Source: Candidatus Sericytochromatia bacterium
GTDB lineage: Bacteria > Cyanobacteriota > Sericytochromatia > S15B-MN24 > VGJW01
Reading direction: 5' to 3'
Length of the DNA: 64,000 nucleotides
Assembly: GCA_035286125.1 (NCBI GenBank)
Contig: JAYKIS010000053.1
Location: 11,210-75,209, forward strand
The notes under the pieces are model-generated. The model ran no database searches. It worked only from the letters and a program-made list of their open reading frames with translations, and was not told the origin of the DNA. The first letter of the stretch is position 1, and each line of letters opens with the position of its first letter. Of this stretch, positions 1-64,000 are shown in pieces. The translations under genes were made by a program, and so were the position numbers.

Positions 1-424
1 AATGGCGGGCGTACAGGGCCTTGCCGTCACGGCTGCCGGGCTGTAGGCGGGCCTGGTCGAGCGGGCGCATCGTGCCCTTCTGCCACGAGCGCAGCCAGGC
101 CACGAGGTCCTGCACCTGCCCCTCGTCATAGGGGCCTCCGTGTTCCCTGGCCCAGCCCGACATCACGGTGCCCGGCCGCCCGCGGGCGATGGTCTCGTAG
201 AGGTACTGGTCGGACGCGGTGACGAGGAAGTCCTCGTTGGCGAGTGCAGGGGCGTTGTCGGCGGCATAGCCTTCGCCTGCACGGCCATGGCAGATCGCGC
301 AGGTCCGGGCATACGCAGCCTGGCCCCGCAAGACCTGGGCCTCGCGGCTGTCTGGCGGCAGGGCATCCTGACAACGGCCACCGGCCAAGGCCACCAGCAG
401 GGGCACCACAACAGTCGCACGCAT
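1..424 (-). CDS. cytochrome c-type protein (CxxCH), N-terminal part; 3' end lies beyond the window start
   Basis: The frame is open to the window edge, so it is absent from the ORF track. My reverse-strand translation from ATG at 424-422 reads MRATVVVPLLVALAGGRCQDALPPDSREAQVLRGQAAYARTCAICHGRAGEGYAADNAPALANEDF... It has a signal-like N-terminus followed by a CAICH haem-binding motif. Confidence 0.6.
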   Translation of the reverse strand, partial: MRATVVVPLLVALAGGRCQDALPPDSREAQVLRGQAAYARTCAICHGRAGEGYAADNAPALANEDFLVTASDQYLYETIARGRPGTVMSGWAREHGGPYDEGQVQDLVAWLRSWQKGTMRPLDQARLQPGSRDGKALYARH

Positions 425-480
425 GTCCCGAGACTCCCCGCCATCATCCTACCCGGCCTGCGGCCGGGTATCGGAGCCGC

Positions 481-897
481 TCAGGCGATGGCGAGGCGCT
501 TGCGCATCCGCAGGACGTTCTCGTCACCCTCCTGCAGGACGTCCACCTCATCCATCAGGTTGCGCATCAGGTGCACCCCGAGGCCGCCCCGCTTCTGAAT
601 CTCGATATGCCGCTGGAGGTCGGGCGCAGGCAGGTCGAGAATGTTGAAGAACACGCCCTTGTCCCGCACCTCGACATGGAGATAGCCCTCCCCGTCGACC
701 TCGATGACGACGCGGATCGGATGGCCGGCCTCGGAGCGATAGGCGTGGATCATTACGTTCATGACGGCTTCCAGCACGGCCAGTTCGAGATGGTAGCGTT
801 CGTCCTTGGTCAGGACGAGACCCGAGGCCGTGTCCTCGACGAATGCCCGGACGACATCCACCCGATCCACGTCACTCAGGAAATGGAGGGCTGGCAT
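481..897 (-). CDS. anti-sigma factor / serine protein kinase, RsbW/SpoIIAB-like (GHKL ATPase)
   Basis: Lies in ORF 481..963; the likely start is the internal ATG at 897 (MPALHFLSDV...). ELAVLEAVMNVMIHA, VEVRDKG and GGLGVHLMRNLMDEV resemble the N, G1 and G2 boxes of small anti-sigma kinases. Confidence 0.55.
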   Translation of the reverse strand: MPALHFLSDVDRVDVVRAFVEDTASGLVLTKDERYHLELAVLEAVMNVMIHAYRSEAGHPIRVVIEVDGEGYLHVEVRDKGVFFNILDLPAPDLQRHIEIQKRGGLGVHLMRNLMDEVDVLQEGDENVLRMRKRLAIA

Positions 898-1013
898 CGT
901 TAAGGTCTGGTTCCGGTCATCGTGGTCGATACCCGGAGGGTCCATACCCCGGCCATGTGGCAACCTATCCGGCCCTCTCCGGGAAGCCCCCTGCCAACGT
1001 GTAGCATGAAGCC

Positions 1014-2210
1014 ATGTCCCTGCGATTGCTGACGGCCGGTGAGTCCCACGGACCTTGGCAAATGGCCCTGCTCGAAGGCGTGCCCGCAGGCCTTCCCTAC
1101 GATCCCGACCGCCTGCAGGCCCACATGCGGCGACGCCAGATCGGCCACGGCCGCAGCGGCCGCCAGCGCATCGAGCAGGACACGCCCGAGATCCATGGGG
1201 GTATCCGGCACGGCCGAACCACGGGTGCGCCCGTCGCCATCGCCATCCCCAATCTGGACCACGCCCGCTGGACCGAGGTCATGGACCCGCGCCAGCCGGA
1301 CCAGGCCATCACCGGGGAGGCCCAGGCTCCCGGTCGGATCTCGCGCTTGCGCCCCGGACACGCCGACTACCCGGGCGTCGTGAAATACGGCCTTGAGGAT
1401 GTCCGCGACGTGCTCGAGCGGGCCAGTGCTCGCGAGACCGTCGCTCGCGTGGCTGCCGCGGGCATCCTGATGCCCTTGCTCGAGGCCGCAGGCATCCGGC
1501 TGACCTCCCACGTGCGCACCATCGGCCCGGTGACGGCCGACCTCCCGTGGCTGGACAACCAGCCGGACATCGTGCCGCGCTTGCGGGACGAAGCGGAGGC
1601 CTCCCCCGTCCGTTGCGCCGATCCGGAAGCCTCCGCGGCCATGGTCGCGGCCATCGACGCAGCGGGCAAGGCCGGGGACAGCCTCGGAGGCGTCTTCGAG
1701 GTCATCGTGACAGGGCTGCCCGTCGGGCTGGGCAGCCATGTGCAGTGGGACCGCCGTCTCGACGGGCGCCTGGCACAGGCCGTCATGAGTATCCAGGCCG
1801 TCAAGGGCGTCTCGTTCGGTGATGCCTTCGAGGCGGCCAAGCATCCCGGCAGTGCCGTGCACGACGCGTTCGCCGGGCAGTTCGATCGCACCAGCAACCG
1901 TGCTGGAGGCCTCGAGGGCGGCATGACCAACGGCCAGCCCTTGGTCGTCCGGGGGGCCATGAAGCCCATCTCGACCCTGCGCCGTCCCCTGCAGGGCGCG
2001 CGTTGGCCCGACGGTGAACCGGCGCCGGCACACTTCGAACGCGCCGATGTCTGCGCCGTGCCGGCCGCAGGTGTCGTGGCCGAGGCGATGGTCACCTACA
2101 TCCTGGCGGATGCCCTGCTGGAGAAGTCCGGGGGCGACAGCCTCGCCGAAGTCCTTGCCCACCTCGAGGCCACCCGACGGCTGGCCCATCCGACGGAGCA
2201 CCCCCGATGA
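1014..2210 (+). CDS. aroC: chorismate synthase
   Basis: 398 aa. MSLRLLTAGESHGP... N-terminus and full-length chorismate synthase pattern (GRSSARETVARVAAG-like, GGLEGGMTNGQP). Confidence 0.95.
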   Translation: MSLRLLTAGESHGPWQMALLEGVPAGLPYDPDRLQAHMRRRQIGHGRSGRQRIEQDTPEIHGGIRHGRTTGAPVAIAIPNLDHARWTEVMDPRQPDQAITGEAQAPGRISRLRPGHADYPGVVKYGLEDVRDVLERASARETVARVAAAGILMPLLEAAGIRLTSHVRTIGPVTADLPWLDNQPDIVPRLRDEAEASPVRCADPEASAAMVAAIDAAGKAGDSLGGVFEVIVTGLPVGLGSHVQWDRRLDGRLAQAVMSIQAVKGVSFGDAFEAAKHPGSAVHDAFAGQFDRTSNRAGGLEGGMTNGQPLVVRGAMKPISTLRRPLQGARWPDGEPAPAHFERADVCAVPAAGVVAEAMVTYILADALLEKSGGDSLAEVLAHLEATRRLAHPTEHPR

Positions 2211-2650
2211 CCCCGATTCTGGTCCTGCACGGTCCGAACCTGAACCTGCTGGGTCAGCGGGAACCGGGTATCTATGGCCATCAGACACTGGCCGAGCTGG
2301 ACGCGCGCCTGAGAACCTGGGGCCTGGACCTGGGCCTCGAGGTGACGTCCCGGCAAAGCAACCACGAGGGCCAGTTGATAGACTGGCTCCACGCGGCACA
2401 GGCCGAGGGCCACGCAGGCGTCGTCCTGAACCCCGGGGGCCTGGCACACGTGTCCTGGTCCCTGCGGGACGCCGTGGCGGGCATTGCCCTGCCCGTCATC
2501 GAGGTCCACCTGTCGAATGTCCACGCGCGTGAACCCGGTCGACAGGCGCTGGTGACGGCGGCCGCCTGCCGCGGGGTCATCACGGGGCTGGGCCTCGCCA
2601 GCTACCGCCTGGGCCTCGCGGCCCTGGCCGACCTCCTGCCCGGGTCCTGA
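2207..2650 (+). CDS. aroQ: type II 3-dehydroquinate dehydratase
   Basis: 147 aa. ILVLHGPNLNLLGQREPGIYG and IEVHLSNVHAREP motifs. ATGA start/stop overlap with aroC. Confidence 0.9.
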   Translation: MTPILVLHGPNLNLLGQREPGIYGHQTLAELDARLRTWGLDLGLEVTSRQSNHEGQLIDWLHAAQAEGHAGVVLNPGGLAHVSWSLRDAVAGIALPVIEVHLSNVHAREPGRQALVTAAACRGVITGLGLASYRLGLAALADLLPGS

Positions 2651-2654
2651 ACCT

Positions 2655-5276
2655 TCAAGCCGGAGCCGCGGCGCCCGCCTCGACCCGGAACGTCATGGCC
2701 TGGTCCGCGAAGGACAACCTGACCTTCTGGCCCGCCCGGACCTCACCGGCCAGCAGCATGCGTGCAAGCGGATTCAGGACCTCGTTCTGGATGGCCCGCT
2801 TGAGGGGCCTGGCCCCATAGACCGGATCATAGCCGACCCGTGTCAGGCGTCCCCGGGCCTTGTCGTCCATCACGACGGTGATGCCCTTGTCGACGAGTCG
2901 GCTCGCGAGACGCGCGAACTGCAGGTCGATGATGCGATCGATTTCGAGGACACCCAGCGGCCGGAACAGCAGGACATCGTCGAGACGGTTGAGGAACTCG
3001 GGCCTGAAGTGCTGGCGCACCTCGCCCATGACCCGCTCGCGGACAGCCTCGGTAACGGCTCCTCCCGATTCCTGCAGGTGGGCGCTACCCAGATTGCTGG
3101 TCATCAGGACGACGGTGTTGCGGAAGTCGACGGTACGGCCGTGGCTGTCCGTCAGGCGCCCGTCGTCCAGAATCTGCAGCAGCATGTCGTACACCTCGGG
3201 GTGAGCCTTCTCGACCTCATCGAAGAGCACCACCGAATAGGGCGCGCGACGGACGGCTTCCGTCAACTGACCGCCCTCCTCGTGACCGACGTAGCCCGGC
3301 GGCGCACCAATCAGTCGGGCGACGGAATGGCGCTCCATGTACTCGGACATGTCGAGGCGAACGACATGCTGCTCGTCATCGAAGAGGAACTGCGCGAGGG
3401 CCCGCGCAAGCTCGGTCTTGCCCACGCCGGTAGGTCCCAGGAACAGGAAGCTGCCAATCGGCCGATCGGGATCCCCGATGCCCGAGCGCGCGCGACGGAC
3501 GGCCTCGGAAACCTGGCGGACAGCCTCCTCCTGGCCAATCACCCGCGCCGCGATGCGCTGCTCCATGTCAAGCAGCTTCTGAACCTCGGACTCGAGCATC
3601 CGGCTGACGGGAATGCCGGTCCACGCGCTGACGACCTCGGCGATATCCTCGTCAGTGACCATCTCCTTGAGCATGCGATGGTCCTTCTGGGCTTCCTCGA
3701 GCTCCCGGGTCGCCACCTCGAGGTCGCGCTGCAGCGAGGGACGCTCACCGTAGCGGATTTCAGCCGCACGCTCGAGGTGGCCCTCGCGCTCCGCGCGCTG
3801 CTCCGCCGTACGGCTCTGCTCGAGCTTGGCCCGAATCGCCCCGATACGACCAATCAGCTCCTTTTCGCGCTGCCACTGGGCGTGCAGGCCATCCCGGCGC
3901 CCGCGGACCTCACCTGCCTCGCGATCGACCGCGGCCAACCTGTCCCGCGCAAAGGTCCCGGCGGTCTCAGCCTCGATTTCCTTCACCAGGCCCTGTCGCT
4001 CGATCTCCAGCTGCCTGAGCCTGCGCTCGAGCTCATCGAGGGCAGGTGGCATCGAGTCGATGGCGATCCGCAGGCGGCTGGCCGCCTCGTCCACAAGATC
4101 GATGGCCTTGTCCGGCAGGAACCTGTCGGTGATGTAGCGATCGCCCAGGCGGGCTGCCGCGACCAGGGCGGCATCACTGATCTTGACGCGATGGTGCGTC
4201 TCGTAGCGCTCCGGCAGGCCGCGCAGGATCGAGATGGTGTCGCCGACGCTCGGCTCGCCGACCTGAACGGGCTGGAAGCGACGCTCGAGCGCCGCGTCCT
4301 TCTCGACATGCTTGCGGTATTCATCGAGCGTGGTGGCACCGACACAGCGCAACTCGCCGCGCGCGAGCGCAGGCTTGAGCAGGTTGCCTGCGTCGACGGC
4401 ACCCTCGGCCTTGCCGGCCCCGACCAGGGTGTGCATCTCGTCGATGAAGAGGACGATCCCGCCCTCGCTGTCCGAGACCTCCTTCAGGACGGCCTTCAGG
4501 CGGTCCTCGAACTCGCCGCGGTACTTCGTGCCTGCAATGAGTGCGCCCAGATCGAGGGCCACGACAAGCTTGTCCTTCAGGCCTTCGGGAACATCCCCGT
4601 CCGCGATGCGCTGGGCCAGGCCCTCGGCGATGGCTGTCTTGCCGACGCCCGGTTCGCCGATGAGCACCGGGTTGTTCTTGGTCCTGCGCGACAGGACCTG
4701 GATCACCCTGCGAATCTCCTCGTCGCGGCCGATGACCGGATCGAGCCTGCCGCGACGGGCCTGGGCCGTCAGGTCGCGACCATACTTCTCGAGCGCCTGG
4801 AACCGGGCCTCGGGGTTCTGGTCGGTGACCCGGTGGCTGCCCCGGACCTGTCCGAGCGCCTGCATGAGCCGGTCGCGGGTCACCCTGCGCCCTCGCAACA
4901 GCTCGGTTGCCGCCCCGCGCGCCTCGTCGGCCACCATCGCCAGCAGGACATGTTCGGTAGAGACGAACTCGTCCTTCATGGCCTTGGCCTCCTGGAAGGA
5001 GCGATCGAGAAAGCCCTTGGCCTCGGGGCCCAGGCCGGGGCCCTGGGTGCCTTGCGTCCGAGGCAGTCGGGTCAACGCCGCACGGACCTCGTCACGAAGG
5101 GAGGCCAGGGGAATCTCCATCCGGGGCAACAACGCCGGCACGATGCCCTCCGGCTGTTCCAGCAGGGCTGAAAGTACATGCAGCCCCAGCAATTCCGGAT
5201 GCTGGCCCTGCTCGGCCAGTTGCTGCGCGTCCTGCAGGGCCTCCTGGGCCTTGAGCGTCCAGCGATCGAATCTCAT
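2655..5276 (-). CDS. clpB: ATP-dependent chaperone ClpB
   Basis: 873 aa. Clp_N repeat, two AAA+ modules ([16 protein letters not shown]) and a long coiled-coil middle domain between them. Confidence 0.95.
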
Positions 5277-5463
5277 CGGGGTCCTGCCTCCCTCACGGAA
5301 CCATCATCAACTTTAGTCAACCATTGTCAAGTCAACGCACAACCTCGACCCGAATCCCGCGAGTGCCAGAACCCGCCAACCACGCCAACCCATGTGGTCA
5401 AAGCCAGTCAGAACAAGGATTTCAGGCCACCGACCCATGCCGTCCCATATGCTTGATCTCCAT

Positions 5464-5481
5464 TGTAAATAAATGTTACAA
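5464..5481. promoter_or_regulatory. AT-rich palindrome TTGTAA-N7-TTACAA about 20 nt upstream of the PucR-family gene start
   Basis: Read directly from cattgtaaataaatgttacaaaccc. It is a perfect 6-bp inverted repeat inside a local AT-rich island in otherwise GC-rich DNA. The operator or promoter role is inferred only. Confidence 0.3.
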
Positions 5482-5500
5482 ACCCACTTGGAGGTCGTCC

Positions 5501-7141
5501 ATGAACATCAGTTTCCTGTCCCCGAACCCGGCTGCCACCGGTGCCCCACGTCCCCACAGCCCGCAAGATCCCCTCGCCCAGGTCGAGATCCTGTTCGGTC
5601 AAGTCCCGTCACCGTCCGAGATTGCCCAAGTCCTCGTGCTGGAAGCCGAAGAACCGGCGACATGGCTGCAGGGAGGCGAATTGGTCCTGACCGGTCTGAC
5701 CTTCCTGGCCGGAGTCGCACCGTCATGGATCGACGGTCTGGCCGCCGCTCGAGCCGCAGGCCTGCTGGCTTGCGGCACCGGTGAGGTTCCCGAGGCCCTC
5801 GTCGCCCGCGCCCGGGACCACGGCCTGCCTCTGCTGCGCCACGACGGGGAGTCGGCCAGCGTGGCACGGCAACTGCAACGCCAGCAGGCATCGGGCCGCC
5901 CGTGGCTGCTGGCCCAGTGCATGGCCCGCCAGCAGGAATGGATCCGGCAGGCCGTCGGCGGCGCCACGCCCACTCGGATGCTCGAGGAACTGGCTGCGGA
6001 TCTTGGTCGCCCGCTGCTCCTCGAGGACACCCGCTTCAACCGCTTGGCCGTGGCCGGCGACGTGGCCAGCCATGGGGTCGACGAAGATGAGGATGGCAGT
6101 CCGGACGACCTGATCCTGGCCATCCAGCGCCATCCTGAATGGTCGACCTTCCGCGAAGGCCGGCAGCCCCTCGAGATTCAGGCCCCGGGCGGCACGCGGA
6201 CCCTGTGGCCCGTCATGAAGGGCGAACGCTGGATCGCGACCTTGATGGTGCTCGGCGCGCCCCAGCGGCGCGACGAGATCCATCTTGCACGCATCGGAGG
6301 TGCTTGTGCCGCCCTCGCCATCGTGGCCGCGCAGCTGCCCGAGGAGAGCGACCCCCGGGGCCACTTCTTCCTCGACCTGTTGCAGCGACCGGGTGCCTTC
6401 TCCCGAGGCGAGGTGCAACGACGGGCCCACTGGCTGGGCATGCCGCTCGCCCAGCGCTACTGGCCGATGGCCGTGGCCTTCGATCGCAGCTTGCCCCTGC
6501 CCCAGGCCGAGGCCCTGCGCCAGAAGCTGCAGACCACGCTCGCAGCCATCCTGTCCTTCAGGCAGTGCATCATCGTGCCGCAGACCTTCGGCGCGAGCAT
6601 CCTCGTGCCGGTCACGGCCGATCCCCCGGGCATCGACCAGATGAGGCGACTCGCCCTGACCATCCGCGATCGCCTGGGCGCGCAGGGAGACACCGTTTCC
6701 GTCGGCGTCGGCCTGGCTCCCGGTGACCTGCTTGCGCTGGGACGCCAGCATCAGGAAGCTGTGCAGGCCCTCCGGATCGGCCGCACGTTGCACGGGGCCG
6801 GCCAGGTCCATTGCTTCGACGACATGGGCGTCTACCGGATGCTCTACCAGTTCGCAGCCGATCGCAGCCCGGGAGCGTTCCTCTGCGAGGCACTGAGCCG
6901 CCTGATGGCCTACGACCAGCAGGCGGACAAGGAGCTGGTCAAGACGCTGGGTGCCTTCCTGGACTGCAACGGCAACCTGACGGAGACAAGCGAACGCCTG
7001 TTCATCCACAGGAACACCCTGAAATACCGCCTGGAACGCATCCGCGACATCACCCAGGTCGACCTCGATACGGCGGAGACCCGACTGATGCTGCACATCG
7101 GTCTGAAGATGCAGCAGATCCTGGACGCCCAGGCCGGCTGA
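5501..7141 (+). CDS. PucR/CdaR-family transcriptional regulator
   Basis: Lies in ORF 5324..7141. The likely start is ATG 5501 (MNISFLSP), preceded by GGAGG at 5490-5494. The C-terminal HTH NRNTLKYRLERIRDITQVDL is typical of the PucR C-terminal domain. Confidence 0.7.
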   Translation: MNISFLSPNPAATGAPRPHSPQDPLAQVEILFGQVPSPSEIAQVLVLEAEEPATWLQGGELVLTGLTFLAGVAPSWIDGLAAARAAGLLACGTGEVPEALVARARDHGLPLLRHDGESASVARQLQRQQASGRPWLLAQCMARQQEWIRQAVGGATPTRMLEELAADLGRPLLLEDTRFNRLAVAGDVASHGVDEDEDGSPDDLILAIQRHPEWSTFREGRQPLEIQAPGGTRTLWPVMKGERWIATLMVLGAPQRRDEIHLARIGGACAALAIVAAQLPEESDPRGHFFLDLLQRPGAFSRGEVQRRAHWLGMPLAQRYWPMAVAFDRSLPLPQAEALRQKLQTTLAAILSFRQCIIVPQTFGASILVPVTADPPGIDQMRRLALTIRDRLGAQGDTVSVGVGLAPGDLLALGRQHQEAVQALRIGRTLHGAGQVHCFDDMGVYRMLYQFAADRSPGAFLCEALSRLMAYDQQADKELVKTLGAFLDCNGNLTETSERLFIHRNTLKYRLERIRDITQVDLDTAETRLMLHIGLKMQQILDAQAG

Positions 7142-7150
7142 TCAGGGCCA

Positions 7151-7179
7151 GCCCTCCCCTGCCTATGGCAGGGGAGGGC
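7151..7179. terminator. 13-bp perfect hairpin between convergent pucR-like and flhA genes
   Basis: gccctcccctgcc-tat-ggcaggggagggc. There is no clear T tract on either side, so it is a hairpin-only putative bidirectional terminator. Confidence 0.5.
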
Positions 7180-7266
7180 CGCCTGGCATCATCGCCGCGA
7201 CATCGCCCGCCGCCAATGCCGGCAAGGGGCGCGGCACGCAAGGTTGCTTCGCACGGAACGAACGGT

Positions 7267-9372
7267 TCAGGCTGCCCCGACCGCGATCGACACGGCCCCG
7301 ATGGCCTGGACCTTGAACTTGGCGTTGATTTCCGAGTAGGACAGGACCGAGAGGTTCGGGAAGTTGCGATCGACCAGATTCTTGACGTGGGGCCGCACGA
7401 TCGGGCTGACCAGCACGGCCGGATTCTGACCCCGCGCCAGGGCCTCGTTCACGACGCCAGCGAGGCGTGCCAGCATCAGCTGGGCAATCTGCGGGTTGAG
7501 CGCCAGGGTCGGCCCCTGAGGCCCTGGCTGGATGGCCTGCTGGATCGCGCCCTCCACGGCCGGGTCCAGCGTGATCACGTCGATCCGGCCCTCCTCGTCC
7601 GCCACCGAGGCACAGATATTCCGCGACAGCTGCTGCCGGACCAACTCGGTCAGCGTGAAGACATCCTTGGTCATCTTGCCGAAGTCCGCCAACTTCTCGG
7701 CGATGGTCGCCAGGTCGCGGATGCTGACCCGCTCCCGCAGCAAGGCCTGCAGCACACGCTGGACCTCGCCAAGGGCGAGGACCTCGGGCACCAGCTCCTT
7801 GACGGTGATGGGCGCACGCTCCTGCAGCCGGTTGAGCATCATCTTGACCTCTTCACGGCTGAGAATCTCGTGGGCATGCGTGCGGACCACTTCCTCGAGG
7901 TGGGCCGTCAGCACGTTGGTCGGATCCTGAATCAGGTAGCCCAGCTGCGCGGCACGCTGGGCCTCGGCTCCGGCCACCCATACGGCAGGGCGGTTGCCGG
8001 CAGGGTCGCTGGTCGGGAAGCCGACCAGCTCCTGGGACAGGTCCGTCGTGTTGAGCTGGATGGCGAGCATGTAGCCGACCAGCAGTTCGCCGGTGGCGAC
8101 GGTGTTGCCCTTGACCAGGATCTGGTAGGCATTGGGCCGCAGGTTGAGGTTGTCCTTGAACTGGATACCGGGCATGACGAAGCCGAGGTCCAGGGCAATG
8201 GCCACGCGCATGGGCACGACTCGATCCATCAATTCGCCACCGAGGCCGGGATCGACGAGCGGCACCAGGTCCAGACCCAGCTCGAGCGTGAGCGGCGGCA
8301 CCCCCAGCATCTTCATGACGTTCTCGGGGTTCTTCAGATCCTCGTCGGATTCCGGTTGGTAGTCGTCGAACTCGTCCCCCATCGGCGCGGCATCCCCGGC
8401 CTGGGACGGGGGTGCCGCTCCCAGAAGGCCACCCCTGTAGGCCACGAAGGCCGCGAACAGGATCGCAAGGCCCAGCAGCAACATCAGGATCGTCGGGAAG
8501 CCCGGGATGAAACCCATCATGACGATGACGAAGCCCACAATGCCCAGGACCTTGGGGCTCGTGAAGAGCTGGTTCTTCAAGTCGGTCGCCAGGTTGAAGT
8601 CCGACGCGGCTCGGGTCGTGACGAAACCGGCCGAGATCGAGATCAGCAGGCCCGGGATCAGGCCGACCAGGCCGTCGCCGATGGTCAGCAAGGAATAGAT
8701 CTTGAGCGCCTGTTCGACCTCCATGTCCTTCTGCAGGATGCCGATCAGGATGCCGCCGATGATATTGACGAAGATCAGGATGATGGCCGCGATGGCATCG
8801 CCCCGGACGAACTTGTTGGCACCGTCCATCGCACCGAAGAAGTTGGCCTCCCGCTCGAGGTCGGTCCTGCGCTTCTTGGCGCCCTCGGCATCGATGAGGC
8901 CCGCCGCAAGGTCCGCATCGATGGACATCTGCTTGCCGGGCATGGCGTCCAGGGTGAAGCGGGCCGCGACCTCGGCCACGCGCTTGGCGCCTTCTGTGAT
9001 GACGATGAAGTTCACGATGATCAGGATCGCGAACAGGATGAAACCCACGATGAAGTTGCCGCCCACGACGAAGTTGGCGAAGGTCTCGATGACCTTTCCG
9101 GCTTCCGCATGGCTCAGGATCGAGCGGGACGTGGCCACCGACAGGGCCAGCCGGTACAGGGCCATGATCAGCAGCAACGACGGGAAGCTGGCGAACTCGA
9201 GCGGCCTGACCAGGTACAACGACACGAAAACGATGACGAGTGCCGCGACCAGGTTGATGATCAGCAGCAGGTCCAGCATCCACAGGGGAAGCGGGATGAC
9301 CAGGATCGCCAGGACCAGGATGACGATCCCGGCCAGGATCAGATCGGGAATCAGCCCCTTGCGCTGCGGCAT
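7267..9372 (-). CDS. flhA: flagellar export apparatus protein FlhA
   Basis: 701 aa. N-terminal polytopic membrane domain, FHIPEP-type region (FVRGDAIAAIILIFVNIIGG) and a large cytoplasmic C-terminal domain. Confidence 0.95.
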   Translation of the reverse strand: MPQRKGLIPDLILAGIVILVLAILVIPLPLWMLDLLLIINLVAALVIVFVSLYLVRPLEFASFPSLLLIMALYRLALSVATSRSILSHAEAGKVIETFANFVVGGNFIVGFILFAILIIVNFIVITEGAKRVAEVAARFTLDAMPGKQMSIDADLAAGLIDAEGAKKRRTDLEREANFFGAMDGANKFVRGDAIAAIILIFVNIIGGILIGILQKDMEVEQALKIYSLLTIGDGLVGLIPGLLISISAGFVTTRAASDFNLATDLKNQLFTSPKVLGIVGFVIVMMGFIPGFPTILMLLLGLAILFAAFVAYRGGLLGAAPPSQAGDAAPMGDEFDDYQPESDEDLKNPENVMKMLGVPPLTLELGLDLVPLVDPGLGGELMDRVVPMRVAIALDLGFVMPGIQFKDNLNLRPNAYQILVKGNTVATGELLVGYMLAIQLNTTDLSQELVGFPTSDPAGNRPAVWVAGAEAQRAAQLGYLIQDPTNVLTAHLEEVVRTHAHEILSREEVKMMLNRLQERAPITVKELVPEVLALGEVQRVLQALLRERVSIRDLATIAEKLADFGKMTKDVFTLTELVRQQLSRNICASVADEEGRIDVITLDPAVEGAIQQAIQPGPQGPTLALNPQIAQLMLARLAGVVNEALARGQNPAVLVSPIVRPHVKNLVDRNFPNLSVLSYSEINAKFKVQAIGAVSIAVGAA

Positions 9373-9386
9373 GCGTCAGCCGGCCG

Positions 9387-11324
9387 CTAGACCGGAACCC
9401 CCAGCTTGCGCCTGAGATTCTGGGACACCATCCGCTGCGTCATCGAGGGCAGGGGCCCCGAGGAGCCCATGCGGTTGAAGACGTCACCCTGGATATCCGG
9501 CGGCAAGCTGGCGATGACCGTCTCGGCGAACGAGGGATCGAGCTGGGCCAGCACGCCCGCCACTGTTGCCGGACGCTCCGTCGCGAGTGCCTCGGCAAGC
9601 TGCTCGGGACCGACCTGGTAAGCGAAGTCGAAAGGACCTTCCCCGGCCCCGGCCTGCTGCTGGGCCCCGTAGCCCTGCTGCTGGGGCGCGCCATAGGCAG
9701 CCTGAGCCCCGTAAGCCGATTGGTCCTGGTCGAACCCGCCCATCTGGGGCATCCCGCCGGGCAAGGCACCTAGCTGTTCGGGCGTCGGGAAGCCGCCCAA
9801 GGCACCTGGCCCCTCGAAGCCGGCGGGCAAGGCCTCGGCATCGAGCCCCGAGGACAGGACATCGAAGGGATTCTCGGTCGACCGCTTGCGACGGGAGACG
9901 AGCGCGACGATGGCGGCGAAGACGAAGGCCGCGACACCGCCCCAGATGACGAGGTTCCAGCCCACGGCACCCTTCTTCTTGGCGGCGGCCTTCGCTTCGG
10001 CCTCCTTCTTGCTGAGCTGGTCCTTGAGCTGGTCCATCAGGGTCGTGTCGAACTTGACGCGCTCGACCGTCACCTGGTCCCGACGGGCCGGATCGGCACC
10101 CGCTGCAGCCGCAATCACGTTGCGCAGCTTGTCCACGGCCTCGGGCTTCACGGTTTCGGGCAAGAGCACGGCGATGCTCATGCGCTTGATGTTGCCCGAG
10201 GCCGTCTGGACGATCTGGTCCTCCTGGTTGAAGGCGGGCTGTTCCCGGATGTTCTCGCGGGAGGTCTCCTGACCCTGCGCCGCCCCGGTCACGCCGGGCT
10301 GGCCGGCGACGTTGCCGGGCAACAAAGGATAGCTGGGAAGATTGGCCGAGGTCCCGGGCGCCGCACCCTGGGCGCCATTCTTGAGCGTCTCGCGCTGGAC
10401 GGATCGGGCGCTGCTCATCGGTTCGCCGTTGGCCGTGACTGGCGCGAGCAGGCGATTGCGGACCTGCCGCTTGTTGAAATCGAGTTCGAGGCGAACCCGA
10501 ACCACCGACTTGCCATTGCCCACGAGTTTGTCCAGCAGCAACTGCAGGCTGGTCTGGATCTCGCTCTCCATCGACCGGGTGATCTTCATCTGCTGGTCGA
10601 TGGCCCGCGAGACCAGTCGCTCGTTGTTGTCTCCGATGTTCGTCTCGAGGCCGCTCGAAATCAGGTTGCCCTGATCGTCCACGATCGTGACGTTGTCGGT
10701 CAGCAGACCGGGCACCGCCGAAGCCACCATGTGCTGAATGCCCTCGACCTGCTGGGCGGTCAACTGGCGATTCGATTCCATCTTGACCATGACGCTCGCC
10801 GTGATGGCCTTCTTCTCCTGCTGGAAAAGGGTGTCCTCAGGCATATTGACCAGGACCGTGGCGTCCTCGACGCCCTGCACCTTGCGCACCAGGCGGGTCA
10901 ACTCGCCGTTCAGCGCGCGAAGGAAGGCAATCTTCTTGTCGAAATCCGTCGAGATGAAGTCCTTCTTGTTGAAGATCTCGAGGCCCTGATTGTTGGGGTT
11001 CTTGGGGACCTGCGCCTCGCCGAGTGCGACCCGGGCATCGACAACCTTGTCCTTCTGGACCAGGAGGGTGCCATCTTCCGTGAACTTGAACTCCCTGATT
11101 TTCTGGGCCTTGAGTGCAGCCGCAGCCTCATCCATCTCCTTGGGCTGAAGGTACTTGAAAACCACCTCGTAGCCTGATTCCTGCTCCCGCGCCTGAGGGT
11201 CTTCCTTCTTGCCCCCGGACATCACCGCAAAGGCAATGGCCACCACCAGCAGCAGCACCAGGCCGGCGCCGCCGCCCAGCAGGGCGATGCGCTGCTGGGG
11301 TGTCAGGTTTTGCAGGAAGCCCAT
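9387..11324 (-). CDS. fliF: flagellar MS-ring protein FliF with an extended C-terminus (Q/G/A-rich linker plus FliG-middle-like helical module)
   Basis: 645 aa. It has an N-terminal TM helix, a YscJ/FliF periplasmic region and a second TM helix (WNLVIWGGVAAFVFAAIVALV). About 165 further residues follow it; see findings. Confidence 0.9.
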   Translation of the reverse strand: MGFLQNLTPQQRIALLGGGAGLVLLLVVAIAFAVMSGGKKEDPQAREQESGYEVVFKYLQPKEMDEAAAALKAQKIREFKFTEDGTLLVQKDKVVDARVALGEAQVPKNPNNQGLEIFNKKDFISTDFDKKIAFLRALNGELTRLVRKVQGVEDATVLVNMPEDTLFQQEKKAITASVMVKMESNRQLTAQQVEGIQHMVASAVPGLLTDNVTIVDDQGNLISSGLETNIGDNNERLVSRAIDQQMKITRSMESEIQTSLQLLLDKLVGNGKSVVRVRLELDFNKRQVRNRLLAPVTANGEPMSSARSVQRETLKNGAQGAAPGTSANLPSYPLLPGNVAGQPGVTGAAQGQETSRENIREQPAFNQEDQIVQTASGNIKRMSIAVLLPETVKPEAVDKLRNVIAAAAGADPARRDQVTVERVKFDTTLMDQLKDQLSKKEAEAKAAAKKKGAVGWNLVIWGGVAAFVFAAIVALVSRRKRSTENPFDVLSSGLDAEALPAGFEGPGALGGFPTPEQLGALPGGMPQMGGFDQDQSAYGAQAAYGAPQQQGYGAQQQAGAGEGPFDFAYQVGPEQLAEALATERPATVAGVLAQLDPSFAETVIASLPPDIQGDVFNRMGSSGPLPSMTQRMVSQNLRRKLGVPV

Positions 11325-11331
11325 GCCGCGT

Positions 11332-11709
11332 TCAGATCTGGAGGTTCATCAGGGTCTGGAAGGACTGGGCCATCTTGTTGGTGACGCTGCTGGTGAGATG
11401 GACCAACGTCTCCGCCTTGGCGTTCTCAATCATGACGGCATGGGGGTCCACCGCCTTGCCGAGGGCAAAGTCCATCGTGATCTGCTCCGAACGGGCCTGC
11501 TGCGCATTGACCGAATCGATGGCATCGTTCAGCACGGCCATGAAGTGCGCACCTGGACCATCATCCTCGCTTGCCGCAAAGGAATCGGTGACGGACGGCA
11601 TCTTGCTGTCGGCCGACAGCGCGTCCGGCATCGCCGGAAAGTCCCCGAACGCGGGAAAGCCCCCCATGGCCTGACCGATACCCGGGGCACGGAACCCATC
11701 GATACGCAT
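11332..11709 (-). CDS. fliE: flagellar hook-basal body complex protein FliE
   Basis: 125 aa. The C-terminal half (FMAVLNDAIDSVNAQQARSEQITMDFALGKAVDPHAVMIENAKAETLVHLTSSVTNKMAQSFQTLMNLQI) follows the FliE pattern. It sits between flgC and fliF. Confidence 0.8.
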   Translation of the reverse strand: MRIDGFRAPGIGQAMGGFPAFGDFPAMPDALSADSKMPSVTDSFAASEDDGPGAHFMAVLNDAIDSVNAQQARSEQITMDFALGKAVDPHAVMIENAKAETLVHLTSSVTNKMAQSFQTLMNLQI

Positions 11710-11712
11710 CCG

Positions 11713-12111
11713 CTACCTCCCGATGTCCATGGACTTGTTGGCCATCGACTTGATGGCCTGCATCACGGTGACATTGGCGTCGTAGCTGCGCTGCACGCCG
11801 ATCATGTCGACCATCTCGGTCACGACGTTGACGTTGGGCATGCTGACGAAGCCGTCCTTGTCGGCATCGGGATGCCCAGGCTTGTAGACCCGTTGGAGGG
11901 GACTCTGGTCCTGCTCGATGGCCGATACGCGAACGCCCTGGATCTCGGCATCGAGGACCTCGGAAAACAGCGGGACCTTGCGTCGGTAGGGTCCCCCCTC
12001 CTCGGTCCGGGTGGTCTGCGCGTTGGCCAGGTTGCCCGCGATGACCTCGAGCCACATGCGGTTGGCCGCAAGGGCGCTTTCCCCCGTATTGAAGACGTTC
12101 ATCAGGCTCAT
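11713..12111 (-). CDS. flgC: flagellar basal-body rod protein FlgC
   Basis: Lies in ORF 11713..12201. The likely start is ATG 12111 (MSLMNVFNTGESALAANRMWLEVIAGNLANAQT), preceded by GGAGGTG. It has the rod-protein N-terminal motif and the C-terminal NVNVVTEMVDMI. Confidence 0.9.
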   Translation of the reverse strand: MSLMNVFNTGESALAANRMWLEVIAGNLANAQTTRTEEGGPYRRKVPLFSEVLDAEIQGVRVSAIEQDQSPLQRVYKPGHPDADKDGFVSMPNVNVVTEMVDMIGVQRSYDANVTVMQAIKSMANKSMDIGR

Positions 12112-12203
12112 CGGACGCCACCTCCAGCGAAAACCGGGCCAAGACCGTTCGCGTCCCTTGTACCCCCGGATGATGCAACCGAAAAGTTCGCCAACAAACA
12201 ATT

Positions 12204-12236
12204 AAAAAGGCCCCGGAGCATCCCCCGGGGCCCTTT
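12204..12236 (-). terminator. intrinsic-terminator-like hairpin plus T-run between flgB and flgC
   Basis: The minus strand reads GGCCCCGG-gggatgct-CCGGGGCC followed by TTTTTAATTGTTTGTT. It starts 8 nt after the flgB stop, inside a 132-nt flgB-flgC spacer. Confidence 0.6.
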
Positions 12237-12243
12237 CCGATGC

Positions 12244-12645
12244 TTACTTGGCGTCGATGACGAACTTGAGGTCCCGGTAGTCCCCGGCAAGGCTGGTCGC
12301 CAGCACATTGAAGCGCAAGGCGGCCTGAGTGGCGGCGGACACTTCCTTCTCGAGGACCACGCCGTTGCCATCCAGACGTTGCGGACGGCGCTCATCGACC
12401 TCGGTACGCGGTTGCCACTGCTCGAGCAGATAGGACGGATCCTCTGGGGCCTCGGTCCGTTCCGGGTCGATGGGTACCTCCATCGAGTCAAGGACCTCGG
12501 CGAGGGAATCCTCGAATTTCACATCCCGGCGCGCATAGCCTGGCGTATGAACATTGGCCAGGTTGAGCGCCGTCGCCTCCATGCGCCGTGACAAGCCATC
12601 CATCGCCCGCTCGATGCCGCGGACTTCCTTGCCGAACAGGTCCAT
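12244..12645 (-). CDS. flgB: flagellar basal-body rod protein FlgB
   Basis: Lies in ORF 12244..12666. The likely start is ATG 12645 (MDLFGKEV...), preceded by AGGAGG. ATALNLANVHTPGYARRDV is the rod-protein signature. Confidence 0.85.
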   Translation of the reverse strand: MDLFGKEVRGIERAMDGLSRRMEATALNLANVHTPGYARRDVKFEDSLAEVLDSMEVPIDPERTEAPEDPSYLLEQWQPRTEVDERRPQRLDGNGVVLEKEVSAATQAALRFNVLATSLAGDYRDLKFVIDAK

Positions 12646-12659
12646 CTTGTCCTCCTGTC

Positions 12660-13382
12660 CTACCAACTGATGAAGTCGTCAATCGACTTCTTCTTGCCCA
12701 GTTTCTGACGCACCTGACTGAGTGCACGCCGATGGATTCGGCTGACCCAGGACTCGGAAAGGCCCAGCATCTCGCCAATCTCGGCGAAGCTCATGTTCTT
12801 GAAGTAGTAGTTCTCGAGCGTGATGCGCTCGCGATCTTCGAGCAACTGGATCGTGAGCTTCAGGATGCGATGCAGGTCCTGCTCCTCGAGCTCCTTCTGC
12901 TTGTTGTCCCAGCGGCCCAACTGGTCGAGCCGCGAGTACCCGTCGTCTCCGTCGCCACCGGCGGGGTCGTCGAGCGAGAGCAGGTAGCTGTAGGCCAGCT
13001 CCGTGACACGATTGACCATGAGGGCCGCCTCGCCCTCGTCATCGCCCTCGGCAGGGGCGCCCTCCGGAGCCTCCGCGGGCTTTTCGCCCTTGATCTTCGG
13101 GGGCTTGGGAAGCTTGGGCAGGTTGTCGAGCATGGCGCCACGGATGTAGTAAGTGGCAAAGGTCTCGAACTTGACGCCGCGTTCGGGGTCGAAGCGATCG
13201 TGGGCCATCATCAGACCCATCCAGCCGTCGGCGATCAGTTCCTCGAGTTCGTAATGCTGGGGCAGCTTGCCGAGTTGCTTGCGGGCGATGCTGCGAACCA
13301 GACCCTCGTACTTCTTGATCTGCGCGGCATCGAGCGCCGGTGCCCCCTTGGAGCCCGGCATCGTGGCACGCTTGTCGCTCAT
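12660..13382 (-). CDS. fliA: RNA polymerase sigma factor, FliA/WhiG (sigma-28) type
   Basis: 240 aa. Region 2 (LIADGWMGLMMAHDRFDPERGVKFETFATYYIRGAM) and region 4 HTH (FAEIGEMLGLSESWVSRIHRRALSQVRQKL). An acidic/Pro-rich insert lies between them. The gene is embedded in the flagellar operon. Confidence 0.85.
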   Translation of the reverse strand: MSDKRATMPGSKGAPALDAAQIKKYEGLVRSIARKQLGKLPQHYELEELIADGWMGLMMAHDRFDPERGVKFETFATYYIRGAMLDNLPKLPKPPKIKGEKPAEAPEGAPAEGDDEGEAALMVNRVTELAYSYLLSLDDPAGGDGDDGYSRLDQLGRWDNKQKELEEQDLHRILKLTIQLLEDRERITLENYYFKNMSFAEIGEMLGLSESWVSRIHRRALSQVRQKLGKKKSIDDFISW

Positions 13383-13822
13383 GAGGGTCCGGCTTCTCCC
13401 TTGCCCGTTTCCGTCTTGCCGGCTTCTCTAGGCGTCAGGCGATCGACGATCAGGTCGACGAGGGGGTTGCCCTGATCGACGAAGTTCCTGGCCATCGCCT
13501 GGTCGAAGAAGTCCATGAACATCTCGGTGTCCCCGCCCCCTAGCAGGCTGTCCTCCTCCTTGGGGCGCATCTCCGCAAACATGTACCCGAAAAGAATGCT
13601 TGCGAACGCCTTGGCCGCCTCCTCGGGGTTGGTCGGTCCGACCATCGTGCCCGGGGTAGCATCCGAAGGGGTGACGAGCGGCAGCGCGCCGGACACCTGG
13701 GCCTGCTGGGGCAAACCCGGAGGAAGCGACCCCTGGAGCGGATCGGGGAGCCCGACGGCGGCCGACGACGTGGCCTTACGGTAACCGGACGGTGGCAGGC
13801 CGGGAGGAGGAGGGACCTGCAT
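13379..13822 (-). CDS. flagellar rod-binding protein (FlgJ N-terminal-domain-like, no muramidase domain)
   Basis: 147 aa. EEAAKAFASILFGYMFAEMRPK...FMDFFDQAMARNF matches the Rod_binding pattern. It has 1-nt and 4-nt overlaps with flgI and fliA respectively. Confidence 0.6.
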   Translation of the reverse strand: MQVPPPPGLPPSGYRKATSSAAVGLPDPLQGSLPPGLPQQAQVSGALPLVTPSDATPGTMVGPTNPEEAAKAFASILFGYMFAEMRPKEEDSLLGGGDTEMFMDFFDQAMARNFVDQGNPLVDLIVDRLTPREAGKTETGKGEAGPS

Positions 13823-14949
13823 CAGATGATCTCCAACTGGGCGTTGAGCGCACCAGCCGCCTTGATGTTCTGAAGGATGGTGATCAGGTCGCGCGGGGTC
13901 GTACCGAGGGCATTGAGGGCCCGCACCAGAGTCCCGAGCGTCGTCCCCTTGTCGAAGATGACGGCCTTGGCTTTCTGTTCTTCTGCCGAGACCTGGGACT
14001 CCTGGGTCACGGTCGTCTGGCCTCCGGCCAAAGGGTTCGGCTGCGAAACGTTGAACTTGGTCTCGACCTTGATGATGAGGCCTCCGTGGCTGATCGCCAC
14101 GGGATCGATCTTGACGTTGGAGCCGAGGATGACCGTGCCCGTGCGCTCCTCGACCACGACCCGCGCCACAGCGTCGGGTGCGACCTCGAGACCCTCGAGG
14201 CGCGCCACGAGGTCGACAAGGTTGTCCCGATACTGGTTGGTCACATAGACCCGGATGGTGCCGGCATCGAGCGCCTGGGCCGAGCCCAGGTACGAGCGGC
14301 CGATCGCCGCGGCGGCACGTGATGCCGTGATGAAGTCGGGGTTGTTGAGATTGATGTACAGGAAGCCGTTGGCATCGAGCACGGTGACGGGAACCTCGCG
14401 CTCGACGAAGCCCCCGTTGGGGATACGCGCGACCAGCGCGGGATTCTTCTTGACCTGCGAACCGTTGACCTCGATGCCGAAGCCACCGGTACTCAGCGGA
14501 CCTTGCCCCACGGCATAGACCTTGTCATCGGCGGCCTTCAGCGCCGTCGGGATCAGGACGCCGTTGTTCAGGCTGCGGGCATCACCGATGGACGAGACCG
14601 TGACGTCGATGGTCTGGCCGGGCTTGTAGAAGGGCGGTAGACGGGCGTCGACGGAAACGACGGCGACATTGCGGGTCCGCAGTCGCTCCGTCGGGAACAT
14701 GCCCGAGGCCTGGATGAAGTTGCGCAGGGCCCGCTCCGTGAATCCCGTGGTCTGCGAGTCTCCCGTGCCGTCGAGACCGACGACGAGGCCCACACCATGA
14801 AGGATGTTGGACCGCGCTCCCGAGACCGTCGCGATGTCCTTGAGGCGGGCAGGCTTGCCCTGCAGGACCTGCGCCCGGGCCTCGAGGACCGGCGCCAGCA
14901 ACAGCGCGAACAGGGCGAGGACCGCGGCAACGGGGTGGGCTTGTCTCAA
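13822..14949 (-). CDS. flgI: flagellar P-ring protein FlgI
   Basis: 375 aa. Signal peptide, then RLKDIATVSGARSNILHGVGLVVGLDGTGD and the C-terminal LVRALNALGTTPRDLITILQNIKAAGAL. Confidence 0.9.
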   Translation of the reverse strand: MRQAHPVAAVLALFALLLAPVLEARAQVLQGKPARLKDIATVSGARSNILHGVGLVVGLDGTGDSQTTGFTERALRNFIQASGMFPTERLRTRNVAVVSVDARLPPFYKPGQTIDVTVSSIGDARSLNNGVLIPTALKAADDKVYAVGQGPLSTGGFGIEVNGSQVKKNPALVARIPNGGFVEREVPVTVLDANGFLYINLNNPDFITASRAAAAIGRSYLGSAQALDAGTIRVYVTNQYRDNLVDLVARLEGLEVAPDAVARVVVEERTGTVILGSNVKIDPVAISHGGLIIKVETKFNVSQPNPLAGGQTTVTQESQVSAEEQKAKAVIFDKGTTLGTLVRALNALGTTPRDLITILQNIKAAGALNAQLEII

Positions 14950-14961
14950 GGTGGCAGGTTC

Positions 14962-15588
14962 CTAGAAGAGCCAGTTCAGCAGGCGGGTGAACAGGCCAGG
15001 CGTGGTCTTGGCCGTATTGGGGCCCGACCCTTGGTATTCGAGTTGGAAGCCGGCGATGCGCTCGCTGGGGATGCGGTTGTCGATCCCGATGTCCCAGGGA
15101 CGGACGACGCCCGAGATGACGACTGTGGACTTCTCGTCGTTGACCACCAGCTCCTTGGAGCCCTTGATACGCATCGAGCCATCAGGAAGGATTTCGGTGA
15201 TCTGGGCCGCGACCAGCATCGAGATGGCACCACCCCGGCGAGTCACGCCGTCGCCATTGAAGTCGGACTTGCCGACCATCTCGACCTGATTGTTGAAAGC
15301 ACCCTGGTTGTTGCCGCCCAGCCCGAAAATCGTACCGAAGTCCCAGGAAGACGTGACCTTGGAGTCCTTGATGGTGCGCGTCGTCGCCGCCTGTTCCGCC
15401 TGGATGTTCTCGGTCACGACAACCGTCACCAGGGAACCGGGGCCGATGGCCATCCGCCGATCGCCGACCTGGTCGCTGATCAGTCCCCCGTAGTTGCTGT
15501 CCGGGAAAAGCGAGTCGGCCCGGGCCGTCCGGGCGGGGACAAACGCCACGGTCACAAGAAGCGCCAACGCGAGAAGTCTGCGGTTCAT
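14962..15588 (-). CDS. flgH: flagellar L-ring lipoprotein FlgH
   Basis: Lies in ORF 14962..15984. The start is ATG 15588 (MNRRLLALALLVTVAF...). SLFPD, DRRMAIGPGSLVTVVVTENIQA and SGVVRPWDIGIDNRIPSERIA are FlgH hallmarks. Confidence 0.9.
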   Translation of the reverse strand: MNRRLLALALLVTVAFVPARTARADSLFPDSNYGGLISDQVGDRRMAIGPGSLVTVVVTENIQAEQAATTRTIKDSKVTSSWDFGTIFGLGGNNQGAFNNQVEMVGKSDFNGDGVTRRGGAISMLVAAQITEILPDGSMRIKGSKELVVNDEKSTVVISGVVRPWDIGIDNRIPSERIAGFQLEYQGSGPNTAKTTPGLFTRLLNWLF

Positions 15589-15593
15589 TCCAA

Positions 15594-16325
15594 TTACTCC
15601 CCGAGATCCATCTCGACCACCTCGGCATCCCGGACCCGCGCCAGGAAGTCCTTGCGGGACGAAGGGTTCACGATGCGGATGACCTGCCCGACACGGCCAT
15701 CCTGCAAGGCAGTGCCCTGCCCGAGGACCTCGAGTCCGCCACTGCGGACATGCACGCGGACCGTCGCTCCCTGGCGCACCACGGGCGGCAGGTCCAGCAC
15801 ATTCGTGATGAGCACGCTGCCGCTGGCCAGGCTGCGCACCAGCTTGGCCCCGATCAACGCCCCGATATCCAGCAGAACAGATCCCGTCACGCGGCTCTGG
15901 GCCAGGCGACGCATCTCGATGTCCGCCGGGGCCAACGAAGCCCCCCGCTGCATCGGATGGGCAAGCACCGGCAGGTTGCGCCACGCCTCGACCGCAAAAC
16001 GGGGAACCACCGATGCGACCTTGCGCCCGGTGCCATCGAGCACGTCGAAGGACACGGGTACGGAAGGCCCCAACTGGCGGATGGGGCCGGCGAGGCGCAG
16101 GGTCGCGTCGACCGTGCCCTTGGGCACCAGGCTCGCGATCTCGGGAAGCAGCGGCCGAACCTCGATTTCCCCGGCCGGATACTGGACCTGAAGTGCCGCA
16201 CGGACCATGTCGACGGCAGTCCGACCGATCGAGGTCCGCGCCTCGACCGGCGACGAGACGGCGAGCAGCAGGGCGAGGGCGGCCGCAGCCCCCCCCCGCA
16301 TACCTCCTGCCCGCATCTTGCTCAC
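15594..16325 (-). CDS. flgA: flagellar P-ring assembly chaperone FlgA (SAF domain)
   Basis: 243 aa. Signal peptide; the C-terminal GATVRVHVRSGGLEVLGQGTALQDGRVGQVIRIVNPSSRKDFLARV is the typical FlgA end. Confidence 0.75.
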   Translation of the reverse strand: MSKMRAGGMRGGAAAALALLLAVSSPVEARTSIGRTAVDMVRAALQVQYPAGEIEVRPLLPEIASLVPKGTVDATLRLAGPIRQLGPSVPVSFDVLDGTGRKVASVVPRFAVEAWRNLPVLAHPMQRGASLAPADIEMRRLAQSRVTGSVLLDIGALIGAKLVRSLASGSVLITNVLDLPPVVRQGATVRVHVRSGGLEVLGQGTALQDGRVGQVIRIVNPSSRKDFLARVRDAEVVEMDLGE

Positions 16326-16336
16326 GTTCCCGACCG

Positions 16337-17116
16337 CTACCGGATGAGGCCGTTGGTCGACTCCATCATCTTGTCGGAAACATTGATGGCTTTTGAAGAG
16401 GTGTCATAAGCCTTCTGAGTCGCGATCATCATGACCATCTCGGTCACGAGCTCGACGTTCGAGGCCTCGAGAGCACCCTGAACGACCCGCCCAAGGCCTT
16501 CGGAACCTCCATTGGCCGGCCCGATCGTCCTTCCGGCCGCGTCCGAAATCGTGTACAGGTTATTGCCAATCGACATCAAGCCCGCGGGGTTCGGGAAGTT
16601 GACGAGCTGCAGGTTCCCCAGGATCTGCACAGGCCCACTGCCTTGCAGGCGACCAAAGATAGCGCCGTCCTCCCGGATGCGGATTTCCGTGGCACCACCC
16701 ACCTGCAATCCATCCCCCACGACGAGGCCCGACGAGGTCACGAGCAGGCCCTGGTTATTGATCTTGAACGAGCCATCACGGGTATAGGCCTTGTTGCCGA
16801 TCACCCGTGAATCGGTAGTCGTGACCTCGAAAAAGCCGGGTCCATCGATGGCGACATCCAGAGGGTTGTTGGTGACCTGCATGTTGCCCTGGGCGTGGTA
16901 CTTGGAGATGGCAGACGGCCGGACGCCCAGCCCTACCTGCATGCCGGCCGTCTCGACACCCGGCGCCTGAACGGCCTGGTAGAGCAAATCCTGAAAGTCC
17001 ACCTGGCTCTTCTTGTACGAAGTGGTGTTGACGTTCGCCAGATTGTTGGCGATGGCATCGATGCGCATCTGCTGCGCCTGCATGCCGGTCGCGGCGGTCC
17101 AGATCGAATGCATCAT
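16337..17116 (-). CDS. flgG: flagellar distal rod protein FlgG
   Basis: 259 aa. MMHSIWTAATGMQAQQMRIDAIANNLANVNTTSYK and the C-terminal LEASNVELVTEMVMMIATQKAYD. Confidence 0.9.
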   Translation of the reverse strand: MMHSIWTAATGMQAQQMRIDAIANNLANVNTTSYKKSQVDFQDLLYQAVQAPGVETAGMQVGLGVRPSAISKYHAQGNMQVTNNPLDVAIDGPGFFEVTTTDSRVIGNKAYTRDGSFKINNQGLLVTSSGLVVGDGLQVGGATEIRIREDGAIFGRLQGSGPVQILGNLQLVNFPNPAGLMSIGNNLYTISDAAGRTIGPANGGSEGLGRVVQGALEASNVELVTEMVMMIATQKAYDTSSKAINVSDKMMESTNGLIR

Positions 17117-17143
17117 GAAGACATTCCTCCGTGGAACAGGGGG

Positions 17144-17875
17144 TTACTGGGTGCGGCCAAGGTCGTTGCTGGCCTTTTGCAGGAGTTGGTCATGCACCGT
17201 AACCAGCTTCTGCCCGAGGCCAAAGTGCCGATTGGCCTCGATAAGTCCCATCATCTCGGTCACGATGTTGACGTTCGAGGACTCGAGGAAGCCCTGCTGC
17301 AAGCGACCGCCATCGGCCGGCAGCAGCGCGCCCTGTGCGACGGGAAAGCCGGCCATCTGGGCTACGGAGGGCGTGAACAGCCCGATCCGGCCGAGGACCC
17401 CGTCCGTCCCGCGCACGGTGCCATCAGCCTCGATCTTGAGGCCGTTGAGATCCTGCGGCATTTCGATGGGCGCAAGGCCCGTGTCGAGGATACGCTCCCC
17501 GTTGCCGGTTACAAGGTAGCGATCGGCATCGAGCCTGAGCTGGCCATTCCGGGTGAATACCCGCGTACCGTCGGCGCGCTGGGCAAGCATCTGATGATCG
17601 TCGGTCTCGACGGCCACATCGAGCAGGCCGTCGGTACGCCGAAGGCTTCCTGCCTTGCCATCCCGGGCCACCTCGTCGATCTGGGCCCCCAACTGGACGC
17701 GCCCCGGATCGGCATCGCCCGTCAGGTCGACCAGGACGTCCCCGAAGGACCGGACGACCGCTTCCTTGCGCTTGTAGCCCGTCGTCGCCGAGTTGGCGAG
17801 GTTGTCGGCCATCACGTCCACCATGTGCGTGTTGAGCTGCATGGCGGAGGCTGCCGTGTAGATGCCGCGAATCAT
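17144..17875 (-). CDS. flgF: flagellar proximal rod protein FlgF
   Basis: 243 aa. MIRGIYTAASAMQLNTHMVDVMADNLANSATTGYK and LESSNVNIVTEMMGLIEANRHF. It lies immediately upstream of flgG. Confidence 0.8.
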   Translation of the reverse strand: MIRGIYTAASAMQLNTHMVDVMADNLANSATTGYKRKEAVVRSFGDVLVDLTGDADPGRVQLGAQIDEVARDGKAGSLRRTDGLLDVAVETDDHQMLAQRADGTRVFTRNGQLRLDADRYLVTGNGERILDTGLAPIEMPQDLNGLKIEADGTVRGTDGVLGRIGLFTPSVAQMAGFPVAQGALLPADGGRLQQGFLESSNVNIVTEMMGLIEANRHFGLGQKLVTVHDQLLQKASNDLGRTQ

Positions 17876-18102
17876 CGACGCCCCTCCTTCGTTCCCGAGA
17901 CTTCGACCTGCTGATCCAGCGCAAAGACGAACCCCAGCGTCTCCGCCACGGCGGCGGCAAGCTCGGGAGGCACGGCCCGGGGGTCCAGCTGGCCCAGCAC
18001 CCGCGTCAGCGCCGCTGCCTCGGCAGGCGGCGCTCCGTAGGCCTCGGCGACCTGCGCCAGGCTGTTCCAGAGGGCGTCATCGTCGGGACGGTTGCCTTTC
18101 AC
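17872..18102 (-). CDS. small protein resembling the C-terminal part of FlhB-C / EscU-YscU-HrcU-type switch domain proteins
   Basis: 76 aa. LAQVAEAYGAPPAEAAALTRVLGQLDPRAVPPELAAAVAETLGFVFALDQQ parallels the ...IPI.EDP.LA..L....L...IP.ELY..VAE.LAFVY.LD pattern of small FlhB-like proteins. It has 4-nt overlaps with both neighbours. Confidence 0.4.
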   Translation of the reverse strand: MKGNRPDDDALWNSLAQVAEAYGAPPAEAAALTRVLGQLDPRAVPPELAAAVAETLGFVFALDQQVEVSGTKEGRR

Positions 18103-19259
18103 AGGACCCCCACGGCTCGTGACAACCGACGCAGGTCCCTGCGTCGGGGAAGCAGGATCGAGATGCTGCGCCCGTTGCCCACGGCATCGACCCGCATACC
18201 GGCCAGCACATAGCCCGTGCGCGGTCCGATGCGCCGGCCCAACTCGCCGGTACGCGCGTCGAAGAAGGCCTTGATCTGGGCATCCTGGACCTCGAAGCCG
18301 ATGCCGAGGTGCCCCCTGCTCGCCGTCAGATCGATCGTGATGCGCCCGAGATTGCGCGTATCGATGGCGATGGTGACCTGGGCATACTGGGAGCGTCGTT
18401 CAGCTCCTCCTTCCCTGTCGGCGTGGATCAGGATCTCCCCGGGCATGGGCTGCTGGTCGCGCCACTGGAAGAAGGGCACGTAGAGCGTGCTCTGTGGCGT
18501 CCGCTGGAGCATCTCATGGGCCCGGAAGTGCTCGCCCAGTGCCTGGATATCCTGTGCCAGCGGTTCGGGCAGCCGCGCCGCAGCCAACGTCGTCACCTGT
18601 TGGCGGATACGGGTGGCGACCTGCTGGAACTGAGGCATCTCGGCAGCCAGCATCTCCGGACCGTTGCCCAGCTTCCACCACGCCTGCAGCGACTGCTTGA
18701 GGGCCTCGGCCTGCGGGCCTGCCGGCCCGGCCGTGCGCAGCGTCATGGCGGTCCGCGCCAGCAAGTGCGCCGTCGGCCCCCCTGCCAGCAGGCGCGCCAT
18801 GGCCTTGAAGTTGTCGGGCTCGGTGGGCAGGCCTGCGGAAAACAGGGCCGTCAGCGCCTCGAGATCGACGAGCGAGCTGCCTCCCAACGCCTGCCAGAGG
18901 GCGCGAATCTGCTCGATGTTGGCGGGTTGCAGGGGCACACCGTAGCGCAACATCTGCTGCGCGATGCGCAGGTGAACGGGTGTGGGAGCGACGCCCTGCT
19001 GGGCAAGCCGCGCAAGAATCGACGCCTCGTTGTGGTAGCCGAACCAGGTGGGTCCCGATGGCTTCTGACGCGCAGCCGCCTCGAGGGACGGATCCGCCGC
19101 TCCGGTACGGCCGAGCGCCGTCCACGACCGCGACCTGGCATTGGCATCGATGGCGGGGTCAGGCTGCCCAGCCCCGCGACCAACCCCAGCCGAACCCGTC
19201 CGGGTCAGCGCGGGGTCCAATCCGCCGCCTCCCAGCCGGTTCAAGGGATTGAAGGCCAA
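18099..19259 (-). CDS. flagellar hook-length control protein FliK-like
   Basis: 386 aa with a TTG start after AGGAGAG. The C-terminal region (YAQVTIAIDTRNLGRITIDLTASRGHLGIGFEVQDAQIKAFFDARTGELGRRI) resembles the Flg_hook domain. The N-terminal half is poorly structured. Confidence 0.5.
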   Translation of the reverse strand: MAFNPLNRLGGGGLDPALTRTGSAGVGRGAGQPDPAIDANARSRSWTALGRTGAADPSLEAAARQKPSGPTWFGYHNEASILARLAQQGVAPTPVHLRIAQQMLRYGVPLQPANIEQIRALWQALGGSSLVDLEALTALFSAGLPTEPDNFKAMARLLAGGPTAHLLARTAMTLRTAGPAGPQAEALKQSLQAWWKLGNGPEMLAAEMPQFQQVATRIRQQVTTLAAARLPEPLAQDIQALGEHFRAHEMLQRTPQSTLYVPFFQWRDQQPMPGEILIHADREGGAERRSQYAQVTIAIDTRNLGRITIDLTASRGHLGIGFEVQDAQIKAFFDARTGELGRRIGPRTGYVLAGMRVDAVGNGRSISILLPRRRDLRRLSRAVGVL

Positions 19260-19480
19260 GGTGCTCTCCTGCAGCGGGGGCTGTAGCCGAATCGCCCCAA
19301 CGCCTGTCTACCCCTTGTCTCCGGGGCTCAAACCCGCCCTTAATGACCTTTCAACAAACGGTCGATCAGACCTGTTCCGGGCGCGAGGTGGCCGTTTCTC
19401 GGGGGATGGTTTAACCTGTCGCGTCAGGGGGAACGCTCAAACCCGATAGCCCCCTTTGCCAGAAGCATGGAGCCCAACAG

Positions 19481-19966
19481 GTGCGCAAGTCTCGTGGTTT
19501 CACCCTGATTGAGTTGCTGGTGGTCGTGGTCATCATCGGCATCCTGGCCTCCGTGGCCGTGCCCAACTTCATGGGTGCGCAGGACAAGGCCAAGAATGCC
19601 GGCGTCCAGGCCAACGCCCACAGCGTCCAGATGGCCCTGGAGCAATACGGCGTCGACAAGGCCGGCGTCTACCCCGACAACGCCAACTTCTACGCCGAAG
19701 TCATCCAGAAGCCCGAATATATGGCGGGTGGTGCCTATCCCAAGACGCCCTGGGGCAAGGGTCCTCAGACTGCCAACGTGGAACCCACGAAGACGCTCGT
19801 GAACGAGGCCATCGGCGCCGGCATCAACACCGGGACCTTCGCCGAGAATCACTACGGCGCAGTCTGCTATGCCGTTGGCGGAACCGCCAGCGACACCTAC
19901 ACCATCACGGGCATCGGCAAGAAGTCGAGCAATGCCGTCGTGGTGTCGGTGCTCAAGAACAACTGA
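19481..19966 (+). CDS. pilA: type IV pilin (prepilin-type N-terminal cleavage/methylation domain)
   Basis: 161 aa with a GTG start after GGAG. MRKSRG/FTLIELLVVVVIIGILASVAVPNF is a class III signal peptide. Confidence 0.85.
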   Translation: MRKSRGFTLIELLVVVVIIGILASVAVPNFMGAQDKAKNAGVQANAHSVQMALEQYGVDKAGVYPDNANFYAEVIQKPEYMAGGAYPKTPWGKGPQTANVEPTKTLVNEAIGAGINTGTFAENHYGAVCYAVGGTASDTYTITGIGKKSSNAVVVSVLKNN

Positions 19967-19984
19967 GTCGGAACGTGTGCGATG

Positions 19985-20008
19985 GCCTGTCGCCCCGGGG
20001 CGACAGGC
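19985..20008 (+). terminator. 10-bp hairpin downstream of pilA
   Basis: gcctgtcgcc-ccgg-ggcgacaggc, 19 nt after the pilA stop. There is no strong T tract. Confidence 0.45.
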
Positions 20009-20039
20009 TATCGCGGTGCCTGAAGGTGAAGCAGCGATC

Positions 20040-20798
20040 GTGAGCGAACTCGTCCTCGAGGCTTCCGGCCTCTCCAAGACCTATGCGGCCCAGATCGGGC
20101 AACCGGCACGACATGCCCTCGTCGACCTCGACTTGATCATCCGGCCCGGAGAGACCTTTGGCCTGCTTGGCCCCAATGGGGCGGGCAAGACCACCTCGCA
20201 AAAACTGTTCCTGGGCCTTGCACGCCCGACCCGCGGCACGATCCGGGTCTTCGGGCAAAGTCCCGAGAACCCCGATGTCCGGAACCGCATCGGCTACCTC
20301 CCCGAGAATCCCTACTTCTATCAGCACCTGACGGGCGAGGAGTTCCTGCGGTTCTGCGGCGGCCTGTTCAACCTGCCGCGGCACGTGGTCGACGCGCGCA
20401 CCGACCAACTTCTGGTGCAGGTCCGGATGCAGGAAGCGCGCAAGGCACAGCTCAAGAAGTATTCCAAGGGCATGCTGCAACGCGTCGGCATCGCCCAGGC
20501 CTTGATCAACGACCCTGAGCTGGTGCTCCTCGACGAGCCGATGAGCGGCCTCGACCCGGTCGGGCGTCACGAGTTCCGAGAGCTGATCCTGGACCTCAAG
20601 CGGCAGGGCAAGACCATCTTCTTCAATTCGCACATCCTCTCGGACGTGGCGGAAATCTGCGATCGCGTCGGCATCCTGGTCGAGGGACGGCTCGCCGCCG
20701 AGGCTGCCGTCGACGACCTGAAGCGCCAGGGCCGGGACCTGGAGACCTTGTTCATGGAAACGGTCCGTGCTCCGAAGGCCGTAGCCGCCACGGCGTGA
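20040..20798 (+). CDS. ABC transporter ATP-binding protein (ABC-2 type)
   Basis: Lies in ORF 19869..20798; the probable start is GTG 20040 (VSELVLEASGLSKTY). Walker A GPNGAGKTT, signature YSKGMLQR and Walker B LVLLDEP. Confidence 0.85.
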   Translation: MSELVLEASGLSKTYAAQIGQPARHALVDLDLIIRPGETFGLLGPNGAGKTTSQKLFLGLARPTRGTIRVFGQSPENPDVRNRIGYLPENPYFYQHLTGEEFLRFCGGLFNLPRHVVDARTDQLLVQVRMQEARKAQLKKYSKGMLQRVGIAQALINDPELVLLDEPMSGLDPVGRHEFRELILDLKRQGKTIFFNSHILSDVAEICDRVGILVEGRLAAEAAVDDLKRQGRDLETLFMETVRAPKAVAATA

Positions 20799-21568
20799 CG
20801 CTCATGTCCGCTGGCCACATCGTGGCGCTGGCCCACCAGACGTGGCGCGAACTGCTTCGTGAACGTCTGGTGTCAGGGGCCTTGCTCGCCTCCGTCGTGA
20901 TCCTGCTGATCGCCATTCCACTCGGCGGACTCTCGCTGGGCCAGGATGGTCGCATCCTGGCGGACCTCGGCTTTGCCAGCCTCGAAGTGACCTCGGTCCT
21001 GCTCGTCATCGTGGCCGGGGCCCAGATGCTGCCCCGCGAGTGGGAACGCCGGACCTCGTTCCTGGTGCTGTCCAAGCCGGTCTCGCGCACCAGCTTCCTG
21101 CTGGGCAAGGCCTTCGGCCTGCTCGCCATGGGTACCTTGCTGGTCTGCATCCAGGCCGTGATCCTGCTGGCCCTCCTGGCGCTGCGTGGGCTCGAAATAG
21201 GGCCCTTGCTGGGCCAGCTTCCCCTGGTGCTGCTCCAGACCATGGTAGCGGCATCGTTGGCCGTCGGCTTCTCGGCCTTTGCCTCGACCCCCGTCACCTT
21301 GCTGGCCACGCTGGCGCTCTATGTCACGGGCCACAACCTGGACAGCCTGCAGGGGCTGGCGGCGCAACTGCCATGGCCCTCGAAAACCCTGCTGTCGGCC
21401 ATCGGTCACCTCCTGCCGGACTTCTCGCTGCTGGACCTCAAGAACCGGATCATCCATGGACAGCGGTTGACGCCCGAACTGGCCCTTGCGGCCGTCATAC
21501 ACGGCGTCTCCTGGTGCGTACTGGCCTTGAGCACCGGCATCCTTGCCTTCCATCGACGTGAAGCCTGA
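20795..21568 (+). CDS. ABC-2 type transporter permease
   Basis: 257 aa with about 6 predicted hydrophobic helices. 4-nt overlap with the upstream ATPase gene. Confidence 0.65.
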   Translation: MTLMSAGHIVALAHQTWRELLRERLVSGALLASVVILLIAIPLGGLSLGQDGRILADLGFASLEVTSVLLVIVAGAQMLPREWERRTSFLVLSKPVSRTSFLLGKAFGLLAMGTLLVCIQAVILLALLALRGLEIGPLLGQLPLVLLQTMVAASLAVGFSAFASTPVTLLATLALYVTGHNLDSLQGLAAQLPWPSKTLLSAIGHLLPDFSLLDLKNRIIHGQRLTPELALAAVIHGVSWCVLALSTGILAFHRREA

Positions 21569-22274
21569 CCTTAGCCCGGGCCTCGCGCTGCTGGCCGCAG
21601 CCTTCATGGCCGTGTCGACGCATGTCCTGGCAACGGGACACCTGGCAGAGGACCCGGCGCGCGACTATCGGCCCTTGCCGGCACGGTATGCCAAGCTTCT
21701 GGCCACGGACTTCGATGCGCTCTGGGCCGACATGGCGTGGCTTGCCTTCCTCCAGCACGATGGAGCCGTCATGGCGATGGAGGAGTCGGAGCGACGCTTC
21801 GGAGACATGGAAGCCGGGCTCGTAACGGTGACCACGCTCGACCCCGATTACCTCGCGGCCTACACGTTCGGGAGCTGGGCGCTCGGCGATGCCGACCGCC
21901 CCCGGGCGGCACAGGGCCTGCTCGAGCGTGGCCTGGCCCATCGTCCGGGAGACCGTCAGCTCCTGTACCAACTGGGCTTCGTACGCTTTCTCCTGCTTCG
22001 GGATCCGGACGGGGCCATCCGCGCCTTCACGGCCGCAGCCGCCCCGGGCGCTCGCCCACAGGACCATGGCATCGTTCGCAATGCCATGAAGATGGCGGCC
22101 GGGCTTGCCGAACGCCGGAACGACCCGGATCTTGCCGGTCGCCTGTGGCGGGCCATCGCCGAGGATGCCCGGCGCCGCGGGGACGAGCGGCTCGCCGGCG
22201 TGGCCCGTCGCGCCCTTGAACGACTGCGTCGGGAACGGGCATCCGTCACGGCACCGGCCCGCTCCGACCGTTAA
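21543..22274 (+). CDS. hypothetical helical-repeat (TPR-like) protein
   Basis: 243 aa; an alternative GTG start lies at 21558. An N-terminal hydrophobic segment (GLALLAAAFMAV) is followed by Ala/Leu-rich helical repeats. No catalytic motif was recognised. Confidence 0.4.
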   Translation: MPSIDVKPDLSPGLALLAAAFMAVSTHVLATGHLAEDPARDYRPLPARYAKLLATDFDALWADMAWLAFLQHDGAVMAMEESERRFGDMEAGLVTVTTLDPDYLAAYTFGSWALGDADRPRAAQGLLERGLAHRPGDRQLLYQLGFVRFLLLRDPDGAIRAFTAAAAPGARPQDHGIVRNAMKMAAGLAERRNDPDLAGRLWRAIAEDARRRGDERLAGVARRALERLRRERASVTAPARSDR

Positions 22275-22301
22275 CATGGCCATGATGGGTGGTACAAACG
22301 G

Positions 22302-23252
22302 GTGTTGACGATGGCCAACCCCCTCGATGCGTCATGGTGGCCGCCGGGCTTCCTGCCGGTGGCGGCCGTGCTGTTCGGGGCCATCCTGGGCAGCTTCCTG
22401 AATGTCGTCATTCATCGGTTGCCCCGCATGGGGGGGTACGCCCCCCTCCCGGAACCACGCGTCCCACTGCCCGTGGTGGGCAACCACACCCTCGAGATCG
22501 GTGACCATACGGTGGTGCAGCCCCTTCCGGTCCATCCGGACTACGATCTGGCCCGGCCCGGCTCGGCGTGCCCGGCCTGCCGCCAGCCGATTCCCTGGCA
22601 CGACAATCTGCCCGTGGTCGGCTGGCTGTTGCTCAAGGGTCGCTGCCGCAACTGCGCGGCCACCATCTCCCCCAGGTATCCCCTCGTCGAGTTCGCGACC
22701 GCGGCCGGGTGCCTGGCCATCTTCGACTGCTTCGGAGCGACGGGGGACACCCTCGCGTGGATCGGTTTCTTTGCGGCGACCATGGCACTCTTCTGGATCG
22801 ACGTGGACACCATGATGCTGCCGACAGGCATCACCTTTCCGCTCGTCTGGGCCGGCCTCGCCTGGCAGGCGAGGGCGGGAGACCCGGCAGGTGCGATACT
22901 CGCCACCATCGTGGCCTATCTGGGCTTCCGGGCCCTGGAGGCAACAGCCTTCATGGTCTTCAGGCGGGATGCGCTGGGCCGCGGAGATGCCCATCTCGCC
23001 GCAGCGCTGGGTGCCTGGCTCGGTCCCCGTCCCCTCGCGGTCGCCATCGCCGGGTCCTTCGTGCTGGGCAGCGTGCTGGGCATCTTCGTCGAGTTCGTGC
23101 GTCAGGGCTACGGCTTCGGCGCCACGTGGCGCTCCATACGCGATCGACAGACCCGACCGTTTCCCTTCGGCCCCGCCCTGGTGCTTGGCGGCTGGGTCGC
23201 GATGCTGACGGGGGATCGCCTGCTGCGCTGGTACCTGGAAGGGATGGCCTGA
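22302..23252 (+). CDS. pilD: prepilin peptidase / N-methyltransferase (A24 family)
   Basis: 316 aa. FLNVVIHRLP, the Zn-knuckle CPACRQP...CRNC, catalytic-Asp contexts WIDVDTMMLP and LGRGDAHLAAALGAWLG. Confidence 0.85.
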   Translation: MLTMANPLDASWWPPGFLPVAAVLFGAILGSFLNVVIHRLPRMGGYAPLPEPRVPLPVVGNHTLEIGDHTVVQPLPVHPDYDLARPGSACPACRQPIPWHDNLPVVGWLLLKGRCRNCAATISPRYPLVEFATAAGCLAIFDCFGATGDTLAWIGFFAATMALFWIDVDTMMLPTGITFPLVWAGLAWQARAGDPAGAILATIVAYLGFRALEATAFMVFRRDALGRGDAHLAAALGAWLGPRPLAVAIAGSFVLGSVLGIFVEFVRQGYGFGATWRSIRDRQTRPFPFGPALVLGGWVAMLTGDRLLRWYLEGMA

Positions 23253-23253
23253 C

Positions 23254-24378
23254 ATGGCGAACTTCCAGCAGACCGTCACGCAGGGCATCGAGAAGATCAG
23301 GGCCATCTTCAAGCCCATCGTCCGCATCGGCATCGACATCACGTCCGACACCATCGTCATCGTCGAATTGCGGCGCGTGAAGGGTGCCATGGTCCTCAGG
23401 CAGGTGATCCTGGGCAACACCCCCTGGAACTCGGTCCAGGAAGGCGAGATCACCGACCCGACCGCACTTGCCGACACCATCCAGGCCCTGCTGGTCGACA
23501 ACGAGATCGAAAGCCGCCGGGCCATCTCGGCCGTCGCGGGACAGTCGACGATCGTCCGGCCCGTGCGCTTCCCGGCCATGCCCGACAGCGAGCTCAAGGA
23601 AGTCATCAGCTACGAGGCAGAGCGCTACATCCCGTTCGCCATCGAGGACGTCAACCTCGCCTATGACCGCGTGGGCGAAATCGAAGAAGATGGCGCACTC
23701 AAGCACGAGATCATCCTGGTCGCGGCCCAGAAGACCCTGGTCAACACCCTGGTCGAGGCACTCAAGGGTGCCGAGGTCCAGCTCGACGCGCTGGATGTCG
23801 CCTCGTTCGCCATCGTCCGGACCATCGCGGACACGGACCAGTGCCGGGACGAGATGACGACGGCCCTGGTCCACATCCAGGGCTGGACGACGGACATCAA
23901 CATCCTGGTCTCCGGCGTGCCCCGGTTCACCCGCTCGATTCCCATCGGCTTCGCCTACCTGCTCGACCTGCTCATCAACAGCATGGGCGTCGACGAGGAA
24001 ACGGCCCGCAAGCTGCTCGACGAGGTCGACGTCGACCCCCAGGGCGGCTTCGACATGTCCCCCGAGGCCGAGCAGGCCGCTGAAAGCATCCGTCCCGCAC
24101 TGGGTGAGCTGACAGGCGAGATCAGCCGCTCGCTCGACTTCTACCTGGCCCAGGGCTCTGACCCCATCGACAGGGTCGTGCTGTCCGGTCGCGGCGGCAA
24201 CATCCGCGGCATCGAGCGTTATCTGGCCAGCCGCGTCGCCATGCCGGTCGAGCCGATCAACCCTTTCCACCACATCGAGTTCGACGAAGCCGAGTTCCCG
24301 CCGGACATCCTCCTGCCCCAGGGTCCCACGCTGGCGACAGCCATCGGCCTCGCGATGAGGGGGGCCCTCGGCGAATGA
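23254..24378 (+). CDS. pilM: type IV pilus assembly protein PilM (actin-like ATPase fold)
   Basis: 374 aa. IGIDITSDTIVIVEL..., FPAMPDSELKEVISYEAERYIPF and GGNIRGIERYLA. Confidence 0.85.
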   Translation: MANFQQTVTQGIEKIRAIFKPIVRIGIDITSDTIVIVELRRVKGAMVLRQVILGNTPWNSVQEGEITDPTALADTIQALLVDNEIESRRAISAVAGQSTIVRPVRFPAMPDSELKEVISYEAERYIPFAIEDVNLAYDRVGEIEEDGALKHEIILVAAQKTLVNTLVEALKGAEVQLDALDVASFAIVRTIADTDQCRDEMTTALVHIQGWTTDINILVSGVPRFTRSIPIGFAYLLDLLINSMGVDEETARKLLDEVDVDPQGGFDMSPEAEQAAESIRPALGELTGEISRSLDFYLAQGSDPIDRVVLSGRGGNIRGIERYLASRVAMPVEPINPFHHIEFDEAEFPPDILLPQGPTLATAIGLAMRGALGE

Positions 24379-25049
24379 AGGTCCTGAAGGTCAACCTGCT
24401 GCCCCCGGAATCCAAGGAGATTGCCGGGATCAAGCTGCCTCCCTACCTTGCCAACCTGGATCCCGGCTTCGTGTTCATCGTGGTGGTAGGCAGTATCGTG
24501 TCTCTCGGCCTGCCCGAACTGCTGACCGCCGTGGTCGACACGCGTTTTATCGCACCGGCCGAGGAAACTCTCACCAAACAAGCCGAGGACCTCAAGCTCA
24601 AGTCGGCAGACAAGTCCAAGCTGGTCAAGCGCAAGACCATCCTCGAACAGAAGGAAAAAGCCTACGACGCCCTGCGTTCCCGTATCGACCGATCCAATCC
24701 CTGGGCCGAGGTCCTCGAGGAGCTGCGCATGATGACGCCCACCGACCTCTGGTTGACAGAGCTGGTTTCGTCGGGCACCACCTTCACCCTTCGGGGTGCC
24801 GCCCTGGATACGAAATCCATTGCCCACTTCTACACGAATCTTCAGACGGCGCGAAACTTCGCGGACCCCGCCCTGAAGCCCATCGAGATGGAGCCGGGCG
24901 AGGACGGTGCCCTGAACTTCGAGATCACGGTTCGGATCACGCACAAGGACGCCGGCGGCGAAGCCCCGCCTGCTGCGCCGGCTGCAGGGACAGGCGAAGC
25001 TGCGGCAGGGGCGGCGCCCCCTGCGGAGCAGGACAAGGAGCCGTCCTGA
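24375..25049 (+). CDS. pilN: type IV pilus assembly protein PilN
   Basis: 224 aa. Begins VNLLPPE, has a single TM helix and a Fimbrial_assembly-like core. 4-nt overlap with pilM. Confidence 0.7.
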   Translation: MKVLKVNLLPPESKEIAGIKLPPYLANLDPGFVFIVVVGSIVSLGLPELLTAVVDTRFIAPAEETLTKQAEDLKLKSADKSKLVKRKTILEQKEKAYDALRSRIDRSNPWAEVLEELRMMTPTDLWLTELVSSGTTFTLRGAALDTKSIAHFYTNLQTARNFADPALKPIEMEPGEDGALNFEITVRITHKDAGGEAPPAAPAAGTGEAAAGAAPPAEQDKEPS

Positions 25050-25052
25050 GCC

Positions 25053-25700
25053 GTGAACATCGAACTTTTCGGCAGGACCTTCAACCCGGAACAGCAGCGT
25101 TTCGCGGCACTGATCTTCTTCCTGCTGCTGCTGCTGCTGCAGACCTACCTGGGGCCATGGCCCCATTTCGAGGAGTATCTCGAGAAGAAGACGACCATCG
25201 AGGCCAACGCACAGACCTTGCTTGCCGCCGTGAATCTCACGACGACGGAGGGCGAGATCGCGGAACGCGAGCGCCTCAACAACGAGGACTTCGAACGGAT
25301 GCGACGCGGCATCCCGGTCAACACCCAGGTCCTGTCCATCCTGCTCGTGGACCTGGCATCCCTCGCTGCCGATTCCAAGGTGGAAATCCGCCGCTTCGCA
25401 CCTTCCAACTTCACACTCAAGGAAAAGGCACCCGGCGACGAGTCCCTGCCCCCGGAGTTCGCCGCCCTTGGCACACAGACCATCGAACTCGAGATCAACG
25501 CCAGGTTCCCTGACTTCGTGGCGTTCCTCGAACGCCTTTCGGCCTACGAGGGCGTGCTGCAGATCGGCCCGCCGACCATCCGGCCACCCGCGGGTGCCTC
25601 TGCCGCTGCCGAAGGCGCAGTCGCCCCTGCCCAACCAGGCAACGCGAACCGTACCCTCTCCATCAATTTCCGGGTGACAACCTATGCCCTGGACCACTAG
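25053..25700 (+). CDS. pilO: type IV pilus assembly protein PilO-like
   Basis: 215 aa with a single TM helix (FFLLLLLLQ) followed by a coiled coil. It sits between pilN and a pilP-like gene. Confidence 0.6.
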   Translation: MNIELFGRTFNPEQQRFAALIFFLLLLLLQTYLGPWPHFEEYLEKKTTIEANAQTLLAAVNLTTTEGEIAERERLNNEDFERMRRGIPVNTQVLSILLVDLASLAADSKVEIRRFAPSNFTLKEKAPGDESLPPEFAALGTQTIELEINARFPDFVAFLERLSAYEGVLQIGPPTIRPPAGASAAAEGAVAPAQPGNANRTLSINFRVTTYALDH

Positions 25701-26334
25701 GGGCGTCGCCCTCGTGGCTGCAGGCCTTTGCCTGTTTCCAGCCCCGGGGCTGGCCCAGCAACCAGCTAGCGGCATTGTGGCTGCGACGCTGCCGGCATCA
25801 GGGTCGGGCAATCCCGAATTCGGGGCTTCGCCACCACCGGCGAGCTTCTCGGTGCCGCCTCCCCTCCCGGCCATGCCGAGCCGCGAGTCCAAGATTCACC
25901 AACTCATCCGCGAGGCCCGGTCCCGTTCCGGGCGGGAGGATCCTTTCCGCTCGCTGCTGCGGGACAAGAACATGCAGGTCGTGCCGATCCCCGCCCCGGT
26001 CATCATCAAGCCCAAGCTCACGCCCCCCCCGGTCATCGTTCCGCCCCCCGGCAAGGTGGCACGGACGCTGCGCAGACCCGGCCCCGGAGGCCGATTCATC
26101 GAGGAAATCGTCTACCTGGACCCGGACGAACCGATCTGGGAGCTTCAGGGCATCCTGAACACGGGGCGCGAAGCCCTGGCCGTCCTCGAGCTGGATGGCC
26201 TGACCCGGGAGGCGCGCATCGGCGAAATCCTGGAGGACGGCTCCAAGGTCGTCAGCATCAACAGCACCCAGGTGGTACTGCTCAACCGCGGTCGCCGCTT
26301 CGTCAAGAACATCGGAGGACAGACCACGCCATGA
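25684..26334 (+). CDS. PilP-like pilus assembly protein
   Basis: 216 aa. Signal peptide, Pro-rich linker and a C-terminal beta domain (WELQGILNTGREALAVLELDGLTREARIGEILEDGSKVVSINSTQVVL). It lies directly before pilQ. Confidence 0.5.
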   Translation: MPWTTRGVALVAAGLCLFPAPGLAQQPASGIVAATLPASGSGNPEFGASPPPASFSVPPPLPAMPSRESKIHQLIREARSRSGREDPFRSLLRDKNMQVVPIPAPVIIKPKLTPPPVIVPPPGKVARTLRRPGPGGRFIEEIVYLDPDEPIWELQGILNTGREALAVLELDGLTREARIGEILEDGSKVVSINSTQVVLLNRGRRFVKNIGGQTTP

Positions 26335-27728
26335 GAAGCCGGACCCGAAGCATCCTGGGCCTGCTCGCGGCGGTGCTGACCGTCCCGGGCGCGATGCAAC
26401 CCGCGTACGCGCAGGCGTCCGGCAGCGATGTCCGCGCCGTCGGCGATCGCTCCCTGGGTGTGGAACGCACGCGCCTGATCCAGAACCCGACGCTGGTCAC
26501 GCTCAGCTTGGCCAATGTCGACGTCCGGCAGATCCTGGAGACCATGGGCCGCAAGGGCGGCATGAACCTGCTCATCGACGACTCCGTCCAAGGCAAGGTG
26601 ACCATCTCCCTCAAGGCCGTTCCCCTCGAGGAGGCCCTGGGGCTGGTCATGAAGATGCAGGACCTGGAGGCGCGCCGTGTCGGTTCGACCCTGCTCATCG
26701 CGACACGCGAGGTCTTCGCGAAGAAGAAGTTCACGGGCATGCAGACTGTCCTGTTCCGCATCGACAACAGCAAGGTCACGGACCTCGAGCCGCGCATCAA
26801 GCAAGCGCTGGCCCAAGGTGACGAGAAGGCGGGCAACGAGACCGTCCGCATCCTCAGCGACGAGCGCACCAACAGCCTGATCATCACGGCTTCGGAAGAC
26901 ACGCTGGATCGGGCCAAGGCCCTCATCCAGGCGCTGGACATCCCGACGCCCCAGGTCCTCATCGAGGTCAAGATGATCGAGGTCTCCTCGCGCGTCAGCG
27001 AGCAACTCGGGCTCAACTACGGCTTCGGCGGGGCCAAGTTCGGCGCGTCGTTCAACAACAGCAACCCCAACACGACGGCCGGCGGCGCGGGCAACCAGGC
27101 GGGCAACCCGGCCACCACGAACGGTGGCACGGCCATCACGTTCCACGCCCTCGACAACCTGACAGCCAACTTCAACGCGCGACTGGACGCCGCCATCCAG
27201 AACAACAACGCCACGGTGCTTGCCAACCCCAAGGTGGCCGCCCAGGACAACAAGAAGGCGACCATCACGATCGTCAACAAGTTCCCCGTCACCAACGTCA
27301 CGATCACGCCCAATGGCTTTGCGACCACCCAGATCAGCTTCCAGGAAGCCGGCCAGATTCTCAACATCACGCCGCGTATCGACACCAAGGGTTTCGTGAC
27401 ACTGGAGCTGGCCCCCGAGATCTCGGCCAAGACCGGCGATGTCATCGTCAATGGCAATGCGGTGCCCATCATCGACTCCCGCAAGGTGGAGACCACGATG
27501 CGGGTCAAGGACGGCGAGAGCATCGTCATCGGCGGCCTGAAGCGCACGGACGTGACGAAGAGCGTCGTCAAGATTCCGTTGCTTGGCGACATCCCCTTGC
27601 TGGGCGCGTTCTTCCAGACGACCGTCGACTCGAGAGCCGAGTCGGAAATCATCATTGTCGTCACGCCCAAGATCACGACGCGGCTCGCCGGAAGCCAGGA
27701 GGCCCTGCCCGGTATCGGCGGCAACTGA
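26331..27728 (+). CDS. pilQ: type IV pilus secretin PilQ (short form)
   Basis: 465 aa. Signal peptide, Secretin_N-like repeats and the secretin core (VIGGLKRTDVTKSVVKIPLLGDIPLLGAFF). No AMIN-type N-terminal domains are evident. Confidence 0.85.
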   Translation: MRSRTRSILGLLAAVLTVPGAMQPAYAQASGSDVRAVGDRSLGVERTRLIQNPTLVTLSLANVDVRQILETMGRKGGMNLLIDDSVQGKVTISLKAVPLEEALGLVMKMQDLEARRVGSTLLIATREVFAKKKFTGMQTVLFRIDNSKVTDLEPRIKQALAQGDEKAGNETVRILSDERTNSLIITASEDTLDRAKALIQALDIPTPQVLIEVKMIEVSSRVSEQLGLNYGFGGAKFGASFNNSNPNTTAGGAGNQAGNPATTNGGTAITFHALDNLTANFNARLDAAIQNNNATVLANPKVAAQDNKKATITIVNKFPVTNVTITPNGFATTQISFQEAGQILNITPRIDTKGFVTLELAPEISAKTGDVIVNGNAVPIIDSRKVETTMRVKDGESIVIGGLKRTDVTKSVVKIPLLGDIPLLGAFFQTTVDSRAESEIIIVVTPKITTRLAGSQEALPGIGGN

Positions 27729-27762
27729 CGGACCTTGGCCCTCCCGGGGGTACAAGAGGCCC

Positions 27763-28308
27763 ATGTCAGGCGGTATCGCAAGAGTCATCCGGTTGGCCGT
27801 TCTGGCCGCATGGGTGGGATTCGGTGCCCTTGCTCCGCGTGCCGACGCCGCCCTGCTTGGCCAGCGCAGCCTGCCCGAGTTTCGGCAACCCCGCCTCGAG
27901 GACGGCCTCGCGTGGGACAGCGCGAACCTGCGCGGGCACGTCGCGCTCGTCATCCTCTGGGCTCCCTGGTGCACGATCTGCATGGCCGAATGGCCTGACC
28001 TCGTGGCCTTGTACCAGCGCCTCTCGCCTTCCGGACTGCGTTGCGTGGCCCTGACCATGGACGCTCCTGCGGACGCGGCGGACAGGAAAGACCTTGCCCA
28101 ACGGCTCGACCTGCCCTTTCCCGTCGTCTCAGGTGATGACGGCCTGCGGCGTCGCTTCCGGGGCGTGCGTGGCTATCCCACGCTGGTGCTGGCCGATCGG
28201 GACGGGACCATCCGTCACCAGTGGGCCGGGCCACCGCCGACCGGAGAGCTCGAGGCAGCCATCCGCAACCTGCTCCGGTCCGATCATGCGGAGGGTCATC
28301 CCGGATGA
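27763..28308 (+). CDS. thiol-disulfide oxidoreductase, TlpA/ResA-like thioredoxin fold
   Basis: Lies in ORF 27583..28308; the start is ATG 27763 (MSGGIARVIRLAVLAAW...). Signal/anchor segment, then VILWAPWCTICMAEWP (WCxxC) and GYPTLVLADRDG. Confidence 0.7.
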   Translation: MSGGIARVIRLAVLAAWVGFGALAPRADAALLGQRSLPEFRQPRLEDGLAWDSANLRGHVALVILWAPWCTICMAEWPDLVALYQRLSPSGLRCVALTMDAPADAADRKDLAQRLDLPFPVVSGDDGLRRRFRGVRGYPTLVLADRDGTIRHQWAGPPPTGELEAAIRNLLRSDHAEGHPG

Positions 28309-29285
28309 ATCTCGAGCGCTGGCTGGCCATCGGCCTGCTCGCCTGCCTGCCGGCCACCCCTGCGCTGGGATGTACCACGTGCGGTTGCGGCCTGCCGGGC
28401 AGCGGGGCCGACGTCGGCTCCATCGCGGGCGCGGGGGCCATGTTCGGCGGCATGGAAAGCTGGCTGCTGCAGACGGGTGTCTCGATCCGCGACATCACGG
28501 GAAGCTTCAATGAGGCGGGCGCCTGGGTGGACAAGCCGGTCGGCAGCACCTTGCGCAGCCTTCAGGTGCAGACCGCCCTGACGTGGTACCCGCGCCAGGG
28601 GCTCGCCTTCTCGATGACGCTGCCGGGGGCCCTGAACCGGCTCGAGGGTGCGCGCTGGGCAGCCTTGGGCAAGGTCGCCCCGCTCGAGGTGAGCGACGAA
28701 GAGACAGGTGAGGCGATTCCGCGGGACAGCCAGGGAGGTGGCCTCGCCGACATCGCGCTGCAGGGCTCCTGGACCGTCCGGGACGGCGAGGGGCTGTGGC
28801 CGGCGGTGGCCATCTGGGGCGGCCTGACCCTGCCGACGGGACGTGCCGCAGGTGCCGCCGCAGACATGACCGGCCTCGGCCTGCCGGCAGGCCAGGCAGG
28901 CGTCGCCATGCTGTGGAGCGACGTGAACTGGTCCCAGAGCCTCAACCTCGCGTGGCAGCAACCGCTCGCACCTCTCGCAGCGGGTCCGATCCCTGTCTTC
29001 TACCTGGGCAGGGCGCTGCTCGGGACGTGGCAGGGCGAGGTGGAGGTCATTCCGGATGGCTGGCTGGGCCTTGGCCTCACGGCTTTTCGGGCCGAGTCGG
29101 ACGTGCCGGGCCTTGCCGACAGCGCCAAGCTGCAAGCCAAGGTCAAGTGCACACCCTCGCTCGAATGGCGCCTCGCGGAAGGCGAGGGCATCCGCCTCGC
29201 CGTGGGTCTCGATCCGGACCTTGGCCTGTCGCGTAACGCCATGACGGATCGCACCATCGGCACGATCTACTACCGCCGGCTCTAG
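28305..29285 (+). CDS. putative outer-membrane beta-barrel protein with N-terminal Cys cluster
   Basis: Lies in ORF 28221..29285. The start is ATG 28305 (MNLERWLAIGLLACLPATPALGCTTCGCGLPG), an ATGA overlap with the thioredoxin gene. The body shows alternating beta-strand-like segments. No family was recognised with confidence. Confidence 0.4.
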   Translation: MNLERWLAIGLLACLPATPALGCTTCGCGLPGSGADVGSIAGAGAMFGGMESWLLQTGVSIRDITGSFNEAGAWVDKPVGSTLRSLQVQTALTWYPRQGLAFSMTLPGALNRLEGARWAALGKVAPLEVSDEETGEAIPRDSQGGGLADIALQGSWTVRDGEGLWPAVAIWGGLTLPTGRAAGAAADMTGLGLPAGQAGVAMLWSDVNWSQSLNLAWQQPLAPLAAGPIPVFYLGRALLGTWQGEVEVIPDGWLGLGLTAFRAESDVPGLADSAKLQAKVKCTPSLEWRLAEGEGIRLAVGLDPDLGLSRNAMTDRTIGTIYYRRL

Positions 29286-31246
29286 CGGGAGTCGGACCCG
29301 AACGATCGGACCTCGTCGAGGTCGCGGACCGTCGGGCAATCCGGAAGGGCCTTGAGGATGCTGGCACCATACGACTTGGTCAGCAAGCGGTTGTCGAGGA
29401 TGGCCACGAGGCCGCGATCCGTGCCCGTGCGGATCAGCCGGCCGAAGCCCTGTTTCAGGCGGATGATCGCCTCGGGCAAGGTGTACTCGCTGAACCAGTC
29501 CCGGCCCCGGGCCTTGAGCTGGTCGACACGTGCCTGCACGACCGGATCATCCGGAACCGAGAAAGGCAACCTGTCGATGATGACGCAGGACAAGGCATCA
29601 CCTGGGACATCGACACCTTCCCAGAAGCTCGCCGTGGCGAACAGGACGGCATGAGGCGTCTGCCGGAACCAGTCCAGCAGCACGGTTCTGGGTGCATCAC
29701 CCTGCTGGCGGGCGGGAAAGGGCAGGTCCGGCTCCAGCGTCCTGTAGGCCGCCCGCATCGCGCGATGCGATGTGAACAGCACGAAAGCCCTGCCCTGCGA
29801 GAACATCAGGATCTCCCGTATGGCCCGGCGGGCATCCTCGGCAAAGCCGGGCTCATTGGGCTGGGGCAGCAGTCTCGGGACATAGAGCGTCGCCTGGCGG
29901 CGGTAATCGAACGGACTCGCGACCGCAAGCTCCACGGGGTCGGGGATCGCCAACTGACGCCGGAAATACGAAAAATCCCCATCGACGGCCAAGGTTGCCG
30001 ATGTCAGGATGGCGGGGCGCTTGCTCCACAAGTCCCGGGCAAGCGTACTGCCGGTCTCGAGCGGTGCGCTCTTGAGGTCGAACGTGCCCCGGTGCCGGTC
30101 CAGCTCGACCCACGCCACCCGATCCCCACCCGGGTCCGCCTCCCGGGCGAAATGCTCCCAGCGACGCATCAACCCATCGAGTTGCATCCGGCAACGCTCC
30201 CGGTGCAAGGGCGCCTTGTGGGCCAGATCCGGCAGCAGGCCATCGGGCGCAGGCTCGGACTTCAACCAGTGGCGCAGCTCGGCCAGCTGCTCGAGGATGC
30301 CCTCGGCCACATCCAGGAATCGACCGTCCGGGAAGAGCCTGAACGACGTGCGACCCTGCTGCTGGGCAGCAAGGGGCGAAGGGGGCATCGGCCCGCCCTC
30401 GGCTGCTGAAAGCAGGCACTCGAAGAGCGTCGCCTCGAGGCTGATCAGGTGCCGCGCGATACCTTCCGGGACCGGGGCGACCCGACGACGGATCTTCTGG
30501 AGCAGCGAGAGCTGGCTGTAGCGACCGATGGTGGCGAGATAGGCCTGCGTGGCAACGGCAGGCAGGTGATGCGCCTCGTCGAAGACCACGGCCCTGTGCG
30601 CGGGCAGCAACTGCCCCCCCAGCGCGACGTCGGCCATGTAGAAGGCATGGTTGGTGACGATCAGGTGAGCCTCGGCCATGCGTTGCCGTTGCACGCGCAT
30701 CGGATTCCGGTCGTGGAATTCGCACCGTGGCCCGAGGCAGTCCTCGGTAGTCTGGCCCAGTTCGGACCACAGGTCATCTGGAATGCGCACGTCAAGGCTG
30801 GCGACGTCCATATCCCAGTCCGTCAGGCGCGCACGCAGGTCCTCAAAGGCCGGCCGCCTGCCATCGGTGACAGGCAGGAGCCGGTCCAGCTCCCAGAATT
30901 TCTGCTGGCAGAGGTAATGGTTGCGTCCCTTGGCCAGCACCACGGGAATAGGGCGCCCGAGGGCCCGCTCCAGGAAAGGAAGGTCCTTGCGCAGCAGTTG
31001 TTCCTGCAGTGCGATGGAGGCCGTCGAGACCACGACCGGGCCCTCGCCCAGCAGCAGCGGGACCAGGTAGGCGAAGGACTTGCCGCAACCCGTGCCCGCC
31101 TCGATCAGGGCGTGACGCTGCAGGCGCAGGGCATCGTCGATGGTGGCCGCCATCAGCTCCTGAGCCGCCCTGGGCTCATGGCCGGGCAGTTGGCCGACGA
31201 TACGCCGGAAGCTGTCCTCGAAGCTCATCGTCACCTGGCACCGCAT
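29282..31246 (-). CDS. dinG: ATP-dependent DNA helicase, DinG/Rad3-like
   Basis: 654 aa; an alternative start lies at 31228. AGTGCGKSFAYLVP (Walker A), VFDEAHHL (DEAH box) and a C-terminal helicase domain (FWEGVDVPG, IIDRLPF). Confidence 0.8.
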   Translation of the reverse strand: MRCQVTMSFEDSFRRIVGQLPGHEPRAAQELMAATIDDALRLQRHALIEAGTGCGKSFAYLVPLLLGEGPVVVSTASIALQEQLLRKDLPFLERALGRPIPVVLAKGRNHYLCQQKFWELDRLLPVTDGRRPAFEDLRARLTDWDMDVASLDVRIPDDLWSELGQTTEDCLGPRCEFHDRNPMRVQRQRMAEAHLIVTNHAFYMADVALGGQLLPAHRAVVFDEAHHLPAVATQAYLATIGRYSQLSLLQKIRRRVAPVPEGIARHLISLEATLFECLLSAAEGGPMPPSPLAAQQQGRTSFRLFPDGRFLDVAEGILEQLAELRHWLKSEPAPDGLLPDLAHKAPLHRERCRMQLDGLMRRWEHFAREADPGGDRVAWVELDRHRGTFDLKSAPLETGSTLARDLWSKRPAILTSATLAVDGDFSYFRRQLAIPDPVELAVASPFDYRRQATLYVPRLLPQPNEPGFAEDARRAIREILMFSQGRAFVLFTSHRAMRAAYRTLEPDLPFPARQQGDAPRTVLLDWFRQTPHAVLFATASFWEGVDVPGDALSCVIIDRLPFSVPDDPVVQARVDQLKARGRDWFSEYTLPEAIIRLKQGFGRLIRTGTDRGLVAILDNRLLTKSYGASILKALPDCPTVRDLDEVRSFGSDSR

Positions 31247-32252
31247 CCAGCGTCAGTATGACACGTTCCCGCTGATCCCCCCGGGCAACCTCGGCCTCGA
31301 CGCGTTCCCCGGGCAGGGCGCACAGCAGGCAGCGGCCGATATCACCCGGGTTTAGCACCCTGCGACCTCCAAGGCGCAACAGGCAGTCTCCCGACCGCAT
31401 GCCCGCACGCGCCACGGCTCCCCCCGGTACCGCCTCGACGAGCAGGACTCCGTCCCGACCGGGCTGGTGCCACGGACGCTCCTCGCTGCGCCCGGCCCAC
31501 GTCGCGGACAACTGGCCCCGGATGATGGGCTTGCCGGCCAGCAGCCGAGGCAGGACCCAGCGGGCAATCCGGGCCGGCACGGCAAAGCCGATTCCGGGCA
31601 TCTGGCGCGCGACGGCAGCATTGACGCCCACGACCCGGCCCTCCGTGTCCAGCAGGGGGCCGCCCGAGGAGCCCGGCTGCAGGCAGGCATCCGTCTGGAT
31701 GAAATCGATCTGGTCAGCGATCGGCAGGCCGCGATCCAGAGCGCTGACGATACCTCGCGTGACCGTGCCCTCGAGCCCGAGGGGATGCCCGATGGCCAAT
31801 ACCGCATCTCCCACGGCCAGGCGATCATCATCCGCCAGCAGCAGGCCCCGGGATGCCGCCCAGCCCTCCACGGCGATCAGCGCCAGATCCGAGGCCCGGT
31901 CGAGGCCCACGATGCGGCCCGGGGCCACCTGCCCGTCATGCGTCCGCACCCGCAGGCGCAAGGCATCCTGGACCACGTGGGCACTGGAGACGACCCAGCC
32001 CTCGGGTCCTATCCGGAAACCCGCGCCCCGCCCGGTCCCACCGCCCGATTCTCCGGGCATGGCCGGCAAGATACCCTCCAGAGGGCCGGAGGGTCGGTCC
32101 TGGGTCTCGATGGAGACGACCTGGCGTCTTGCGGCCTCGAGCCACTCGGGAACCTGAGCGGCATCGGCTGCCGGCAACGACCAGGACGGCCCCGCAAGGA
32201 CCCCGGCAACAATCAGGCCGAGGGCCCGGACAGGCAGGCTTGTCTTGCGCAT
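31176..32252 (-). CDS. trypsin-like serine protease with C-terminal PDZ domain (HtrA/DegP family)
   Basis: Lies in ORF 31176..32309. The likely start is ATG 32252 (MRKTSLPVRALGLIVAG...). Triad contexts are SSAHVV, SDLALIAV and GSSGGPLL. The PDZ domain contains AGMRSGDCLLRLGG. Confidence 0.8.
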   Translation of the reverse strand: MRKTSLPVRALGLIVAGVLAGPSWSLPAADAAQVPEWLEAARRQVVSIETQDRPSGPLEGILPAMPGESGGGTGRGAGFRIGPEGWVVSSAHVVQDALRLRVRTHDGQVAPGRIVGLDRASDLALIAVEGWAASRGLLLADDDRLAVGDAVLAIGHPLGLEGTVTRGIVSALDRGLPIADQIDFIQTDACLQPGSSGGPLLDTEGRVVGVNAAVARQMPGIGFAVPARIARWVLPRLLAGKPIIRGQLSATWAGRSEERPWHQPGRDGVLLVEAVPGGAVARAGMRSGDCLLRLGGRRVLNPGDIGRCLLCALPGERVEAEVARGDQRERVILTLDAVPGDDELRGQLPAYRRPTARP

Positions 32253-32505
32253 GTCCGAAGCATGGCGGCCCGCAGCCCGTGGGGCTTGCCCAGGGGAACC
32301 GAAGATCATCGGTCACCCCCGGGACCCGAGAGCCGGACGGGGAACCCGCGGCACCCGTTCACATCCGCGTACCGTTGCTCCCTTCCGGGCCTGGCGGGGT
32401 TGGCGGCGGAACGCCGCGCGGGGCCGTCCGGCCCCGGATCACGAGGAATTCCATCTTACGCCATGCACGCATGGCCCACAAGACGGAATGCTAGAATCGA
32501 GGCCG

Positions 32506-33204
32506 ATGCTGGATCGGGTGCGCGACCTCGCGGGCTTCCTCAGGGAAAGTCCCCTCTTCACCGATCTCGACGCCGAAGAACTGCAAGCCCTGATCGGCAT
32601 TGCCCGCAAGCGTGATCTGGCCAAGAACGCCATCATCTTCTACGAGGCGGATCCCGGTACCAGTTGTGGTGTCCTGCTCACGGGCAAGGTCAAGATCGTC
32701 GTGAACTCGACCCACGACGGCCGCGAGCACATTCTCGGCTTCCTCGGCCCCGGCGACGTCTTCGGCGAGATGTCCCTCATCGACGGCGAACCCCGCAGCG
32801 CCACGGCCGTAGCCGTCGAGGCCTCGGAAATTCTGATGGTGCCCCGCGAGGAGTTCCTTTCCCTGCTCAACAGGCAACCGGGCATCGCCCCCAAGTTGTT
32901 GCTGGTGCTCTCTCGCCGGTTGCGCCAGACCGACAGGCACGTCGAGAGCCTGGCCTTCCTGTCGGCGCCGGGCCGGGTCGCGCGGTTGCTGCTCGAGATG
33001 TCGCGCGAGGCGACCCCGAGCAAGCAGGAGGACGGCGGCTTCGAGACCCGCATGACCCGGCAGGAGATGGCCAACCGCACGGGCACGTCCCGCGAGACGC
33101 TGACCCGGGTCCTGATGGATTATCAGGACCGCGGCCTGATCCGGATCGACCGCCAGCGCTTCATCGTCCGCGACGAGGAACGCCTTCGTGCCCTCGTCGT
33201 CTAG
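32506..33204 (+). CDS. Crp/Fnr-family transcriptional regulator (cNMP-binding domain plus HTH)
   Basis: Lies in ORF 32245..33204; the likely start is ATG 32506 (an alternative is 32488). FGEMSLIDGEPRSATAVA and the HTH TRQEMANRTGTSRETLTRVLMDY. Confidence 0.8.
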   Translation: MLDRVRDLAGFLRESPLFTDLDAEELQALIGIARKRDLAKNAIIFYEADPGTSCGVLLTGKVKIVVNSTHDGREHILGFLGPGDVFGEMSLIDGEPRSATAVAVEASEILMVPREEFLSLLNRQPGIAPKLLLVLSRRLRQTDRHVESLAFLSAPGRVARLLLEMSREATPSKQEDGGFETRMTRQEMANRTGTSRETLTRVLMDYQDRGLIRIDRQRFIVRDEERLRALVV

Positions 33205-33934
33205 AGTCCTGCGCTTCCCGGCGGCGGTCGCAGCCGCTGGCGCCACCCTTGCCGGCTGCCCTCAGGTTCCGGGCACGGGTGAGGGCCTGATGCCGCTTGC
33301 CGCCGTCGCCATCACGGGATCGACCGGCTCCCGGGTTGAGCTGGCGTGGGGCGAAGTGCCGACCATCCCGAGGTACGAGGTCGTGCGGGTCGAGGGCAGC
33401 CGCATCCGGGTCCTGGGTGCCGGCCCGGCACGGACGTGGACGGACCGCGACGGGGTCGTTCCGGGCACGACCCTGATCTACGTCATCCGGGCCCTGGATG
33501 GCGCCAATGCCGAGCGCTGGCGATCGACGTCACCGGGCTTGCGTCCTGCCACCGAGTCCCTGCCGCTGCCGTCCGGACTCACGGTTTCGGGCACATCGAC
33601 CACCCCCGAGGTCCTGAACCTTTCCCGCAAAGGCACGCTTTCGTGGCAGGCCGTACCGGACGCCGCGGTCTACCGCGTGGCGATTTCGGACGCGGCCGGA
33701 GCCGTATTGCTCGAGGACCTCGTGGCAGGAACGCACTGGCCCGCGACGGAATCCGTCACGGCTCCGGACCATTGGCCTGTCTATCGCCCTCGCGGGGAAC
33801 GCGCCAACCTGCCTGCGGGTACCGGCCTTGTCCTGACGCTCACGGCACTGGCCCCGGCCCACGGGGAAAGCCTGGCTGTTGCGCGCGCGCTCAAGACCAG
33901 CGAAGCGACCCGCGACCTGCGCCTGATCGATTGA
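33188..33934 (+). CDS. lipoprotein with fibronectin-type-III-like repeats
   Basis: 248 aa with a GTG start overlapping the crp-like stop. Lipobox-like TLAGC, then two segments with FN3-like patterns (VELAWGEVPTIPRYEVVR; LSWQAVPDAAVYRVAI). Confidence 0.45.
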   Translation: MPSSSRVLRFPAAVAAAGATLAGCPQVPGTGEGLMPLAAVAITGSTGSRVELAWGEVPTIPRYEVVRVEGSRIRVLGAGPARTWTDRDGVVPGTTLIYVIRALDGANAERWRSTSPGLRPATESLPLPSGLTVSGTSTTPEVLNLSRKGTLSWQAVPDAAVYRVAISDAAGAVLLEDLVAGTHWPATESVTAPDHWPVYRPRGERANLPAGTGLVLTLTALAPAHGESLAVARALKTSEATRDLRLID

Positions 33935-33953
33935 CGTCTCTCCGGCGTTACTG

Positions 33954-33972
33954 TCGAACATAATATCGAACA
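33954..33972. repeat. direct repeat TCGAACA-N5-TCGAACA in the long intergenic region
   Basis: Read directly from ctgtcgaacataatatcgaacaccc. A candidate regulator-binding element; its function is unknown. Confidence 0.25.
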
Positions 33973-34066
33973 CCCAAGTCCCGGGACCCGCTCCCTGCGG
34001 GCATTTGGGAGTCTTTACAAAGCTTTACGATTGACACAAAATAAACAGTGTCGTCGATGCATCCAG

Positions 34067-34096
34067 CCACGGAGGGCGTGGCGCCGCCCTCCGTGG
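34067..34096. other. perfect 12-bp hairpin (ccacggagggcg-tggcgc-cgccctccgtgg) in the intergenic region
   Basis: Read directly. No flanking T-run. It could be a terminator for the upstream lipoprotein gene, an RNA structural element or a protein-binding palindrome. Confidence 0.4.
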
Positions 34097-34172
34097 CAAC
34101 AAACCGTTCACACTGCAACCTTCGCAACGACACACGGAAGCATCACGCTGATTCCGGTACTGTATTTCATCC

Positions 34173-34203
34173 TTGACAGCGCAACATTGTCGTTTGCTAC
34201 ACT
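34173..34203 (+). promoter_or_regulatory. candidate sigma-70-type promoter for the second crp/fnr-like gene
   Basis: TTGACA (34173-34178) and TGcTACACT (-10 hexamer at 34198-34203) with a long 19-nt spacer. Two further TTGACA hexamers at 34031 and 34223 have no convincing -10 element. Confidence 0.3.
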
Positions 34204-34276
34204 CGCTCACATAGACGACTTGTTGACATACCAGCAACGTTTCTGTCCCGCCCCACCCCACCAAAGGAAGCTCGCC

Positions 34277-34999
34277 GTGCCGCCCAAGGAGCCCCGGTTC
34301 ATCCCCTCGACGCCCGCCCAGAGCCTCGCCTTCCTGCAGAAGGTCAGCATCTTCTCCCACGTGGCCCCCGACGCCCTGGAGCGGATTGCCTCCATCGTCT
34401 CCGAGCGCGTGCACCCGAAGCGCAGCATCATCTTCCACGAGGGCGACGAGGGCGACACGTTGTACATCATCCGCAGTGGCCGGGTGAAGATCTCCAAGAT
34501 CACCGAGGACGGCCGGGAGAAGACCCTCGCCATCATGCAACCCGGCGCCTTCTTCGGCGAAATGGCCATCTTCGACGAGATGCCCCGCTCGGCTACGGCC
34601 GAAGTCCTCGACGAGCCCGTCGTCGCCCTGACGATCAGCAAGCGCGACTTCGAACGTGTCGTCCTCGAGACGCCGCGCATCGCCCTGCAGTTGCTGCGGG
34701 ACCTGACCCGGCGCATTCGTCAGGTCAACCAGCAAGTCGAGGACCTGGCCTTCAAGGATGTCCACGAGCGCGTCGCCTCGACGCTCTGCAGCCTCTCCCG
34801 GGTGGAAGGCCGCCTGCTGGGGGGCAACCGCATCCTGATCAACCTCAAGATGACGCACCAGGATCTGGCCAACATGGTGGGTTCGAGCCGTGAGACCGTG
34901 ACCCGTGCCCTGAACCGCCTGCAGGATCAGGACATCATCTCGATCGCGCACCAGCAGATCACCATCCACAAGCCCGAGGTCCTGGCGGCCTGGGCCTGA
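34277..34999 (+). CDS. Crp/Fnr-family transcriptional regulator (second paralog)
   Basis: Lies in ORF 34031..34999. The likely start is GTG 34277 after AAGGAAG. FFGEMAIFDEMPRSATAEV and the HTH THQDLANMVGSSRETVTRALNRL. Confidence 0.8.
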   Translation: MPPKEPRFIPSTPAQSLAFLQKVSIFSHVAPDALERIASIVSERVHPKRSIIFHEGDEGDTLYIIRSGRVKISKITEDGREKTLAIMQPGAFFGEMAIFDEMPRSATAEVLDEPVVALTISKRDFERVVLETPRIALQLLRDLTRRIRQVNQQVEDLAFKDVHERVASTLCSLSRVEGRLLGGNRILINLKMTHQDLANMVGSSRETVTRALNRLQDQDIISIAHQQITIHKPEVLAAWA

Positions 35000-35017
35000 A
35001 ATCCGAAGGCATCGAGG

Positions 35018-35042
35018 GCCGTCCCCCCCGTGGGGGGACGGC
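35018..35042. terminator. GC-rich hairpin between convergent crp-like and ompH-like genes
   Basis: gccgtcccccc-cgt-ggggggacggc, an 11-bp stem, located 19 nt after the crp-like stop and 10 nt after the ompH-like stop. Confidence 0.5.
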
Positions 35043-35051
35043 TCTCCGGCC

Positions 35052-35711
35052 TCAGGGGGAGGCGGGGGGCGTCACCGGCAGCGCCGGGGCCGAAGGCGTG
35101 GCACCCAGCAGGCGCAGCATCTCGGCCGTCAGGTCCACGGCACCGTAGAACGCATGACGTCCGTCGATGACACCTTCGAGCCGACGCCGGCGTGCGAGAT
35201 CCGCCATCACGGTGCGGATGCGCACGACCTCCTGCTCGAGCCCCCTGCGCGCCTCGTCCAGGGCCTCGCGCCGCGCGCTCATCCGGCTGCCGACCTCGTC
35301 TGCCATCGCATACTTGCGGTCATCGAGAGCCTCGCGATCGGCGAAGGCCTTCTGGCGCACGGCCGGGTCCGCCGTGGCCTCGGCGGAAACAGAGGCCAAG
35401 CGCAAATCCGCAGAGGCAACCTCCGCATCGATGGCAGCAATCTGGCGTTGGCCGTCGCGCAGTTCCTGATCGTACCGAAACTGCTCGGCCTCGATGCGCT
35501 GCCGGGCGACCTGAAGGCCGGGCGCCTCGGCCTGGAGCCGGGCCGAATCGACGAAACCGAAGCGCGTCCGCACCGCGCCGTCCTCAGGGGCCGCGGCCCT
35601 GGGCGGCGATGGGGCCTTCCGTGCAGGGGCCGCGCCAGCCGGGGCAACAGCCACCAGGGCCACGATGGCCGCGAGGGTCGCCGGCCGCACGATCGTCCTC
35701 GACACCTTCAC
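35052..35711 (-). CDS. OmpH/Skp-like periplasmic chaperone
   Basis: 219 aa. Signal peptide followed by a long coiled-coil-like region rich in A/R/E/Q (FGFVDSARLQAEAPGLQVARQRIEAEQFRYDQELRDGQRQI). The assignment is based on pattern only. Confidence 0.5.
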   Translation of the reverse strand: MKVSRTIVRPATLAAIVALVAVAPAGAAPARKAPSPPRAAAPEDGAVRTRFGFVDSARLQAEAPGLQVARQRIEAEQFRYDQELRDGQRQIAAIDAEVASADLRLASVSAEATADPAVRQKAFADREALDDRKYAMADEVGSRMSARREALDEARRGLEQEVVRIRTVMADLARRRRLEGVIDGRHAFYGAVDLTAEMLRLLGATPSAPALPVTPPASP

Positions 35712-35761
35712 ACGTCACCTCATCACGGACAGATTCCGGCCCCAGAATAGCACCCACAGGT

Positions 35762-36409
35762 ATGATGATCCGGTCGATGCCCCCACTACCGGACCTGGAC
35801 CGCCTGCTGCCGCTCGATGCCCCAGCGGGCATGGCCCAACGGGAAGCCGCAGTCTGCGTCCCCGTCACCCCGGGTACCGCCGGTGGAGGCACCTTGATCC
35901 TGCGCCGGACGATGCAGGTGCCCACCCACAAGGGTGAATACTGCTTTCCGGGTGGGGGATGGGCCCCGGGCGACAGGGACCTCGTCGCGACGGCCGTTCG
36001 CGAGATTGGCGAGGAGATTGGCCTTCCGGAGGCCCAGGTCCGCCCCCTGGGATTGCTTCCGGCGGTCGACACGCTCTACGGCGTCCGGGTGCAGCCGGTC
36101 GTGGCCGAAATCGAGATCCTGGAAGCGCCTGTGCCTGATGGCCGCGAAGTCGACTTGATCCTAGCGTGGCCCTGGACCCTTCTCGCCGCATCTGGCGTCC
36201 GGCAATGGCTGCCGCTGCACCGACTCAAGCCCGAGACCCGCGCGCACGGGCTACCCGACAGGGTTCTGCCCGCCTACGTCGTGGGGCCGCACGTGGTCTG
36301 GGGCCTGACGGCACACATCCTCGACATGCTGCTGGGCCTCGAGGGAGAGGGTCCTCCCCTCCCATGGCCAGCCCGGTCCATGCCACCATGGGACCCGTCC
36401 ACGTCGTAA
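35762..36409 (+). CDS. NUDIX hydrolase, CoA pyrophosphatase-like
   Basis: Lies in ORF 35192..36409; the start is ATG 35762. THKGEYCFPGGG and the Nudix box GDRDLVATAVREIGEEIGL. Confidence 0.75.
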   Translation: MMIRSMPPLPDLDRLLPLDAPAGMAQREAAVCVPVTPGTAGGGTLILRRTMQVPTHKGEYCFPGGGWAPGDRDLVATAVREIGEEIGLPEAQVRPLGLLPAVDTLYGVRVQPVVAEIEILEAPVPDGREVDLILAWPWTLLAASGVRQWLPLHRLKPETRAHGLPDRVLPAYVVGPHVVWGLTAHILDMLLGLEGEGPPLPWPARSMPPWDPSTS

Positions 36410-36428
36410 ACCTGCCGAGGCCTCGAAC

Positions 36429-37727
36429 TTGCTCGACATCAAGCTGATCCGCCAGGAGCCCGATACCGTCCGCACGGCCCTTCGCCATCGCGGCGACGAC
36501 CCCGCCAAGGTCGACAGGCTGCTCGACCTGGACACCGCCTTTCGCACGCTGCAGGCACGCATCGACACGCTTCGCCAGGAGCGCAACACCAGGAGCAAGG
36601 CCATCGGTGCCATCCGCACGGGCAAGGCCGAGGGCGACGCCGAGGCCCTGCAGGCCGAGGTCCGAACGCTGGGTGAAACTCTGACCAACCTCGAGGCCGA
36701 GTTGGCCGCGAATCAACATGCCCGGCTCGATCCTGCAGAGGGACTGCTGTATCAGATTCCGAACCTGCCCGATGCGTCCGTTCCCGTAGGCCAGACGGAG
36801 GACGACAACGTCGAAGTGCGTCGCTGGGGCACGCCACCGGCCTTTGCCCACGCCGCGGAACCGCACGAGGAGATCGGCGAGCGGCTGGGCCTGCTGGCGA
36901 CGGAAGAGGCCGCGCGGCTTGCCGGTTCGCGGTTCGTCCTGCTCAAGGGCCAGGGAGCGCGCCTCGAACGTGCCCTGCTCAACTTCATGCTCGACATGCA
37001 CCTCGCGCATGGCTATACCGAGGTCCTGCCTCCGACCCTCGCCAATGCCGACACGCTGACAGCCAACGGCAACCTGCCCAAGTTCCACGACCAGCTGTTC
37101 CAGATCACCGACTGGCCGCTGTATCTCATCCCGACGGCCGAAGTCCCGCTGACCAACATGCACCGGGGCCAGATCCTGGATGCAGGCCAACTGCCCATGC
37201 ACCTGACGGCCGGGACCTCGTGCTTCCGTTCCGAGGCGGGTGCGGCCGGCCGGGATACCAAGGGCATGATCCGGGTGCACGAGTTCCGCAAGGTCGAGCT
37301 GGTCAAGCTGGTGGCTCCCGAGCAGGGGCTCGAGGCGCTCGAGGGCATGGTCGCCGATGCCGAACGGGTCCTGCAGACCCTGGGCCTTCCCTATCGTGTG
37401 GTCCAGCTCTGCACGGCCGACCTGGGCTTCAACAGCGCCATCACCTACGACCTCGAGGTCTGGTTCCCGAGCCAGGGCAAGTACCGGGAAATCAGTTCCT
37501 GCTCGCTTTGCACCGACTTCCAGACCCGCAGGGGCCAGACTCGCTACCGGGATGGCGAGGCCATCCGTCATCCTTACAGCCTGAACGGCTCGGGCGTGGC
37601 CGTCGGCCGATGCCTTGCCGCGATCCTCGAGAACGGGCTGCAGGCAGACGGCACAGTCCGGGTCCCGGATGCCCTCGTGCCCTACACGGGCGGCGTCTCT
37701 GTCCTCGGGCGGCCCCGCACGGTTTAA
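36429..37727 (+). CDS. serS: seryl-tRNA synthetase
   Basis: 432 aa with a TTG start. MLDIKLIRQEPD, an N-terminal coiled-coil arm and class II motifs (FRSEAGAAGRDTKGMIRVHEF, NGSGVAVGRCLAAILEN). Confidence 0.95.
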   Translation: MLDIKLIRQEPDTVRTALRHRGDDPAKVDRLLDLDTAFRTLQARIDTLRQERNTRSKAIGAIRTGKAEGDAEALQAEVRTLGETLTNLEAELAANQHARLDPAEGLLYQIPNLPDASVPVGQTEDDNVEVRRWGTPPAFAHAAEPHEEIGERLGLLATEEAARLAGSRFVLLKGQGARLERALLNFMLDMHLAHGYTEVLPPTLANADTLTANGNLPKFHDQLFQITDWPLYLIPTAEVPLTNMHRGQILDAGQLPMHLTAGTSCFRSEAGAAGRDTKGMIRVHEFRKVELVKLVAPEQGLEALEGMVADAERVLQTLGLPYRVVQLCTADLGFNSAITYDLEVWFPSQGKYREISSCSLCTDFQTRRGQTRYRDGEAIRHPYSLNGSGVAVGRCLAAILENGLQADGTVRVPDALVPYTGGVSVLGRPRTV

Positions 37728-37788
37728 CGGCCACGACCGGGGGGCATGGACCCAAGGGACAAGCTTTCCTCGAGGTCCAGGAATCATC

Positions 37789-38397
37789 GTGACTGCCGAA
37801 ACAACGGCCCAGAACCCGCAGGCCATCACCGCCCAACCCCCGGCCCAGACACCGGCGCAGCCTCCCAACGCCTTTCAGCATCCACGATTGGCAGACCTGC
37901 TGCGCAGGGGCCAGCAGGCAGGGGGCGCGGGCATGGTGCTCGTGCAGAGCCTCTACGATCTGGTCCACCCGCAGGACACGATCGTGGCCTGCTACTACTC
38001 CTTCGACATGGGTTCGGGCGGGAGTGGTGCCGATGCCAACAACTTCTATTCTATCGACGTGGTGCTGGTGACCAGCGCCTACTTCATCAACCTCGCGCTG
38101 TTCCCCAAGACGCATCATCTGCGCAAGCGCAAGATCCACACGATCACGGATGTCCAGGTCAAGTACGACCCCCCGCCGCCGGATGAACTGCGGACCGTAC
38201 AACCGGGCAAGTTCGTGCCGTCGAACATCTCGATCCTGCTCGTGTTCGCCGATGAGCGCGGCCAGACGGTGGAGACGTGGGCGATGGAGTCCACGGCACC
38301 CGATCAGGTGCGCAACCTTTTCGACATCTCGCGCTTCGCCCAGAAGTGCGTCGGCTACCCCTTGGCCAACGTGGCCCGGGGCGGCGGAACGGTCTGA
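37789..38397 (+). CDS. hypothetical protein (no recognised family), first gene of the pilT-flp unit
   Basis: Lies in ORF 37615..38397; the probable start is GTG 37789. A Q/P/A-rich N-terminus is followed by a globular region. The stop lies 12 nt before pilT. Confidence 0.5.
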   Translation: MTAETTAQNPQAITAQPPAQTPAQPPNAFQHPRLADLLRRGQQAGGAGMVLVQSLYDLVHPQDTIVACYYSFDMGSGGSGADANNFYSIDVVLVTSAYFINLALFPKTHHLRKRKIHTITDVQVKYDPPPPDELRTVQPGKFVPSNISILLVFADERGQTVETWAMESTAPDQVRNLFDISRFAQKCVGYPLANVARGGGTV

Positions 38398-38409
38398 GGC
38401 TGCTGACGC

Positions 38410-39510
38410 GTGAATATTCTCGACTTCCTGCGGAACGCGGTCCAGAAGCGGGCCTCGGACATCCACATCAAGGTGGGCAGTCCTCCTATCCTGCGCATCG
38501 ACGGCCGCATCGTGCCGACGGAATACAAGGCCCTGACACCAGCCGACACCCGCCAGGCCATGTATTCGCTGATGAGCGCGGACCAGCGCCAGCACTTCGA
38601 GCAGGCGCGTGAGCTGGACATCTCGCTGACCATCGAGGGCCTGTCCCGATTCCGGGTCAACGTCTACTTCGAGCAGGGCAACATCGGCGCAGCCATGCGC
38701 GTCATCCCGATCAAGACGCCCACGGTGGACGCCCTGGACCTGCCGCCGGTCATCAAGAAGCTGGCTCTGGAACGCCAGGGGCTGATCCTGTGCACGGGCC
38801 CCACGGGCTCGGGCAAGTCGACGACGCTGACGGCGATGCTCGAGTTCGTCAACACGACCAAGGACGTCCACATCATCACGGTCGAGGACCCGGTCGAGTT
38901 CGTCTACACGAGCAAGAAGTCGGTCATCACCCAGCGCGAGGTCGGGCAGGACACCATTTCCTTCCCGAACGCCATCAAGTACGCCCTGCGGCAGGACCCG
39001 GACGTCATCCTGATTGGCGAGATGCGCGACCAGGAAACGATCATGGCGGCCGTCAAAGCGGCAGAGACCGGGCACCTCGTGTTGTCCACCCTGCACACGA
39101 CGGACGCCGTCCAGACCCTGATCCGCGTCATCAGCACCTTCGACCCTCACGAGCAGGACGGCATCCGCCTGCAACTCTCCCAGATCCTGCGCGGCTCCAT
39201 CTCGCAGCGCCTGATCCCCCGGGCAAGCGGGCAAGGGCGCGTGGCCGCCATCGAGGTTCTCGTCTCGACCCCGACTGTCGTCGACCTGATCTCCAAGAAC
39301 GAGATCGATGGCCTCTACACCGTGCTGAACCAGGGTGGCATGGAGGGCATGCAATCCATGAACCAGGCGTTGTTCAACCTGTACCAGGACGACCTCATCA
39401 CCCTGGACGATGCCCTGTCCTACTCCGAGTCGCCCAACGAGTTGCAGCGGATGATGCGCGGCGCCTACCACGGCTCCGGCAGTTCCTTCCAGGCAGGCCT
39501 CACAGGCTGA
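38410..39510 (+). CDS. pilT: PilT/PilU-family type IV pilus retraction-type ATPase
   Basis: 366 aa with a GTG start. ASDIHIKVGSPPILRIDG, Walker A GPTGSGKSTT, Asp box, Walker B ILIGEMRD and His box STLHT. The canonical AIRNLIRE motif is not conserved (TVVDLISKNE). Confidence 0.85.
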   Translation: MNILDFLRNAVQKRASDIHIKVGSPPILRIDGRIVPTEYKALTPADTRQAMYSLMSADQRQHFEQARELDISLTIEGLSRFRVNVYFEQGNIGAAMRVIPIKTPTVDALDLPPVIKKLALERQGLILCTGPTGSGKSTTLTAMLEFVNTTKDVHIITVEDPVEFVYTSKKSVITQREVGQDTISFPNAIKYALRQDPDVILIGEMRDQETIMAAVKAAETGHLVLSTLHTTDAVQTLIRVISTFDPHEQDGIRLQLSQILRGSISQRLIPRASGQGRVAAIEVLVSTPTVVDLISKNEIDGLYTVLNQGGMEGMQSMNQALFNLYQDDLITLDDALSYSESPNELQRMMRGAYHGSGSSFQAGLTG

Positions 39511-40082
39511 TGCGCAGCAGTCTCATTCTTCTGGTGGCCGGCCTCGGCCTCACGGGCTGCGGGCTGCCCATCCCGTTCGTCAACTTCTCGGCAAAACTGG
39601 CCATCCGTTCGGTCGAGCCGGCTACCGTCACCGTCAGCTATGCCAAGGGCACGAACAACGAGGTGACGGCCTCGTTCAAGAACCCCGTCGTCACCCTGGA
39701 AGGCGCCCCGGGCAGTCCGGGGGCGACCTTCAACGCCATGGAATTGTCGGCACTCGACCCTGCGAATTCGAACGTTGCGCTGGGCCTGTTCGGCGGAGCC
39801 CAGAAGGTATCGGTGCCCATCAGCCTTCGTGTCGCACCCTCGACGCTGCGGGAGGACCCGCGCGCAGGCACCGTCAGTCCCGTCGGCCAGGATCAGCAGA
39901 AGCTGGTGCTGGGCCAAGGCAAGGCCGAACTGCCCATCGTTTCGAACGCCGTGCTCGAGTACGGCAAGACGAGAACCAACGGGCCCTTGACCGTGTCCGC
40001 GGTCCTGAAGGGAACGGACGACGCCATGTGGCCCGTGGCAGTCGAGGTGCTGGTGCCGGTGGCCTTTGCCGGCGGCAACTGA
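39510..40082 (+). CDS. lipoprotein of unknown function
   Basis: 190 aa (in-frame part of ORF 38790..40082). The ATG overlaps the pilT stop (TGATG). MRSSLILLVAGLGLTGC is a classic lipobox. Confidence 0.6.
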   Translation: MRSSLILLVAGLGLTGCGLPIPFVNFSAKLAIRSVEPATVTVSYAKGTNNEVTASFKNPVVTLEGAPGSPGATFNAMELSALDPANSNVALGLFGGAQKVSVPISLRVAPSTLREDPRAGTVSPVGQDQQKLVLGQGKAELPIVSNAVLEYGKTRTNGPLTVSAVLKGTDDAMWPVAVEVLVPVAFAGGN

Positions 40083-40085
40083 CGG

Positions 40086-40265
40086 ATGCAGCGTCCGGGC
40101 CTTGTCGGACGGCTGCTGCGTGAGGATGACGCGCAGGCCATGGTCGAATATGGCCTGATTGCCGCGGCCCTGACGATTGGGGTGGCTCTGGCGACGAAGC
40201 TGGTTCAGGCCGCACTCTCCCGGCAACTGCTCCAACACCACAAGGCCCTGTCCCAGGCCCCCTGA
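40086..40265 (+). CDS. flp: Flp/Fap-family pilin (59 aa, below the ORF-track size cutoff)
   Basis: My translation: MQRPGLVGRLLREDDAQAMVEYGLIAAALTIGVALATKLVQAALSRQLLQHHKALSQAP. It has the Flp motif (x-XXXX-EY followed by a hydrophobic helix), with Ala instead of Gly before QAMVEY. The start lies 3 nt after the lipoprotein stop. Confidence 0.7.
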   Translation: MQRPGLVGRLLREDDAQAMVEYGLIAAALTIGVALATKLVQAALSRQLLQHHKALSQAP

Positions 40266-40367
40266 ACCGAATTTTCAGCGCATTTTTTCCGACCCTTTAC
40301 CGAACGGGGGCGAGGTCGCCCGACAAGACCCGTAACCCCCGCCACCGGCACACGAGGAGAAGCGCCG

Positions 40368-40529
40368 ATGACCTTCCTTAAGACCCTGGTACACGACGAA
40401 GCCGGCCAGAGCATGGTCGAGTACGGCATCATTGTCGCCGTCATCGCCGCCGTGTGCGTGGGCGGCTTCCGGGCCATCGGCGACCAGAGCAACAAGGCCC
40501 TCGACACGCTGCTCAAGAACATGAAGTAG
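40368..40529 (+). CDS. flp: Flp/Fap-family pilin (53 aa, below the ORF-track size cutoff)
   Basis: My translation: MTFLKTLVHDEAGQSMVEYGIIVAVIAAVCVGGFRAIGDQSNKALDTLLKNMK. It has a canonical G/QSMVEYG Flp processing motif, with GAGGAGA 8 nt upstream of the ATG. Confidence 0.8.
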   Translation: MTFLKTLVHDEAGQSMVEYGIIVAVIAAVCVGGFRAIGDQSNKALDTLLKNMK

Positions 40530-40540
40530 GAGGAACGACC

Positions 40541-40783
40541 ATGCAAGCTCCTGCAGTCGCAGCCAACCCCTTGATCCCCAGCGTCTCCCCCTGGGGCGCG
40601 CCCGTTGCGCAGCCGGCACAGCCGAAGCCCATGGCGGGAGATACCTTCGTCCCGTCCGCGGCCCCGGCGGCCGCGCCGGTCAAGGTCGGTGTCATGAGCT
40701 TCCTGACCAACTTCTGGGACCAATTCGTCGGTCCGCTTTTCAGCAAGGCCGCGACCTTCCTGATGGGCCTCTTCGGCAAGTAG
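40541..40783 (+). CDS. small Pro/Ala-rich protein with hydrophobic/amphipathic C-terminal helix
   Basis: 80 aa (in-frame part of ORF 40454..40783). The ATG at 40541 is preceded by AGGAGGA. The C-terminus is VGVMSFLTNFWDQFVGPLFSKAATFLMGLFGK. Confidence 0.5.
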   Translation: MQAPAVAANPLIPSVSPWGAPVAQPAQPKPMAGDTFVPSAAPAAAPVKVGVMSFLTNFWDQFVGPLFSKAATFLMGLFGK

Positions 40784-40865
40784 TCCACGTCGTGCCGTCG
40801 CCCCTCGCCCTCCGCGGGGGGCGCTTCGCTTGGGGGTAAGATGAGAAGGAAGGGAGATTGCCTCG

Positions 40866-41417
40866 ATGGGCCTGCGCGAAATAGCCAAGTTGGGCAACCC
40901 GGTCCTGCGGCGAGTAGCTGAACCCGTCTCGCTCGAGGAGCTGGCCGATCCGGAAACCCAGCGCCTGATCGACGACATGATCGAGACGATGCGTGCCGCG
41001 GCAGGCATCGGCCTCGCCGCCCCTCAGGTCTCGGTCCCCAAGCAGATCCAGATCATCGAGATGGCGGCAAACCCGCGCTACCCGTCCGCCCCGACATGGC
41101 CCCTGACGGTGCTCGTGAATCCCGAGATCACCTTTCTGACGGACGAACGGATCGAGGTCTGGGAGGGATGTCTTTCGGTCGACGGCCTGCGTGGCAAGGT
41201 CCGCCGCGTCCGACGCATCGCGATCCGCTTCCTCGATCGCCACGGCCAGGAGCAGCACCTCGAGCTCGAGGACTTTCCTGCAGTCGTGGCGCAACACGAG
41301 ACGGACCATCTCGTGGGCAAGGTCTTCCTCGACCGCATGGAGGACATGAGCAGCCTCGCCCAGATTGCAGAGTGGGAGCGTTACTGGCTGGCCGACCCGG
41401 CCCTTGTCACGGAATGA
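40866..41417 (+). CDS. def: peptide deformylase
   Basis: 183 aa. GIGLAAPQV, EGCLS and HETDHL motifs. Confidence 0.95.
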   Translation: MGLREIAKLGNPVLRRVAEPVSLEELADPETQRLIDDMIETMRAAAGIGLAAPQVSVPKQIQIIEMAANPRYPSAPTWPLTVLVNPEITFLTDERIEVWEGCLSVDGLRGKVRRVRRIAIRFLDRHGQEQHLELEDFPAVVAQHETDHLVGKVFLDRMEDMSSLAQIAEWERYWLADPALVTE

Positions 41418-42232
41418 TCCTGGATGAAGGGGCGATGCCCCGCCGCAGACTGGGGCGCACGGCCGTCGACATTTCCCTGCTGGGTTTCGGGACCGGAACG
41501 ACGGCCAGCAATGGCCATCCGAGCGCGCAGAGCGCGATCCACCCGACGGAGTTGGGCGGCCTGCTGCGGCTTGGGCTGGATGTGGGCATCACGTGGTGGG
41601 ATACGTCCGACGACTACCAGACCTACGCGCATGTCCGCGAAGGCCTCGTCGGCACACCGCGAGAGCTGGTCCAGATCGCCAGCAAGACGCATGCGGCCAC
41701 GGCCGGGGAGGCGCACGCCAGGCTGGATGAGGCACTGGCCGACATGGGCCTTTCGTGGCTGGACGTCTACTTTCTGCACGATGTCGACGACGTGGACGAA
41801 CTCGACCGTCGCCTGCCCGCTATGGCCGCCCTTCGCCAACGCCGGGAGCGCGGGGATATCCGGGCGATTGCCCTGTCGACCCACAACATCGACACGCTCG
41901 AACGCCTGCTGGTCCATCCGGAGTACGCGGACCTCGACGTGGTGATGACGAACTTCAATCGCTTTGGCGACCACATGGATGCCGGCCTCGAGGACTACAG
42001 CCGGGCACTCGAGGCGCATCACGCAGCCGGACGGGGCGTGCTGGTCATGAAAGCCGTCGGGGAAGGCCGCCTCGCGCACGTCGCGCGGGAGAGCATCCAG
42101 TGGAACGCGACACGACCTTTTGTCGATGGCGTCCTTGTGGGCATGGCCTCGGGCGACCAGGTGCTGGCCAATGCCGCCGCCGTCATCCAGGCAAGTAAGG
42201 CAGAACCTCGGAGAATCGGCCCCGGTTTGTGA
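41414..42232 (+). CDS. aldo/keto reductase family oxidoreductase
   Basis: Lies in ORF 41096..42232. The ATG at 41414 overlaps the def stop (ATGA). WWDTSDDYQTY, IASKTH and LDVYFLHDVD fit the AKR Asp/Tyr/Lys/His contexts. Confidence 0.75.
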   Translation: MILDEGAMPRRRLGRTAVDISLLGFGTGTTASNGHPSAQSAIHPTELGGLLRLGLDVGITWWDTSDDYQTYAHVREGLVGTPRELVQIASKTHAATAGEAHARLDEALADMGLSWLDVYFLHDVDDVDELDRRLPAMAALRQRRERGDIRAIALSTHNIDTLERLLVHPEYADLDVVMTNFNRFGDHMDAGLEDYSRALEAHHAAGRGVLVMKAVGEGRLAHVARESIQWNATRPFVDGVLVGMASGDQVLANAAAVIQASKAEPRRIGPGL

Positions 42233-42309
42233 ATTCCGCGACGACTTGGGGAATGCGTCTCCACAGGTATCGCTGGCAAACATCACATTCCCGAAGGGAG
42301 GCGCTCCCA

Positions 42310-43404
42310 ATGGCTCCTCGTCGTATCAAGGTGGCGGCCCTGTCGGCCGTGCTCGCCCAAGGCTTCATGGTTACCCAGGCAACCGCGGCGCCTGACCTCT
42401 GGCCGGACTATCGGCTCGCCGGCCAGGAGCGCGTAAGCGAGTTCAAGGCGGGTCGCGAAATCGTGGACCGACTGGGCGATGGTTCCGAAGTGGCCGGCAC
42501 GCGCAAGACCGTCCGGCGCAACGAACGGGTCGAACCGCTTCGTGAAAAGGACCCGACCCAGAATCTGGAGTCCTTCGAGGAGGTGCCGGCCTCCCCGGTG
42601 TTCAGCACCAAGGTGGTGGGCCGCATTCACTCGACGATGTCGGCCACGAAGTTCGACAAGTTCCGGTACGCGTGGACCGAGACGCCGTACAAGGACTACA
42701 CCGTCAAGAAGTGGGAGCAGCGCGACGAGTTCTGGAAGGATGTCCCGTACCAGCGCCGCATCCTTGCCGAGTGGAACGACCCGGCGTCGGGCCGCGCGAT
42801 GCGGTTCGAGGGAGCGAACTCCCGCTACACCGCTCAGGAATCGGCCGTGACGGCCTGGCAGGGCGCAGCGGATCCCAAGGTCTACGTGGGAGCCGGTGTC
42901 GACAAGTCGGCGCGAACGGGTCCGTTCTTCGTGTCGTCCCGGACCGAAGTCAAGGAAGTGGCCCGCAAGTCCCTCGCGTCCGTTCAGGCCGCCTCGTCAG
43001 GTGCTGGCAGCGCGAGCGGTCTGGGTGCCACCCGGGTGTTCCAGGGCGACTCCGCCAAGGGCATCAGCCAGGCCCAGAAGGCCGCTGCCGGTCAGATTGC
43101 GGCGACCTTGGGTTCCCGAACCGTCAAGGCCTCACAGGGTGCGAATCCGGTCAGCGTCAAGGCGATTGCCTCCATTCAGGCGGCCAAGAGCAAGCTTGAG
43201 GCTCTGCCCGTTCGGTCCGCTGTCGCCGTCCAGATCAAGTCGGCCCTTGAGCTGTTGGCGCGTCCCGACGCCACCGACGCTCAGATCAAGGCGGCCCTGA
43301 ACAAGGCGAAGAAGAATGCTTGGTCGAAGAACAATGCCAAGGCTATCGAGGCAGCGACGCAGAGAATTCTCAAGGCACGGAAATCAGCCCGCAACGGCGG
43401 TTGA
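42310..43404 (+). CDS. secreted protein of unknown function, paralog A
   Basis: Lies in ORF 42229..43404. The ATG at 42310 follows GGGAGG. A signal peptide ends ...TQATA/APDLWPDYRL. A globular N-domain is followed by an A/S/G/K-rich tail. No family was recognised. Confidence 0.6.
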   Translation: MAPRRIKVAALSAVLAQGFMVTQATAAPDLWPDYRLAGQERVSEFKAGREIVDRLGDGSEVAGTRKTVRRNERVEPLREKDPTQNLESFEEVPASPVFSTKVVGRIHSTMSATKFDKFRYAWTETPYKDYTVKKWEQRDEFWKDVPYQRRILAEWNDPASGRAMRFEGANSRYTAQESAVTAWQGAADPKVYVGAGVDKSARTGPFFVSSRTEVKEVARKSLASVQAASSGAGSASGLGATRVFQGDSAKGISQAQKAAAGQIAATLGSRTVKASQGANPVSVKAIASIQAAKSKLEALPVRSAVAVQIKSALELLARPDATDAQIKAALNKAKKNAWSKNNAKAIEAATQRILKARKSARNGG

Positions 43405-43419
43405 TCACCAAGGCGTCAG

Positions 43420-43455
43420 CAAAGGGGGTAGGCCCGGTCGGACCTACCCCTTTGC
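43420..43455 (+). terminator. intrinsic-terminator-like hairpin after paralog A
   Basis: caaagggggtagg-cccggtcgga-cctacccctttg (one bulged G), followed by cgtttcgt. Confidence 0.6.
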
Positions 43456-43518
43456 GTTTCGTACCCCTGCCCTTGCGGGAACACCTACGTCAGCCACAGA
43501 CCACCGGGAGAGTCCCTC

Positions 43519-44733
43519 TTGCGACGCATCGCCTGCCCCGCCGCGCTTGCCGCCGGCACCTTGCTGCTCACAGCCCCGCAAGCATGGGCCGCACCCGACC
43601 TATGGCCGGACTATCGCCTTGTCGGCACCGAACGGGTCCAGTCCTTCCAGCCCGGCAGCATCGAGACGCGGCGCGTGGAGACGGGGGCCGAGATTCCGGG
43701 GTCACGGCAGGCCATGCGGCGAAATGAACGCGACGTGCCCATGCGGGTGTCCGCCCCGACGGAGGCCAAGTCGGAAACCTTCGAGGTCAACGATGCACCC
43801 ACCTATTCCACCCGCATCCAGGGCCGCCTCCAACTGACCATGAGCCACACCAAGGTCACGATCAACCGCCTCGACTGGACCGAGACTCCCTACGTGGACT
43901 ACACGGTCCACAAGTGGGAGGCGTGGGATGCCTTCAAGCGGCAGAACACCTACGGGCGCAAGCGCGTCGCAACATGGACGGACCCGGTCTCCGGCCGCTC
44001 GATGTCCTTTGCCGGTCCGGAAACAATCTACGGGCAGGTCGACGACGACCGGACCTGGCCACCCGTCCCGCGTGAGGACCAGCCGGTCGAGGTCGGCAGG
44101 GGCATCCTGAAGACCGGAAAGGTCGGTCCCACAATCGTCGGGACCCGCATCGACGTCGCCGAGGCCAGCCGGCGCAGCCTGGCCTCGGTAGGGGCCTCGG
44201 GTGCCGGACAGATGGCCCGAGGTGCCTATGGCTTCCGCGGGGACCAGGGCAACAGCATCAGCCAGGCCCGGAGTGCAAGCGGACAAGCCGTGGCGGCCAG
44301 TCTGGGCAGCCGCGCCATCAAGGCCTCCGCATCGGCCAAGGGCATGGCGCCTGCCTCGGGACAAGCCGTCGCGTTCGGGGCAGCCAAGGTTCAGGTGGCC
44401 TTGGCTGCTGCCGCCCCGGCTGTTCTCGGGAGCGTGCGTCCCGCGGGCCTGGGACGTCCGTCCGGCTACAGCGTCCCGGCGCTGAATGTGTGGGTCAACG
44501 GTGTCCAGGGCAACCAGCCCGAGGTCGTCCAGTGGCGGGAGCTGGCACGGCTCGCCATCGGCGTCTCCGATACCACCACACGGTCCGAGCTCGTCCAGGC
44601 CCTTGAGGACAACGTCAACACCGCGAAGGACCTGCGTGAGGCAGCCGAGGCCATCGGAAGGATCTCGAACGCGGCGACCAAGGCCAAGGCTCAGGCGGCT
44701 CTGGATCAGATCCGGGCCGGATTGTTGCCCTGA
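43519..44733 (+). CDS. secreted protein of unknown function, paralog B
   Basis: 404 aa with a TTG start after GGGAGAG. A signal peptide ends ...PQAWA/APDLWPDYRL. It shares WTETPY.DYTV.KWE, RRNER, R(K/R)SLASV and LGSR.(V/I)KAS blocks with paralog A. Confidence 0.6.
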   Translation: MRRIACPAALAAGTLLLTAPQAWAAPDLWPDYRLVGTERVQSFQPGSIETRRVETGAEIPGSRQAMRRNERDVPMRVSAPTEAKSETFEVNDAPTYSTRIQGRLQLTMSHTKVTINRLDWTETPYVDYTVHKWEAWDAFKRQNTYGRKRVATWTDPVSGRSMSFAGPETIYGQVDDDRTWPPVPREDQPVEVGRGILKTGKVGPTIVGTRIDVAEASRRSLASVGASGAGQMARGAYGFRGDQGNSISQARSASGQAVAASLGSRAIKASASAKGMAPASGQAVAFGAAKVQVALAAAAPAVLGSVRPAGLGRPSGYSVPALNVWVNGVQGNQPEVVQWRELARLAIGVSDTTTRSELVQALEDNVNTAKDLREAAEAIGRISNAATKAKAQAALDQIRAGLLP

Positions 44734-44740
44734 ACGATCG

Positions 44741-45697
44741 CTAGAGGCGCGCGAGGCCCCTGAGGACAGCGCGCGCCTCGTCGACCATGCCGGTCAGCAC
44801 GCCTGCTGCAGCCGGCACGTCTCGGATAGCACCAACCACCTGTCCGACCTCGATTTCTCCCTCCGGCAAGGCGCCCAGGTGAATCGCCTGCCGCGGACGC
44901 CCGGTCCCCAGCAAGTCGCGCAGTTCTTCTGGCGACGCCCCGCGGGCCTCGGCGGCCCGAACCTGCTCCCAGAAGGCATTCTTGAGCAACCGCACGGGCA
45001 TGACGGACTTGAGGGCGAGTACCGTGTCGGTCTCACCGGCCTCGACGATGGCCTGCTTGTAGGCCTCATGGGCCGAGGACTCGACGGTGCATGCGAAGCG
45101 AGTTCCCACCTGGACGCCCGACGCCCCGAGCGCCAGGGCCGCCGCCATCGTCCGACCGTCGACGATGCCCCCTGCCGCCACGACAGGCACCGAGACCGCC
45201 CGGACGACCTGGGGCACCAGCACCATCGTCGTCAACTCATCGGGACCGTTGTGGCCGCCGGCTTCGAAACCCTCGGCCACGACGGCATCGACGCCTAGCG
45301 CCTCGCACTTGGCGGCCTGCCGGGCTGTCGCCACGACGTGGAGGACCGTGGCGCCGGCCTCCTTGAGCACGGGTGTCCACGTCGCGGGGTTGCCCGCCGA
45401 CGTGATGAAGATGCGACACCCCTCGCGCAAGGCCAAGGGGACAATCTCGGGAACATGGCGGTAAAAGACCGGCAGGTTGACGGCCCACGGCTTGTCCGTA
45501 CGGGCACGCAGCTTGCGGACCTGGTCCAGGAAGACATCCGGGCGCATGCTGCCGGCCCCGAGCGTGCCCAGACCACCGGCCTCGCTGACGGCAGCCGCCA
45601 ATCGGGCACCTGAGACCCAGATCATGCCTGCCTGGATCACCGGATAGCGAATCCCGAGCAGTCGGGTCAGGGGTGTATCCATCGTCGGCATCGTCAT
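44741..45697 (-). CDS. nitronate monooxygenase / FabK-like FMN-dependent oxidoreductase (NMO family)
   Basis: 318 aa. LLGIRYPVIQAGMIWVSGARLAAAVSEAGGLGTLGAG and AAGGIVDGRTMAAALALGASGVQVGT. Confidence 0.8.
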   Translation of the reverse strand: MTMPTMDTPLTRLLGIRYPVIQAGMIWVSGARLAAAVSEAGGLGTLGAGSMRPDVFLDQVRKLRARTDKPWAVNLPVFYRHVPEIVPLALREGCRIFITSAGNPATWTPVLKEAGATVLHVVATARQAAKCEALGVDAVVAEGFEAGGHNGPDELTTMVLVPQVVRAVSVPVVAAGGIVDGRTMAAALALGASGVQVGTRFACTVESSAHEAYKQAIVEAGETDTVLALKSVMPVRLLKNAFWEQVRAAEARGASPEELRDLLGTGRPRQAIHLGALPEGEIEVGQVVGAIRDVPAAAGVLTGMVDEARAVLRGLARL

Positions 45698-47280
45698 CTG
45701 GGCCCATCCTTCCTGCCCCAGGCACGCCGGAGCGCCTCACGGTCAAGCGCACCGAGCGAGGTCCGGGGCAGGCCCTCGACGAGATGCCACGAAAGCCCCT
45801 CGTCGTCCGCCTCCGGATCGCCCAGCAGGTCCAGCAACACGCGACCGACCCCCGGATGGGGCCTGCCCGTCCGCAGGACTTCCGCACCCTCTGCCCACCA
45901 CGGCGCCACCGGCACCCACCCCGGTGCCTCGAGCACCATCCCGATACCCGGAAGCCGAACGGCCGCCGTCAAGCCCAGGACGTCCGCCAGCAGGCTCTCC
46001 CAGTCCCGCCCCGGCCAGACGGGGTCCTCCGACGGTCCCTCCGGCAAGACCCGCAAAACATGCTGACCCTCCAGCTCGGCACGCACACCCGCACGGACCC
46101 AGCCAGCGAAGCGCAGGGCCGCCGTCCCCTCGGAATCCCGGACCCGTCCCCGAATGGCGGCCTGGCCCGCAAGCAGCAGCTCGCCCGAATCGGTGACATC
46201 GAGGCGCAGGCCATCCAATGCGGCCCCCACGCCCTCCTCACCCGGGACATGGGGACGCCCGCAAGCGAGGAGGCCCGCCACCCTGCGACACGCCAGGCCC
46301 TCGAGCAGGGCCACGCCCACCGCACGGCAGTAGCGTCGCGTCAGAACCCGCGGTCGATCGCCCACGGCCACGGCCAACCTGAGTGCGGGCCCCAGGTGCG
46401 TGCGCAAGTCATCCAGCAGCCAGCGACGGGCGAGGCCCAACATCCGGGCGTCTCCCGCGGTCGTCGGCAAGGCGCGATCCTGGCGCTCCGTGGCAGCGAC
46501 ACCCTGAGCCAGCGCCCAGCGCGACATGGCATGGGAAAGTCTGCCTCGCCCCCTGATCCGCTCGTGGATACGGGCCACCCTGCGATCCAGGAGGCACGCC
46601 GGCGCGACCCACACCGTCGCGAGGTCCTCTGCTGGCGTGCGCCCCCCCGGGTGCCGTGGCGGCAGCACCAGGGAGGCCTCGGAGACGGCGAAGGCCAGCA
46701 TCACCCCCCACGTGACGGGATGGTCCGGCGTCGTTCCCACGAGGATCCGATCCGAAGGCGTCACGAAGGCCAGGCGGGAGAAGGCGCGCGCCGCCCGAAC
46801 GAGGCCACCGTGGCTGAAGGCATCCCCACGTTGGCCGCGATGGCCCCGCGGAAACAGGATCAAGGCCGTCTCCTCGGGCGTCGTTCCGGCCTCGCGGCGG
46901 GCCAGTTCCTCCTCTTGGCCGGCGTCGGGCAATTCACCCGCAAGGCAACCGGCCGGGTCCTCACCGTCGGGTCCAAAGTGCACCCGAGCTTCCAGCAAGG
47001 CGCAGGCTGCCGGCGCATCCTCGGGCTCCTCGACCCAGGCGACGCGGCCACCAACCAGCCAGACCCCCCACGCGGCAAACCACGCCGCCGGATGGACCGG
47101 CCCCGAGAAGACCGCGACATCCCCAGGCAGGAAGGACCGCTCGAGCAGGCGTGAGGCGACCCTTTGGGCCGCCTCGGTCATTTCGGGCCAGGACCAGGCC
47201 CGCACGACTTCTCCCTCGGTCGCAAGCAGGACCCTCCGGCTGCGTCCCGAACGGCAAAGATATGGCAGATGGTCGCTCAT
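45694..47280 (-). CDS. adenylate-forming enzyme-like protein (acyl-CoA synthetase fold, degenerate core motif)
   Basis: Lies in ORF 45694..47544. The likely start is ATG 47280 (MSDHLPYL), with an alternative at 47307. The overall layout resembles AMP-binding enzymes, but the (T/S)SGTTGxPKG position reads FPRGHRGQRGD. 4-nt overlap with the NMO gene. Confidence 0.45.
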   Translation of the reverse strand: MSDHLPYLCRSGRSRRVLLATEGEVVRAWSWPEMTEAAQRVASRLLERSFLPGDVAVFSGPVHPAAWFAAWGVWLVGGRVAWVEEPEDAPAACALLEARVHFGPDGEDPAGCLAGELPDAGQEEELARREAGTTPEETALILFPRGHRGQRGDAFSHGGLVRAARAFSRLAFVTPSDRILVGTTPDHPVTWGVMLAFAVSEASLVLPPRHPGGRTPAEDLATVWVAPACLLDRRVARIHERIRGRGRLSHAMSRWALAQGVAATERQDRALPTTAGDARMLGLARRWLLDDLRTHLGPALRLAVAVGDRPRVLTRRYCRAVGVALLEGLACRRVAGLLACGRPHVPGEEGVGAALDGLRLDVTDSGELLLAGQAAIRGRVRDSEGTAALRFAGWVRAGVRAELEGQHVLRVLPEGPSEDPVWPGRDWESLLADVLGLTAAVRLPGIGMVLEAPGWVPVAPWWAEGAEVLRTGRPHPGVGRVLLDLLGDPEADDEGLSWHLVEGLPRTSLGALDREALRRAWGRKDGPR

Positions 47281-47313
47281 GCAGGCGCTTGGGCTTTCGT
47301 CTATCATCTTCGC

Positions 47314-49293
47314 ATGTCCTCGCCATCGGCCAACCTCGACCTCCGGGGCACGCGGCCCATGGCGCGAACCCTCTGGATAGATGCAGAGACCGGCCCGGTG
47401 GATCCCGACTGGGGCGCCGACCTGCCGATCCGGCGCTATGCCGGGCTGCAGGGCCTGCTGGGCGCGATGGCCACAGGCGGCATTCTCGTGGTTCCGGCCG
47501 CGATGATGGCCACGGCCGATGTTCGTGCCCGGCTGGAACGGCATGTCTCTGGCGGGGGGCTGCTCATCGGCAGCGGGCCCACGCCCGCTCCACCGCCCGG
47601 GTTACTGCCCGAGCGCGCCTTCTGGGGCTGGTTGCCGGACGGGATCGGACCAGCCCAGTGGCGCATCGTGCTGCGGTCGGCGTTGGCGCAGGACCAGCTG
47701 CAGCAGGAACGGACGTCGGCCCTGGACGCCCGCGAACGCTTCGGGTCCCAACTCGAGGAAGTCCACCGCATCGGCATCGCCCTGACAACGGAAAGGGACC
47801 CCGAGGCCCTGCTGGCCCTGATCCTGCGCAAGTGCCGCGAAGTGACGACGGCCGACGCGGGCTCCCTCTACCTTGTCGAACCGGACGGCGAAGGTGGCCG
47901 CCGGCTGCGCTTCAAGCTGTCGCAGAACGACTCCATGACCGTCGACTACGAGGAGTTCACGGTCCCCATCGGCAAGGGCTCCATCGCGGGTAACGTGGCC
48001 CTGACGGGCTCCCACCTTGTCATCGAGGACGTGGCGCACCTGCCCCCGGGGTCCGACTATGCCTTCGACGGGGCCTGGGACCTGAAGACCGGGTATACGA
48101 CCCGCTCGATGCTGGTCGTGCCCATGCGCGACCGCGGCGGGGCGATCGTGGGGGTGGTCCAGCTCATCAACCGCAAGCGTCATGCCGAGGCCGTCCTCGC
48201 CAGCCCCGAGCACGTGAAGCGCTTCGTATGCGCCTTCGACGAAGGCAGCGTGACCTTCGCCTCCTCGTTGGCCTCGCAGGCCGGTGTCGCCCTCGAGAAC
48301 GCGCGATTGGTCCGCAATATCGAGGAACTGTTCGAGGGTTTCGTGCAGGCCTCGGTCACGGCGATCGAGTCCCGCGACCCGACAACTTCCGGCCACAGCG
48401 CCCGGGTCGCAACCCTGACTGTCAACCTCGCCCGCACGATCGACGCCACCCCCGGTGGCCCGTGGGGACCGGCCAGGTTCTCGCTGATCCAGCTTCGTGA
48501 ACTGCGCTACGCCTCGCTCCTGCACGACTTCGGCAAGGTCGGCGTCCGCGAGGAGGTCCTCGTCAAGGCCAAGAAGCTCTACCCGTGGCATCTGGACCAG
48601 GTGCGCGAACGCCTCGCCGCGATGCGCCAGGCCACGCGACTGCGGGACGCGCGGACCCGCCTCGCCATCGTTTTGGACCAAGGGGTCGATGCCTATGCGC
48701 AGTGCTGTGAGACGCTTGATCGCGAGGCCGCAGAGACCGAGGCCGAGATCGACCGCTGGCTCGCGCTGATCCTCGCGGCCAACGAGCCCACGGTTCTGGA
48801 AGACGGCAACTTCGACCTCCTCCAGGGCCTCGGGAGCCAGACCTGGATCGATGGCGACGGCCTGGCGCGCCCTGTCCTCGAACCCGGCGAGGTACGCCTG
48901 CTCTCCATCCGGCGTGGCAGCCTCGACGCCGAGGAACGGCAGGAAATCGAGCGCCATGTGGTCCACACCCAGCGCTTCCTTGCCCAGATCCCCTGGACGC
49001 CGGATCTGTCGGGCATCCCGCTCATTGCCGGCGCCCACCACGAACGCATGAATGGCTCGGGCTACCCGCTGGGACTCAGCGGCGAGACCATTCCGGTCCA
49101 ATCCCGGATGATGGCCATCGCGGACATCCATGATGCCCTGACGGCTGCCGACAGGCCCTACAAGAAGGCCGTGCCCCTCGACAAGGCCCTGGACATCCTC
49201 CACGACGAGGCGAGGCGAGGCCATCTGGACCAGAGCCTGCTCGACATCTTCGTGGCGGCCCGCGTCTGGGCCATGCCCGATCCCCAGATTTAA
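47314..49293 (+). CDS. GAF plus HD-GYP domain protein (putative c-di-GMP phosphodiesterase)
   Basis: Lies in ORF 47164..49293. The start is ATG 47314, with an alternative at 47359. GAF-like region (TTADAGSLYLVEPD...VVPMRDRGGAIVGVVQLINR). HD-GYP motifs are HSARV, LLHDFGKV and HHERMNGSGYPLGL. Confidence 0.8.
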   Translation: MSSPSANLDLRGTRPMARTLWIDAETGPVDPDWGADLPIRRYAGLQGLLGAMATGGILVVPAAMMATADVRARLERHVSGGGLLIGSGPTPAPPPGLLPERAFWGWLPDGIGPAQWRIVLRSALAQDQLQQERTSALDARERFGSQLEEVHRIGIALTTERDPEALLALILRKCREVTTADAGSLYLVEPDGEGGRRLRFKLSQNDSMTVDYEEFTVPIGKGSIAGNVALTGSHLVIEDVAHLPPGSDYAFDGAWDLKTGYTTRSMLVVPMRDRGGAIVGVVQLINRKRHAEAVLASPEHVKRFVCAFDEGSVTFASSLASQAGVALENARLVRNIEELFEGFVQASVTAIESRDPTTSGHSARVATLTVNLARTIDATPGGPWGPARFSLIQLRELRYASLLHDFGKVGVREEVLVKAKKLYPWHLDQVRERLAAMRQATRLRDARTRLAIVLDQGVDAYAQCCETLDREAAETEAEIDRWLALILAANEPTVLEDGNFDLLQGLGSQTWIDGDGLARPVLEPGEVRLLSIRRGSLDAEERQEIERHVVHTQRFLAQIPWTPDLSGIPLIAGAHHERMNGSGYPLGLSGETIPVQSRMMAIADIHDALTAADRPYKKAVPLDKALDILHDEARRGHLDQSLLDIFVAARVWAMPDPQI

Positions 49294-49359
49294 CCGAAGA
49301 TTCAAGGGGGCTTGGCCCCGATCGGGAAAGCGCGGGCCTGCCCCTCAGGACAATCCGGC

Positions 49360-50553
49360 ATGCCCCCCGTGATTCGCCCTGCCGGTACACCTCCGCGGCC
49401 CGCTGCCGGCCGCCCCTCGGCCGCACGCGCCACAGCGTCTGCCCAAGGCGTCGCAACGCCCGTGTTGCGTGCTGCCGATGCACCGAAGGCCTCGGACTGG
49501 CCCGATGCGAACGACGTCGGCGACAAGCTGCGTGATTTCGGCCAGAAGGCTATCCACCTGCTGCGTTGGCCTACGGGCGCGCCCGTGAAGGGCACGGCGG
49601 ATCGTCGCATCCTCGAGGATCCCCCGGCAGCCAACGAATGGACCAAGCGAGCCATGGATGCCGCGGCCGCCGCGCTGGCCACCGACACGCCGCGGGCCGA
49701 AACGGCCCTCGCACGGCTGCCGGAAGCGGACCGCAACCGTTACCGTGCCGTCCTGAAGGCGCTGGATCCGTGGGCTGGCCGTTCGCTCCAGCTTATGCTG
49801 CTCAGGGGCGATCTCCCCGGCGCACCGGCCCTGCGGGGTGGCCAGACGACCCTGGGCCTGCTCCACGCTGCCCTCGGGCAACCGCTCGTACCCGGCCTCG
49901 ATCGCCGCCAATTCCTGAACGAGGTCGTGGTCGAGCTGGAACAACCCATCCGGGTCGAGCAACGCGAAAAGGGCACTTGTGTCGCGACCACCGCCCAGAT
50001 CCTGCTGATGCGCCAACACCCGGCGGAGTTCGTCCGCCTTGCACTGGGCCTGGCGACACCTGCCGGCAAGGTCTTACTGGCAGGTGGGCGCACCGCCGCA
50101 CGCGAACCGGACTGGCAAGCCACGAACGACGGCCTGCGCACCACGGTGGCGCGGCTGGTCCAGCCCGCCTTCATGGAGGTCGCCTCCCCCCTGGGTTACG
50201 ACAACACCCGGGACAAGGCCCTCCTGGGTCCGCTCCCCCTTCCGGGCGGCCTGACCTCGTGGGCGAGCGCCAGCCTGAATGCGCAGCTGCAAGGCGAGCC
50301 TTGGCGATCACGTATGGCCACGCGATGGAACCGCGAGGAGTTGGTCGACGAGGTGAAGCGGTTGATCCGTCAGGGCCAGGGCCCCGTGCCCGCCAGTGTG
50401 GTGTGGGAAAGCGGGGGTGGTCACCAGATCCAGATCGAGGCCATCGCCGATGGCGGCGTGACTTACCTCAACCCCTGGGGCCAGCGCGAGCAGATGAGCG
50501 AATCGGCCTTCCGCACCGACATGCTGGCCATCGAGCATCCCCGCAGCCGCTAG
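49360..50553 (+). CDS. hypothetical protein with papain-like (clan CA) cysteine peptidase signature
   Basis: Lies in ORF 49312..50553; the probable start is ATG 49360. QREKGTC places Gln 6 residues before Cys. GGGHQIQIEAIADGGVTYLNPWG places Asn 16 residues after His, followed by xWG. Cys and His are 148 residues apart by my count. No signal peptide was seen. Confidence 0.45.
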   Translation: MPPVIRPAGTPPRPAAGRPSAARATASAQGVATPVLRAADAPKASDWPDANDVGDKLRDFGQKAIHLLRWPTGAPVKGTADRRILEDPPAANEWTKRAMDAAAAALATDTPRAETALARLPEADRNRYRAVLKALDPWAGRSLQLMLLRGDLPGAPALRGGQTTLGLLHAALGQPLVPGLDRRQFLNEVVVELEQPIRVEQREKGTCVATTAQILLMRQHPAEFVRLALGLATPAGKVLLAGGRTAAREPDWQATNDGLRTTVARLVQPAFMEVASPLGYDNTRDKALLGPLPLPGGLTSWASASLNAQLQGEPWRSRMATRWNREELVDEVKRLIRQGQGPVPASVVWESGGGHQIQIEAIADGGVTYLNPWGQREQMSESAFRTDMLAIEHPRSR

Positions 50554-50580
50554 CACCCGCTGACGGGTTATGATGCGGGC

Positions 50581-53133
50581 ATGGCAGACGTCGTCGTCGT
50601 CCCGCATACCCACTGGGACCGTGAGTGGTACCGGACCTTCCAGGGCTATCGCCTGAGGCTGGTCGACGCAGTGCACCGCGTCCTCGACCTGCTCGAGTCG
50701 GGCCAGTTGCCCCACTTCCTGCTGGACGGCCAGACCGTCCTGCTGGATGACCACCTCGAGATCCATCCTGAGGACGAGGCTCGGCTGCGGGCCCAGATCG
50801 TGGCCGGCCGCCTGACGATCGGCCCGTGGTACATCCTGCCGGATGAGTTCCTCGTCTCGGGCGAGGCCCTTGTCCGCAACCTGATGTTCGGTCGTGCCCG
50901 GATGCGGCAATTCGGTGCCCAGGGAACCGGGGTCGGCTACCTGCCCGACCAGTTCGGACACCCCGCGCAGTTGCCGCTCGTCCTCCGCGGCTTCGGGATG
51001 GACAGGGCCCTGATGTGGCGGGGGGTCGACCCACCGGATGACCACTTCTGGTGGCGGGACCTGTCCGGGGAGGGCATGGCCTCGATGTTCCTGCCCACGG
51101 GCTATTGCAATGTGCACCTGTGGTCCGACAGCCCTGCCGCAGTCCTCGCCGAGGCCCATGACAAGTTCCTTGCCGCGCAGTCCCGGCTGGATCGCCCCCT
51201 CTTGCTGCTGTCGGGCTGCGACCACCTTGCGCCTTCGGGCGCCCTGCCGGCCCGCGTGGCTTCCGTCGGGGCCCGACTGGGCTTGCTCGAGGAAGCACTG
51301 CCCCCGCCCGGACGCGGCGAACTGCCTGTGGTCCACGGCGAGTTGCGGCATCAGGGCAGGGCCTACCTGTTGCCCGATGTGGCCAGCACCCGGACCTACC
51401 TGAAGCAGGCGAATGCAGCCCTCGAGGACCAGTGGGAGCGGACGGTCGAACCCCTCCTGGCCCTCACGGCGCGCGGAGGCCACGCCCTCGCCCCCGGCTT
51501 CTGGGCCGAGGGCTGGGAGCTCATCCTCAAGAATCATCCCCACGACAGCATTTGCGGTTGCTCCGTCGATGCCGTGCATCGCGAGATGGAAGCCCGGACG
51601 AGCCAGGCTCGCGGTCTGGGCGAGGAGCTGACGTCACGGGTCCTTCGGACCTTCGCACCTGCCGAGGCTGCACCGGGCTTGATGGTCCATGACCCCGCCG
51701 GAGCACCCGAGGCCGGCTGGCATCGGCTCGAGGTCCTGTGGCCGTCGGCGATCGCAGACGCGCCCGAGACCCTCCACCTCGAAGGGGTACCGACACTGCC
51801 GCTCTCGCGGTCGGCCGACCGACACTTCATCTGCGACATCGATGTCCATCCCGACACCGTCGATGTCACGCGCTTCGCCCTCATGGCGCACCTGCCGGCC
51901 CTGCCCATCGGCCAGCCGGTCCATCTCCGGGCAGCCGCCGGGCCATCGCCGCTGCCTTCCCCCACCCCAGACCTGGAAACATGGGCCGAAGGCGTCGACA
52001 ACGGCCTGTTGCGGATCTGGGTAGCCGAAGGAACATGCAGGGTCCGCCACCATGGGTTGAATCTCGAGGTCGCCGACCTGATCCGATTCGTGGACGGTGG
52101 CGATGCCGGCGATACCTACACCTACTCGCCGCCGGAGCATGATCGCCTCGTCCAGGCCACGATGATCGATTACGAGGTCACGTCGATCTGCGCGGCCGAG
52201 GCCGAGATCCGGCTCGTTCATCGCATCCGCATCCCCGTGGGCGTGACGCCCGACAGGCTGGGCCGGACCGTCGCGGCCATCCAGACCGACCTGACGACGA
52301 CGGTGAGGGTCACGGCGGGCGAGGATACGCTTCGGCTCGAGACCTTCTGGGAGAACCTGAGCCATGACCACCGCCTGAGAATGATCGTCGACACCGGCGT
52401 GGATCGTGCGGAGGCCTGGTGGTCCGAAACAGCCTTCGGGGCCGTCCCTCGGATGCCCGGCAAGGGATTGGGCGCGTTGCCCGTGCCCCCCCTGGCGGAG
52501 GCCGTGCCGCCCACCTTCCCGCACCTCGGCTGGGTTGCCGTCGAAGCGCGGGAGGCCGGTGCGCAGGTCATCGCCCGCGGCCTCGCCGAAGCCGAGATCG
52601 TCGAGGGCGGGCGCTCCGTCGCGCTCACGATGATGCGGGCCGTGGGCTGGTTGTCGCGGGACGATCTGCGGACGCGTGGCGGCGGAGCGGGACCGGCCTT
52701 CCAGACGCCCGAGGCACAGTGCGAGGGGCCGGCAAGCGTTCGCATCGCCGTGCGCTGGCAGGGCAAGGCTCCGGGCGACATGGCGTGGTGGGGTGCGCTG
52801 GGCGCCATGGATCGCGCACGACGCGAGCTCGTCGTCGAACAGACGGGAGGCGTCCGGCGACCTCTGTGCCTCGGTCGGTCGCTGCCGCCCGCCCTCTTTG
52901 CCAATGCGCTGCCCGAGGGCCTCAGGCTGTCGGCGCTGAAGCCCGCGACAGAAGGCGGGGGCACGGTCATCCGCGTCCACAACCCGACGGGACGACCGGT
53001 CTCGTGGCACGGTCCCGACGAAGGATCGTGGATCGGTTGCCGTCTGGATGAGACACCCGACGAGACGGGAGCGGGCCCGTGGACCTTGCCCCCGGGCGGA
53101 GTCCGGACAGTGCGCCAGGTTCCGGGCGCATGA
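50581..53133 (+). CDS. glycoside hydrolase family 38 alpha-mannosidase-like (mannosylglycerate hydrolase type)
   Basis: 850 aa. The N-terminal VVVPHTHWDREWY and GPWYILPDEFLVSGEALVRNL motifs are typical of GH38. No signal peptide. Confidence 0.8.
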   Translation: MADVVVVPHTHWDREWYRTFQGYRLRLVDAVHRVLDLLESGQLPHFLLDGQTVLLDDHLEIHPEDEARLRAQIVAGRLTIGPWYILPDEFLVSGEALVRNLMFGRARMRQFGAQGTGVGYLPDQFGHPAQLPLVLRGFGMDRALMWRGVDPPDDHFWWRDLSGEGMASMFLPTGYCNVHLWSDSPAAVLAEAHDKFLAAQSRLDRPLLLLSGCDHLAPSGALPARVASVGARLGLLEEALPPPGRGELPVVHGELRHQGRAYLLPDVASTRTYLKQANAALEDQWERTVEPLLALTARGGHALAPGFWAEGWELILKNHPHDSICGCSVDAVHREMEARTSQARGLGEELTSRVLRTFAPAEAAPGLMVHDPAGAPEAGWHRLEVLWPSAIADAPETLHLEGVPTLPLSRSADRHFICDIDVHPDTVDVTRFALMAHLPALPIGQPVHLRAAAGPSPLPSPTPDLETWAEGVDNGLLRIWVAEGTCRVRHHGLNLEVADLIRFVDGGDAGDTYTYSPPEHDRLVQATMIDYEVTSICAAEAEIRLVHRIRIPVGVTPDRLGRTVAAIQTDLTTTVRVTAGEDTLRLETFWENLSHDHRLRMIVDTGVDRAEAWWSETAFGAVPRMPGKGLGALPVPPLAEAVPPTFPHLGWVAVEAREAGAQVIARGLAEAEIVEGGRSVALTMMRAVGWLSRDDLRTRGGGAGPAFQTPEAQCEGPASVRIAVRWQGKAPGDMAWWGALGAMDRARRELVVEQTGGVRRPLCLGRSLPPALFANALPEGLRLSALKPATEGGGTVIRVHNPTGRPVSWHGPDEGSWIGCRLDETPDETGAGPWTLPPGGVRTVRQVPGA

Positions 53134-54155
53134 ACGCCGGCTGGCGCGAGACCCTGGGGCCTGAGCGGGCCGTGCGGGTGCACCGCCTGCTCGAGCGGAT
53201 CGCGGCCGAGGCCGATCCGTTCCGGCCCCTGATCGCCGAGCGGATGAAGGCGTTGCAGGGCTGGCAGGAACAGCTGGCCCCCCTGGCGTTGTCGGAAATG
53301 CCCGAGACTGCGCTGCCCTTGGGCATCGGCCTCACGGAGGCCTGCCTGATCCTTGCCGACCCTTCCGTCCATCGGGCCGCACGCGCCGTGAAGGGGGCCA
53401 AGGCCCTGGCCGATGCCCTGGACCGACGCGAGCGCGACACCGCGGTGGCCCTGGCCGGCCCCCTCGAGCAAGATGCCGAGGGCCTGCTCGACGAGTTGCG
53501 TGGCCGCATTGCCCAGCTGGCCCTGCACATTCGCGAAGGACTCGATCTGGCCAAATCCCATCGCTTCGCAGCGTGCCACGCCCAGATGGCTCCGATTGTC
53601 GCCGACATCGCCATCCTGACGCACGTCAAGTCGGGACGCATCCCCGAACCCGAGCGCCCTGCGCTGGACCAGAGCCTGCCCGAATGCTGCGAGGCCATCG
53701 GACGGCGTCTCTTCGAGGAGGAGGACCCCGAGGCGGCGCTGGTCCAGGCGCGCGCGGCCTTCGTCCTGTCCGGTGCGCTGGCGCACGGTACCACCGGACA
53801 GGCCGTGCGCTGGATCGCTCGGGTGAGGCGGACGCGCGGCGCGATGGCCTCGGGTGAGACGAACCTGGATACGGGCCTCGCTTCGCTTTTCGTCGGGCAC
53901 GAGGACATCGTCGCGGCCCTGTCGATGCTTGCTGCCGACCCGAGCCGACTGGCGGCTCCTCTGCTGACGGCCATCCGCGGGCAGGACTGGCCGGCCGCCG
54001 CGACTGCCGGCCGCAAACTGATGGTCGCCTGCGGCGTGCTGAACTTACCCCTGGTCGAGCGGGCCGCAAGTCTGGGCGTGGTTCGGGAAGCGCTGGCCGA
54101 GGCCGTTGCCGAGGGCGACAAGGCCACGGCGATGGCCCTGCTGGAGGGCGTCTGA
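53130..54155 (+). CDS. hypothetical all-helical protein
   Basis: Lies in ORF 53079..54155. The ATG at 53130 overlaps the GH38 stop (ATGA). Ala/Leu/Arg-rich with no recognisable motif. Confidence 0.5.
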   Translation: MNAGWRETLGPERAVRVHRLLERIAAEADPFRPLIAERMKALQGWQEQLAPLALSEMPETALPLGIGLTEACLILADPSVHRAARAVKGAKALADALDRRERDTAVALAGPLEQDAEGLLDELRGRIAQLALHIREGLDLAKSHRFAACHAQMAPIVADIAILTHVKSGRIPEPERPALDQSLPECCEAIGRRLFEEEDPEAALVQARAAFVLSGALAHGTTGQAVRWIARVRRTRGAMASGETNLDTGLASLFVGHEDIVAALSMLAADPSRLAAPLLTAIRGQDWPAAATAGRKLMVACGVLNLPLVERAASLGVVREALAEAVAEGDKATAMALLEGV

Positions 54156-54160
54156 CAAGG

Positions 54161-55123
54161 TTGTTGGCCACCCTCGTCATGGCTGCGGCGACGATGGGTG
54201 GCCGTCGCGACCTGCCGGACGCCTTCTCGGGGACACGCGCCCTCGACCTGGCGCGGACGCTGGTCGCCTTTGGGCCCCGAGTGCCGGGTACCGCGGCGCA
54301 TGACCGCGCTGCGACGTGGCTCGCCTCCCAGATCCGGGCCCGCGAGGCTCGCCTCGTCCTGCAGGATTTCACGGTTGAGCTCGAGGGCCGCAAGGTCGCC
54401 TGCCGCAACCTGACGGCCCTGACGGGTCCGGCGCTTCCACCCAGGCTTGTCCTGGTGGCGCACTGGGATACCAGGCCCTGGAGCGACCGGGAGCCCGATG
54501 CGTCAAGGCGACGGCAGCCGGGACCGGGTGCCAACGATGGCGCCTCGGGAGTCGCGGTCCTGCTCGAGATGCTGCGGTTGCTGCCTCGCGACATGGCCAT
54601 CGCCACGGTCTTCGTGGATGCCGAGGACGTGGGGCAACGCCCCGAGGACTATGCCCAGGGGAGCCGGGCCTGGGTCCGGGCCCACCGTGGCCCCAGGCCG
54701 CGCTGGGCCCTCGTCCTCGACATGGTCGGCAGGGCCGACGCGGGGTTTGCGATGGAGGCAGCATCGCGCCGCTCGGCACCATGGCTCGTGGACCGCCTCT
54801 GGAGCGTCGCCGGCACGGTCGGGGCGGGTCCGTGGTTCAGCCGGCGCGAGGGCCCCGAGATCATCGACGACCACACGCCCTTCATCGAGGCAGGCATCCC
54901 GGCGGTCGACCTGGTGGACATGGCCGATCCCGCGTGGCACACCCATCAGGACGACATCGATCGCCTCGACGCCGGAACAATGGCGGCGGTCGGCCGTACG
55001 GTCCTTGCACTCGTGGCCGGCGAACCGGGCAGGGAGGGCCGGAAATCTTCGCCGTCAGCCCTCTCCGTTGGGTATGATGGCCATGCGGCCCTGTCCCGCG
55101 AAAGGAGCTTCCCGTGGCCTTGA
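54161..55123 (+). CDS. M28-family metallopeptidase (aminopeptidase / glutaminyl-cyclase-like)
   Basis: 320 aa with an uncertain TTG start. LVAHWDTRPW, GANDGASGVAVLLEM, FVDAEDVG and HTHQDDIDRLD fit M28 metal-ligand contexts. Confidence 0.7.
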   Translation: MLATLVMAAATMGGRRDLPDAFSGTRALDLARTLVAFGPRVPGTAAHDRAATWLASQIRAREARLVLQDFTVELEGRKVACRNLTALTGPALPPRLVLVAHWDTRPWSDREPDASRRRQPGPGANDGASGVAVLLEMLRLLPRDMAIATVFVDAEDVGQRPEDYAQGSRAWVRAHRGPRPRWALVLDMVGRADAGFAMEAASRRSAPWLVDRLWSVAGTVGAGPWFSRREGPEIIDDHTPFIEAGIPAVDLVDMADPAWHTHQDDIDRLDAGTMAAVGRTVLALVAGEPGREGRKSSPSALSVGYDGHAALSRERSFPWP

Positions 55124-56409
55124 CCCGTCGCATCGTCGTCGGCATCGGCTCCGTCGCGTTGGCGGCCTGCGCCCAGAACACGGCCACGACCCCCGCGTCA
55201 GGCCTGACGACGTCCCTGCGCTCCGTCAGCTATACCCTGCCGCAGCTGTCCACGGAGAGCATGGACAAGGCCAAGGAGGCCGACAGGGCGCTGTCCTCTT
55301 TCCAGGATGTGAACTCGGCTGCCAACTTCACGATGCCCATGGGCAACAACTTCACGATGCCCATGGGTAACAACTTCACCATGCCGATGGGCAACAACTT
55401 CACCATGCCGATGGGCAACAACCTGTCCGGGCCAAGTGACCGCCGGGTGTTGGGCGCATCCCTCAACAGCGTCTACGAGCGCTTCGGCTTCCTGCCCTTC
55501 CCCGCGGACATCTCGATGTCTGCCGAGAGCACGACCTCTGTCCTGCCGGCAGAGGGGACGGACCACCTTGCCACGCTGTCCGGCACCGGCTTCAAGGCGA
55601 CCAAGCGTCTGCGCCGCCTCGCCGAGGAGGTCGAGACCTACGAAGACCTTCTGACCTACGCCACGGCATCCGTCCCGATGGGGTCGGAATCCGTCGTGGT
55701 CAGCGGCGAGCATACGTTGACCCTGGCCGGCACCGGCTGGACGACGGACACGACGAACCGGCCCTCGATCATCGTTGGCGTGCACGCGCGACCTGCGGCC
55801 ACAACCCGCCGGACCGAGCAGGTCGTCTTGCGCCAAGGCGGCAACGCCGTGGCTGAGGTCAGGGTCGATCAGGACTCCTTCACGTCCTACAAGGTGCCGT
55901 TCCTGCCGGACGCACCGGCGGTCCAACTGCCGGGCAAGGTCACGGTGGACGGTCGCCTGTCCCAACCCGGTGCAAGCGGCCGGACGCTGGCCTTCGACCT
56001 GGCCGCGCGGGCAGATATGGATCGTATGACGTTGATGATCGAAGGCTGGCTGCGCGATTGCGACAGCGCCGGCGGATGCACACCCACTGCTGCGGCTGTC
56101 ACCACGGGGCAGGCCGGAGAGATCCGGGAAACGCTCGAATTCGACCTGCAAGGAGCCCAGTCGCGCCTGACCTTCCTGAAAGTGCCCCAGCCCGGCCGCT
56201 TCGGCTTCAAGGTCATGATGCGCTATGACTACGCGGCGCAGTTGGCCCGCAACCTGCCCGGTACCTCGGAGCTGACGGGCGAGGTCGTCCTGGTCGATGA
56301 CAAGGGCAGCCTGGTCCCTGGCGGCAAGCTCGCGGACATCTCGAGCGACAGCGACGGCAATCCGGTCCTGACAAGGCTGGACGGCACCAAGGTGACCTGG
56401 AAGCTGTAG
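55114..56409 (+). CDS. lipoprotein with NFTMPMGN tandem repeats
   Basis: 431 aa with a GTG start. Lipobox VALAAC, followed by four perfect 8-aa repeats. The remainder has no recognised family. Confidence 0.6.
   Translation: MALTRRIVVGIGSVALAACAQNTATTPASGLTTSLRSVSYTLPQLSTESMDKAKEADRALSSFQDVNSAANFTMPMGNNFTMPMGNNFTMPMGNNFTMPMGNNLSGPSDRRVLGASLNSVYERFGFLPFPADISMSAESTTSVLPAEGTDHLATLSGTGFKATKRLRRLAEEVETYEDLLTYATASVPMGSESVVVSGEHTLTLAGTGWTTDTTNRPSIIVGVHARPAATTRRTEQVVLRQGGNAVAEVRVDQDSFTSYKVPFLPDAPAVQLPGKVTVDGRLSQPGASGRTLAFDLAARADMDRMTLMIEGWLRDCDSAGGCTPTAAAVTTGQAGEIRETLEFDLQGAQSRLTFLKVPQPGRFGFKVMMRYDYAAQLARNLPGTSELTGEVVLVDDKGSLVPGGKLADISSDSDGNPVLTRLDGTKVTWKL
55324..55419 (+). repeat. 4 x 24-bp in-frame tandem repeat encoding NFTMPMGN
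   Basis: aacttcacgatgcccatgggcaac / aacttcacgatgcccatgggtaac / aacttcaccatgccgatgggcaac / aacttcaccatgccgatgggcaac. The copies differ only at synonymous positions. Confidence 0.95.
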
Positions 56410-56417
56410 GTCGGGTT

Positions 56418-56996
56418 TCACGCCACGGCAATCCGCGCACAAGCCAGGATGGCCCGGCGCATGTGGTCCGTGACCTGCCTGTCGGCCTGGTAGCCAGTAC
56501 CGTACGCGACGGCCCCGATGCGTCGGTACGTGATCCGGACCGGGGGCAGGGCAAGGCCGCACCAGAGCCTCTCGGCCTGCACATAGGCCGCCACGACAAC
56601 CAGCCCCAGGCCAAGTCGCCGCGCCTCACGAACCAGAGCACCCGCTCCACCGCGACAGCGGCCGACCATGCCCGGCGGTGCCGGATACAGCACACCTGCC
56701 ATCCCCTCCGGAAACACCAGCACGAGTTCACCCTTTGCCCACAGCGGACGGACCAGTGCGACCAGATCCTGCCGGTCTGCCCCCCAGGGCAACGGATGCA
56801 GGCCCAGCGCAGGTCCCCATAGCCCCAGACCGAAAACCCGCAACCACGAGGCCGTGACGACATGCAGCGGTCGCGGACACGACAGCCTCAGCCAGAGGAC
56901 ATCGAGCGGACTGCGATGGTTGGCCACCAGCAAGCCGGGCCCCCGGGCAGGCAGGCACGCCACGCCTTCGGCTTCAAGCACGCACAAGGAAGTCAC
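56418..56996 (-). CDS. lysophospholipid acyltransferase (PlsC-like)
   Basis: 192 aa. LLVANHRSPLDV (HxxxxD motif) and VLVFPEG. Confidence 0.7.
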   Translation of the reverse strand: MTSLCVLEAEGVACLPARGPGLLVANHRSPLDVLWLRLSCPRPLHVVTASWLRVFGLGLWGPALGLHPLPWGADRQDLVALVRPLWAKGELVLVFPEGMAGVLYPAPPGMVGRCRGGAGALVREARRLGLGLVVVAAYVQAERLWCGLALPPVRITYRRIGAVAYGTGYQADRQVTDHMRRAILACARIAVA

Positions 56997-57026
56997 GACG
57001 CGGACCGTGCCGCGTCATGGCCCGTT

Positions 57027-57815
57027 TCACAAGGCCGGTTCGGCAGTCCGGGCAGCAGCCGGCAACTGGCGTACCGTGGCCTTGAGGTCCAGGCTCAGGA
57101 TGCCGTTCGCGACAGAGAGGTCCGACAGGCGCGCGTCCGAGACTCCGGCCGGCATGAAGGTCGCGATGTCGAGGCGCGCCGGTACGGGCAGGCGACGCCC
57201 CAACTCCTGCCCCATCAGGCGTACCGACAGATCCTCGATGCCGAGGGTCCCGTCAGGGAGCAGCACAGGTCTCACGGAAGCCTGCAAGGGCAACGCCATG
57301 CCCCCCATCATGGGCAGTTTGGCCGTGAGCACGACCTGGACCAGCCCCTCGGCAAAGGACAGCCCACGCAGCCCGATCTTGAACATGTCCCCTTCCGGGA
57401 CCGGGAGACGACCCTGCAAAAGTCCGGGCAGTGCATCGCGGAGGGCCTCGGACACCTCGGCGTCCCGAACCCGGACCGTAACGCTGAGGCTGGCAGGCAC
57501 CGCCAACGACGGCGTGCCCACGAGCGACGCCGGTTCGACACGCACACCCGACAACGACCAGCGAATCGGCACGGCCGAGAGGGAGGCCCCCTCAATCAGG
57601 ACACTGCCGGAAAAGTCGCCGACCTCGCCCCAGGTGGCATGGGTCGCGGCTCTCGGCAGCCACGCGACCTCCCCCACGGCAAGGGGTGTTCCCTCGAGGG
57701 CGCGGGTCATCGAGGCCGCCAGGCGCTGCGTGACGAATTCGGGACCGAGCGTGGCCACGCTCCCGAGGGAAAGGCCAAGCACGGCAAGGACGGCCAACAA
57801 GATGCCATGAATCAT
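57027..57815 (-). CDS. membrane-anchored hypothetical protein (possibly DUF2993/LmeA-like)
   Basis: Lies in ORF 57027..58277. The start is ATG 57815 (MIHGILLAVLAVLGLSLG), overlapping the upstream stop (TGATG). An N-terminal TM helix is followed by a beta-rich region. The family call is tentative. Confidence 0.45.
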   Translation of the reverse strand: MIHGILLAVLAVLGLSLGSVATLGPEFVTQRLAASMTRALEGTPLAVGEVAWLPRAATHATWGEVGDFSGSVLIEGASLSAVPIRWSLSGVRVEPASLVGTPSLAVPASLSVTVRVRDAEVSEALRDALPGLLQGRLPVPEGDMFKIGLRGLSFAEGLVQVVLTAKLPMMGGMALPLQASVRPVLLPDGTLGIEDLSVRLMGQELGRRLPVPARLDIATFMPAGVSDARLSDLSVANGILSLDLKATVRQLPAAARTAEPAL

Positions 57816-59374
57816 CAGAACGCCCTTCCGACTCCGAGCCCCAGACCCTGCACGACATCCTGGGCGCCACTGCTGCGCAGCACGGCCTGAAGACGCCACG
57901 TGAGCATCAGATCGATCGGCAGGCCTGCTGGCGACGGCCAGGCCGCACCCAACTCGCCCCCCGCCCCGAAGGCCGGCCCCGTCGAGACCGCGAGGGCAAG
58001 GCCCACCTGGCTGCGGGCCAAAGCCCAGGTGCTGAAAGGACCGAGGGGGGCCCGGATGATGGCGGATGGCCCCGCCCCCAGGAACGTGCGACCCGCCTCG
58101 GGATCGGTGGTGCCCGAGGCCAACTGGAGACCGATGTCGGAACCCAACCCGACGCCCCACGTCACGGAACCCGTGGCCGACGGCTGCCAAAGGACATCGG
58201 CGGCGACCCCGAACTGGGTCAGGGAGCCCTCGGTACCGGGGAACAAGCGTCCCGTCCCGCGCGCCTCGAGCGCCCAACCCGGGACCGCCAGCGACAGGCC
58301 GGCATCAAGGGCGCCCGGCATGTAGAAACTGATATCCCGGAAGGTGCGTCCGTCTCCCGTTCCGATCGCAAGGCCCGTGACCGCCCATCCCCGACCCAGA
58401 CGGCGTGACCAATCGAGAGCCGGAAGGGTCCAGCGCGCACCTGCCACCGGAGCCGATGTCCGCGCCACCTGAGGGGTCGCCGCGGGCGAGGGTGTCCGCG
58501 CAGGAGCAGGCGTCGGCGCCGGCTCGTTTTCGACGGGCGTCGGCGTCGGCATCGGGTCGGGCACCACCAGCCAAGGCGGCGGCGTCATCGTGCCTGCAGG
58601 CGGACGGGTCGGCACGGGCACGGGCGTCACGACAGGTCGCGGCGTCGGAAGCGGACGCGGCGTGACCGCAGGCGCAGGGGTACGCGTGGCCGCAGGCTCG
58701 GGGGTCGGTTCCTCGACCGGCGGCTCGGGCGTCGATCGGGGGCGCTGTTCGTCGGCGAACCGAGCCGCCACGCCCGGATCCACCAGCGCCGCCGCGCGAT
58801 AGACCCAGATCAAGGCATCCTGGCGTGTCAGGTCCTCTGTCGGTCGGACGGGGCCACCCGAGGTCACGATGAGCCAGTCGTTAGCCGCCCGTTGCAAGGC
58901 CTCCTGGCCGGGAAAGCCCCGGATGTCCGTGAGCACGATGCGTCGCTCGGGCGACGGCGGCAACGGAGCCGCACGCAGGCGCAAGACCTTGTCGAGTGCA
59001 ACGAGGAAGGCCCCTCTCGAGATGGGTTGGGTCCCCTGGAAGTTGGCGCCATCGGCCTCGAGCAGGTCGCGGGCCGTGACCCGGTTGACGGCGGCCAAGG
59101 CCCAGAAACCGGGAGGCACGTCCGCCCAGGCCGTCACCATGAAGGCGTGGTCCGACGGATCGAGGAACGACGCCAGGATCCACGCCGCATCGTAGCGCGA
59201 GACCCGTGCACGATTGGTGGCGCTACCGCCCCAGACACCCGGCAGGAAGCCACGATCGATCAGAAAGGCGCCTGTGGATACGGCATCCTGCGCCATGGCG
59301 GCAGGGGCCGTGGGAAACAGGCAGCCGAGGGCGAGCGCCATCGCCAGGGACTGACGGACCTTCACGGCTCCCAC
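57815..59374 (-). CDS. SLH-domain outer-membrane protein (OmpM/Slp-like: SLH repeats, Pro-rich linker, C-terminal beta-barrel-like region)
   Basis: 519 aa. Signal peptide ends ...APAAMAQ. SLH-like repeats include WADVPPGFWALAAVNRV...ISRGAFLVAL and LTDIRGFPGQEALQRAAND...LTRQDALIWVYRAA. A P/T/V/A-rich linker follows. The C-terminal region has alternating beta-like segments and ends GVGRAF. Confidence 0.7.
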   Translation of the reverse strand: MGAVKVRQSLAMALALGCLFPTAPAAMAQDAVSTGAFLIDRGFLPGVWGGSATNRARVSRYDAAWILASFLDPSDHAFMVTAWADVPPGFWALAAVNRVTARDLLEADGANFQGTQPISRGAFLVALDKVLRLRAAPLPPSPERRIVLTDIRGFPGQEALQRAANDWLIVTSGGPVRPTEDLTRQDALIWVYRAAALVDPGVAARFADEQRPRSTPEPPVEEPTPEPAATRTPAPAVTPRPLPTPRPVVTPVPVPTRPPAGTMTPPPWLVVPDPMPTPTPVENEPAPTPAPARTPSPAATPQVARTSAPVAGARWTLPALDWSRRLGRGWAVTGLAIGTGDGRTFRDISFYMPGALDAGLSLAVPGWALEARGTGRLFPGTEGSLTQFGVAADVLWQPSATGSVTWGVGLGSDIGLQLASGTTDPEAGRTFLGAGPSAIIRAPLGPFSTWALARSQVGLALAVSTGPAFGAGGELGAAWPSPAGLPIDLMLTWRLQAVLRSSGAQDVVQGLGLGVGRAF

Positions 59375-59703
59375 CTCAGTGTCACGCCCTCCTCGAGACC
59401 CAGCCCGCGCGCCTGGCCGGCCGGCAACTCCAGAACCTGCCGGGCCTTGGGGACGATCGGTGAAAACCGCCCGGGCGGCAGGTCGTGCAAGACCCTAAGG
59501 ATACGGAAGTCCCGCGAAAGGAACAACACATCGAGGTTCAGGCGCGGCCAGAAGGTGTGGATACTGTTGCAAGGCACCAGCAGCATGCCTTCGCCGGGTT
59601 CGAAGCGATCCCGGAAGCCCAGGCCCCTCATCCGCGCCCACGGTGTCCGGGCCACCTCGAGACGCTCGACCACGGGCCGGTCCCCCAGCCAGAGGCCGGG
59701 CAC
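59362..59703 (-). CDS. DUF192-family protein
   Basis: 113 aa. ARTPWARMRGLGFR...GMLLVPCNSIHTFWPRLNLDVLFL...VLELPAG follows the DUF192 (COG1430) pattern. Confidence 0.6.
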   Translation of the reverse strand: MPGLWLGDRPVVERLEVARTPWARMRGLGFRDRFEPGEGMLLVPCNSIHTFWPRLNLDVLFLSRDFRILRVLHDLPPGRFSPIVPKARQVLELPAGQARGLGLEEGVTLRWEP

Positions 59704-59704
59704 G

Positions 59705-60622
59705 TCAGGCCTTCCCCGTCAGGATGCCGAGGACGAGCGGGCCAAAGATGATGATGAAAATGACCGGGAAGATCAGGAAGGTGATCGGGAAGACCAGCTT
59801 GAGCGGGGCCTTCTGAGCCAATTCCTGCGCACGTTGCCAGCGGGCCTCGCGGATGATGCCGCTCTGGATGCGCAGGGTCCGGGCAATCGATGAGCCCATC
59901 GTCTCGGCCTGGACCATCGCGATGGCCACGCTGTTGAGCTCCTTCAGGCCCACGCGTCGCCCCAGTTCCCGCAGCGCCTCGCCACGACTGCGCCCCAGCT
60001 GCATCTGGCGAAGCGTCTTCTCCATTTCGTCCCGCAGCGGATGGGGCCGCATCCGCTCGCTGATCTTCTGCATCGCCGCCGTCAGGGACATGCCCGCCTC
60101 AACGCACGTGGTCAGCAGGTCCAGGGTGGTGGGGAGTTGCCTAAGGATGGCCTGCTGGCGCAACTCAACGGCCTGGTCGAGGCGCGATGCGGGCAAACGG
60201 TAGCCTGCGACACCAGCCAGCAGGAAGCCTACGGCAGCCCCGAGGGGGGGCAATTCGAAGGCCGCGCTGTTGACCAGCAAGAAGACTACGGGCAGCAGGG
60301 CAGCGTAGATCCATTGGCGTGCGACGAAGCGTGCCGGTGTCGTGTGGTCGTCCCCCGCCATCAGGAGGCGAGCCTGCAGGGCCGTGGCGCGATCGTCGGA
60401 AAGACGCTCGACGGCAAAGGGCTTGAGGCGCTCCTCGAGCACCCGGAGCGGTGCCGTCTTGGCACGGGGAGGCCGCGGCGCAGCCGTGCCGGGCCTGGCC
60501 ACGCGCTTGAGCCGGGCCTGCACCCGCGAGCGGTTCTGCGGCTTGGAGAAGGCCACGACACCCAGCAAGGTCGCACCGAAGACGGCACCGAAGACCAACA
60601 GGAAAATCAGGGCGACCGGCAT
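59705..60622 (-). CDS. tadC: Tad/Flp pilus assembly inner-membrane protein TadC
   Basis: Lies in ORF 59705..60685; the start is ATG 60622. T2SSF-type domain (LPTTLDLLTTCVEAGMSLTAAMQKI...) flanked by TM helices. Confidence 0.75.
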   Translation of the reverse strand: MPVALIFLLVFGAVFGATLLGVVAFSKPQNRSRVQARLKRVARPGTAAPRPPRAKTAPLRVLEERLKPFAVERLSDDRATALQARLLMAGDDHTTPARFVARQWIYAALLPVVFLLVNSAAFELPPLGAAVGFLLAGVAGYRLPASRLDQAVELRQQAILRQLPTTLDLLTTCVEAGMSLTAAMQKISERMRPHPLRDEMEKTLRQMQLGRSRGEALRELGRRVGLKELNSVAIAMVQAETMGSSIARTLRIQSGIIREARWQRAQELAQKAPLKLVFPITFLIFPVIFIIIFGPLVLGILTGKA

Positions 60623-61488
60623 CAGACGTCCAACGCGACAATCTTGCGGACGACGAGGCTGCCTGCCGTGACCATGGCGACGCACAGGGCCACGAGCACC
60701 CAGCCCAGCGGCTCGGTGAAAAGCACACCCATGCGATCCGGGGCAATCAGCAGCAACACGAAGTACAGGCCTACGGGGAGGAAGGAGAGAATGGCCCCCG
60801 AGAAGCGACCCTGCGTCGTCAAGGTGCGGATCTGGCCCTGGATGCGGCGCCGCTCGCGCATCGTCGACGCCAGATTATCGAGAATCTCGCCCAGATTGCC
60901 GCCCGTCTGGCGCTGGATGACAAGGGCAGTGCAAAGGATATCGAGGTCGTCGTGATTCATGCGTTCGGACCAGTTCTGCAGGGCCTGATCGAAGGAGACG
61001 CCCATCGTCAGTTCCTGCATGACCTCGCGCACCTCGGCACCCATCGGGTCCGTGAACTCCTGGGTCACGAGGTCCAGGGCCTGCTGCACGGAGAAGCTCG
61101 ACCTCACGGCATTCGCGAGGACGCCCACGGCATCGGGCAACTGCTCCTCGAACTCCTTCACGTATCTTTGCCACTGCATGTCGAGCCAGCGATTGGTCAG
61201 GGACCACACGACGCCGGCGGCCAGCGCAGCAAGGAAGATGCGACTGGCAAGGCCGTCGCCCAGCACGAAGCCCAGCAGGGCGGCAGCACCCGTCAGACCT
61301 GCCTGCTGGCGCGCAAACCGTTCGGTGGACAAGGGATTGCGCGTTCGCGCAAGGGCCTTGCGCGTCCGACCCAGGTAGCCCTCGAGCGCCGCCGACAGGC
61401 GTTGCTCGTAGCGGCGGGCCACCACAAAGGCCAGCATCCCCGCCGACACGAAGGCCAGCAGGAAGACCAGCAGGAGACGAGGGTCCAT
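60622..61488 (-). CDS. tadB: Tad/Flp pilus assembly inner-membrane protein TadB
   Basis: 288 aa. T2SSF-type domain (LPDAVGVLANAVRSSFSVQQALDLV...) flanked by TM helices. Start and stop overlap both neighbours. Confidence 0.75.
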   Translation of the reverse strand: MDPRLLLVFLLAFVSAGMLAFVVARRYEQRLSAALEGYLGRTRKALARTRNPLSTERFARQQAGLTGAAALLGFVLGDGLASRIFLAALAAGVVWSLTNRWLDMQWQRYVKEFEEQLPDAVGVLANAVRSSFSVQQALDLVTQEFTDPMGAEVREVMQELTMGVSFDQALQNWSERMNHDDLDILCTALVIQRQTGGNLGEILDNLASTMRERRRIQGQIRTLTTQGRFSGAILSFLPVGLYFVLLLIAPDRMGVLFTEPLGWVLVALCVAMVTAGSLVVRKIVALDV

Positions 61489-63587
61489 CAGGAGCCGACG
61501 CCTGCCCGTTCGAAGACCTCGGCGAACTGGGGCCGGAGGCCCGATGCCTTGAAGGCGCCCTGGACCTTGCCACGGGCATCGACGCCCGTCTGCTCGTAGC
61601 TGTAGAGGTCCTGGAGCGTCAGCGTCTCGCCCTCAAGACCCGTGACCTCGGTGATGCGCGTGATCTTGCGTGAGCCATCGGCAAGCCGGGAGACCTGCAC
61701 CACGACCTGAAGGGCGCTGGCGATCTGCTCGCGGATGGCCCGGACAGGCAGGTCCATGCCTGCCATCAGCACCATGGTCTCGATACGGGCCATGGCATCC
61801 CTCGGAGAGTTGGCGTGGCCCGTGGCAAGCGATCCATCGTGGCCCGTGTTCATGGCCTGGAGCATGTCGAGGGCTTCGCCTCCGCGCACCTCACCGACGA
61901 CAATGCGATCCGGCCGCATGCGCAGCGAGTTCCGGACCAGATCCCGGATGGGAACGGCCCCGACTCCCTCGAGGTTTGCTGGCCGGGCCTCGAGCGGCAC
62001 AACATGGGACTGGACCAGTTGCAGTTCGGCGGCGTCCTCGATGGTGACGATGCGTTCCTCGTCCGGAATGAATGACGACAGCACGTTGAGCAGGGTGGTC
62101 TTGCCCGAGCCCGTCCCCCCGCTGATGAAGACATTCAGGCGCGCCCGGACGCATTGCCGCAGGAAACCGGCCATCTCGGGCGTCAGGGATCCGTACTGGA
62201 CCAGATGCTCCATGGTCAGGCGCCGCAAAGGAAATTTCCGGATGGTCAGGGTCGCGCCCCGCAAGGCCAGGGGGGGGATGATGACATTGACGCGGCTGCC
62301 GTCGGGCAATCGGGCGTCGCACATCGGACTGCTCTCGTCGACCCGTCGACCCAGAGGCGCGACGATGCGGTCGATGACGACGCGCAGCTGGGTCTCGTCC
62401 GTGAAGCGATCATGAACCTGCTGCAAGCGCCCCTCGCGCTCGACGAAAATCCGTCCCGGGCCATTGACCATGACCTCGCTGATGGCCGGGTCGGCCAGAA
62501 AACGCTCGAGTGGCCCATAGCCGACGGCCTCGTCCGTCACATCCCTCGCGAGGGCGCCACGCTCTTCGCGCCCCATGGCGGCGGCATCGGGCATGTCCTC
62601 GATCAGATCGGCCACCGTGCGCTGGACCTGACGGCGGATCTCCTGACGGTGCTGGGGGTCGGAGAGACGGTCGAGGCCGACGTCCATCCGCTTGAGTTCC
62701 TCGACGAGCATGCGGTGCAGACGTTGGCGCAGCTCCGCGTGGCCTTCACGCCAGGCCGTCTCGACGGGCACCAGGGCCGTGGAGGCCTCGGCGGCAGCTT
62801 CGCTTCCGCCACGCACGGCAGGACGCGCCGCCGTCTTGCGCGCCAGCGTGGCCCAATCCCGCGGGGACGGGGCCTGGACGGCCTGCGCCAAGGCCAGCAA
62901 GGCCTTGCCGAAGGGACTCGACGGGGGCGTGGCAGCCGCCAGCAGGGGGACGCCACGGTTGAGCGCCGTGACCACGGCCGGCTCGAAAGGCACCGCCTGG
63001 GCAAGGTCCAGACCCAGCTCCTGCGCCACGTCTCGGGGCGTGATGTCCTGGACGAGGCCAGCCCGATTGACGACGAGCATCAGGCGGTCGAGGACCGCGT
63101 GCTGGGTCCGAAGGTGCTCCAGCAAGTGCCGCGTGGCCGTCAGAGAGGGGATGTCCGGCGTCACGACAAGGACGACGGCGGAAGCGAGGTCAAGCCAGGC
63201 CAACTGGTGCTCGGCCAGCCCCACGCCCGACAGGTCCACGACAAGGTGGGGCGCTGCCACCTCGCGCACCCGCGAGGCCAGGGCCCCAGGCTCGAGAACC
63301 CCACCCCAACCGATGGGCGGCGCAGGCAGCAGATCCAGTCCCGAGGCGTGACGCACGACCGCCTCAGCCAGCGGGTTTCCGTGGCGCAGGCATTCGCCCC
63401 AGTGGGGATGAGCGCCCTGGATGTCGAAGGCATCCGCCTGAAAGCCCCCAGTCAGTTCATCAGCATCCCACAGCCAGACGGGTTGGCGATTTCGCCGCAG
63501 CAGGGCAAGCGCAAGGTTCGCCGCGAGGATGCTGCGACCGGTCCCGCCCCTGGCGGACAGCATCACCGTCAGCCGAGGAGCCGTCAT
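61488..63587 (-). CDS. cpaF: fused CpaE/TadZ-like ParA/MinD-type ATPase domain plus CpaF/TadA secretion ATPase
   Basis: Lies in ORF 61488..63722; the start is ATG 63587 (MTAPRLTVMLSARGGTGRS), about 699 aa. The N-half resembles MinD/CpaE (LVVDLS..., VVLVVTPDIPSLTATRHLL). The C-half is CpaF (ISEVMVNGP, GGTGSGKTTLLNVL, IVVGEVRGGEALDMLQAMNTGHDGSLATGHAN). Confidence 0.8.
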   Translation of the reverse strand: MTAPRLTVMLSARGGTGRSILAANLALALLRRNRQPVWLWDADELTGGFQADAFDIQGAHPHWGECLRHGNPLAEAVVRHASGLDLLPAPPIGWGGVLEPGALASRVREVAAPHLVVDLSGVGLAEHQLAWLDLASAVVLVVTPDIPSLTATRHLLEHLRTQHAVLDRLMLVVNRAGLVQDITPRDVAQELGLDLAQAVPFEPAVVTALNRGVPLLAAATPPSSPFGKALLALAQAVQAPSPRDWATLARKTAARPAVRGGSEAAAEASTALVPVETAWREGHAELRQRLHRMLVEELKRMDVGLDRLSDPQHRQEIRRQVQRTVADLIEDMPDAAAMGREERGALARDVTDEAVGYGPLERFLADPAISEVMVNGPGRIFVEREGRLQQVHDRFTDETQLRVVIDRIVAPLGRRVDESSPMCDARLPDGSRVNVIIPPLALRGATLTIRKFPLRRLTMEHLVQYGSLTPEMAGFLRQCVRARLNVFISGGTGSGKTTLLNVLSSFIPDEERIVTIEDAAELQLVQSHVVPLEARPANLEGVGAVPIRDLVRNSLRMRPDRIVVGEVRGGEALDMLQAMNTGHDGSLATGHANSPRDAMARIETMVLMAGMDLPVRAIREQIASALQVVVQVSRLADGSRKITRITEVTGLEGETLTLQDLYSYEQTGVDARGKVQGAFKASGLRPQFAEVFERAGVGS

Positions 63588-64000
63588 TTGCCCTTGCCGT
63601 AGCCCTTCTCGGACATGGCCTCGCCATCCTTGAAAAGCGTCGGCGTGACGAGGAAGACCAGTTCTCCCTCCTCCTCCTCCTGCTGGGTCGAGGTGAACAA
63701 GGCACCGACACCAGGCAACCACCCGAGGAGCGGAACTCGGCTGGTCACGGAGCGCACGGTCCGGCGCTTGAGACCCGCCAGCACGATTTCCTGGCCCGGC
63801 CGGACGGCAACCTGCGTCTCGGCCATACGCGTGGCGATGGCCGGGATGTTGAAGTTGCCGGTCTGCACGCCGTTCAGGCGATCGATACTCGAGACCTCGG
63901 GCTTGATGCGCAGCAGGATTTCCTCGCCCTCGACAACGGGCGTGACCTTAAGCCCCACACCGAAGGGCTTCCAGTCGACGGCGACGGTATTGGGGGTCTG
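63584..64000 (-). CDS. cpaC: Tad/Flp pilus secretin CpaC/RcpA, C-terminal part (5' end beyond the window)
   Basis: The ORF 63584..63958 translation is ...IPAIATRMAETQVAVRPGQEIVLAGLKRRTVRSVTSRVPLLGWLPGVGALFTS... (secretin C-terminal signature). The frame stays open to the window end, and its stop overlaps the downstream ATG (ATGA). Confidence 0.7.
   Translation of the reverse strand, partial: QTPNTVAVDWKPFGVGLKVTPVVEGEEILLRIKPEVSSIDRLNGVQTGNFNIPAIATRMAETQVAVRPGQEIVLAGLKRRTVRSVTSRVPLLGWLPGVGALFTSTQQEEEEGELVFLVTPTLFKDGEAMSEKGYGKGK

Follow-up and report, generated by a model that had tools for sequence, protein, structure and literature searches.

A full-length FliF that ends in a FliG middle domain, encoded in a flagellar operon of Sericytochromatia

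In the canonical flagellar motor, as in Salmonella, Thermotoga and Vibrio, the switch complex is attached 1:1 to the MS ring by a non-covalent joint, in which two C-terminal helices of FliF co-fold with the ARM_N domain of FliG. To our knowledge, this FliF_C/FliG_N joint is treated as universal in flagellar motors. A fliF gene from Sericytochromatia, non-photosynthetic relatives of cyanobacteria, raises the question of how an MS ring could be joined to its switch complex by other means. An earlier note on the 64-kb stretch of DNA that carries this gene (the window, 64,000 nt) proposed that its product ends in a module resembling the FliG middle domain instead of the peptide that docks the FliG N-domain, with flhA as the next gene. 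The features of the locus are collected in Table 1.

Table 1. Features of the fliF locus, numbered by position in the window.
Feature	Position (nt)	Strand	Basis
flhA (701 aa, export-gate protein, directly downstream of fliF)	7267-9372	-	FHIPEP 803 bits
fliF-flhA spacer, 14 nt	9373-9386	-	sequence
fliF::FliG_M fusion gene	9387-11324	-	ORF list, Pfam, TIGR00206
FliG middle (ARM_M) domain, 82 aa (aa 564-645)	9390-9635	-	Pfam, PDB profile, AlphaFold, Foldseek
G/A/Q/P-rich low-complexity flexible linker (aa 512-563)	9636-9791	-	pLDDT 46-51 (AlphaFold)
Juxtamembrane motif ENPF[DE]xL..L....LP..F[DE]Q.AL.G (aa 484-511)	9792-9875	-	conserved in alignment of 16 fusion FliFs
TM2 (about aa 456-479)	9888-9959	-	hydrophobic run WNLVIWGGVAAFVFAAIVALVS; AlphaFold helix, model residues 2-25, pLDDT 87-94
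Periplasmic ring-building region RBM1-RBM3 (aa 49-425)	10050-11180	-	PF01514, PF08345
Putative TM1 (about aa 13-36)	11217-11288	-	hydrophobic run IALLGGGAGLVLLLVVAIAFAVMS, read from the translation
fliE (immediately upstream of fliF)	11332-11709	-	Pfam FliE
flgC (upstream block flgB-flgC-fliE)	11713-12201	-	Pfam (FliE, Flg_bbr_C, Flg_bb_rod set)
flgB (upstream block flgB-flgC-fliE)	12244-12666	-	Pfam (FliE, Flg_bbr_C, Flg_bb_rod set)
Rest of operon	12660-19259	-	Pfam
Putative flgH gap	14949-15594	-	FlgH annotated at the equivalent position in relatives

The fliF product (645 aa; stop codon TAG at 9387-9389) is 100% identical to a protein named FliF in an NCBI metagenome-assembled genome of Candidatus Sericytochromatia. 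Pfam assigns it three domains, YscJ_FliF (PF01514, aa 49-223, 168 bits), YscJ_FliF_C (PF08345, aa 264-425, 91 bits) and FliG_M (aa 573-641), and the FliF model TIGR00206 (555 positions, cutoff 129.75 bits) matches from position 14 to position 439 with 201.5 bits. The MS-ring body is normal, with two transmembrane helices around RBM1-3, as judged from the profile models and, for TM2, from an AlphaFold helix. The part singled out by the earlier note, 9390-9863, corresponds to aa 488-645. In the AlphaFold model a short helix forms at NPFDVLSS within the juxtamembrane motif (pLDDT about 57-67), and TM2 and the tail are confidently predicted around a disordered linker. The Q/G/A-rich linker described after TM2 is real: the stretch between TM2 and the tail spans 85 aa here (G 18, A 13, Q 11, P 8) and 48-95 aa among 43 homologues, and the linker is the least conserved part of FliF, with 13-33% identity at depth.

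The last 82 aa of FliF are a genuine FliG middle (ARM_M) domain. Pfam FliG_M (PF14841) matches the tail with 50-52 bits (E 3.6e-13; curated cutoff 25) over model positions 1-69 of 76, and a PDB profile search aligns it to Thermotoga maritima FliG (1lkv) at E 4e-13 with about 40% identity over 78 residues. The full-length FliG model TIGR00207 aligns through its positions 111-187 (29 bits against a cutoff of 226.7), and a FliG HMM built for this analysis from 40 sequences places the tail at positions 99-184 of 335. When FliG sub-domain HMMs were applied to the tails, the median for M was 61.6 bits, as against 18.6 for N, 7.4 for ARM_C and 7.5 for C, and an identity as FliG_N was rejected on this basis. 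AlphaFold predicts six helices with a pLDDT of 91.6 for the tail alone and 91-97 in context, and the top Foldseek matches are the FliG_M domains of the FliG-FliM complexes 4fq0, 4qrm and 3soh (TM 0.73-0.84, rmsd 1.6-2.3 Å; best TM 0.84 at 1.6 Å).

The 81-aa module quoted in the earlier note is indeed present, at 9390-9632, and it is predicted to adopt an ARM-like fold, as the note led one to expect. The note had read it as a pattern shared by FliG_M and the MgtE_N repeat, of which only the first half stands: FliG_M exceeds its cutoff twofold, whereas MgtE_N (PF03448) reaches 15.5-17.1 bits against a cutoff of 25.9, and MgtE structures fit poorly, appearing only at Foldseek rank 21 or lower with an rmsd of 9-11 Å. 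FliG_M is thus the only one of the FliG_N, FliG_M, FliG_C and MgtE_N models above cutoff. FliG_N (PF14842) and FliG_C (PF01706) have no match in FliF, FliG_N even at E up to 10, and the polypeptide stops at about position 184 of the 335 in the FliG HMM, without the charged torque helix. The absence of the torque-generating C-domain from this module, as noted earlier, is accordingly confirmed.

The module stands where the canonical end of FliF should be. The TIGR00206 match stops early, leaving the C-terminal 116 model positions unmatched, and the '..DP..vA.vv+.Wl' end is absent from all fusion FliFs in the alignment of relatives, while it is kept in the non-fusion FliFs (P0049-P0060). The survey of FliF C-termini therefore agrees with the proposal that the FliG_N-docking end has been replaced. 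Compared with the canonical joint, this FliF lacks both elements and carries a fused ARM_M instead.

The fusion is a stable property of its lineage. Among the FliF relatives listed down to 33% identity (P0001-P0048), all complete ones combine PF01514, PF08345 and PF14841, and the only three that lack this set are truncated or partial sequences. At least 12 different assemblies contribute fusion FliFs, and the carriers belong to Sericytochromatia, Tanganyikabacteria among them. Purifying selection on the tail is strong (dN/dS 0.05-0.07 against relatives at 94% and 88%), and where overall identity falls to 34-42% it is the best-conserved segment of FliF, at 49%. In some clades, extra copies of the module are found on other proteins, namely FlhA_C fusions and a protein of 211 aa anchored by a TM helix, which hints at a more general docking role.

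The surrounding genes form a real flagellar operon, with flgF, flgG, flgA, a putative flgH, flgI, flgB, flgC, fliE and flhA. Beyond flgB, they encode a sigma-70-family (FliA-like) factor, a rod-binding FlgJ-like protein, FlgI, FlgA, FlgG, FlgF and a FliK-like protein. As the earlier note stated, flhA begins exactly 14 nt past the fliF stop, and the spacer holds no promoter-like or terminator-like site. The order flgB-flgC-fliE-fliF::FliG_M-flhA is conserved in the relatives' loci that were read, the fliF-flhA adjacency recurs in those loci that reach past fliF, and flagellin genes adjoin flhA in some clades. Among the non-fusion FliFs whose gene neighborhood could be read, the nearest one lies in the order flgB-flgC-fliE-fliF-fliG-fliH-fliI-fliJ, and the nearest non-fusion relatives have a normal FliG of 330 aa. 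With profile HMMs, structure prediction and the survey of relatives in agreement, the central proposal of the earlier note, a FliG_M fused in place of the docking peptide with flhA next, is upheld.

The note was also right that the operon lacks fliG, fliH, fliI and fliJ, and Pfam and the local FliG HMM find none of them in the whole window. Similarly, FliG_C, FliM, FliN and MotA/MotB were found neither in the window nor in the flanks of fliF, about 10 kb on each side, in more than 10 related genomes. Neither tblastn with the tail nor phmmer with Escherichia coli FliG gave a match in the window and related loci, and the FliG HMM, run against every ORF of at least 40 aa in the window and 25 related loci, returned only FliF tails and their paralogues. 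Contigs around fusion FliFs from seven clades show the same operon and no fliG. A word-indexed tail-profile search returned only tail fragments, a scan of a genome collection with the tail alignment only fliF loci, and a search with flagellin as bait only the known flhA-flagellin loci; a dispersed repeat was also searched for, and none was found. Among the 3177 matches of a tail-profile search of representative proteins, tails score 98-158 bits and ordinary FliGs at most 72 bits, none of the latter being assignable to the Sericytochromatia lineage. The best non-fusion match, P0116, was rejected as the lineage's FliG, being a FliG-like protein of Bacillota/Actinomycetota type. A FliG-profile search gave 7403 matches, the best 120 of which include none from Sericytochromatia.

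An engineered precedent for such a joint exists in Salmonella, where a FliF-FliG fusion lacking 56 aa of the FliF C-terminus and 94 aa of the FliG N-terminus still assembles flagella and supports motility, with a motor that is CW-biased and slower and has a smaller C ring (PMC6445934); the earlier note had described it correctly. In both proteins FliF_C and FliG_N are gone and the covalent joint falls at about FliG position 95-105. However, FliG_M and FliG_C, torque helix included, are both retained in the Salmonella fusion and no long linker precedes them, whereas the natural protein has nothing beyond FliG_M and sets a disordered tether of 48-95 aa before it. Other natural fusions, of a short FliF with FliG_MC, were found in P0123 and P0238 (639 and 648 aa; locus L017). 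These too are covalent FliF-FliG proteins without FliG_N, and their FliG_M is among the better tail-profile matches (56-68 bits), but they retain FliG_C with the torque helix (MEQIGPVRLSDVEAAQ), YscJ_FliF is their only detectable FliF domain, and fliH-fliI-fliJ-fliN-fliOPQR-flhB-flhA follow. No publication on fusions of this type was found, and the literature search returned nothing on the flagellar genes of either Sericytochromatia or Tanganyikabacteria; the only published natural FliF-FliG fusions that it turned up are those of Chlamydia.

A natural FliF-FliG_M fusion has been published for the Chlamydiaceae, in a protein of about 330 aa that lacks RBM1 and the RBM3/SpoIIIAG-like domain, from a non-flagellate host with only a few flagellar genes (Bergeron 2016, PeerJ, PMC4768692). 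Both proteins consist of a FliF-like part, TM2 and a FliG_M-like end, without FliG_N, FliG_C or a FliG_N-binding end. They differ in that the FliF described here is full length (RBM1-3, 645 aa) and is encoded in what looks like a complete basal-body operon. The NCBIfam model NF004606 (PRK05934), which we take to represent the chlamydial, CT719-type FliF-like family, its own name being only 'type III secretion system protein', gives 37.4 bits on the present FliF against a cutoff of 297. This is far below cutoff, so the protein does not belong to the Chlamydiaceae family, and the two fusions probably arose independently. The FliF-FliG_M fusion as such is therefore already known, and a full-length FliF in a flagellar operon is a new variant of it. 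Since the chlamydial fusion occurs in a non-flagellate, the architecture alone does not imply a torque-generating rotor.

The reading that we favor, with a probability of roughly 0.6, is that the tail is a functional ARM_M that serves as a covalent adaptor between MS ring and switch complex, replacing the FliF_C/FliG_N joint. In place of the non-covalent joint, ARM_M would be tethered to the cytoplasmic side of the MS ring by about 85 disordered residues. Since it is part of the FliF polypeptide, the ring has one FliG_M for each of its roughly 34 FliF subunits. The tail may bind the FliM middle domain through a conserved E-x-P...R surface, and its armadillo face could stack against ARM_C in a protein that bears the torque-generating FliG C-domain and whose gene lies elsewhere; such a partner would be a FliG truncated at its N-terminus or FliG_C by itself. 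The switch complex would thereby be fixed covalently to the MS ring.

The tail residues equivalent to the FliM contacts of FliG bear on this. The EHPQ..R motif corresponds to E583-R584-P585-A586 and R618 in the tail, and in 44 tails the equivalents of E125, P127 and R160 are conserved in 42, 41 and all 44, respectively. The equivalent of H126 is R or K in every one of them, and the Q of EHPQ is replaced by A, G or P in 40. With two of the five EHPQR residues changed, FliM binding by the tail could be altered or lost. In addition, helix_MC and the Gly-Gly hinge lie beyond the end of the tail, which therefore cannot itself pass switching to a C-domain. A more specific form of the adaptor reading, put forward only tentatively, is a split FliG, in which the middle domain has become part of FliF, the C-domain is a separate small polypeptide held through ARM_M-ARM_C stacking, and FliG_N and FliF_C have been discarded.

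It is somewhat unlikely that the tail replaces only the C-terminal peptide of FliF and that a complete N-M-C FliG is encoded elsewhere, with the tail mimicking a neighboring FliG_M and capturing ARM_C/ARM_N while the free FliG binds FliM and switches. An intact ARM_M fold, a FliM-contact motif conserved only in part (R/K for H, A/G for Q), the need for some source of a torque domain and the normal FliG of the nearest non-fusion relatives would all suit such an arrangement. However, the near invariance of E, P and R over deep divergence is hard to explain without FliM binding, the N-domain of that FliG would find no FliF_C helices for co-folding, and no FliG appears in the window or near fliF in the more than 10 genomes covered.

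An export-only role resembling that in Chlamydia, in which the tail would bring a FliM/FliN (SctQ-like) sorting platform to the MS ring for type III export while taking no part in torque transmission, appears improbable. It would fit the FliF-FliG_M architecture of the non-flagellate Chlamydiaceae (PMC4768692), the weak match of NF004606 to both halves of the fusion, the export-gate gene immediately after fliF and the FlhA_C-FliG_M-like fusion proteins of a related clade. Against it, genes for a full rod, for the P and L rings and for a FliK-like protein are present in the operon, flagellin genes lie beside flhA in relatives, and FliF is full length where the chlamydial protein is truncated; moreover, export and rotor roles can coexist. 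An artefact, that is, a mis-assembled or mis-called fusion, or an unused FliG fragment decaying after a deletion, might be suspected from the metagenomic source and from the loss of FliG_C right after the module. This is effectively refuted by the conservation data: the fusion recurs in about 45 distinct proteins from independent NCBI, JGI, ENA and Logan assemblies, which rejects an assembly artefact, the low dN/dS and the conservation of the tail at depth speak against decay, and the predicted fold is confident.

Under the favored covalent-adaptor reading, the gene may derive from an ancestral flgB-flgC-fliE-fliF-fliG order, through an in-frame fliF-fliG fusion with loss of FliF_C and FliG_N; fliG would also have been broken behind FliG_M, which would have placed flhA beside the fusion.

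The FliF_C/FliG_N joint is central to debates on MS-ring/C-ring stoichiometry and on the templating of the C ring, and a class-level lineage that has full basal-body genes and in which this joint is replaced by FliG_M on a flexible leash is a natural experiment. Annotation pipelines that require fliG beside fliF, or a full-length FliG match, may misjudge motility in these organisms. The chlamydial fusion has been read as possibly ancestral or injectisome-related, and the same FliF-FliG_M design beside genuine flagellar genes bears on that reading. As a natural experiment on the motor, FliG_N would be dispensable in nature, beyond a crippled laboratory mutant, and the lineage would enforce a 1:1 FliF:FliG_M stoichiometry. 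The fusion may also show whether FliG works as two separate polypeptides; a split FliG, if true, would be a rotor subunit plan unlike that of every motor studied so far.

The last 82 residues of the FliF encoded here (the tail) are a FliG middle domain (FliG_M or ARM_M) and more than a lookalike of one. Pfam FliG_M matches the tail at 50-52 bits (curated cutoff 25) over model positions 1-69 of 76, and the FliG model TIGR00207 aligns to it at model positions 111-187. MgtE_N was rejected, scoring 15-17 bits, under its Pfam cutoff, with MgtE far behind in Foldseek; the FliG_N and FliG_C models do not match this fusion FliF. A profile of 16 tails matches T. maritima FliG (1lkv; E 4e-13); the match begins at the PFSF motif, includes EHPQT and extends as far as the helix that follows ARM_M. 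Modelled alone with AlphaFold (pLDDT 91.6), the tail has its best Foldseek matches among FliG_M chains from FliG-FliM complexes of H. pylori and T. maritima (TM 0.84-0.73, rmsd 1.6-2.3 Å). Scored on 44 tails, sub-domain HMMs cut from a 40-sequence FliG alignment give median bit scores of 61.6 (M), 18.6 (N), 7.4 (ARM_C) and 7.5 (C-terminal bundle). The FliF chain stops at FliG position ~184 of 335, just short of helix_MC and the Gly-Gly hinge, and thus has no ARM_C and no torque helix. The FliG-middle-like module without a torque-generating domain that an earlier note had read from the sequence is therefore borne out by profile, predicted fold and endpoint. Within the tail, the FliM-contact motif EHPQ...R of FliG corresponds to E583-R584-P585-A586 and R618; across the 44 tails, E is kept in 42, P in 41 and R in all, while H is always R or K and Q is usually A or G.

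The FliF model TIGR00206 matches at 201 bits (positions 14-439 of 555), and its last 116 positions are without a match. In an AlphaFold run on the segment from TM2 to the end (alignment of 16 homologues), pLDDT is ~90 for TM2, 46-51 for the linker and 91-97 for the last 82 residues, so that the linker is predicted to be disordered. The low-complexity linker and helical module described earlier are seen in both translation and model, and 43 homologues have between 48 and 95 residues separating TM2 from the tail. A juxtamembrane motif, partly helical in the model and kept in most fusion FliFs despite an otherwise variable linker, could be a short binding motif. All of the non-fusion FliFs P0049-P0060 end in the amphipathic '..DP..vA.vv+.Wl..' helix that binds FliG_N, whereas no fusion FliF compared with them has it. 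The module thus stands where the docking peptide would be, as proposed, and fusion tails do not align as ordinary FliG_N-binding ends.

The gene belongs to one long minus-strand flagellar operon with the order FliK-like, flgF, flgG, flgA, putative flgH, flgI, FlgJ-like, FliA-like, flgB, flgC, fliE, fliF, flhA. The coordinates confirm that flhA follows directly, exactly 14 nt separating the fliF TAG from the flhA ATG; promoter-like or terminator-like sites were sought in this spacer and none was found. Positions 9390-9863 encode FliF residues 488-645 and contain the sequences quoted in the earlier note. The FliA-like gene, whose end shares 7 nt with the start of flgB, lies inside the structural operon in all relatives. 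The pilus- or secretion-like genes in the window include prepilin (N_methyl), prepilin peptidase, PilM, PilN, secretin, two T2SSF and two T2SSE ATPases, one T2SSE being fused to a ParA-like domain.

Features of the fusion FliF, its operon and related loci
Feature	Location	Strand	Remarks
fliF	9387-11324	-	645 aa; stop TAG 9387-9389
flhA	7267-9372	-	FHIPEP 803 bits; ATG at 9372-9370
FliA-like (sigma-70-family) sigma factor gene	12660-13382	-	mid structural operon, between FlgJ-like gene and flgB
Ordinary FliF part	aa 1-455		TM1, then YscJ_FliF (aa 49-223), YscJ_FliF_C (aa 264-425)
TM2	about aa 456-479		AlphaFold model
Juxtamembrane motif ENPF[DE]xL..L....LP..F[DE]Q.AL.G	aa 484-511; 9792-9875		alignment of fusion FliFs
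Low-complexity G/A/Q/P-rich stretch	aa 512-563		
Six-helix domain	aa 564-645		AlphaFold models
Type IV pilus or type II secretion-like genes	19481-26331; 38410-39507	+	
Type IV pilus or type II secretion-like genes	59708-63958	-	
Extra fliF-flhA gene (related loci)	L012 11840-12475; L013 3774-4409; L231 6839-7486; L234 7173-7586		
Flagellins with proline-rich insert (related loci)	L138 14366-16330; L012 14987-17007; L228 14332-15330		directly after flhA

The fusion has become fixed in a class-level lineage, where it lies in a genuine flagellar operon. An NCBI MAG protein of Candidatus Sericytochromatia matches this FliF at 100% identity, and contig VGJW01000005.1 of Candidatus Tanganyikabacteria, which belong to Sericytochromatia, matches the locus at 99% (VGJW01 MAG: 2.85 Mb, 41 scaffolds, 91% complete). 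Down to 33% identity (P0001-P0048), the listed FliF relatives combine PF01514+PF08345+PF14841 wherever they are complete; the only three that do not are partial or truncated sequences, and none of the more distant FliFs listed has the combination. The tail profile, searched exhaustively with HMMER against 1.84 billion representatives, separates fusion tails (98-158 bits) clearly from ordinary FliGs (at most 72 bits). The order flgB-flgC-fliE-fliF::FliG_M-flhA is identical in all loci read past fliF (seven sub-clades, at least 12 assemblies). The tail shows dN/dS of 0.05-0.07 in comparisons with relatives at 94% and 88% identity, and at deep divergence it retains 49% identity, the highest in the protein (periplasmic rings 34-42%, linker 13-33%).

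Further FliG_M-like proteins came up in the tail-profile search. In one Sericytochromatia clade (LC083/JAKFEW01, JAYKHR01), an extra gene, not present in the window, lies between fliF::FliG_M and flhA. The JAKFEW01 product (211 aa; Pfam FliG_M 29.7 bits) has an N-terminal TM helix and two FliG_M/MgtE_N-like modules, module 1 like the FliF tail and module 2 retaining 'EHP'; in the JAYKHR01 ORF (138 aa), one module was detected. The stand-alone proteins P0105 (L016 7725-10061, outside any flagellar cluster) and P0112 begin with FlhA's cytoplasmic half (FHIPEP model 324-655) and continue in 2-3 FliG_M-like modules, the last closely like the tail of FliF in the P0032 clade. Giant proteins with 9-15 FliG_M/MgtE_N-like repeats (P0113, 7269 aa; P0114, P0115, P0144, P0201) rank among the best tail-profile matches. 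A proline-rich insert, DPVPPPPLxPxFPPGTTxAQAFPK, is conserved in the flagellins of related clades; unlike those clades, the window's clade has no flagellin gene after flhA.

The Pfam architecture of the fusion FliF is already precomputed in public databases; publications on such a fusion in Sericytochromatia or any flagellated lineage were not found. NF004606 (NCBIfam), which we take to be the model of the chlamydial FliF-FliG_M family, gives 37 bits where its cutoff is 297, indicating an analogous architecture, yet a protein outside that family. The natural fusion published for Chlamydiaceae (Bergeron 2016, PMC4768692) is ~330 aa long, has neither RBM1 nor RBM3 and occurs in a non-flagellate host, whereas here a full-length FliF is encoded in a flagellar operon. 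The FliF-FliG_M fusion as such is thus already published; its new form is full-length FliF with FliG_M in a genuine flagellar operon.

When all ORFs of at least 40 aa in the 64-kb window and in ~10 kb on each side of fliF in more than 10 related genomes were searched with a FliG HMM, only FliF tails and paralogues matched; the operon lacks fliG, as the earlier note had stated. Wider searches yielded either large numbers of FliGs from other phyla or the fliF locus alone. An orphan 265-aa FliG-like protein, P0116 (L014 971-1768), has a shortened N-domain and a deleted torque-helix segment; its contig has no flagellar neighbours and its kin are FliGs of Bacillota and Actinomycetota. The closest non-fusion FliF readable in genomic context (P0050, 32% identity) lies in the classical order flgB-flgC-fliE-fliF-fliG-fliH-fliI-fliJ...fliK-flgD-flgE-fliL-fliM with a normal 330-aa FliG, so the Sericytochromatia order appears derived. 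It may have arisen when fliF and fliG fused in frame with loss of FliF_C and FliG_N and a break occurred after FliG_M.

We consider it somewhat probable (about 0.6) that each FliF subunit carries the tail as a functional, covalently attached FliG_M, which replaces the noncovalent FliF_C/FliG_N joint. To judge from FliG_M in solved C rings and in FliG-FliM co-crystals, the tail would bind FliM_M by its conserved E/P/R surface and would offer its armadillo face to ARM_C of a putative torque-bearing partner encoded elsewhere. Such a joint is feasible because a Salmonella deletion fusion lacking 56 FliF and 94 FliG residues assembles flagella and swims, in line with the earlier note, albeit with a CW bias and a smaller C ring (PMC6445934). 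A natural counterpart of that fusion is seen in P0123 and P0238 (L017 10001-11920), which join a short FliF (YscJ_FliF only), a TM helix, FliG_M and FliG_C and keep the torque helix intact; the L017 gene precedes fliH-fliI-fliJ-fliN-fliO-fliP-fliQ-fliR-flhB-flhA-flhF-flhG. It is less likely that the tail does no more than take the place of FliF_C, with a complete FliG being captured through ARM stacking. A Chlamydia-like role as export platform only is improbable, with the full complement of rod, ring and flagellin genes speaking against it, and an artefact or remnant is ruled out by conservation. Overall, what the earlier note observed holds, and its reading of the module as a FliG-like middle domain carried by FliF is supported. 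Should FliG here prove to be a FliF-borne middle domain plus a free torque domain, the finding would be considerably more interesting.

Follow-up and report, generated by a model that had tools for sequence, protein, structure and literature searches.

Which pilus is served by a PilT-family ATPase whose gene stands directly before genes for Flp-type pilins? The question is raised by a 64-kb stretch of DNA (64,000 nucleotides, hereafter the window) from Candidatus Sericytochromatia ("Tanganyikabacteria"), an uncultured lineage of non-photosynthetic relatives of cyanobacteria. The arrangement is conserved in related genomes, and hints that a pilus type thought to be without a retraction motor of its own may have gained one.

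The six-gene chain of the original prediction, i.e., a hypothetical protein (hyp), the ATPase (pilT2), a lipoprotein (lipo), two Flp pilins (flpA and flpB) and a small ORF, lies entirely on the plus strand, and the positions, the gaps and the overlap between pilT stop and lipoprotein start were all borne out (Table 1). Pfam and NCBIfam searches gave no family match for the small ORF, and tblastn matches to it were limited to the closest relatives (L001, L002 and L007). A promoter scan of the module returned no promoter-like sites, and terminator-like sites at the shuffled expectation, a result that carries no information for a non-model lineage of high GC; an Rfam search of the module found no riboswitch or known RNA, and the spacer between flpA and flpB folds modestly better than its shuffles (z = -2). 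Elsewhere in the window, at 19.4-27.7 kb, there is a type IVa-like cluster comprising a pilin, PilD, PilM, PilN/O-like genes and a secretin.

Table 1. Genes of the pilT2 module and of the tad locus in the window, with positions counted from its first nucleotide
Feature	Position	Strand	Remarks
serS (seryl-tRNA synthetase)	36429..37727	+	Pfam Seryl_tRNA_N and tRNA-synt_2b; synteny anchor upstream of the ATPase, not a functional part
hyp, 202 aa, GTG start	37789..38397	+	Directly upstream of the PilT2-clade ATPase
PilT/PilU-family ATPase (pilT2), 366 aa	38410..39510	+	TIGR01420, PF00437; 12-nt gap after hyp
Lipoprotein (lipo), 190 aa	39510..40082	+	Lipobox L-T-G-C; its ATG and the pilT stop share one base (TGATG)
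flpA (flp1)	40086..40265	+	3-nt gap after the lipoprotein; Flp-type prepilin motif
flpB (flp2)	40368..40529	+	102-nt gap after flp1; Flp prepilin motif
Small ORF, 80 aa, hydrophobic C-terminus	40541..40783	+	11-nt gap after flp2; at the rearrangement breakpoint
DUF192 gene	59362..59703	-	PF02643; tail of the tad locus
tadC platform protein	59705..60622	-	PF00482, T2SSF-like; start set at MPVALIF
tadB platform protein	60622..61488	-	PF00482
tadZ/cpaE::cpaF fusion, 699 aa	61488..63587	-	NCBIfam TadA-family and MinD-like in one ORF; start set at MTAPRLTV
cpaC/rcpA secretin, C-terminal part	63584..64000	-	PF00263 Secretin; gene cut by the window end

The ATPase matches TIGR01420 at 462 bits (cut-off 319), covering profile positions 2-343 of 343, and PF00437 at 2e-48. 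Its length falls within the PilT range of ~350-370 aa, it has no N-terminal MshEN/GSPII domain, and its Walker A (GPTGSGKST), Asp (VEDPVEF), Walker B (DVILIGEMRD) and His (TGHLVLSTLHT) boxes align with those of Geobacter and Aquifex PilT. Compared with solved PilT structures it reaches 345-375 bits (~370 for Geobacter and Aquifex PilT), while P. aeruginosa PilT gives 303 bits and PilU (9n32) gives 300, and its identity ranges from 45 to 54% across bona fide PilTs, with 45-48% to the canonical PilT of its relatives. These matches place it in the PilT/PilU family, with its catalytic boxes intact. PilU orthology was rejected on the bit scores, P. aeruginosa PilT being as close as PilU and the other PilTs closer. 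The original prediction had also drawn attention to the missing AIRNLIRE motif; the motif is indeed absent, its position reading VVDLISKN in the window ATPase and AIANLIRE in the canonical paralogue of relatives, but its decay is gradual and runs through the entire paralogue clade, including members without flp nearby, and for this reason we rejected its absence as a marker of an Flp-specific motor.

Three relatives' assemblies that carry pilT2 (JAYKJE01, JAYKGV01 and DATNQJ01) also have a canonical pilB-pilT-pilC operon on other contigs, and in these, the genomes checked, the paralogue stands apart from it; the pilT2 copy of JAYKGV01 is 93% identical to the window ATPase. The relatives' canonical copy is nearer to P. 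aeruginosa PilT (389 bits) than to PilU (288 bits), and an NJ tree separates the canonical clade (bootstrap 100/100) from the paralogue clade that includes the window ATPase (83/100). In one locus (L026) canonical pilT is followed in tandem by this paralogue, like pilT-pilU. The window ATPase is therefore not the canonical type IVa PilT but a member of a second, PilT2-like paralogue clade that is old within Cyanobacteriota; a plain type IVa orthologue, which would have counted against the original prediction, is contradicted, given that relatives keep their own pilB-pilT-pilC and the two clades lie apart.

Nor is the adjacency with flp private to the window genome: pilT-lipo-flp recurs in every related locus, of 12, that reaches far enough downstream, and chance adjacency in a single genome was rejected on this ground. 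Within one subclade, in three relatives and, for as far as its DNA was examined, in a fourth (L010), the ATPase heads a complete, co-oriented tad locus in the order pilT2-lipo-flpA-flpB-tadV-tadE/G-cpaB-cpaC-tadZ::cpaF-tadB-tadC, all on the same strand. It is contiguous from pilT2 to tadC in L111, and in L017, in L006 and L008 (to cpaC) and in L010 (to the third tadE-like gene) for as far as the DNA examined extends; tadV comes directly after the flpB orthologue in L006, L008, L010, L017/L111 and L113. The background set comprised 80 unrelated TadZ::CpaF loci (931 kb) from a metagenome scan, with at most 64% identity to the window TadZ::CpaF, and because none of them (0/80) has a PilT-family gene, pilT2 does not belong to a general clutter that surrounds such loci. 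Synteny persists despite divergence (~30% identity for the lipoprotein, ~60% for SerS), and pilT2-lipo-flpA is intact in L004, L005 and L018, where the break in the tad locus comes after flpA or flpB. Some loci deviate: in L010 an insertion of ~2 kb parts flpA from flpB, in L013 one of 1 kb parts pilT2 from lipo, and in L126 the tad locus lies elsewhere in the genome than pilT2.

The window itself is one of the broken cases. The Tad machinery, which had been placed about 19 kb away, was found there, encoded on the minus strand between 59.3 and 64 kb, with DUF192, tadC, tadB, tadZ::cpaF and a cut secretin, i.e., the TadA/CpaF ATPase, the TadB/TadC platform and the CpaC/RcpA secretin. Identity to L113 is 67% for tadC, 68% for tadB and 55% for the secretin, and the DUF192 gene has the same place after tadC in L113 and L126. 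TadZ::CpaF homologues are 700-780 aa long with ParA and T2SSE domains, and the machinery genes of the window are joined by 1-4-nt overlaps, as pilT2 and lipo are by 1 nt. The genes for tadV and the TadE/F-type pseudopilins, found directly after flpB in relatives, are outside the window and expected beyond position 64000. The window thus holds a split tad locus, in which the break falls after flpB, the machinery, presumably from tadV to tadC, is inverted ~19 kb away and pilT2-lipo-flpA-flpB form a tight unit; the break was probably a single large rearrangement, likely an inversion.

In 11 loci a lipoprotein orthologue separates pilT2 from flpA, and the lipobox cysteine comes 48-100 nt past the ATPase stop in the window and in 10 of the 12 related loci (197 nt in L010). 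Neither Pfam and NCBIfam nor PDB sequences, profile search included, gave a match for the lipoprotein, and its single-sequence AF2 model reached a pLDDT of only 33. The tad locus of the outgroup L126 begins with a homologue of the lipoprotein (28% identity, E 8e-12), again with flpA directly after it as in the relatives and with pilT2 absent from the neighborhood; because both genes open that locus with no pilT2 adjacent, lipo and flpA are genuine tad head genes in this lineage. The calling of both pilin ORFs as Flp was upheld. They read A-QAMV-EY (flpA) and G-QSMV-EY (flpB), the (G/A)-xxxx-EY hallmark followed by a hydrophobic helix, with a mature length of ~41-44 aa, and in relatives tadV and the remaining tad genes come after their orthologues. 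Both score below the PF04964 gathering cut-off of 32.2 (flpA 19.8 bits, flpB 30.8 bits); for the flpB orthologues of L111, L113 and L126, PF04964 matches are on record. FlpA, a predicted Flp-type prepilin of a distinct subfamily, has Ala or Gly at -1 (Gly in a 99%-identical relative) and ends in a basic tail (HHKALSQAP) that is conserved. FlpB, the gene of which is preceded by a strong Shine-Dalgarno sequence (GAGGAG), reads as a canonical Flp prepilin and is likely the major Tad pilin.

Upstream, the surroundings of pilT2 are equally stable. In Sericytochromatia the gene has a constant setting, serS-hyp-pilT2: every Sericytochromatia locus checked, and one more distant Cyanobacteriota genome, has serS upstream of the ATPase, and hyp orthologues (21-84% identity) occupy the same position in 14 loci. 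Hyp matched nothing in Pfam, NCBIfam or PDB sequences even with a 10-sequence profile, a search of 1.84 billion representatives gave no more than 16 clusters at E<=1e-3, and its single-sequence AF2 model (pLDDT 41) was unusable; we consider it a lineage-restricted protein and a candidate for partnering or regulating the ATPase. The clade with serS-(hyp)-pilT2 also occurs in lineages that have other, unrelated genes downstream (fliD, an RND pump, STAS+CheA); both the clade and this gene order are older and wider than the linkage to Tad. Moreover, serS is functionally unrelated and yet just as stable a neighbor, so conserved order alone does not imply shared function.

How, then, is the conserved linkage to be read? 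That PilT2 is directly coupled to the Tad/Flp pilus seems to us a serious possibility, though somewhat short of an even chance: pilT2-lipo-flpA have been kept together through repeated breaks of the tad locus, and against this stands a pilT2 clade that predates the Tad linkage and occurs with unrelated downstream genes. The more specific proposal is that a Tad (type IVc) system recruited a dedicated PilT-family retraction ATPase, with extension (TadZ::CpaF) and retraction (PilT2) split over two motors, and this we put forward tentatively, as rather unlikely. If PilT2 is directly coupled to the Tad/Flp pilus, pilT2, lipo and flpA would be co-transcribed, and a PilT2 hexamer would act on that pilus by docking at the TadB/TadC platform in alternation with TadZ::CpaF and pulling Flp subunits back into the membrane, with hyp as a clade-specific partner or regulator of PilT2. 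The Tad system would in this way have one motor for extension and another for retraction, a division known from type IVa and some type IVb pili.

The strongest competitor is a PilU-like accessory motor that acts on type IVa pili only, aiding or modulating canonical PilT at PilC, so that the tad adjacency is secondary and the arrangement at most co-regulates two appendages, i.e., cross-talk at the level of expression. We hold this to be an appreciable possibility, if clearly less than an even one. The greater age of the clade and its presence without Tad nearby would be expected of such a motor, as would the tandem with canonical pilT in L026, the type IVa-like cluster within the same window and the absence of AIRNLIRE, which PilU shares (PMC6762196); a review has speculated that cyanobacterial PilT2 is PilU-like, and the serS adjacency illustrates that neutral synteny can last in this lineage. 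It fits poorly, however, with the lack of any specific kinship to proteobacterial PilU in the bit scores, with the separation of pilT2 from pilB-pilT-pilC in the genomes checked and with a tight pilT2-lipo-flpA coupling that outlived the breaks of the tad locus. Alternatively, PilT2 and hyp could have a role other than retraction, e.g., in signaling or another envelope process, with the pilin genes as passengers of their promoter. Hyp as a unique and invariant partner, downstream genes that vary across the clade (STAS+CheA among them) and published cyanobacterial pilT2 mutants that retain pili and transformation ability all speak for it, but the ATPase has kept all catalytic boxes, the full PilT architecture and its identity to bona fide PilTs, and our literature search turned up no member of the PilT/PilU family that acts on anything but filaments; we regard it as improbable. 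Finally, the ATPase could simply be the orthologue of canonical type IVa PilT and happen to lie near flp in this genome only. This reading, favored by the pipeline annotation ('type IV pilus twitching motility protein PilT'), is barely credible in view of the separate canonical pilT of relatives, the two distinct clades, the missing AIRNLIRE and the adjacency with flp kept in at least 12 loci.

A PilT-family gene conserved at the head of a tad locus offers a natural test case for two-motor type IVc pili, and it bears on an open cyanobacterial question, the role of the widespread second PilT homologue (PilT2). If the two-motor reading is true, it would be a Tad design unlike every described Tad system, and would give the first functional clue to the enigmatic cyanobacterial PilT2 clade and to its private partner hyp. 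Even if the linkage is only positional, the result remains of use: the annotated 'PilT' is a paralogue, and the flp 'operon' is the head of a tad locus from which a rearrangement has separated the rest.

Among known systems, one close parallel is cyanobacterial PilT2 (e.g., Synechocystis sll1533), a second PilT homologue beside pilB-pilT1-pilC, as is also seen here in JAYKGV01, JAYKJE01 and DATNQJ01. Distant clade members of 400-425 aa (P0066, P0079) have a proline-rich N-terminus like that reported for PilT2, and a C-terminal RGAYHG signature is common to clade members and the window ATPase; the latter, in contrast, starts MNILDFLRNAVQ, without the proline-rich extension, and its gene has a separate hyp before it and tad head genes after it. 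The PilT2-like N-termini of clade members suggest the affiliation with PilT2. In the literature cyanobacterial PilT2 has been treated only in connection with type IVa pili (PMC12288463). PilU, an accessory retraction motor of type IVa pili that depends on PilT, belongs to the same family (TIGR01420), likewise lacks AIRNLIRE (PMC6762196) and coexists with canonical PilT, in tandem as in L026, but the window ATPase is equally near to PilT and PilU, and its clade derives from a separate duplication in the cyanobacterial lineage, is usually not beside pilT and is linked to Tad genes. With canonical PilT, the loss of which leads to hyperpiliation and abolishes twitching, it shares size, fold family, all four boxes and the high scores to solved structures, and it differs in the missing AIRNLIRE, in being less than half identical to the lineage's own PilT and in its genomic home. 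A precedent for a PilT-family motor recruited to a non-IVa pilus cluster exists in the BfpF-type ATPases of type IVb pili, which belong to another pilus class. The Tad/Flp systems of Caulobacter (Cpa) and Aggregatibacter (Tad) correspond in their Flp prepilins, TadZ and CpaF modules, TadB/TadC and CpaC secretin, and the loci of relatives add TadV, TadE/F/G-like pseudopilins and RcpC. A large survey found no PilT orthologue in Tad systems (PMC6668835); in the systems described CpaF drives both directions (PMC6668835, PMC11300603), and Caulobacter Tad pili retract by CpaF alone (PMC11300603, PMC12019362). Our literature search found neither a PilT-Tad interaction nor a published PilT-family gene within a tad locus. 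The locus described here differs from those systems in its TadZ::CpaF fusion, in the novel lipoprotein and the second Flp subfamily with which it opens, and in the PilT-family gene at its head.

The gene chain of the original prediction was recovered in full, all of it on the forward strand. The window is GC-rich (~67%), its proteins find their closest counterparts in MAGs labelled Candidatus Sericytochromatia or "Tanganyikabacteria", and the PilT-family ATPase (here PilT2, resembling the cyanobacterial protein of that name) is 99% identical to a copy on contig VGJW01000005. Both flp ORFs fall under the Pfam cut-off and carry an Flp leader, a (G/A)xxxxEY motif and a hydrophobic helix. Two tandem paralogues beyond def, ~42% identical and apparently secreted, gave no Pfam match and have homologues in the closest relatives only (L001, L002, L007).

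Positions of the features discussed (window coordinates)
Feature	Position	Strand	Remarks
FliF ORF	9387-11345	-	FliG middle-domain-like stretch at extreme C-terminus (residues 580-648)
Type IVa-like cluster	19481-27728	+	19.4-27.7 kb
Bacterial small SRP RNA	32339-32425	-	58.5 bits
serS	36429-37727	+	context
hyp (hypothetical)	37789-38397	+	61-nt gap from serS
pilT2 (PilT-family ATPase)	38410-39510	+	12-nt gap from hyp
lipo (lipoprotein)	39510-40082	+	TGATG overlap with pilT2; lipobox LTGC
flp1 (flpA)	40086-40265	+	3-nt gap
flp2 (flpB)	40368-40529	+	102-nt gap; Shine-Dalgarno GAGGAG
80-aa ORF	40541-40783	+	11-nt gap
def	40866-41417	+	context
Tandem paralogue	42229-43404	+	
Tandem paralogue	43519-44733	+	
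Lipoprotein-like protein (predicted)	55078-56409	+	NFTMPMGN tandem repeat x4
Tad genes	59.3-64 kb	-	DUF192, tadC, tadB, tadZ::cpaF fusion, truncated secretin
tadZ::cpaF	61488-63587	-	TadZ/CpaE (MinD-like) and CpaF/TadA fused, 699 aa

PilT2 belongs to the PilT/PilU family: it exceeds the NCBIfam PilT/PilU model cut-off (462 bits vs 319), aligns with solved PilT structures over its full length and retains every catalytic box. It is a paralogue of the canonical PilT of its lineage. In a relative with a 5.18-Mb contig (L026), a PilT-family gene with AIANLIRE is followed in tandem by a second one, orthologous to the window ATPase. Used as a query, the first gene retrieved a tight clade (72-89% identity) that includes Sericytochromatia, Vampirovibrionia/Melainabacteria and an oxygenic cyanobacterium, Anthocerotibacter. 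Three assemblies with an flp-linked ATPase have members of this clade on separate contigs, within pilB-pilT-pilC operons, namely JAYKJE01 (operon L115, flp-linked copy L017), JAYKGV01 (L122 and L007, the latter 93% identical to that of the window) and DATNQJ01 (L124 and L006). Against P. aeruginosa PilT, the canonical copy reaches 389 bits and the window ATPase, 45-48% identical to canonical copies, 303; against PilU the values are 288 and 300. In a neighbor-joining tree rooted with PilB (100 bootstraps), canonical and paralogue clades are separate (100/100 and 83/100), the tad-linked subclade is recovered in 100/100, and the window ATPase falls outside the canonical PilT clade. Paralogue-clade members have a C-terminal RGAYHG signature in common, and the proline-rich N-termini of some match a trait of cyanobacterial PilT2, a protein of unknown function for which a PilU-like role has been speculated (PMC12288463).

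The AIRNLIRE motif is conserved in PilT and missing from PilU (PMC6762196), and the window ATPase reads VVDLISKN at this position. The canonical motif is indeed lost, as first noticed, but not specifically in Flp-linked copies: it decays gradually over the paralogue clade (AVRDYIAR to TVRDHIFK to TV(Q/A/V)DLI(F/S)K), so that a missing motif characterises the clade and is no mark of Flp linkage.

Throughout the subclade with ATPase identity of 75% or more, lipo and flpA follow pilT2; the module recurs in related genomes and is not confined to this one. At three loci (L017/L111, L006, L008) flpA is followed by the rest of the tad locus, co-oriented, up to where the fetched DNA ends, in the order flpB, tadV, three TadE/TadG-like genes, a 150-aa gene, rcpC/cpaB, secretin, tadZ::cpaF, a 229-aa gene, tadB and tadC; L010 shows this order too, with an extra ~2 kb separating flpA from flpB. 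The pilT2-lipo junction is interrupted, by ~1 kb, in L013 only, a UBA8530 relative in which an ORF of 332 aa bearing paired CxxC motifs lies there (L013:1688-2686). In the outgroup L126 the ATPase (67% identical) is not adjacent to the tad locus, whose first genes are a homologue of lipo (28% identity, E 8e-12) and a gene of flpA type, making both true tad head genes. These comparisons show pilT2-lipo-flpA to be a conserved, tightly spaced unit, ancestrally continuous with a full tad locus. No PilT-family, hyp or lipo homologue occurs in a comparison set of 80 other metagenomic TadZ::CpaF loci totalling 931 kb. Hundreds of Tad loci in metagenomes carry the TadZ::CpaF fusion; they come from several phyla, and some are labelled Omnitrophota.

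In the window, the Tad machinery lies far from the chain, as first noticed. Its tail (cpaC-tadZ::cpaF-tadB-tadC-DUF192-SLH-LmeA-acyltransferase, then a divergent 444-aa gene) is collinear with that of relative L113 and inverted, 15.6 kb from the 80-aa ORF. This position fits one large rearrangement event, which was probably an inversion; one of its breakpoints would fall between flpB and tadV. In the genome of L113, flpB-tadV...tadC is at least 4 kb away from any pilT2, and in the lineage of L004, L005 and L018 only pilT2-lipo-flpA is still together, with no tad gene within 6 kb downstream. The lipoprotein-like repeat protein has a 35%-identical homologue at the equivalent position beside the L113 tail.

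We tentatively suggest a direct coupling of PilT2 to Tad, in which pilT2, lipo and flpA would be co-transcribed and PilT2 would act on the Flp filament. The order is kept despite deep divergence (lipoprotein ~30%, SerS ~60% identity), the unit outlasts breaks of the tad locus, and the 1-nt stop/start overlap is of the same style as within the tad machinery. However, the PilT2 clade predates the linkage and also occurs without it, and no PilT-Tad interaction is known. Moreover, serS-hyp-pilT2 is kept in all Sericytochromatia loci examined (ATPase identity 60-99%) except L026, which has the pilT tandem instead, and serS directly abuts pilT2 in a distant Cyanobacteriota genome; this equally stable adjacency implies that gene order here can last without shared function. 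The L026 tandem also resembles a pilT-pilU pair, and a PilU-like PilT2 working on type IVa pili only is nearly as probable as the Tad coupling. Some other role, shared with hyp, seems unlikely. The hyp gene lies directly upstream of a PilT2-clade ATPase in the window and 14 related loci, and its family is very small and lineage-restricted (16 clusters among 1.84 billion representatives). That the ATPase is a plain type IVa PilT is highly improbable, as relatives have a separate pilB-pilT-pilC. A small remainder of the probability falls to none of these readings.

The hyp N-terminus is Pro/Gln/Ala-rich, whereas in some clade members it is the ATPase that bears a Pro-rich extension. Downstream of pilT2, deeper branches are variable (fliD, RND pump, or STAS and CheA). 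The latter, a STAS-domain gene and then a CheA-type kinase in a more distant relative (L029:9076-11549), hint at chemosensory coupling of the ATPase clade. In the type IVa-like cluster an ABC-transporter ATPase is wedged in behind a GspG/PilA-like pilin; the other members are PilD, PilM, PilN/O-like genes and a secretin, with neither pilB nor pilC inside. Relatives encode pilB-pilT-pilC at another site, downstream of pheT and of an MglB-like Robl_LC7 gene. The FliF ORF, directly followed by flhA, may represent FliF fused to FliG, or the order of the genes may be unusual. The SRP RNA is immediately upstream of, or overlaps, the long ORF of a CRP-family regulator gene.

Full-text literature searches turned up neither a PilT-family gene described within a tad locus nor any account of Sericytochromatia pili. 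CpaF of Caulobacter is bifunctional (PMC11300603, PMC12019362). A superfamily-wide survey detected no PilT orthologue in Tad systems (PMC6668835), whereas here a PilT2-type ATPase heads the Tad locus.
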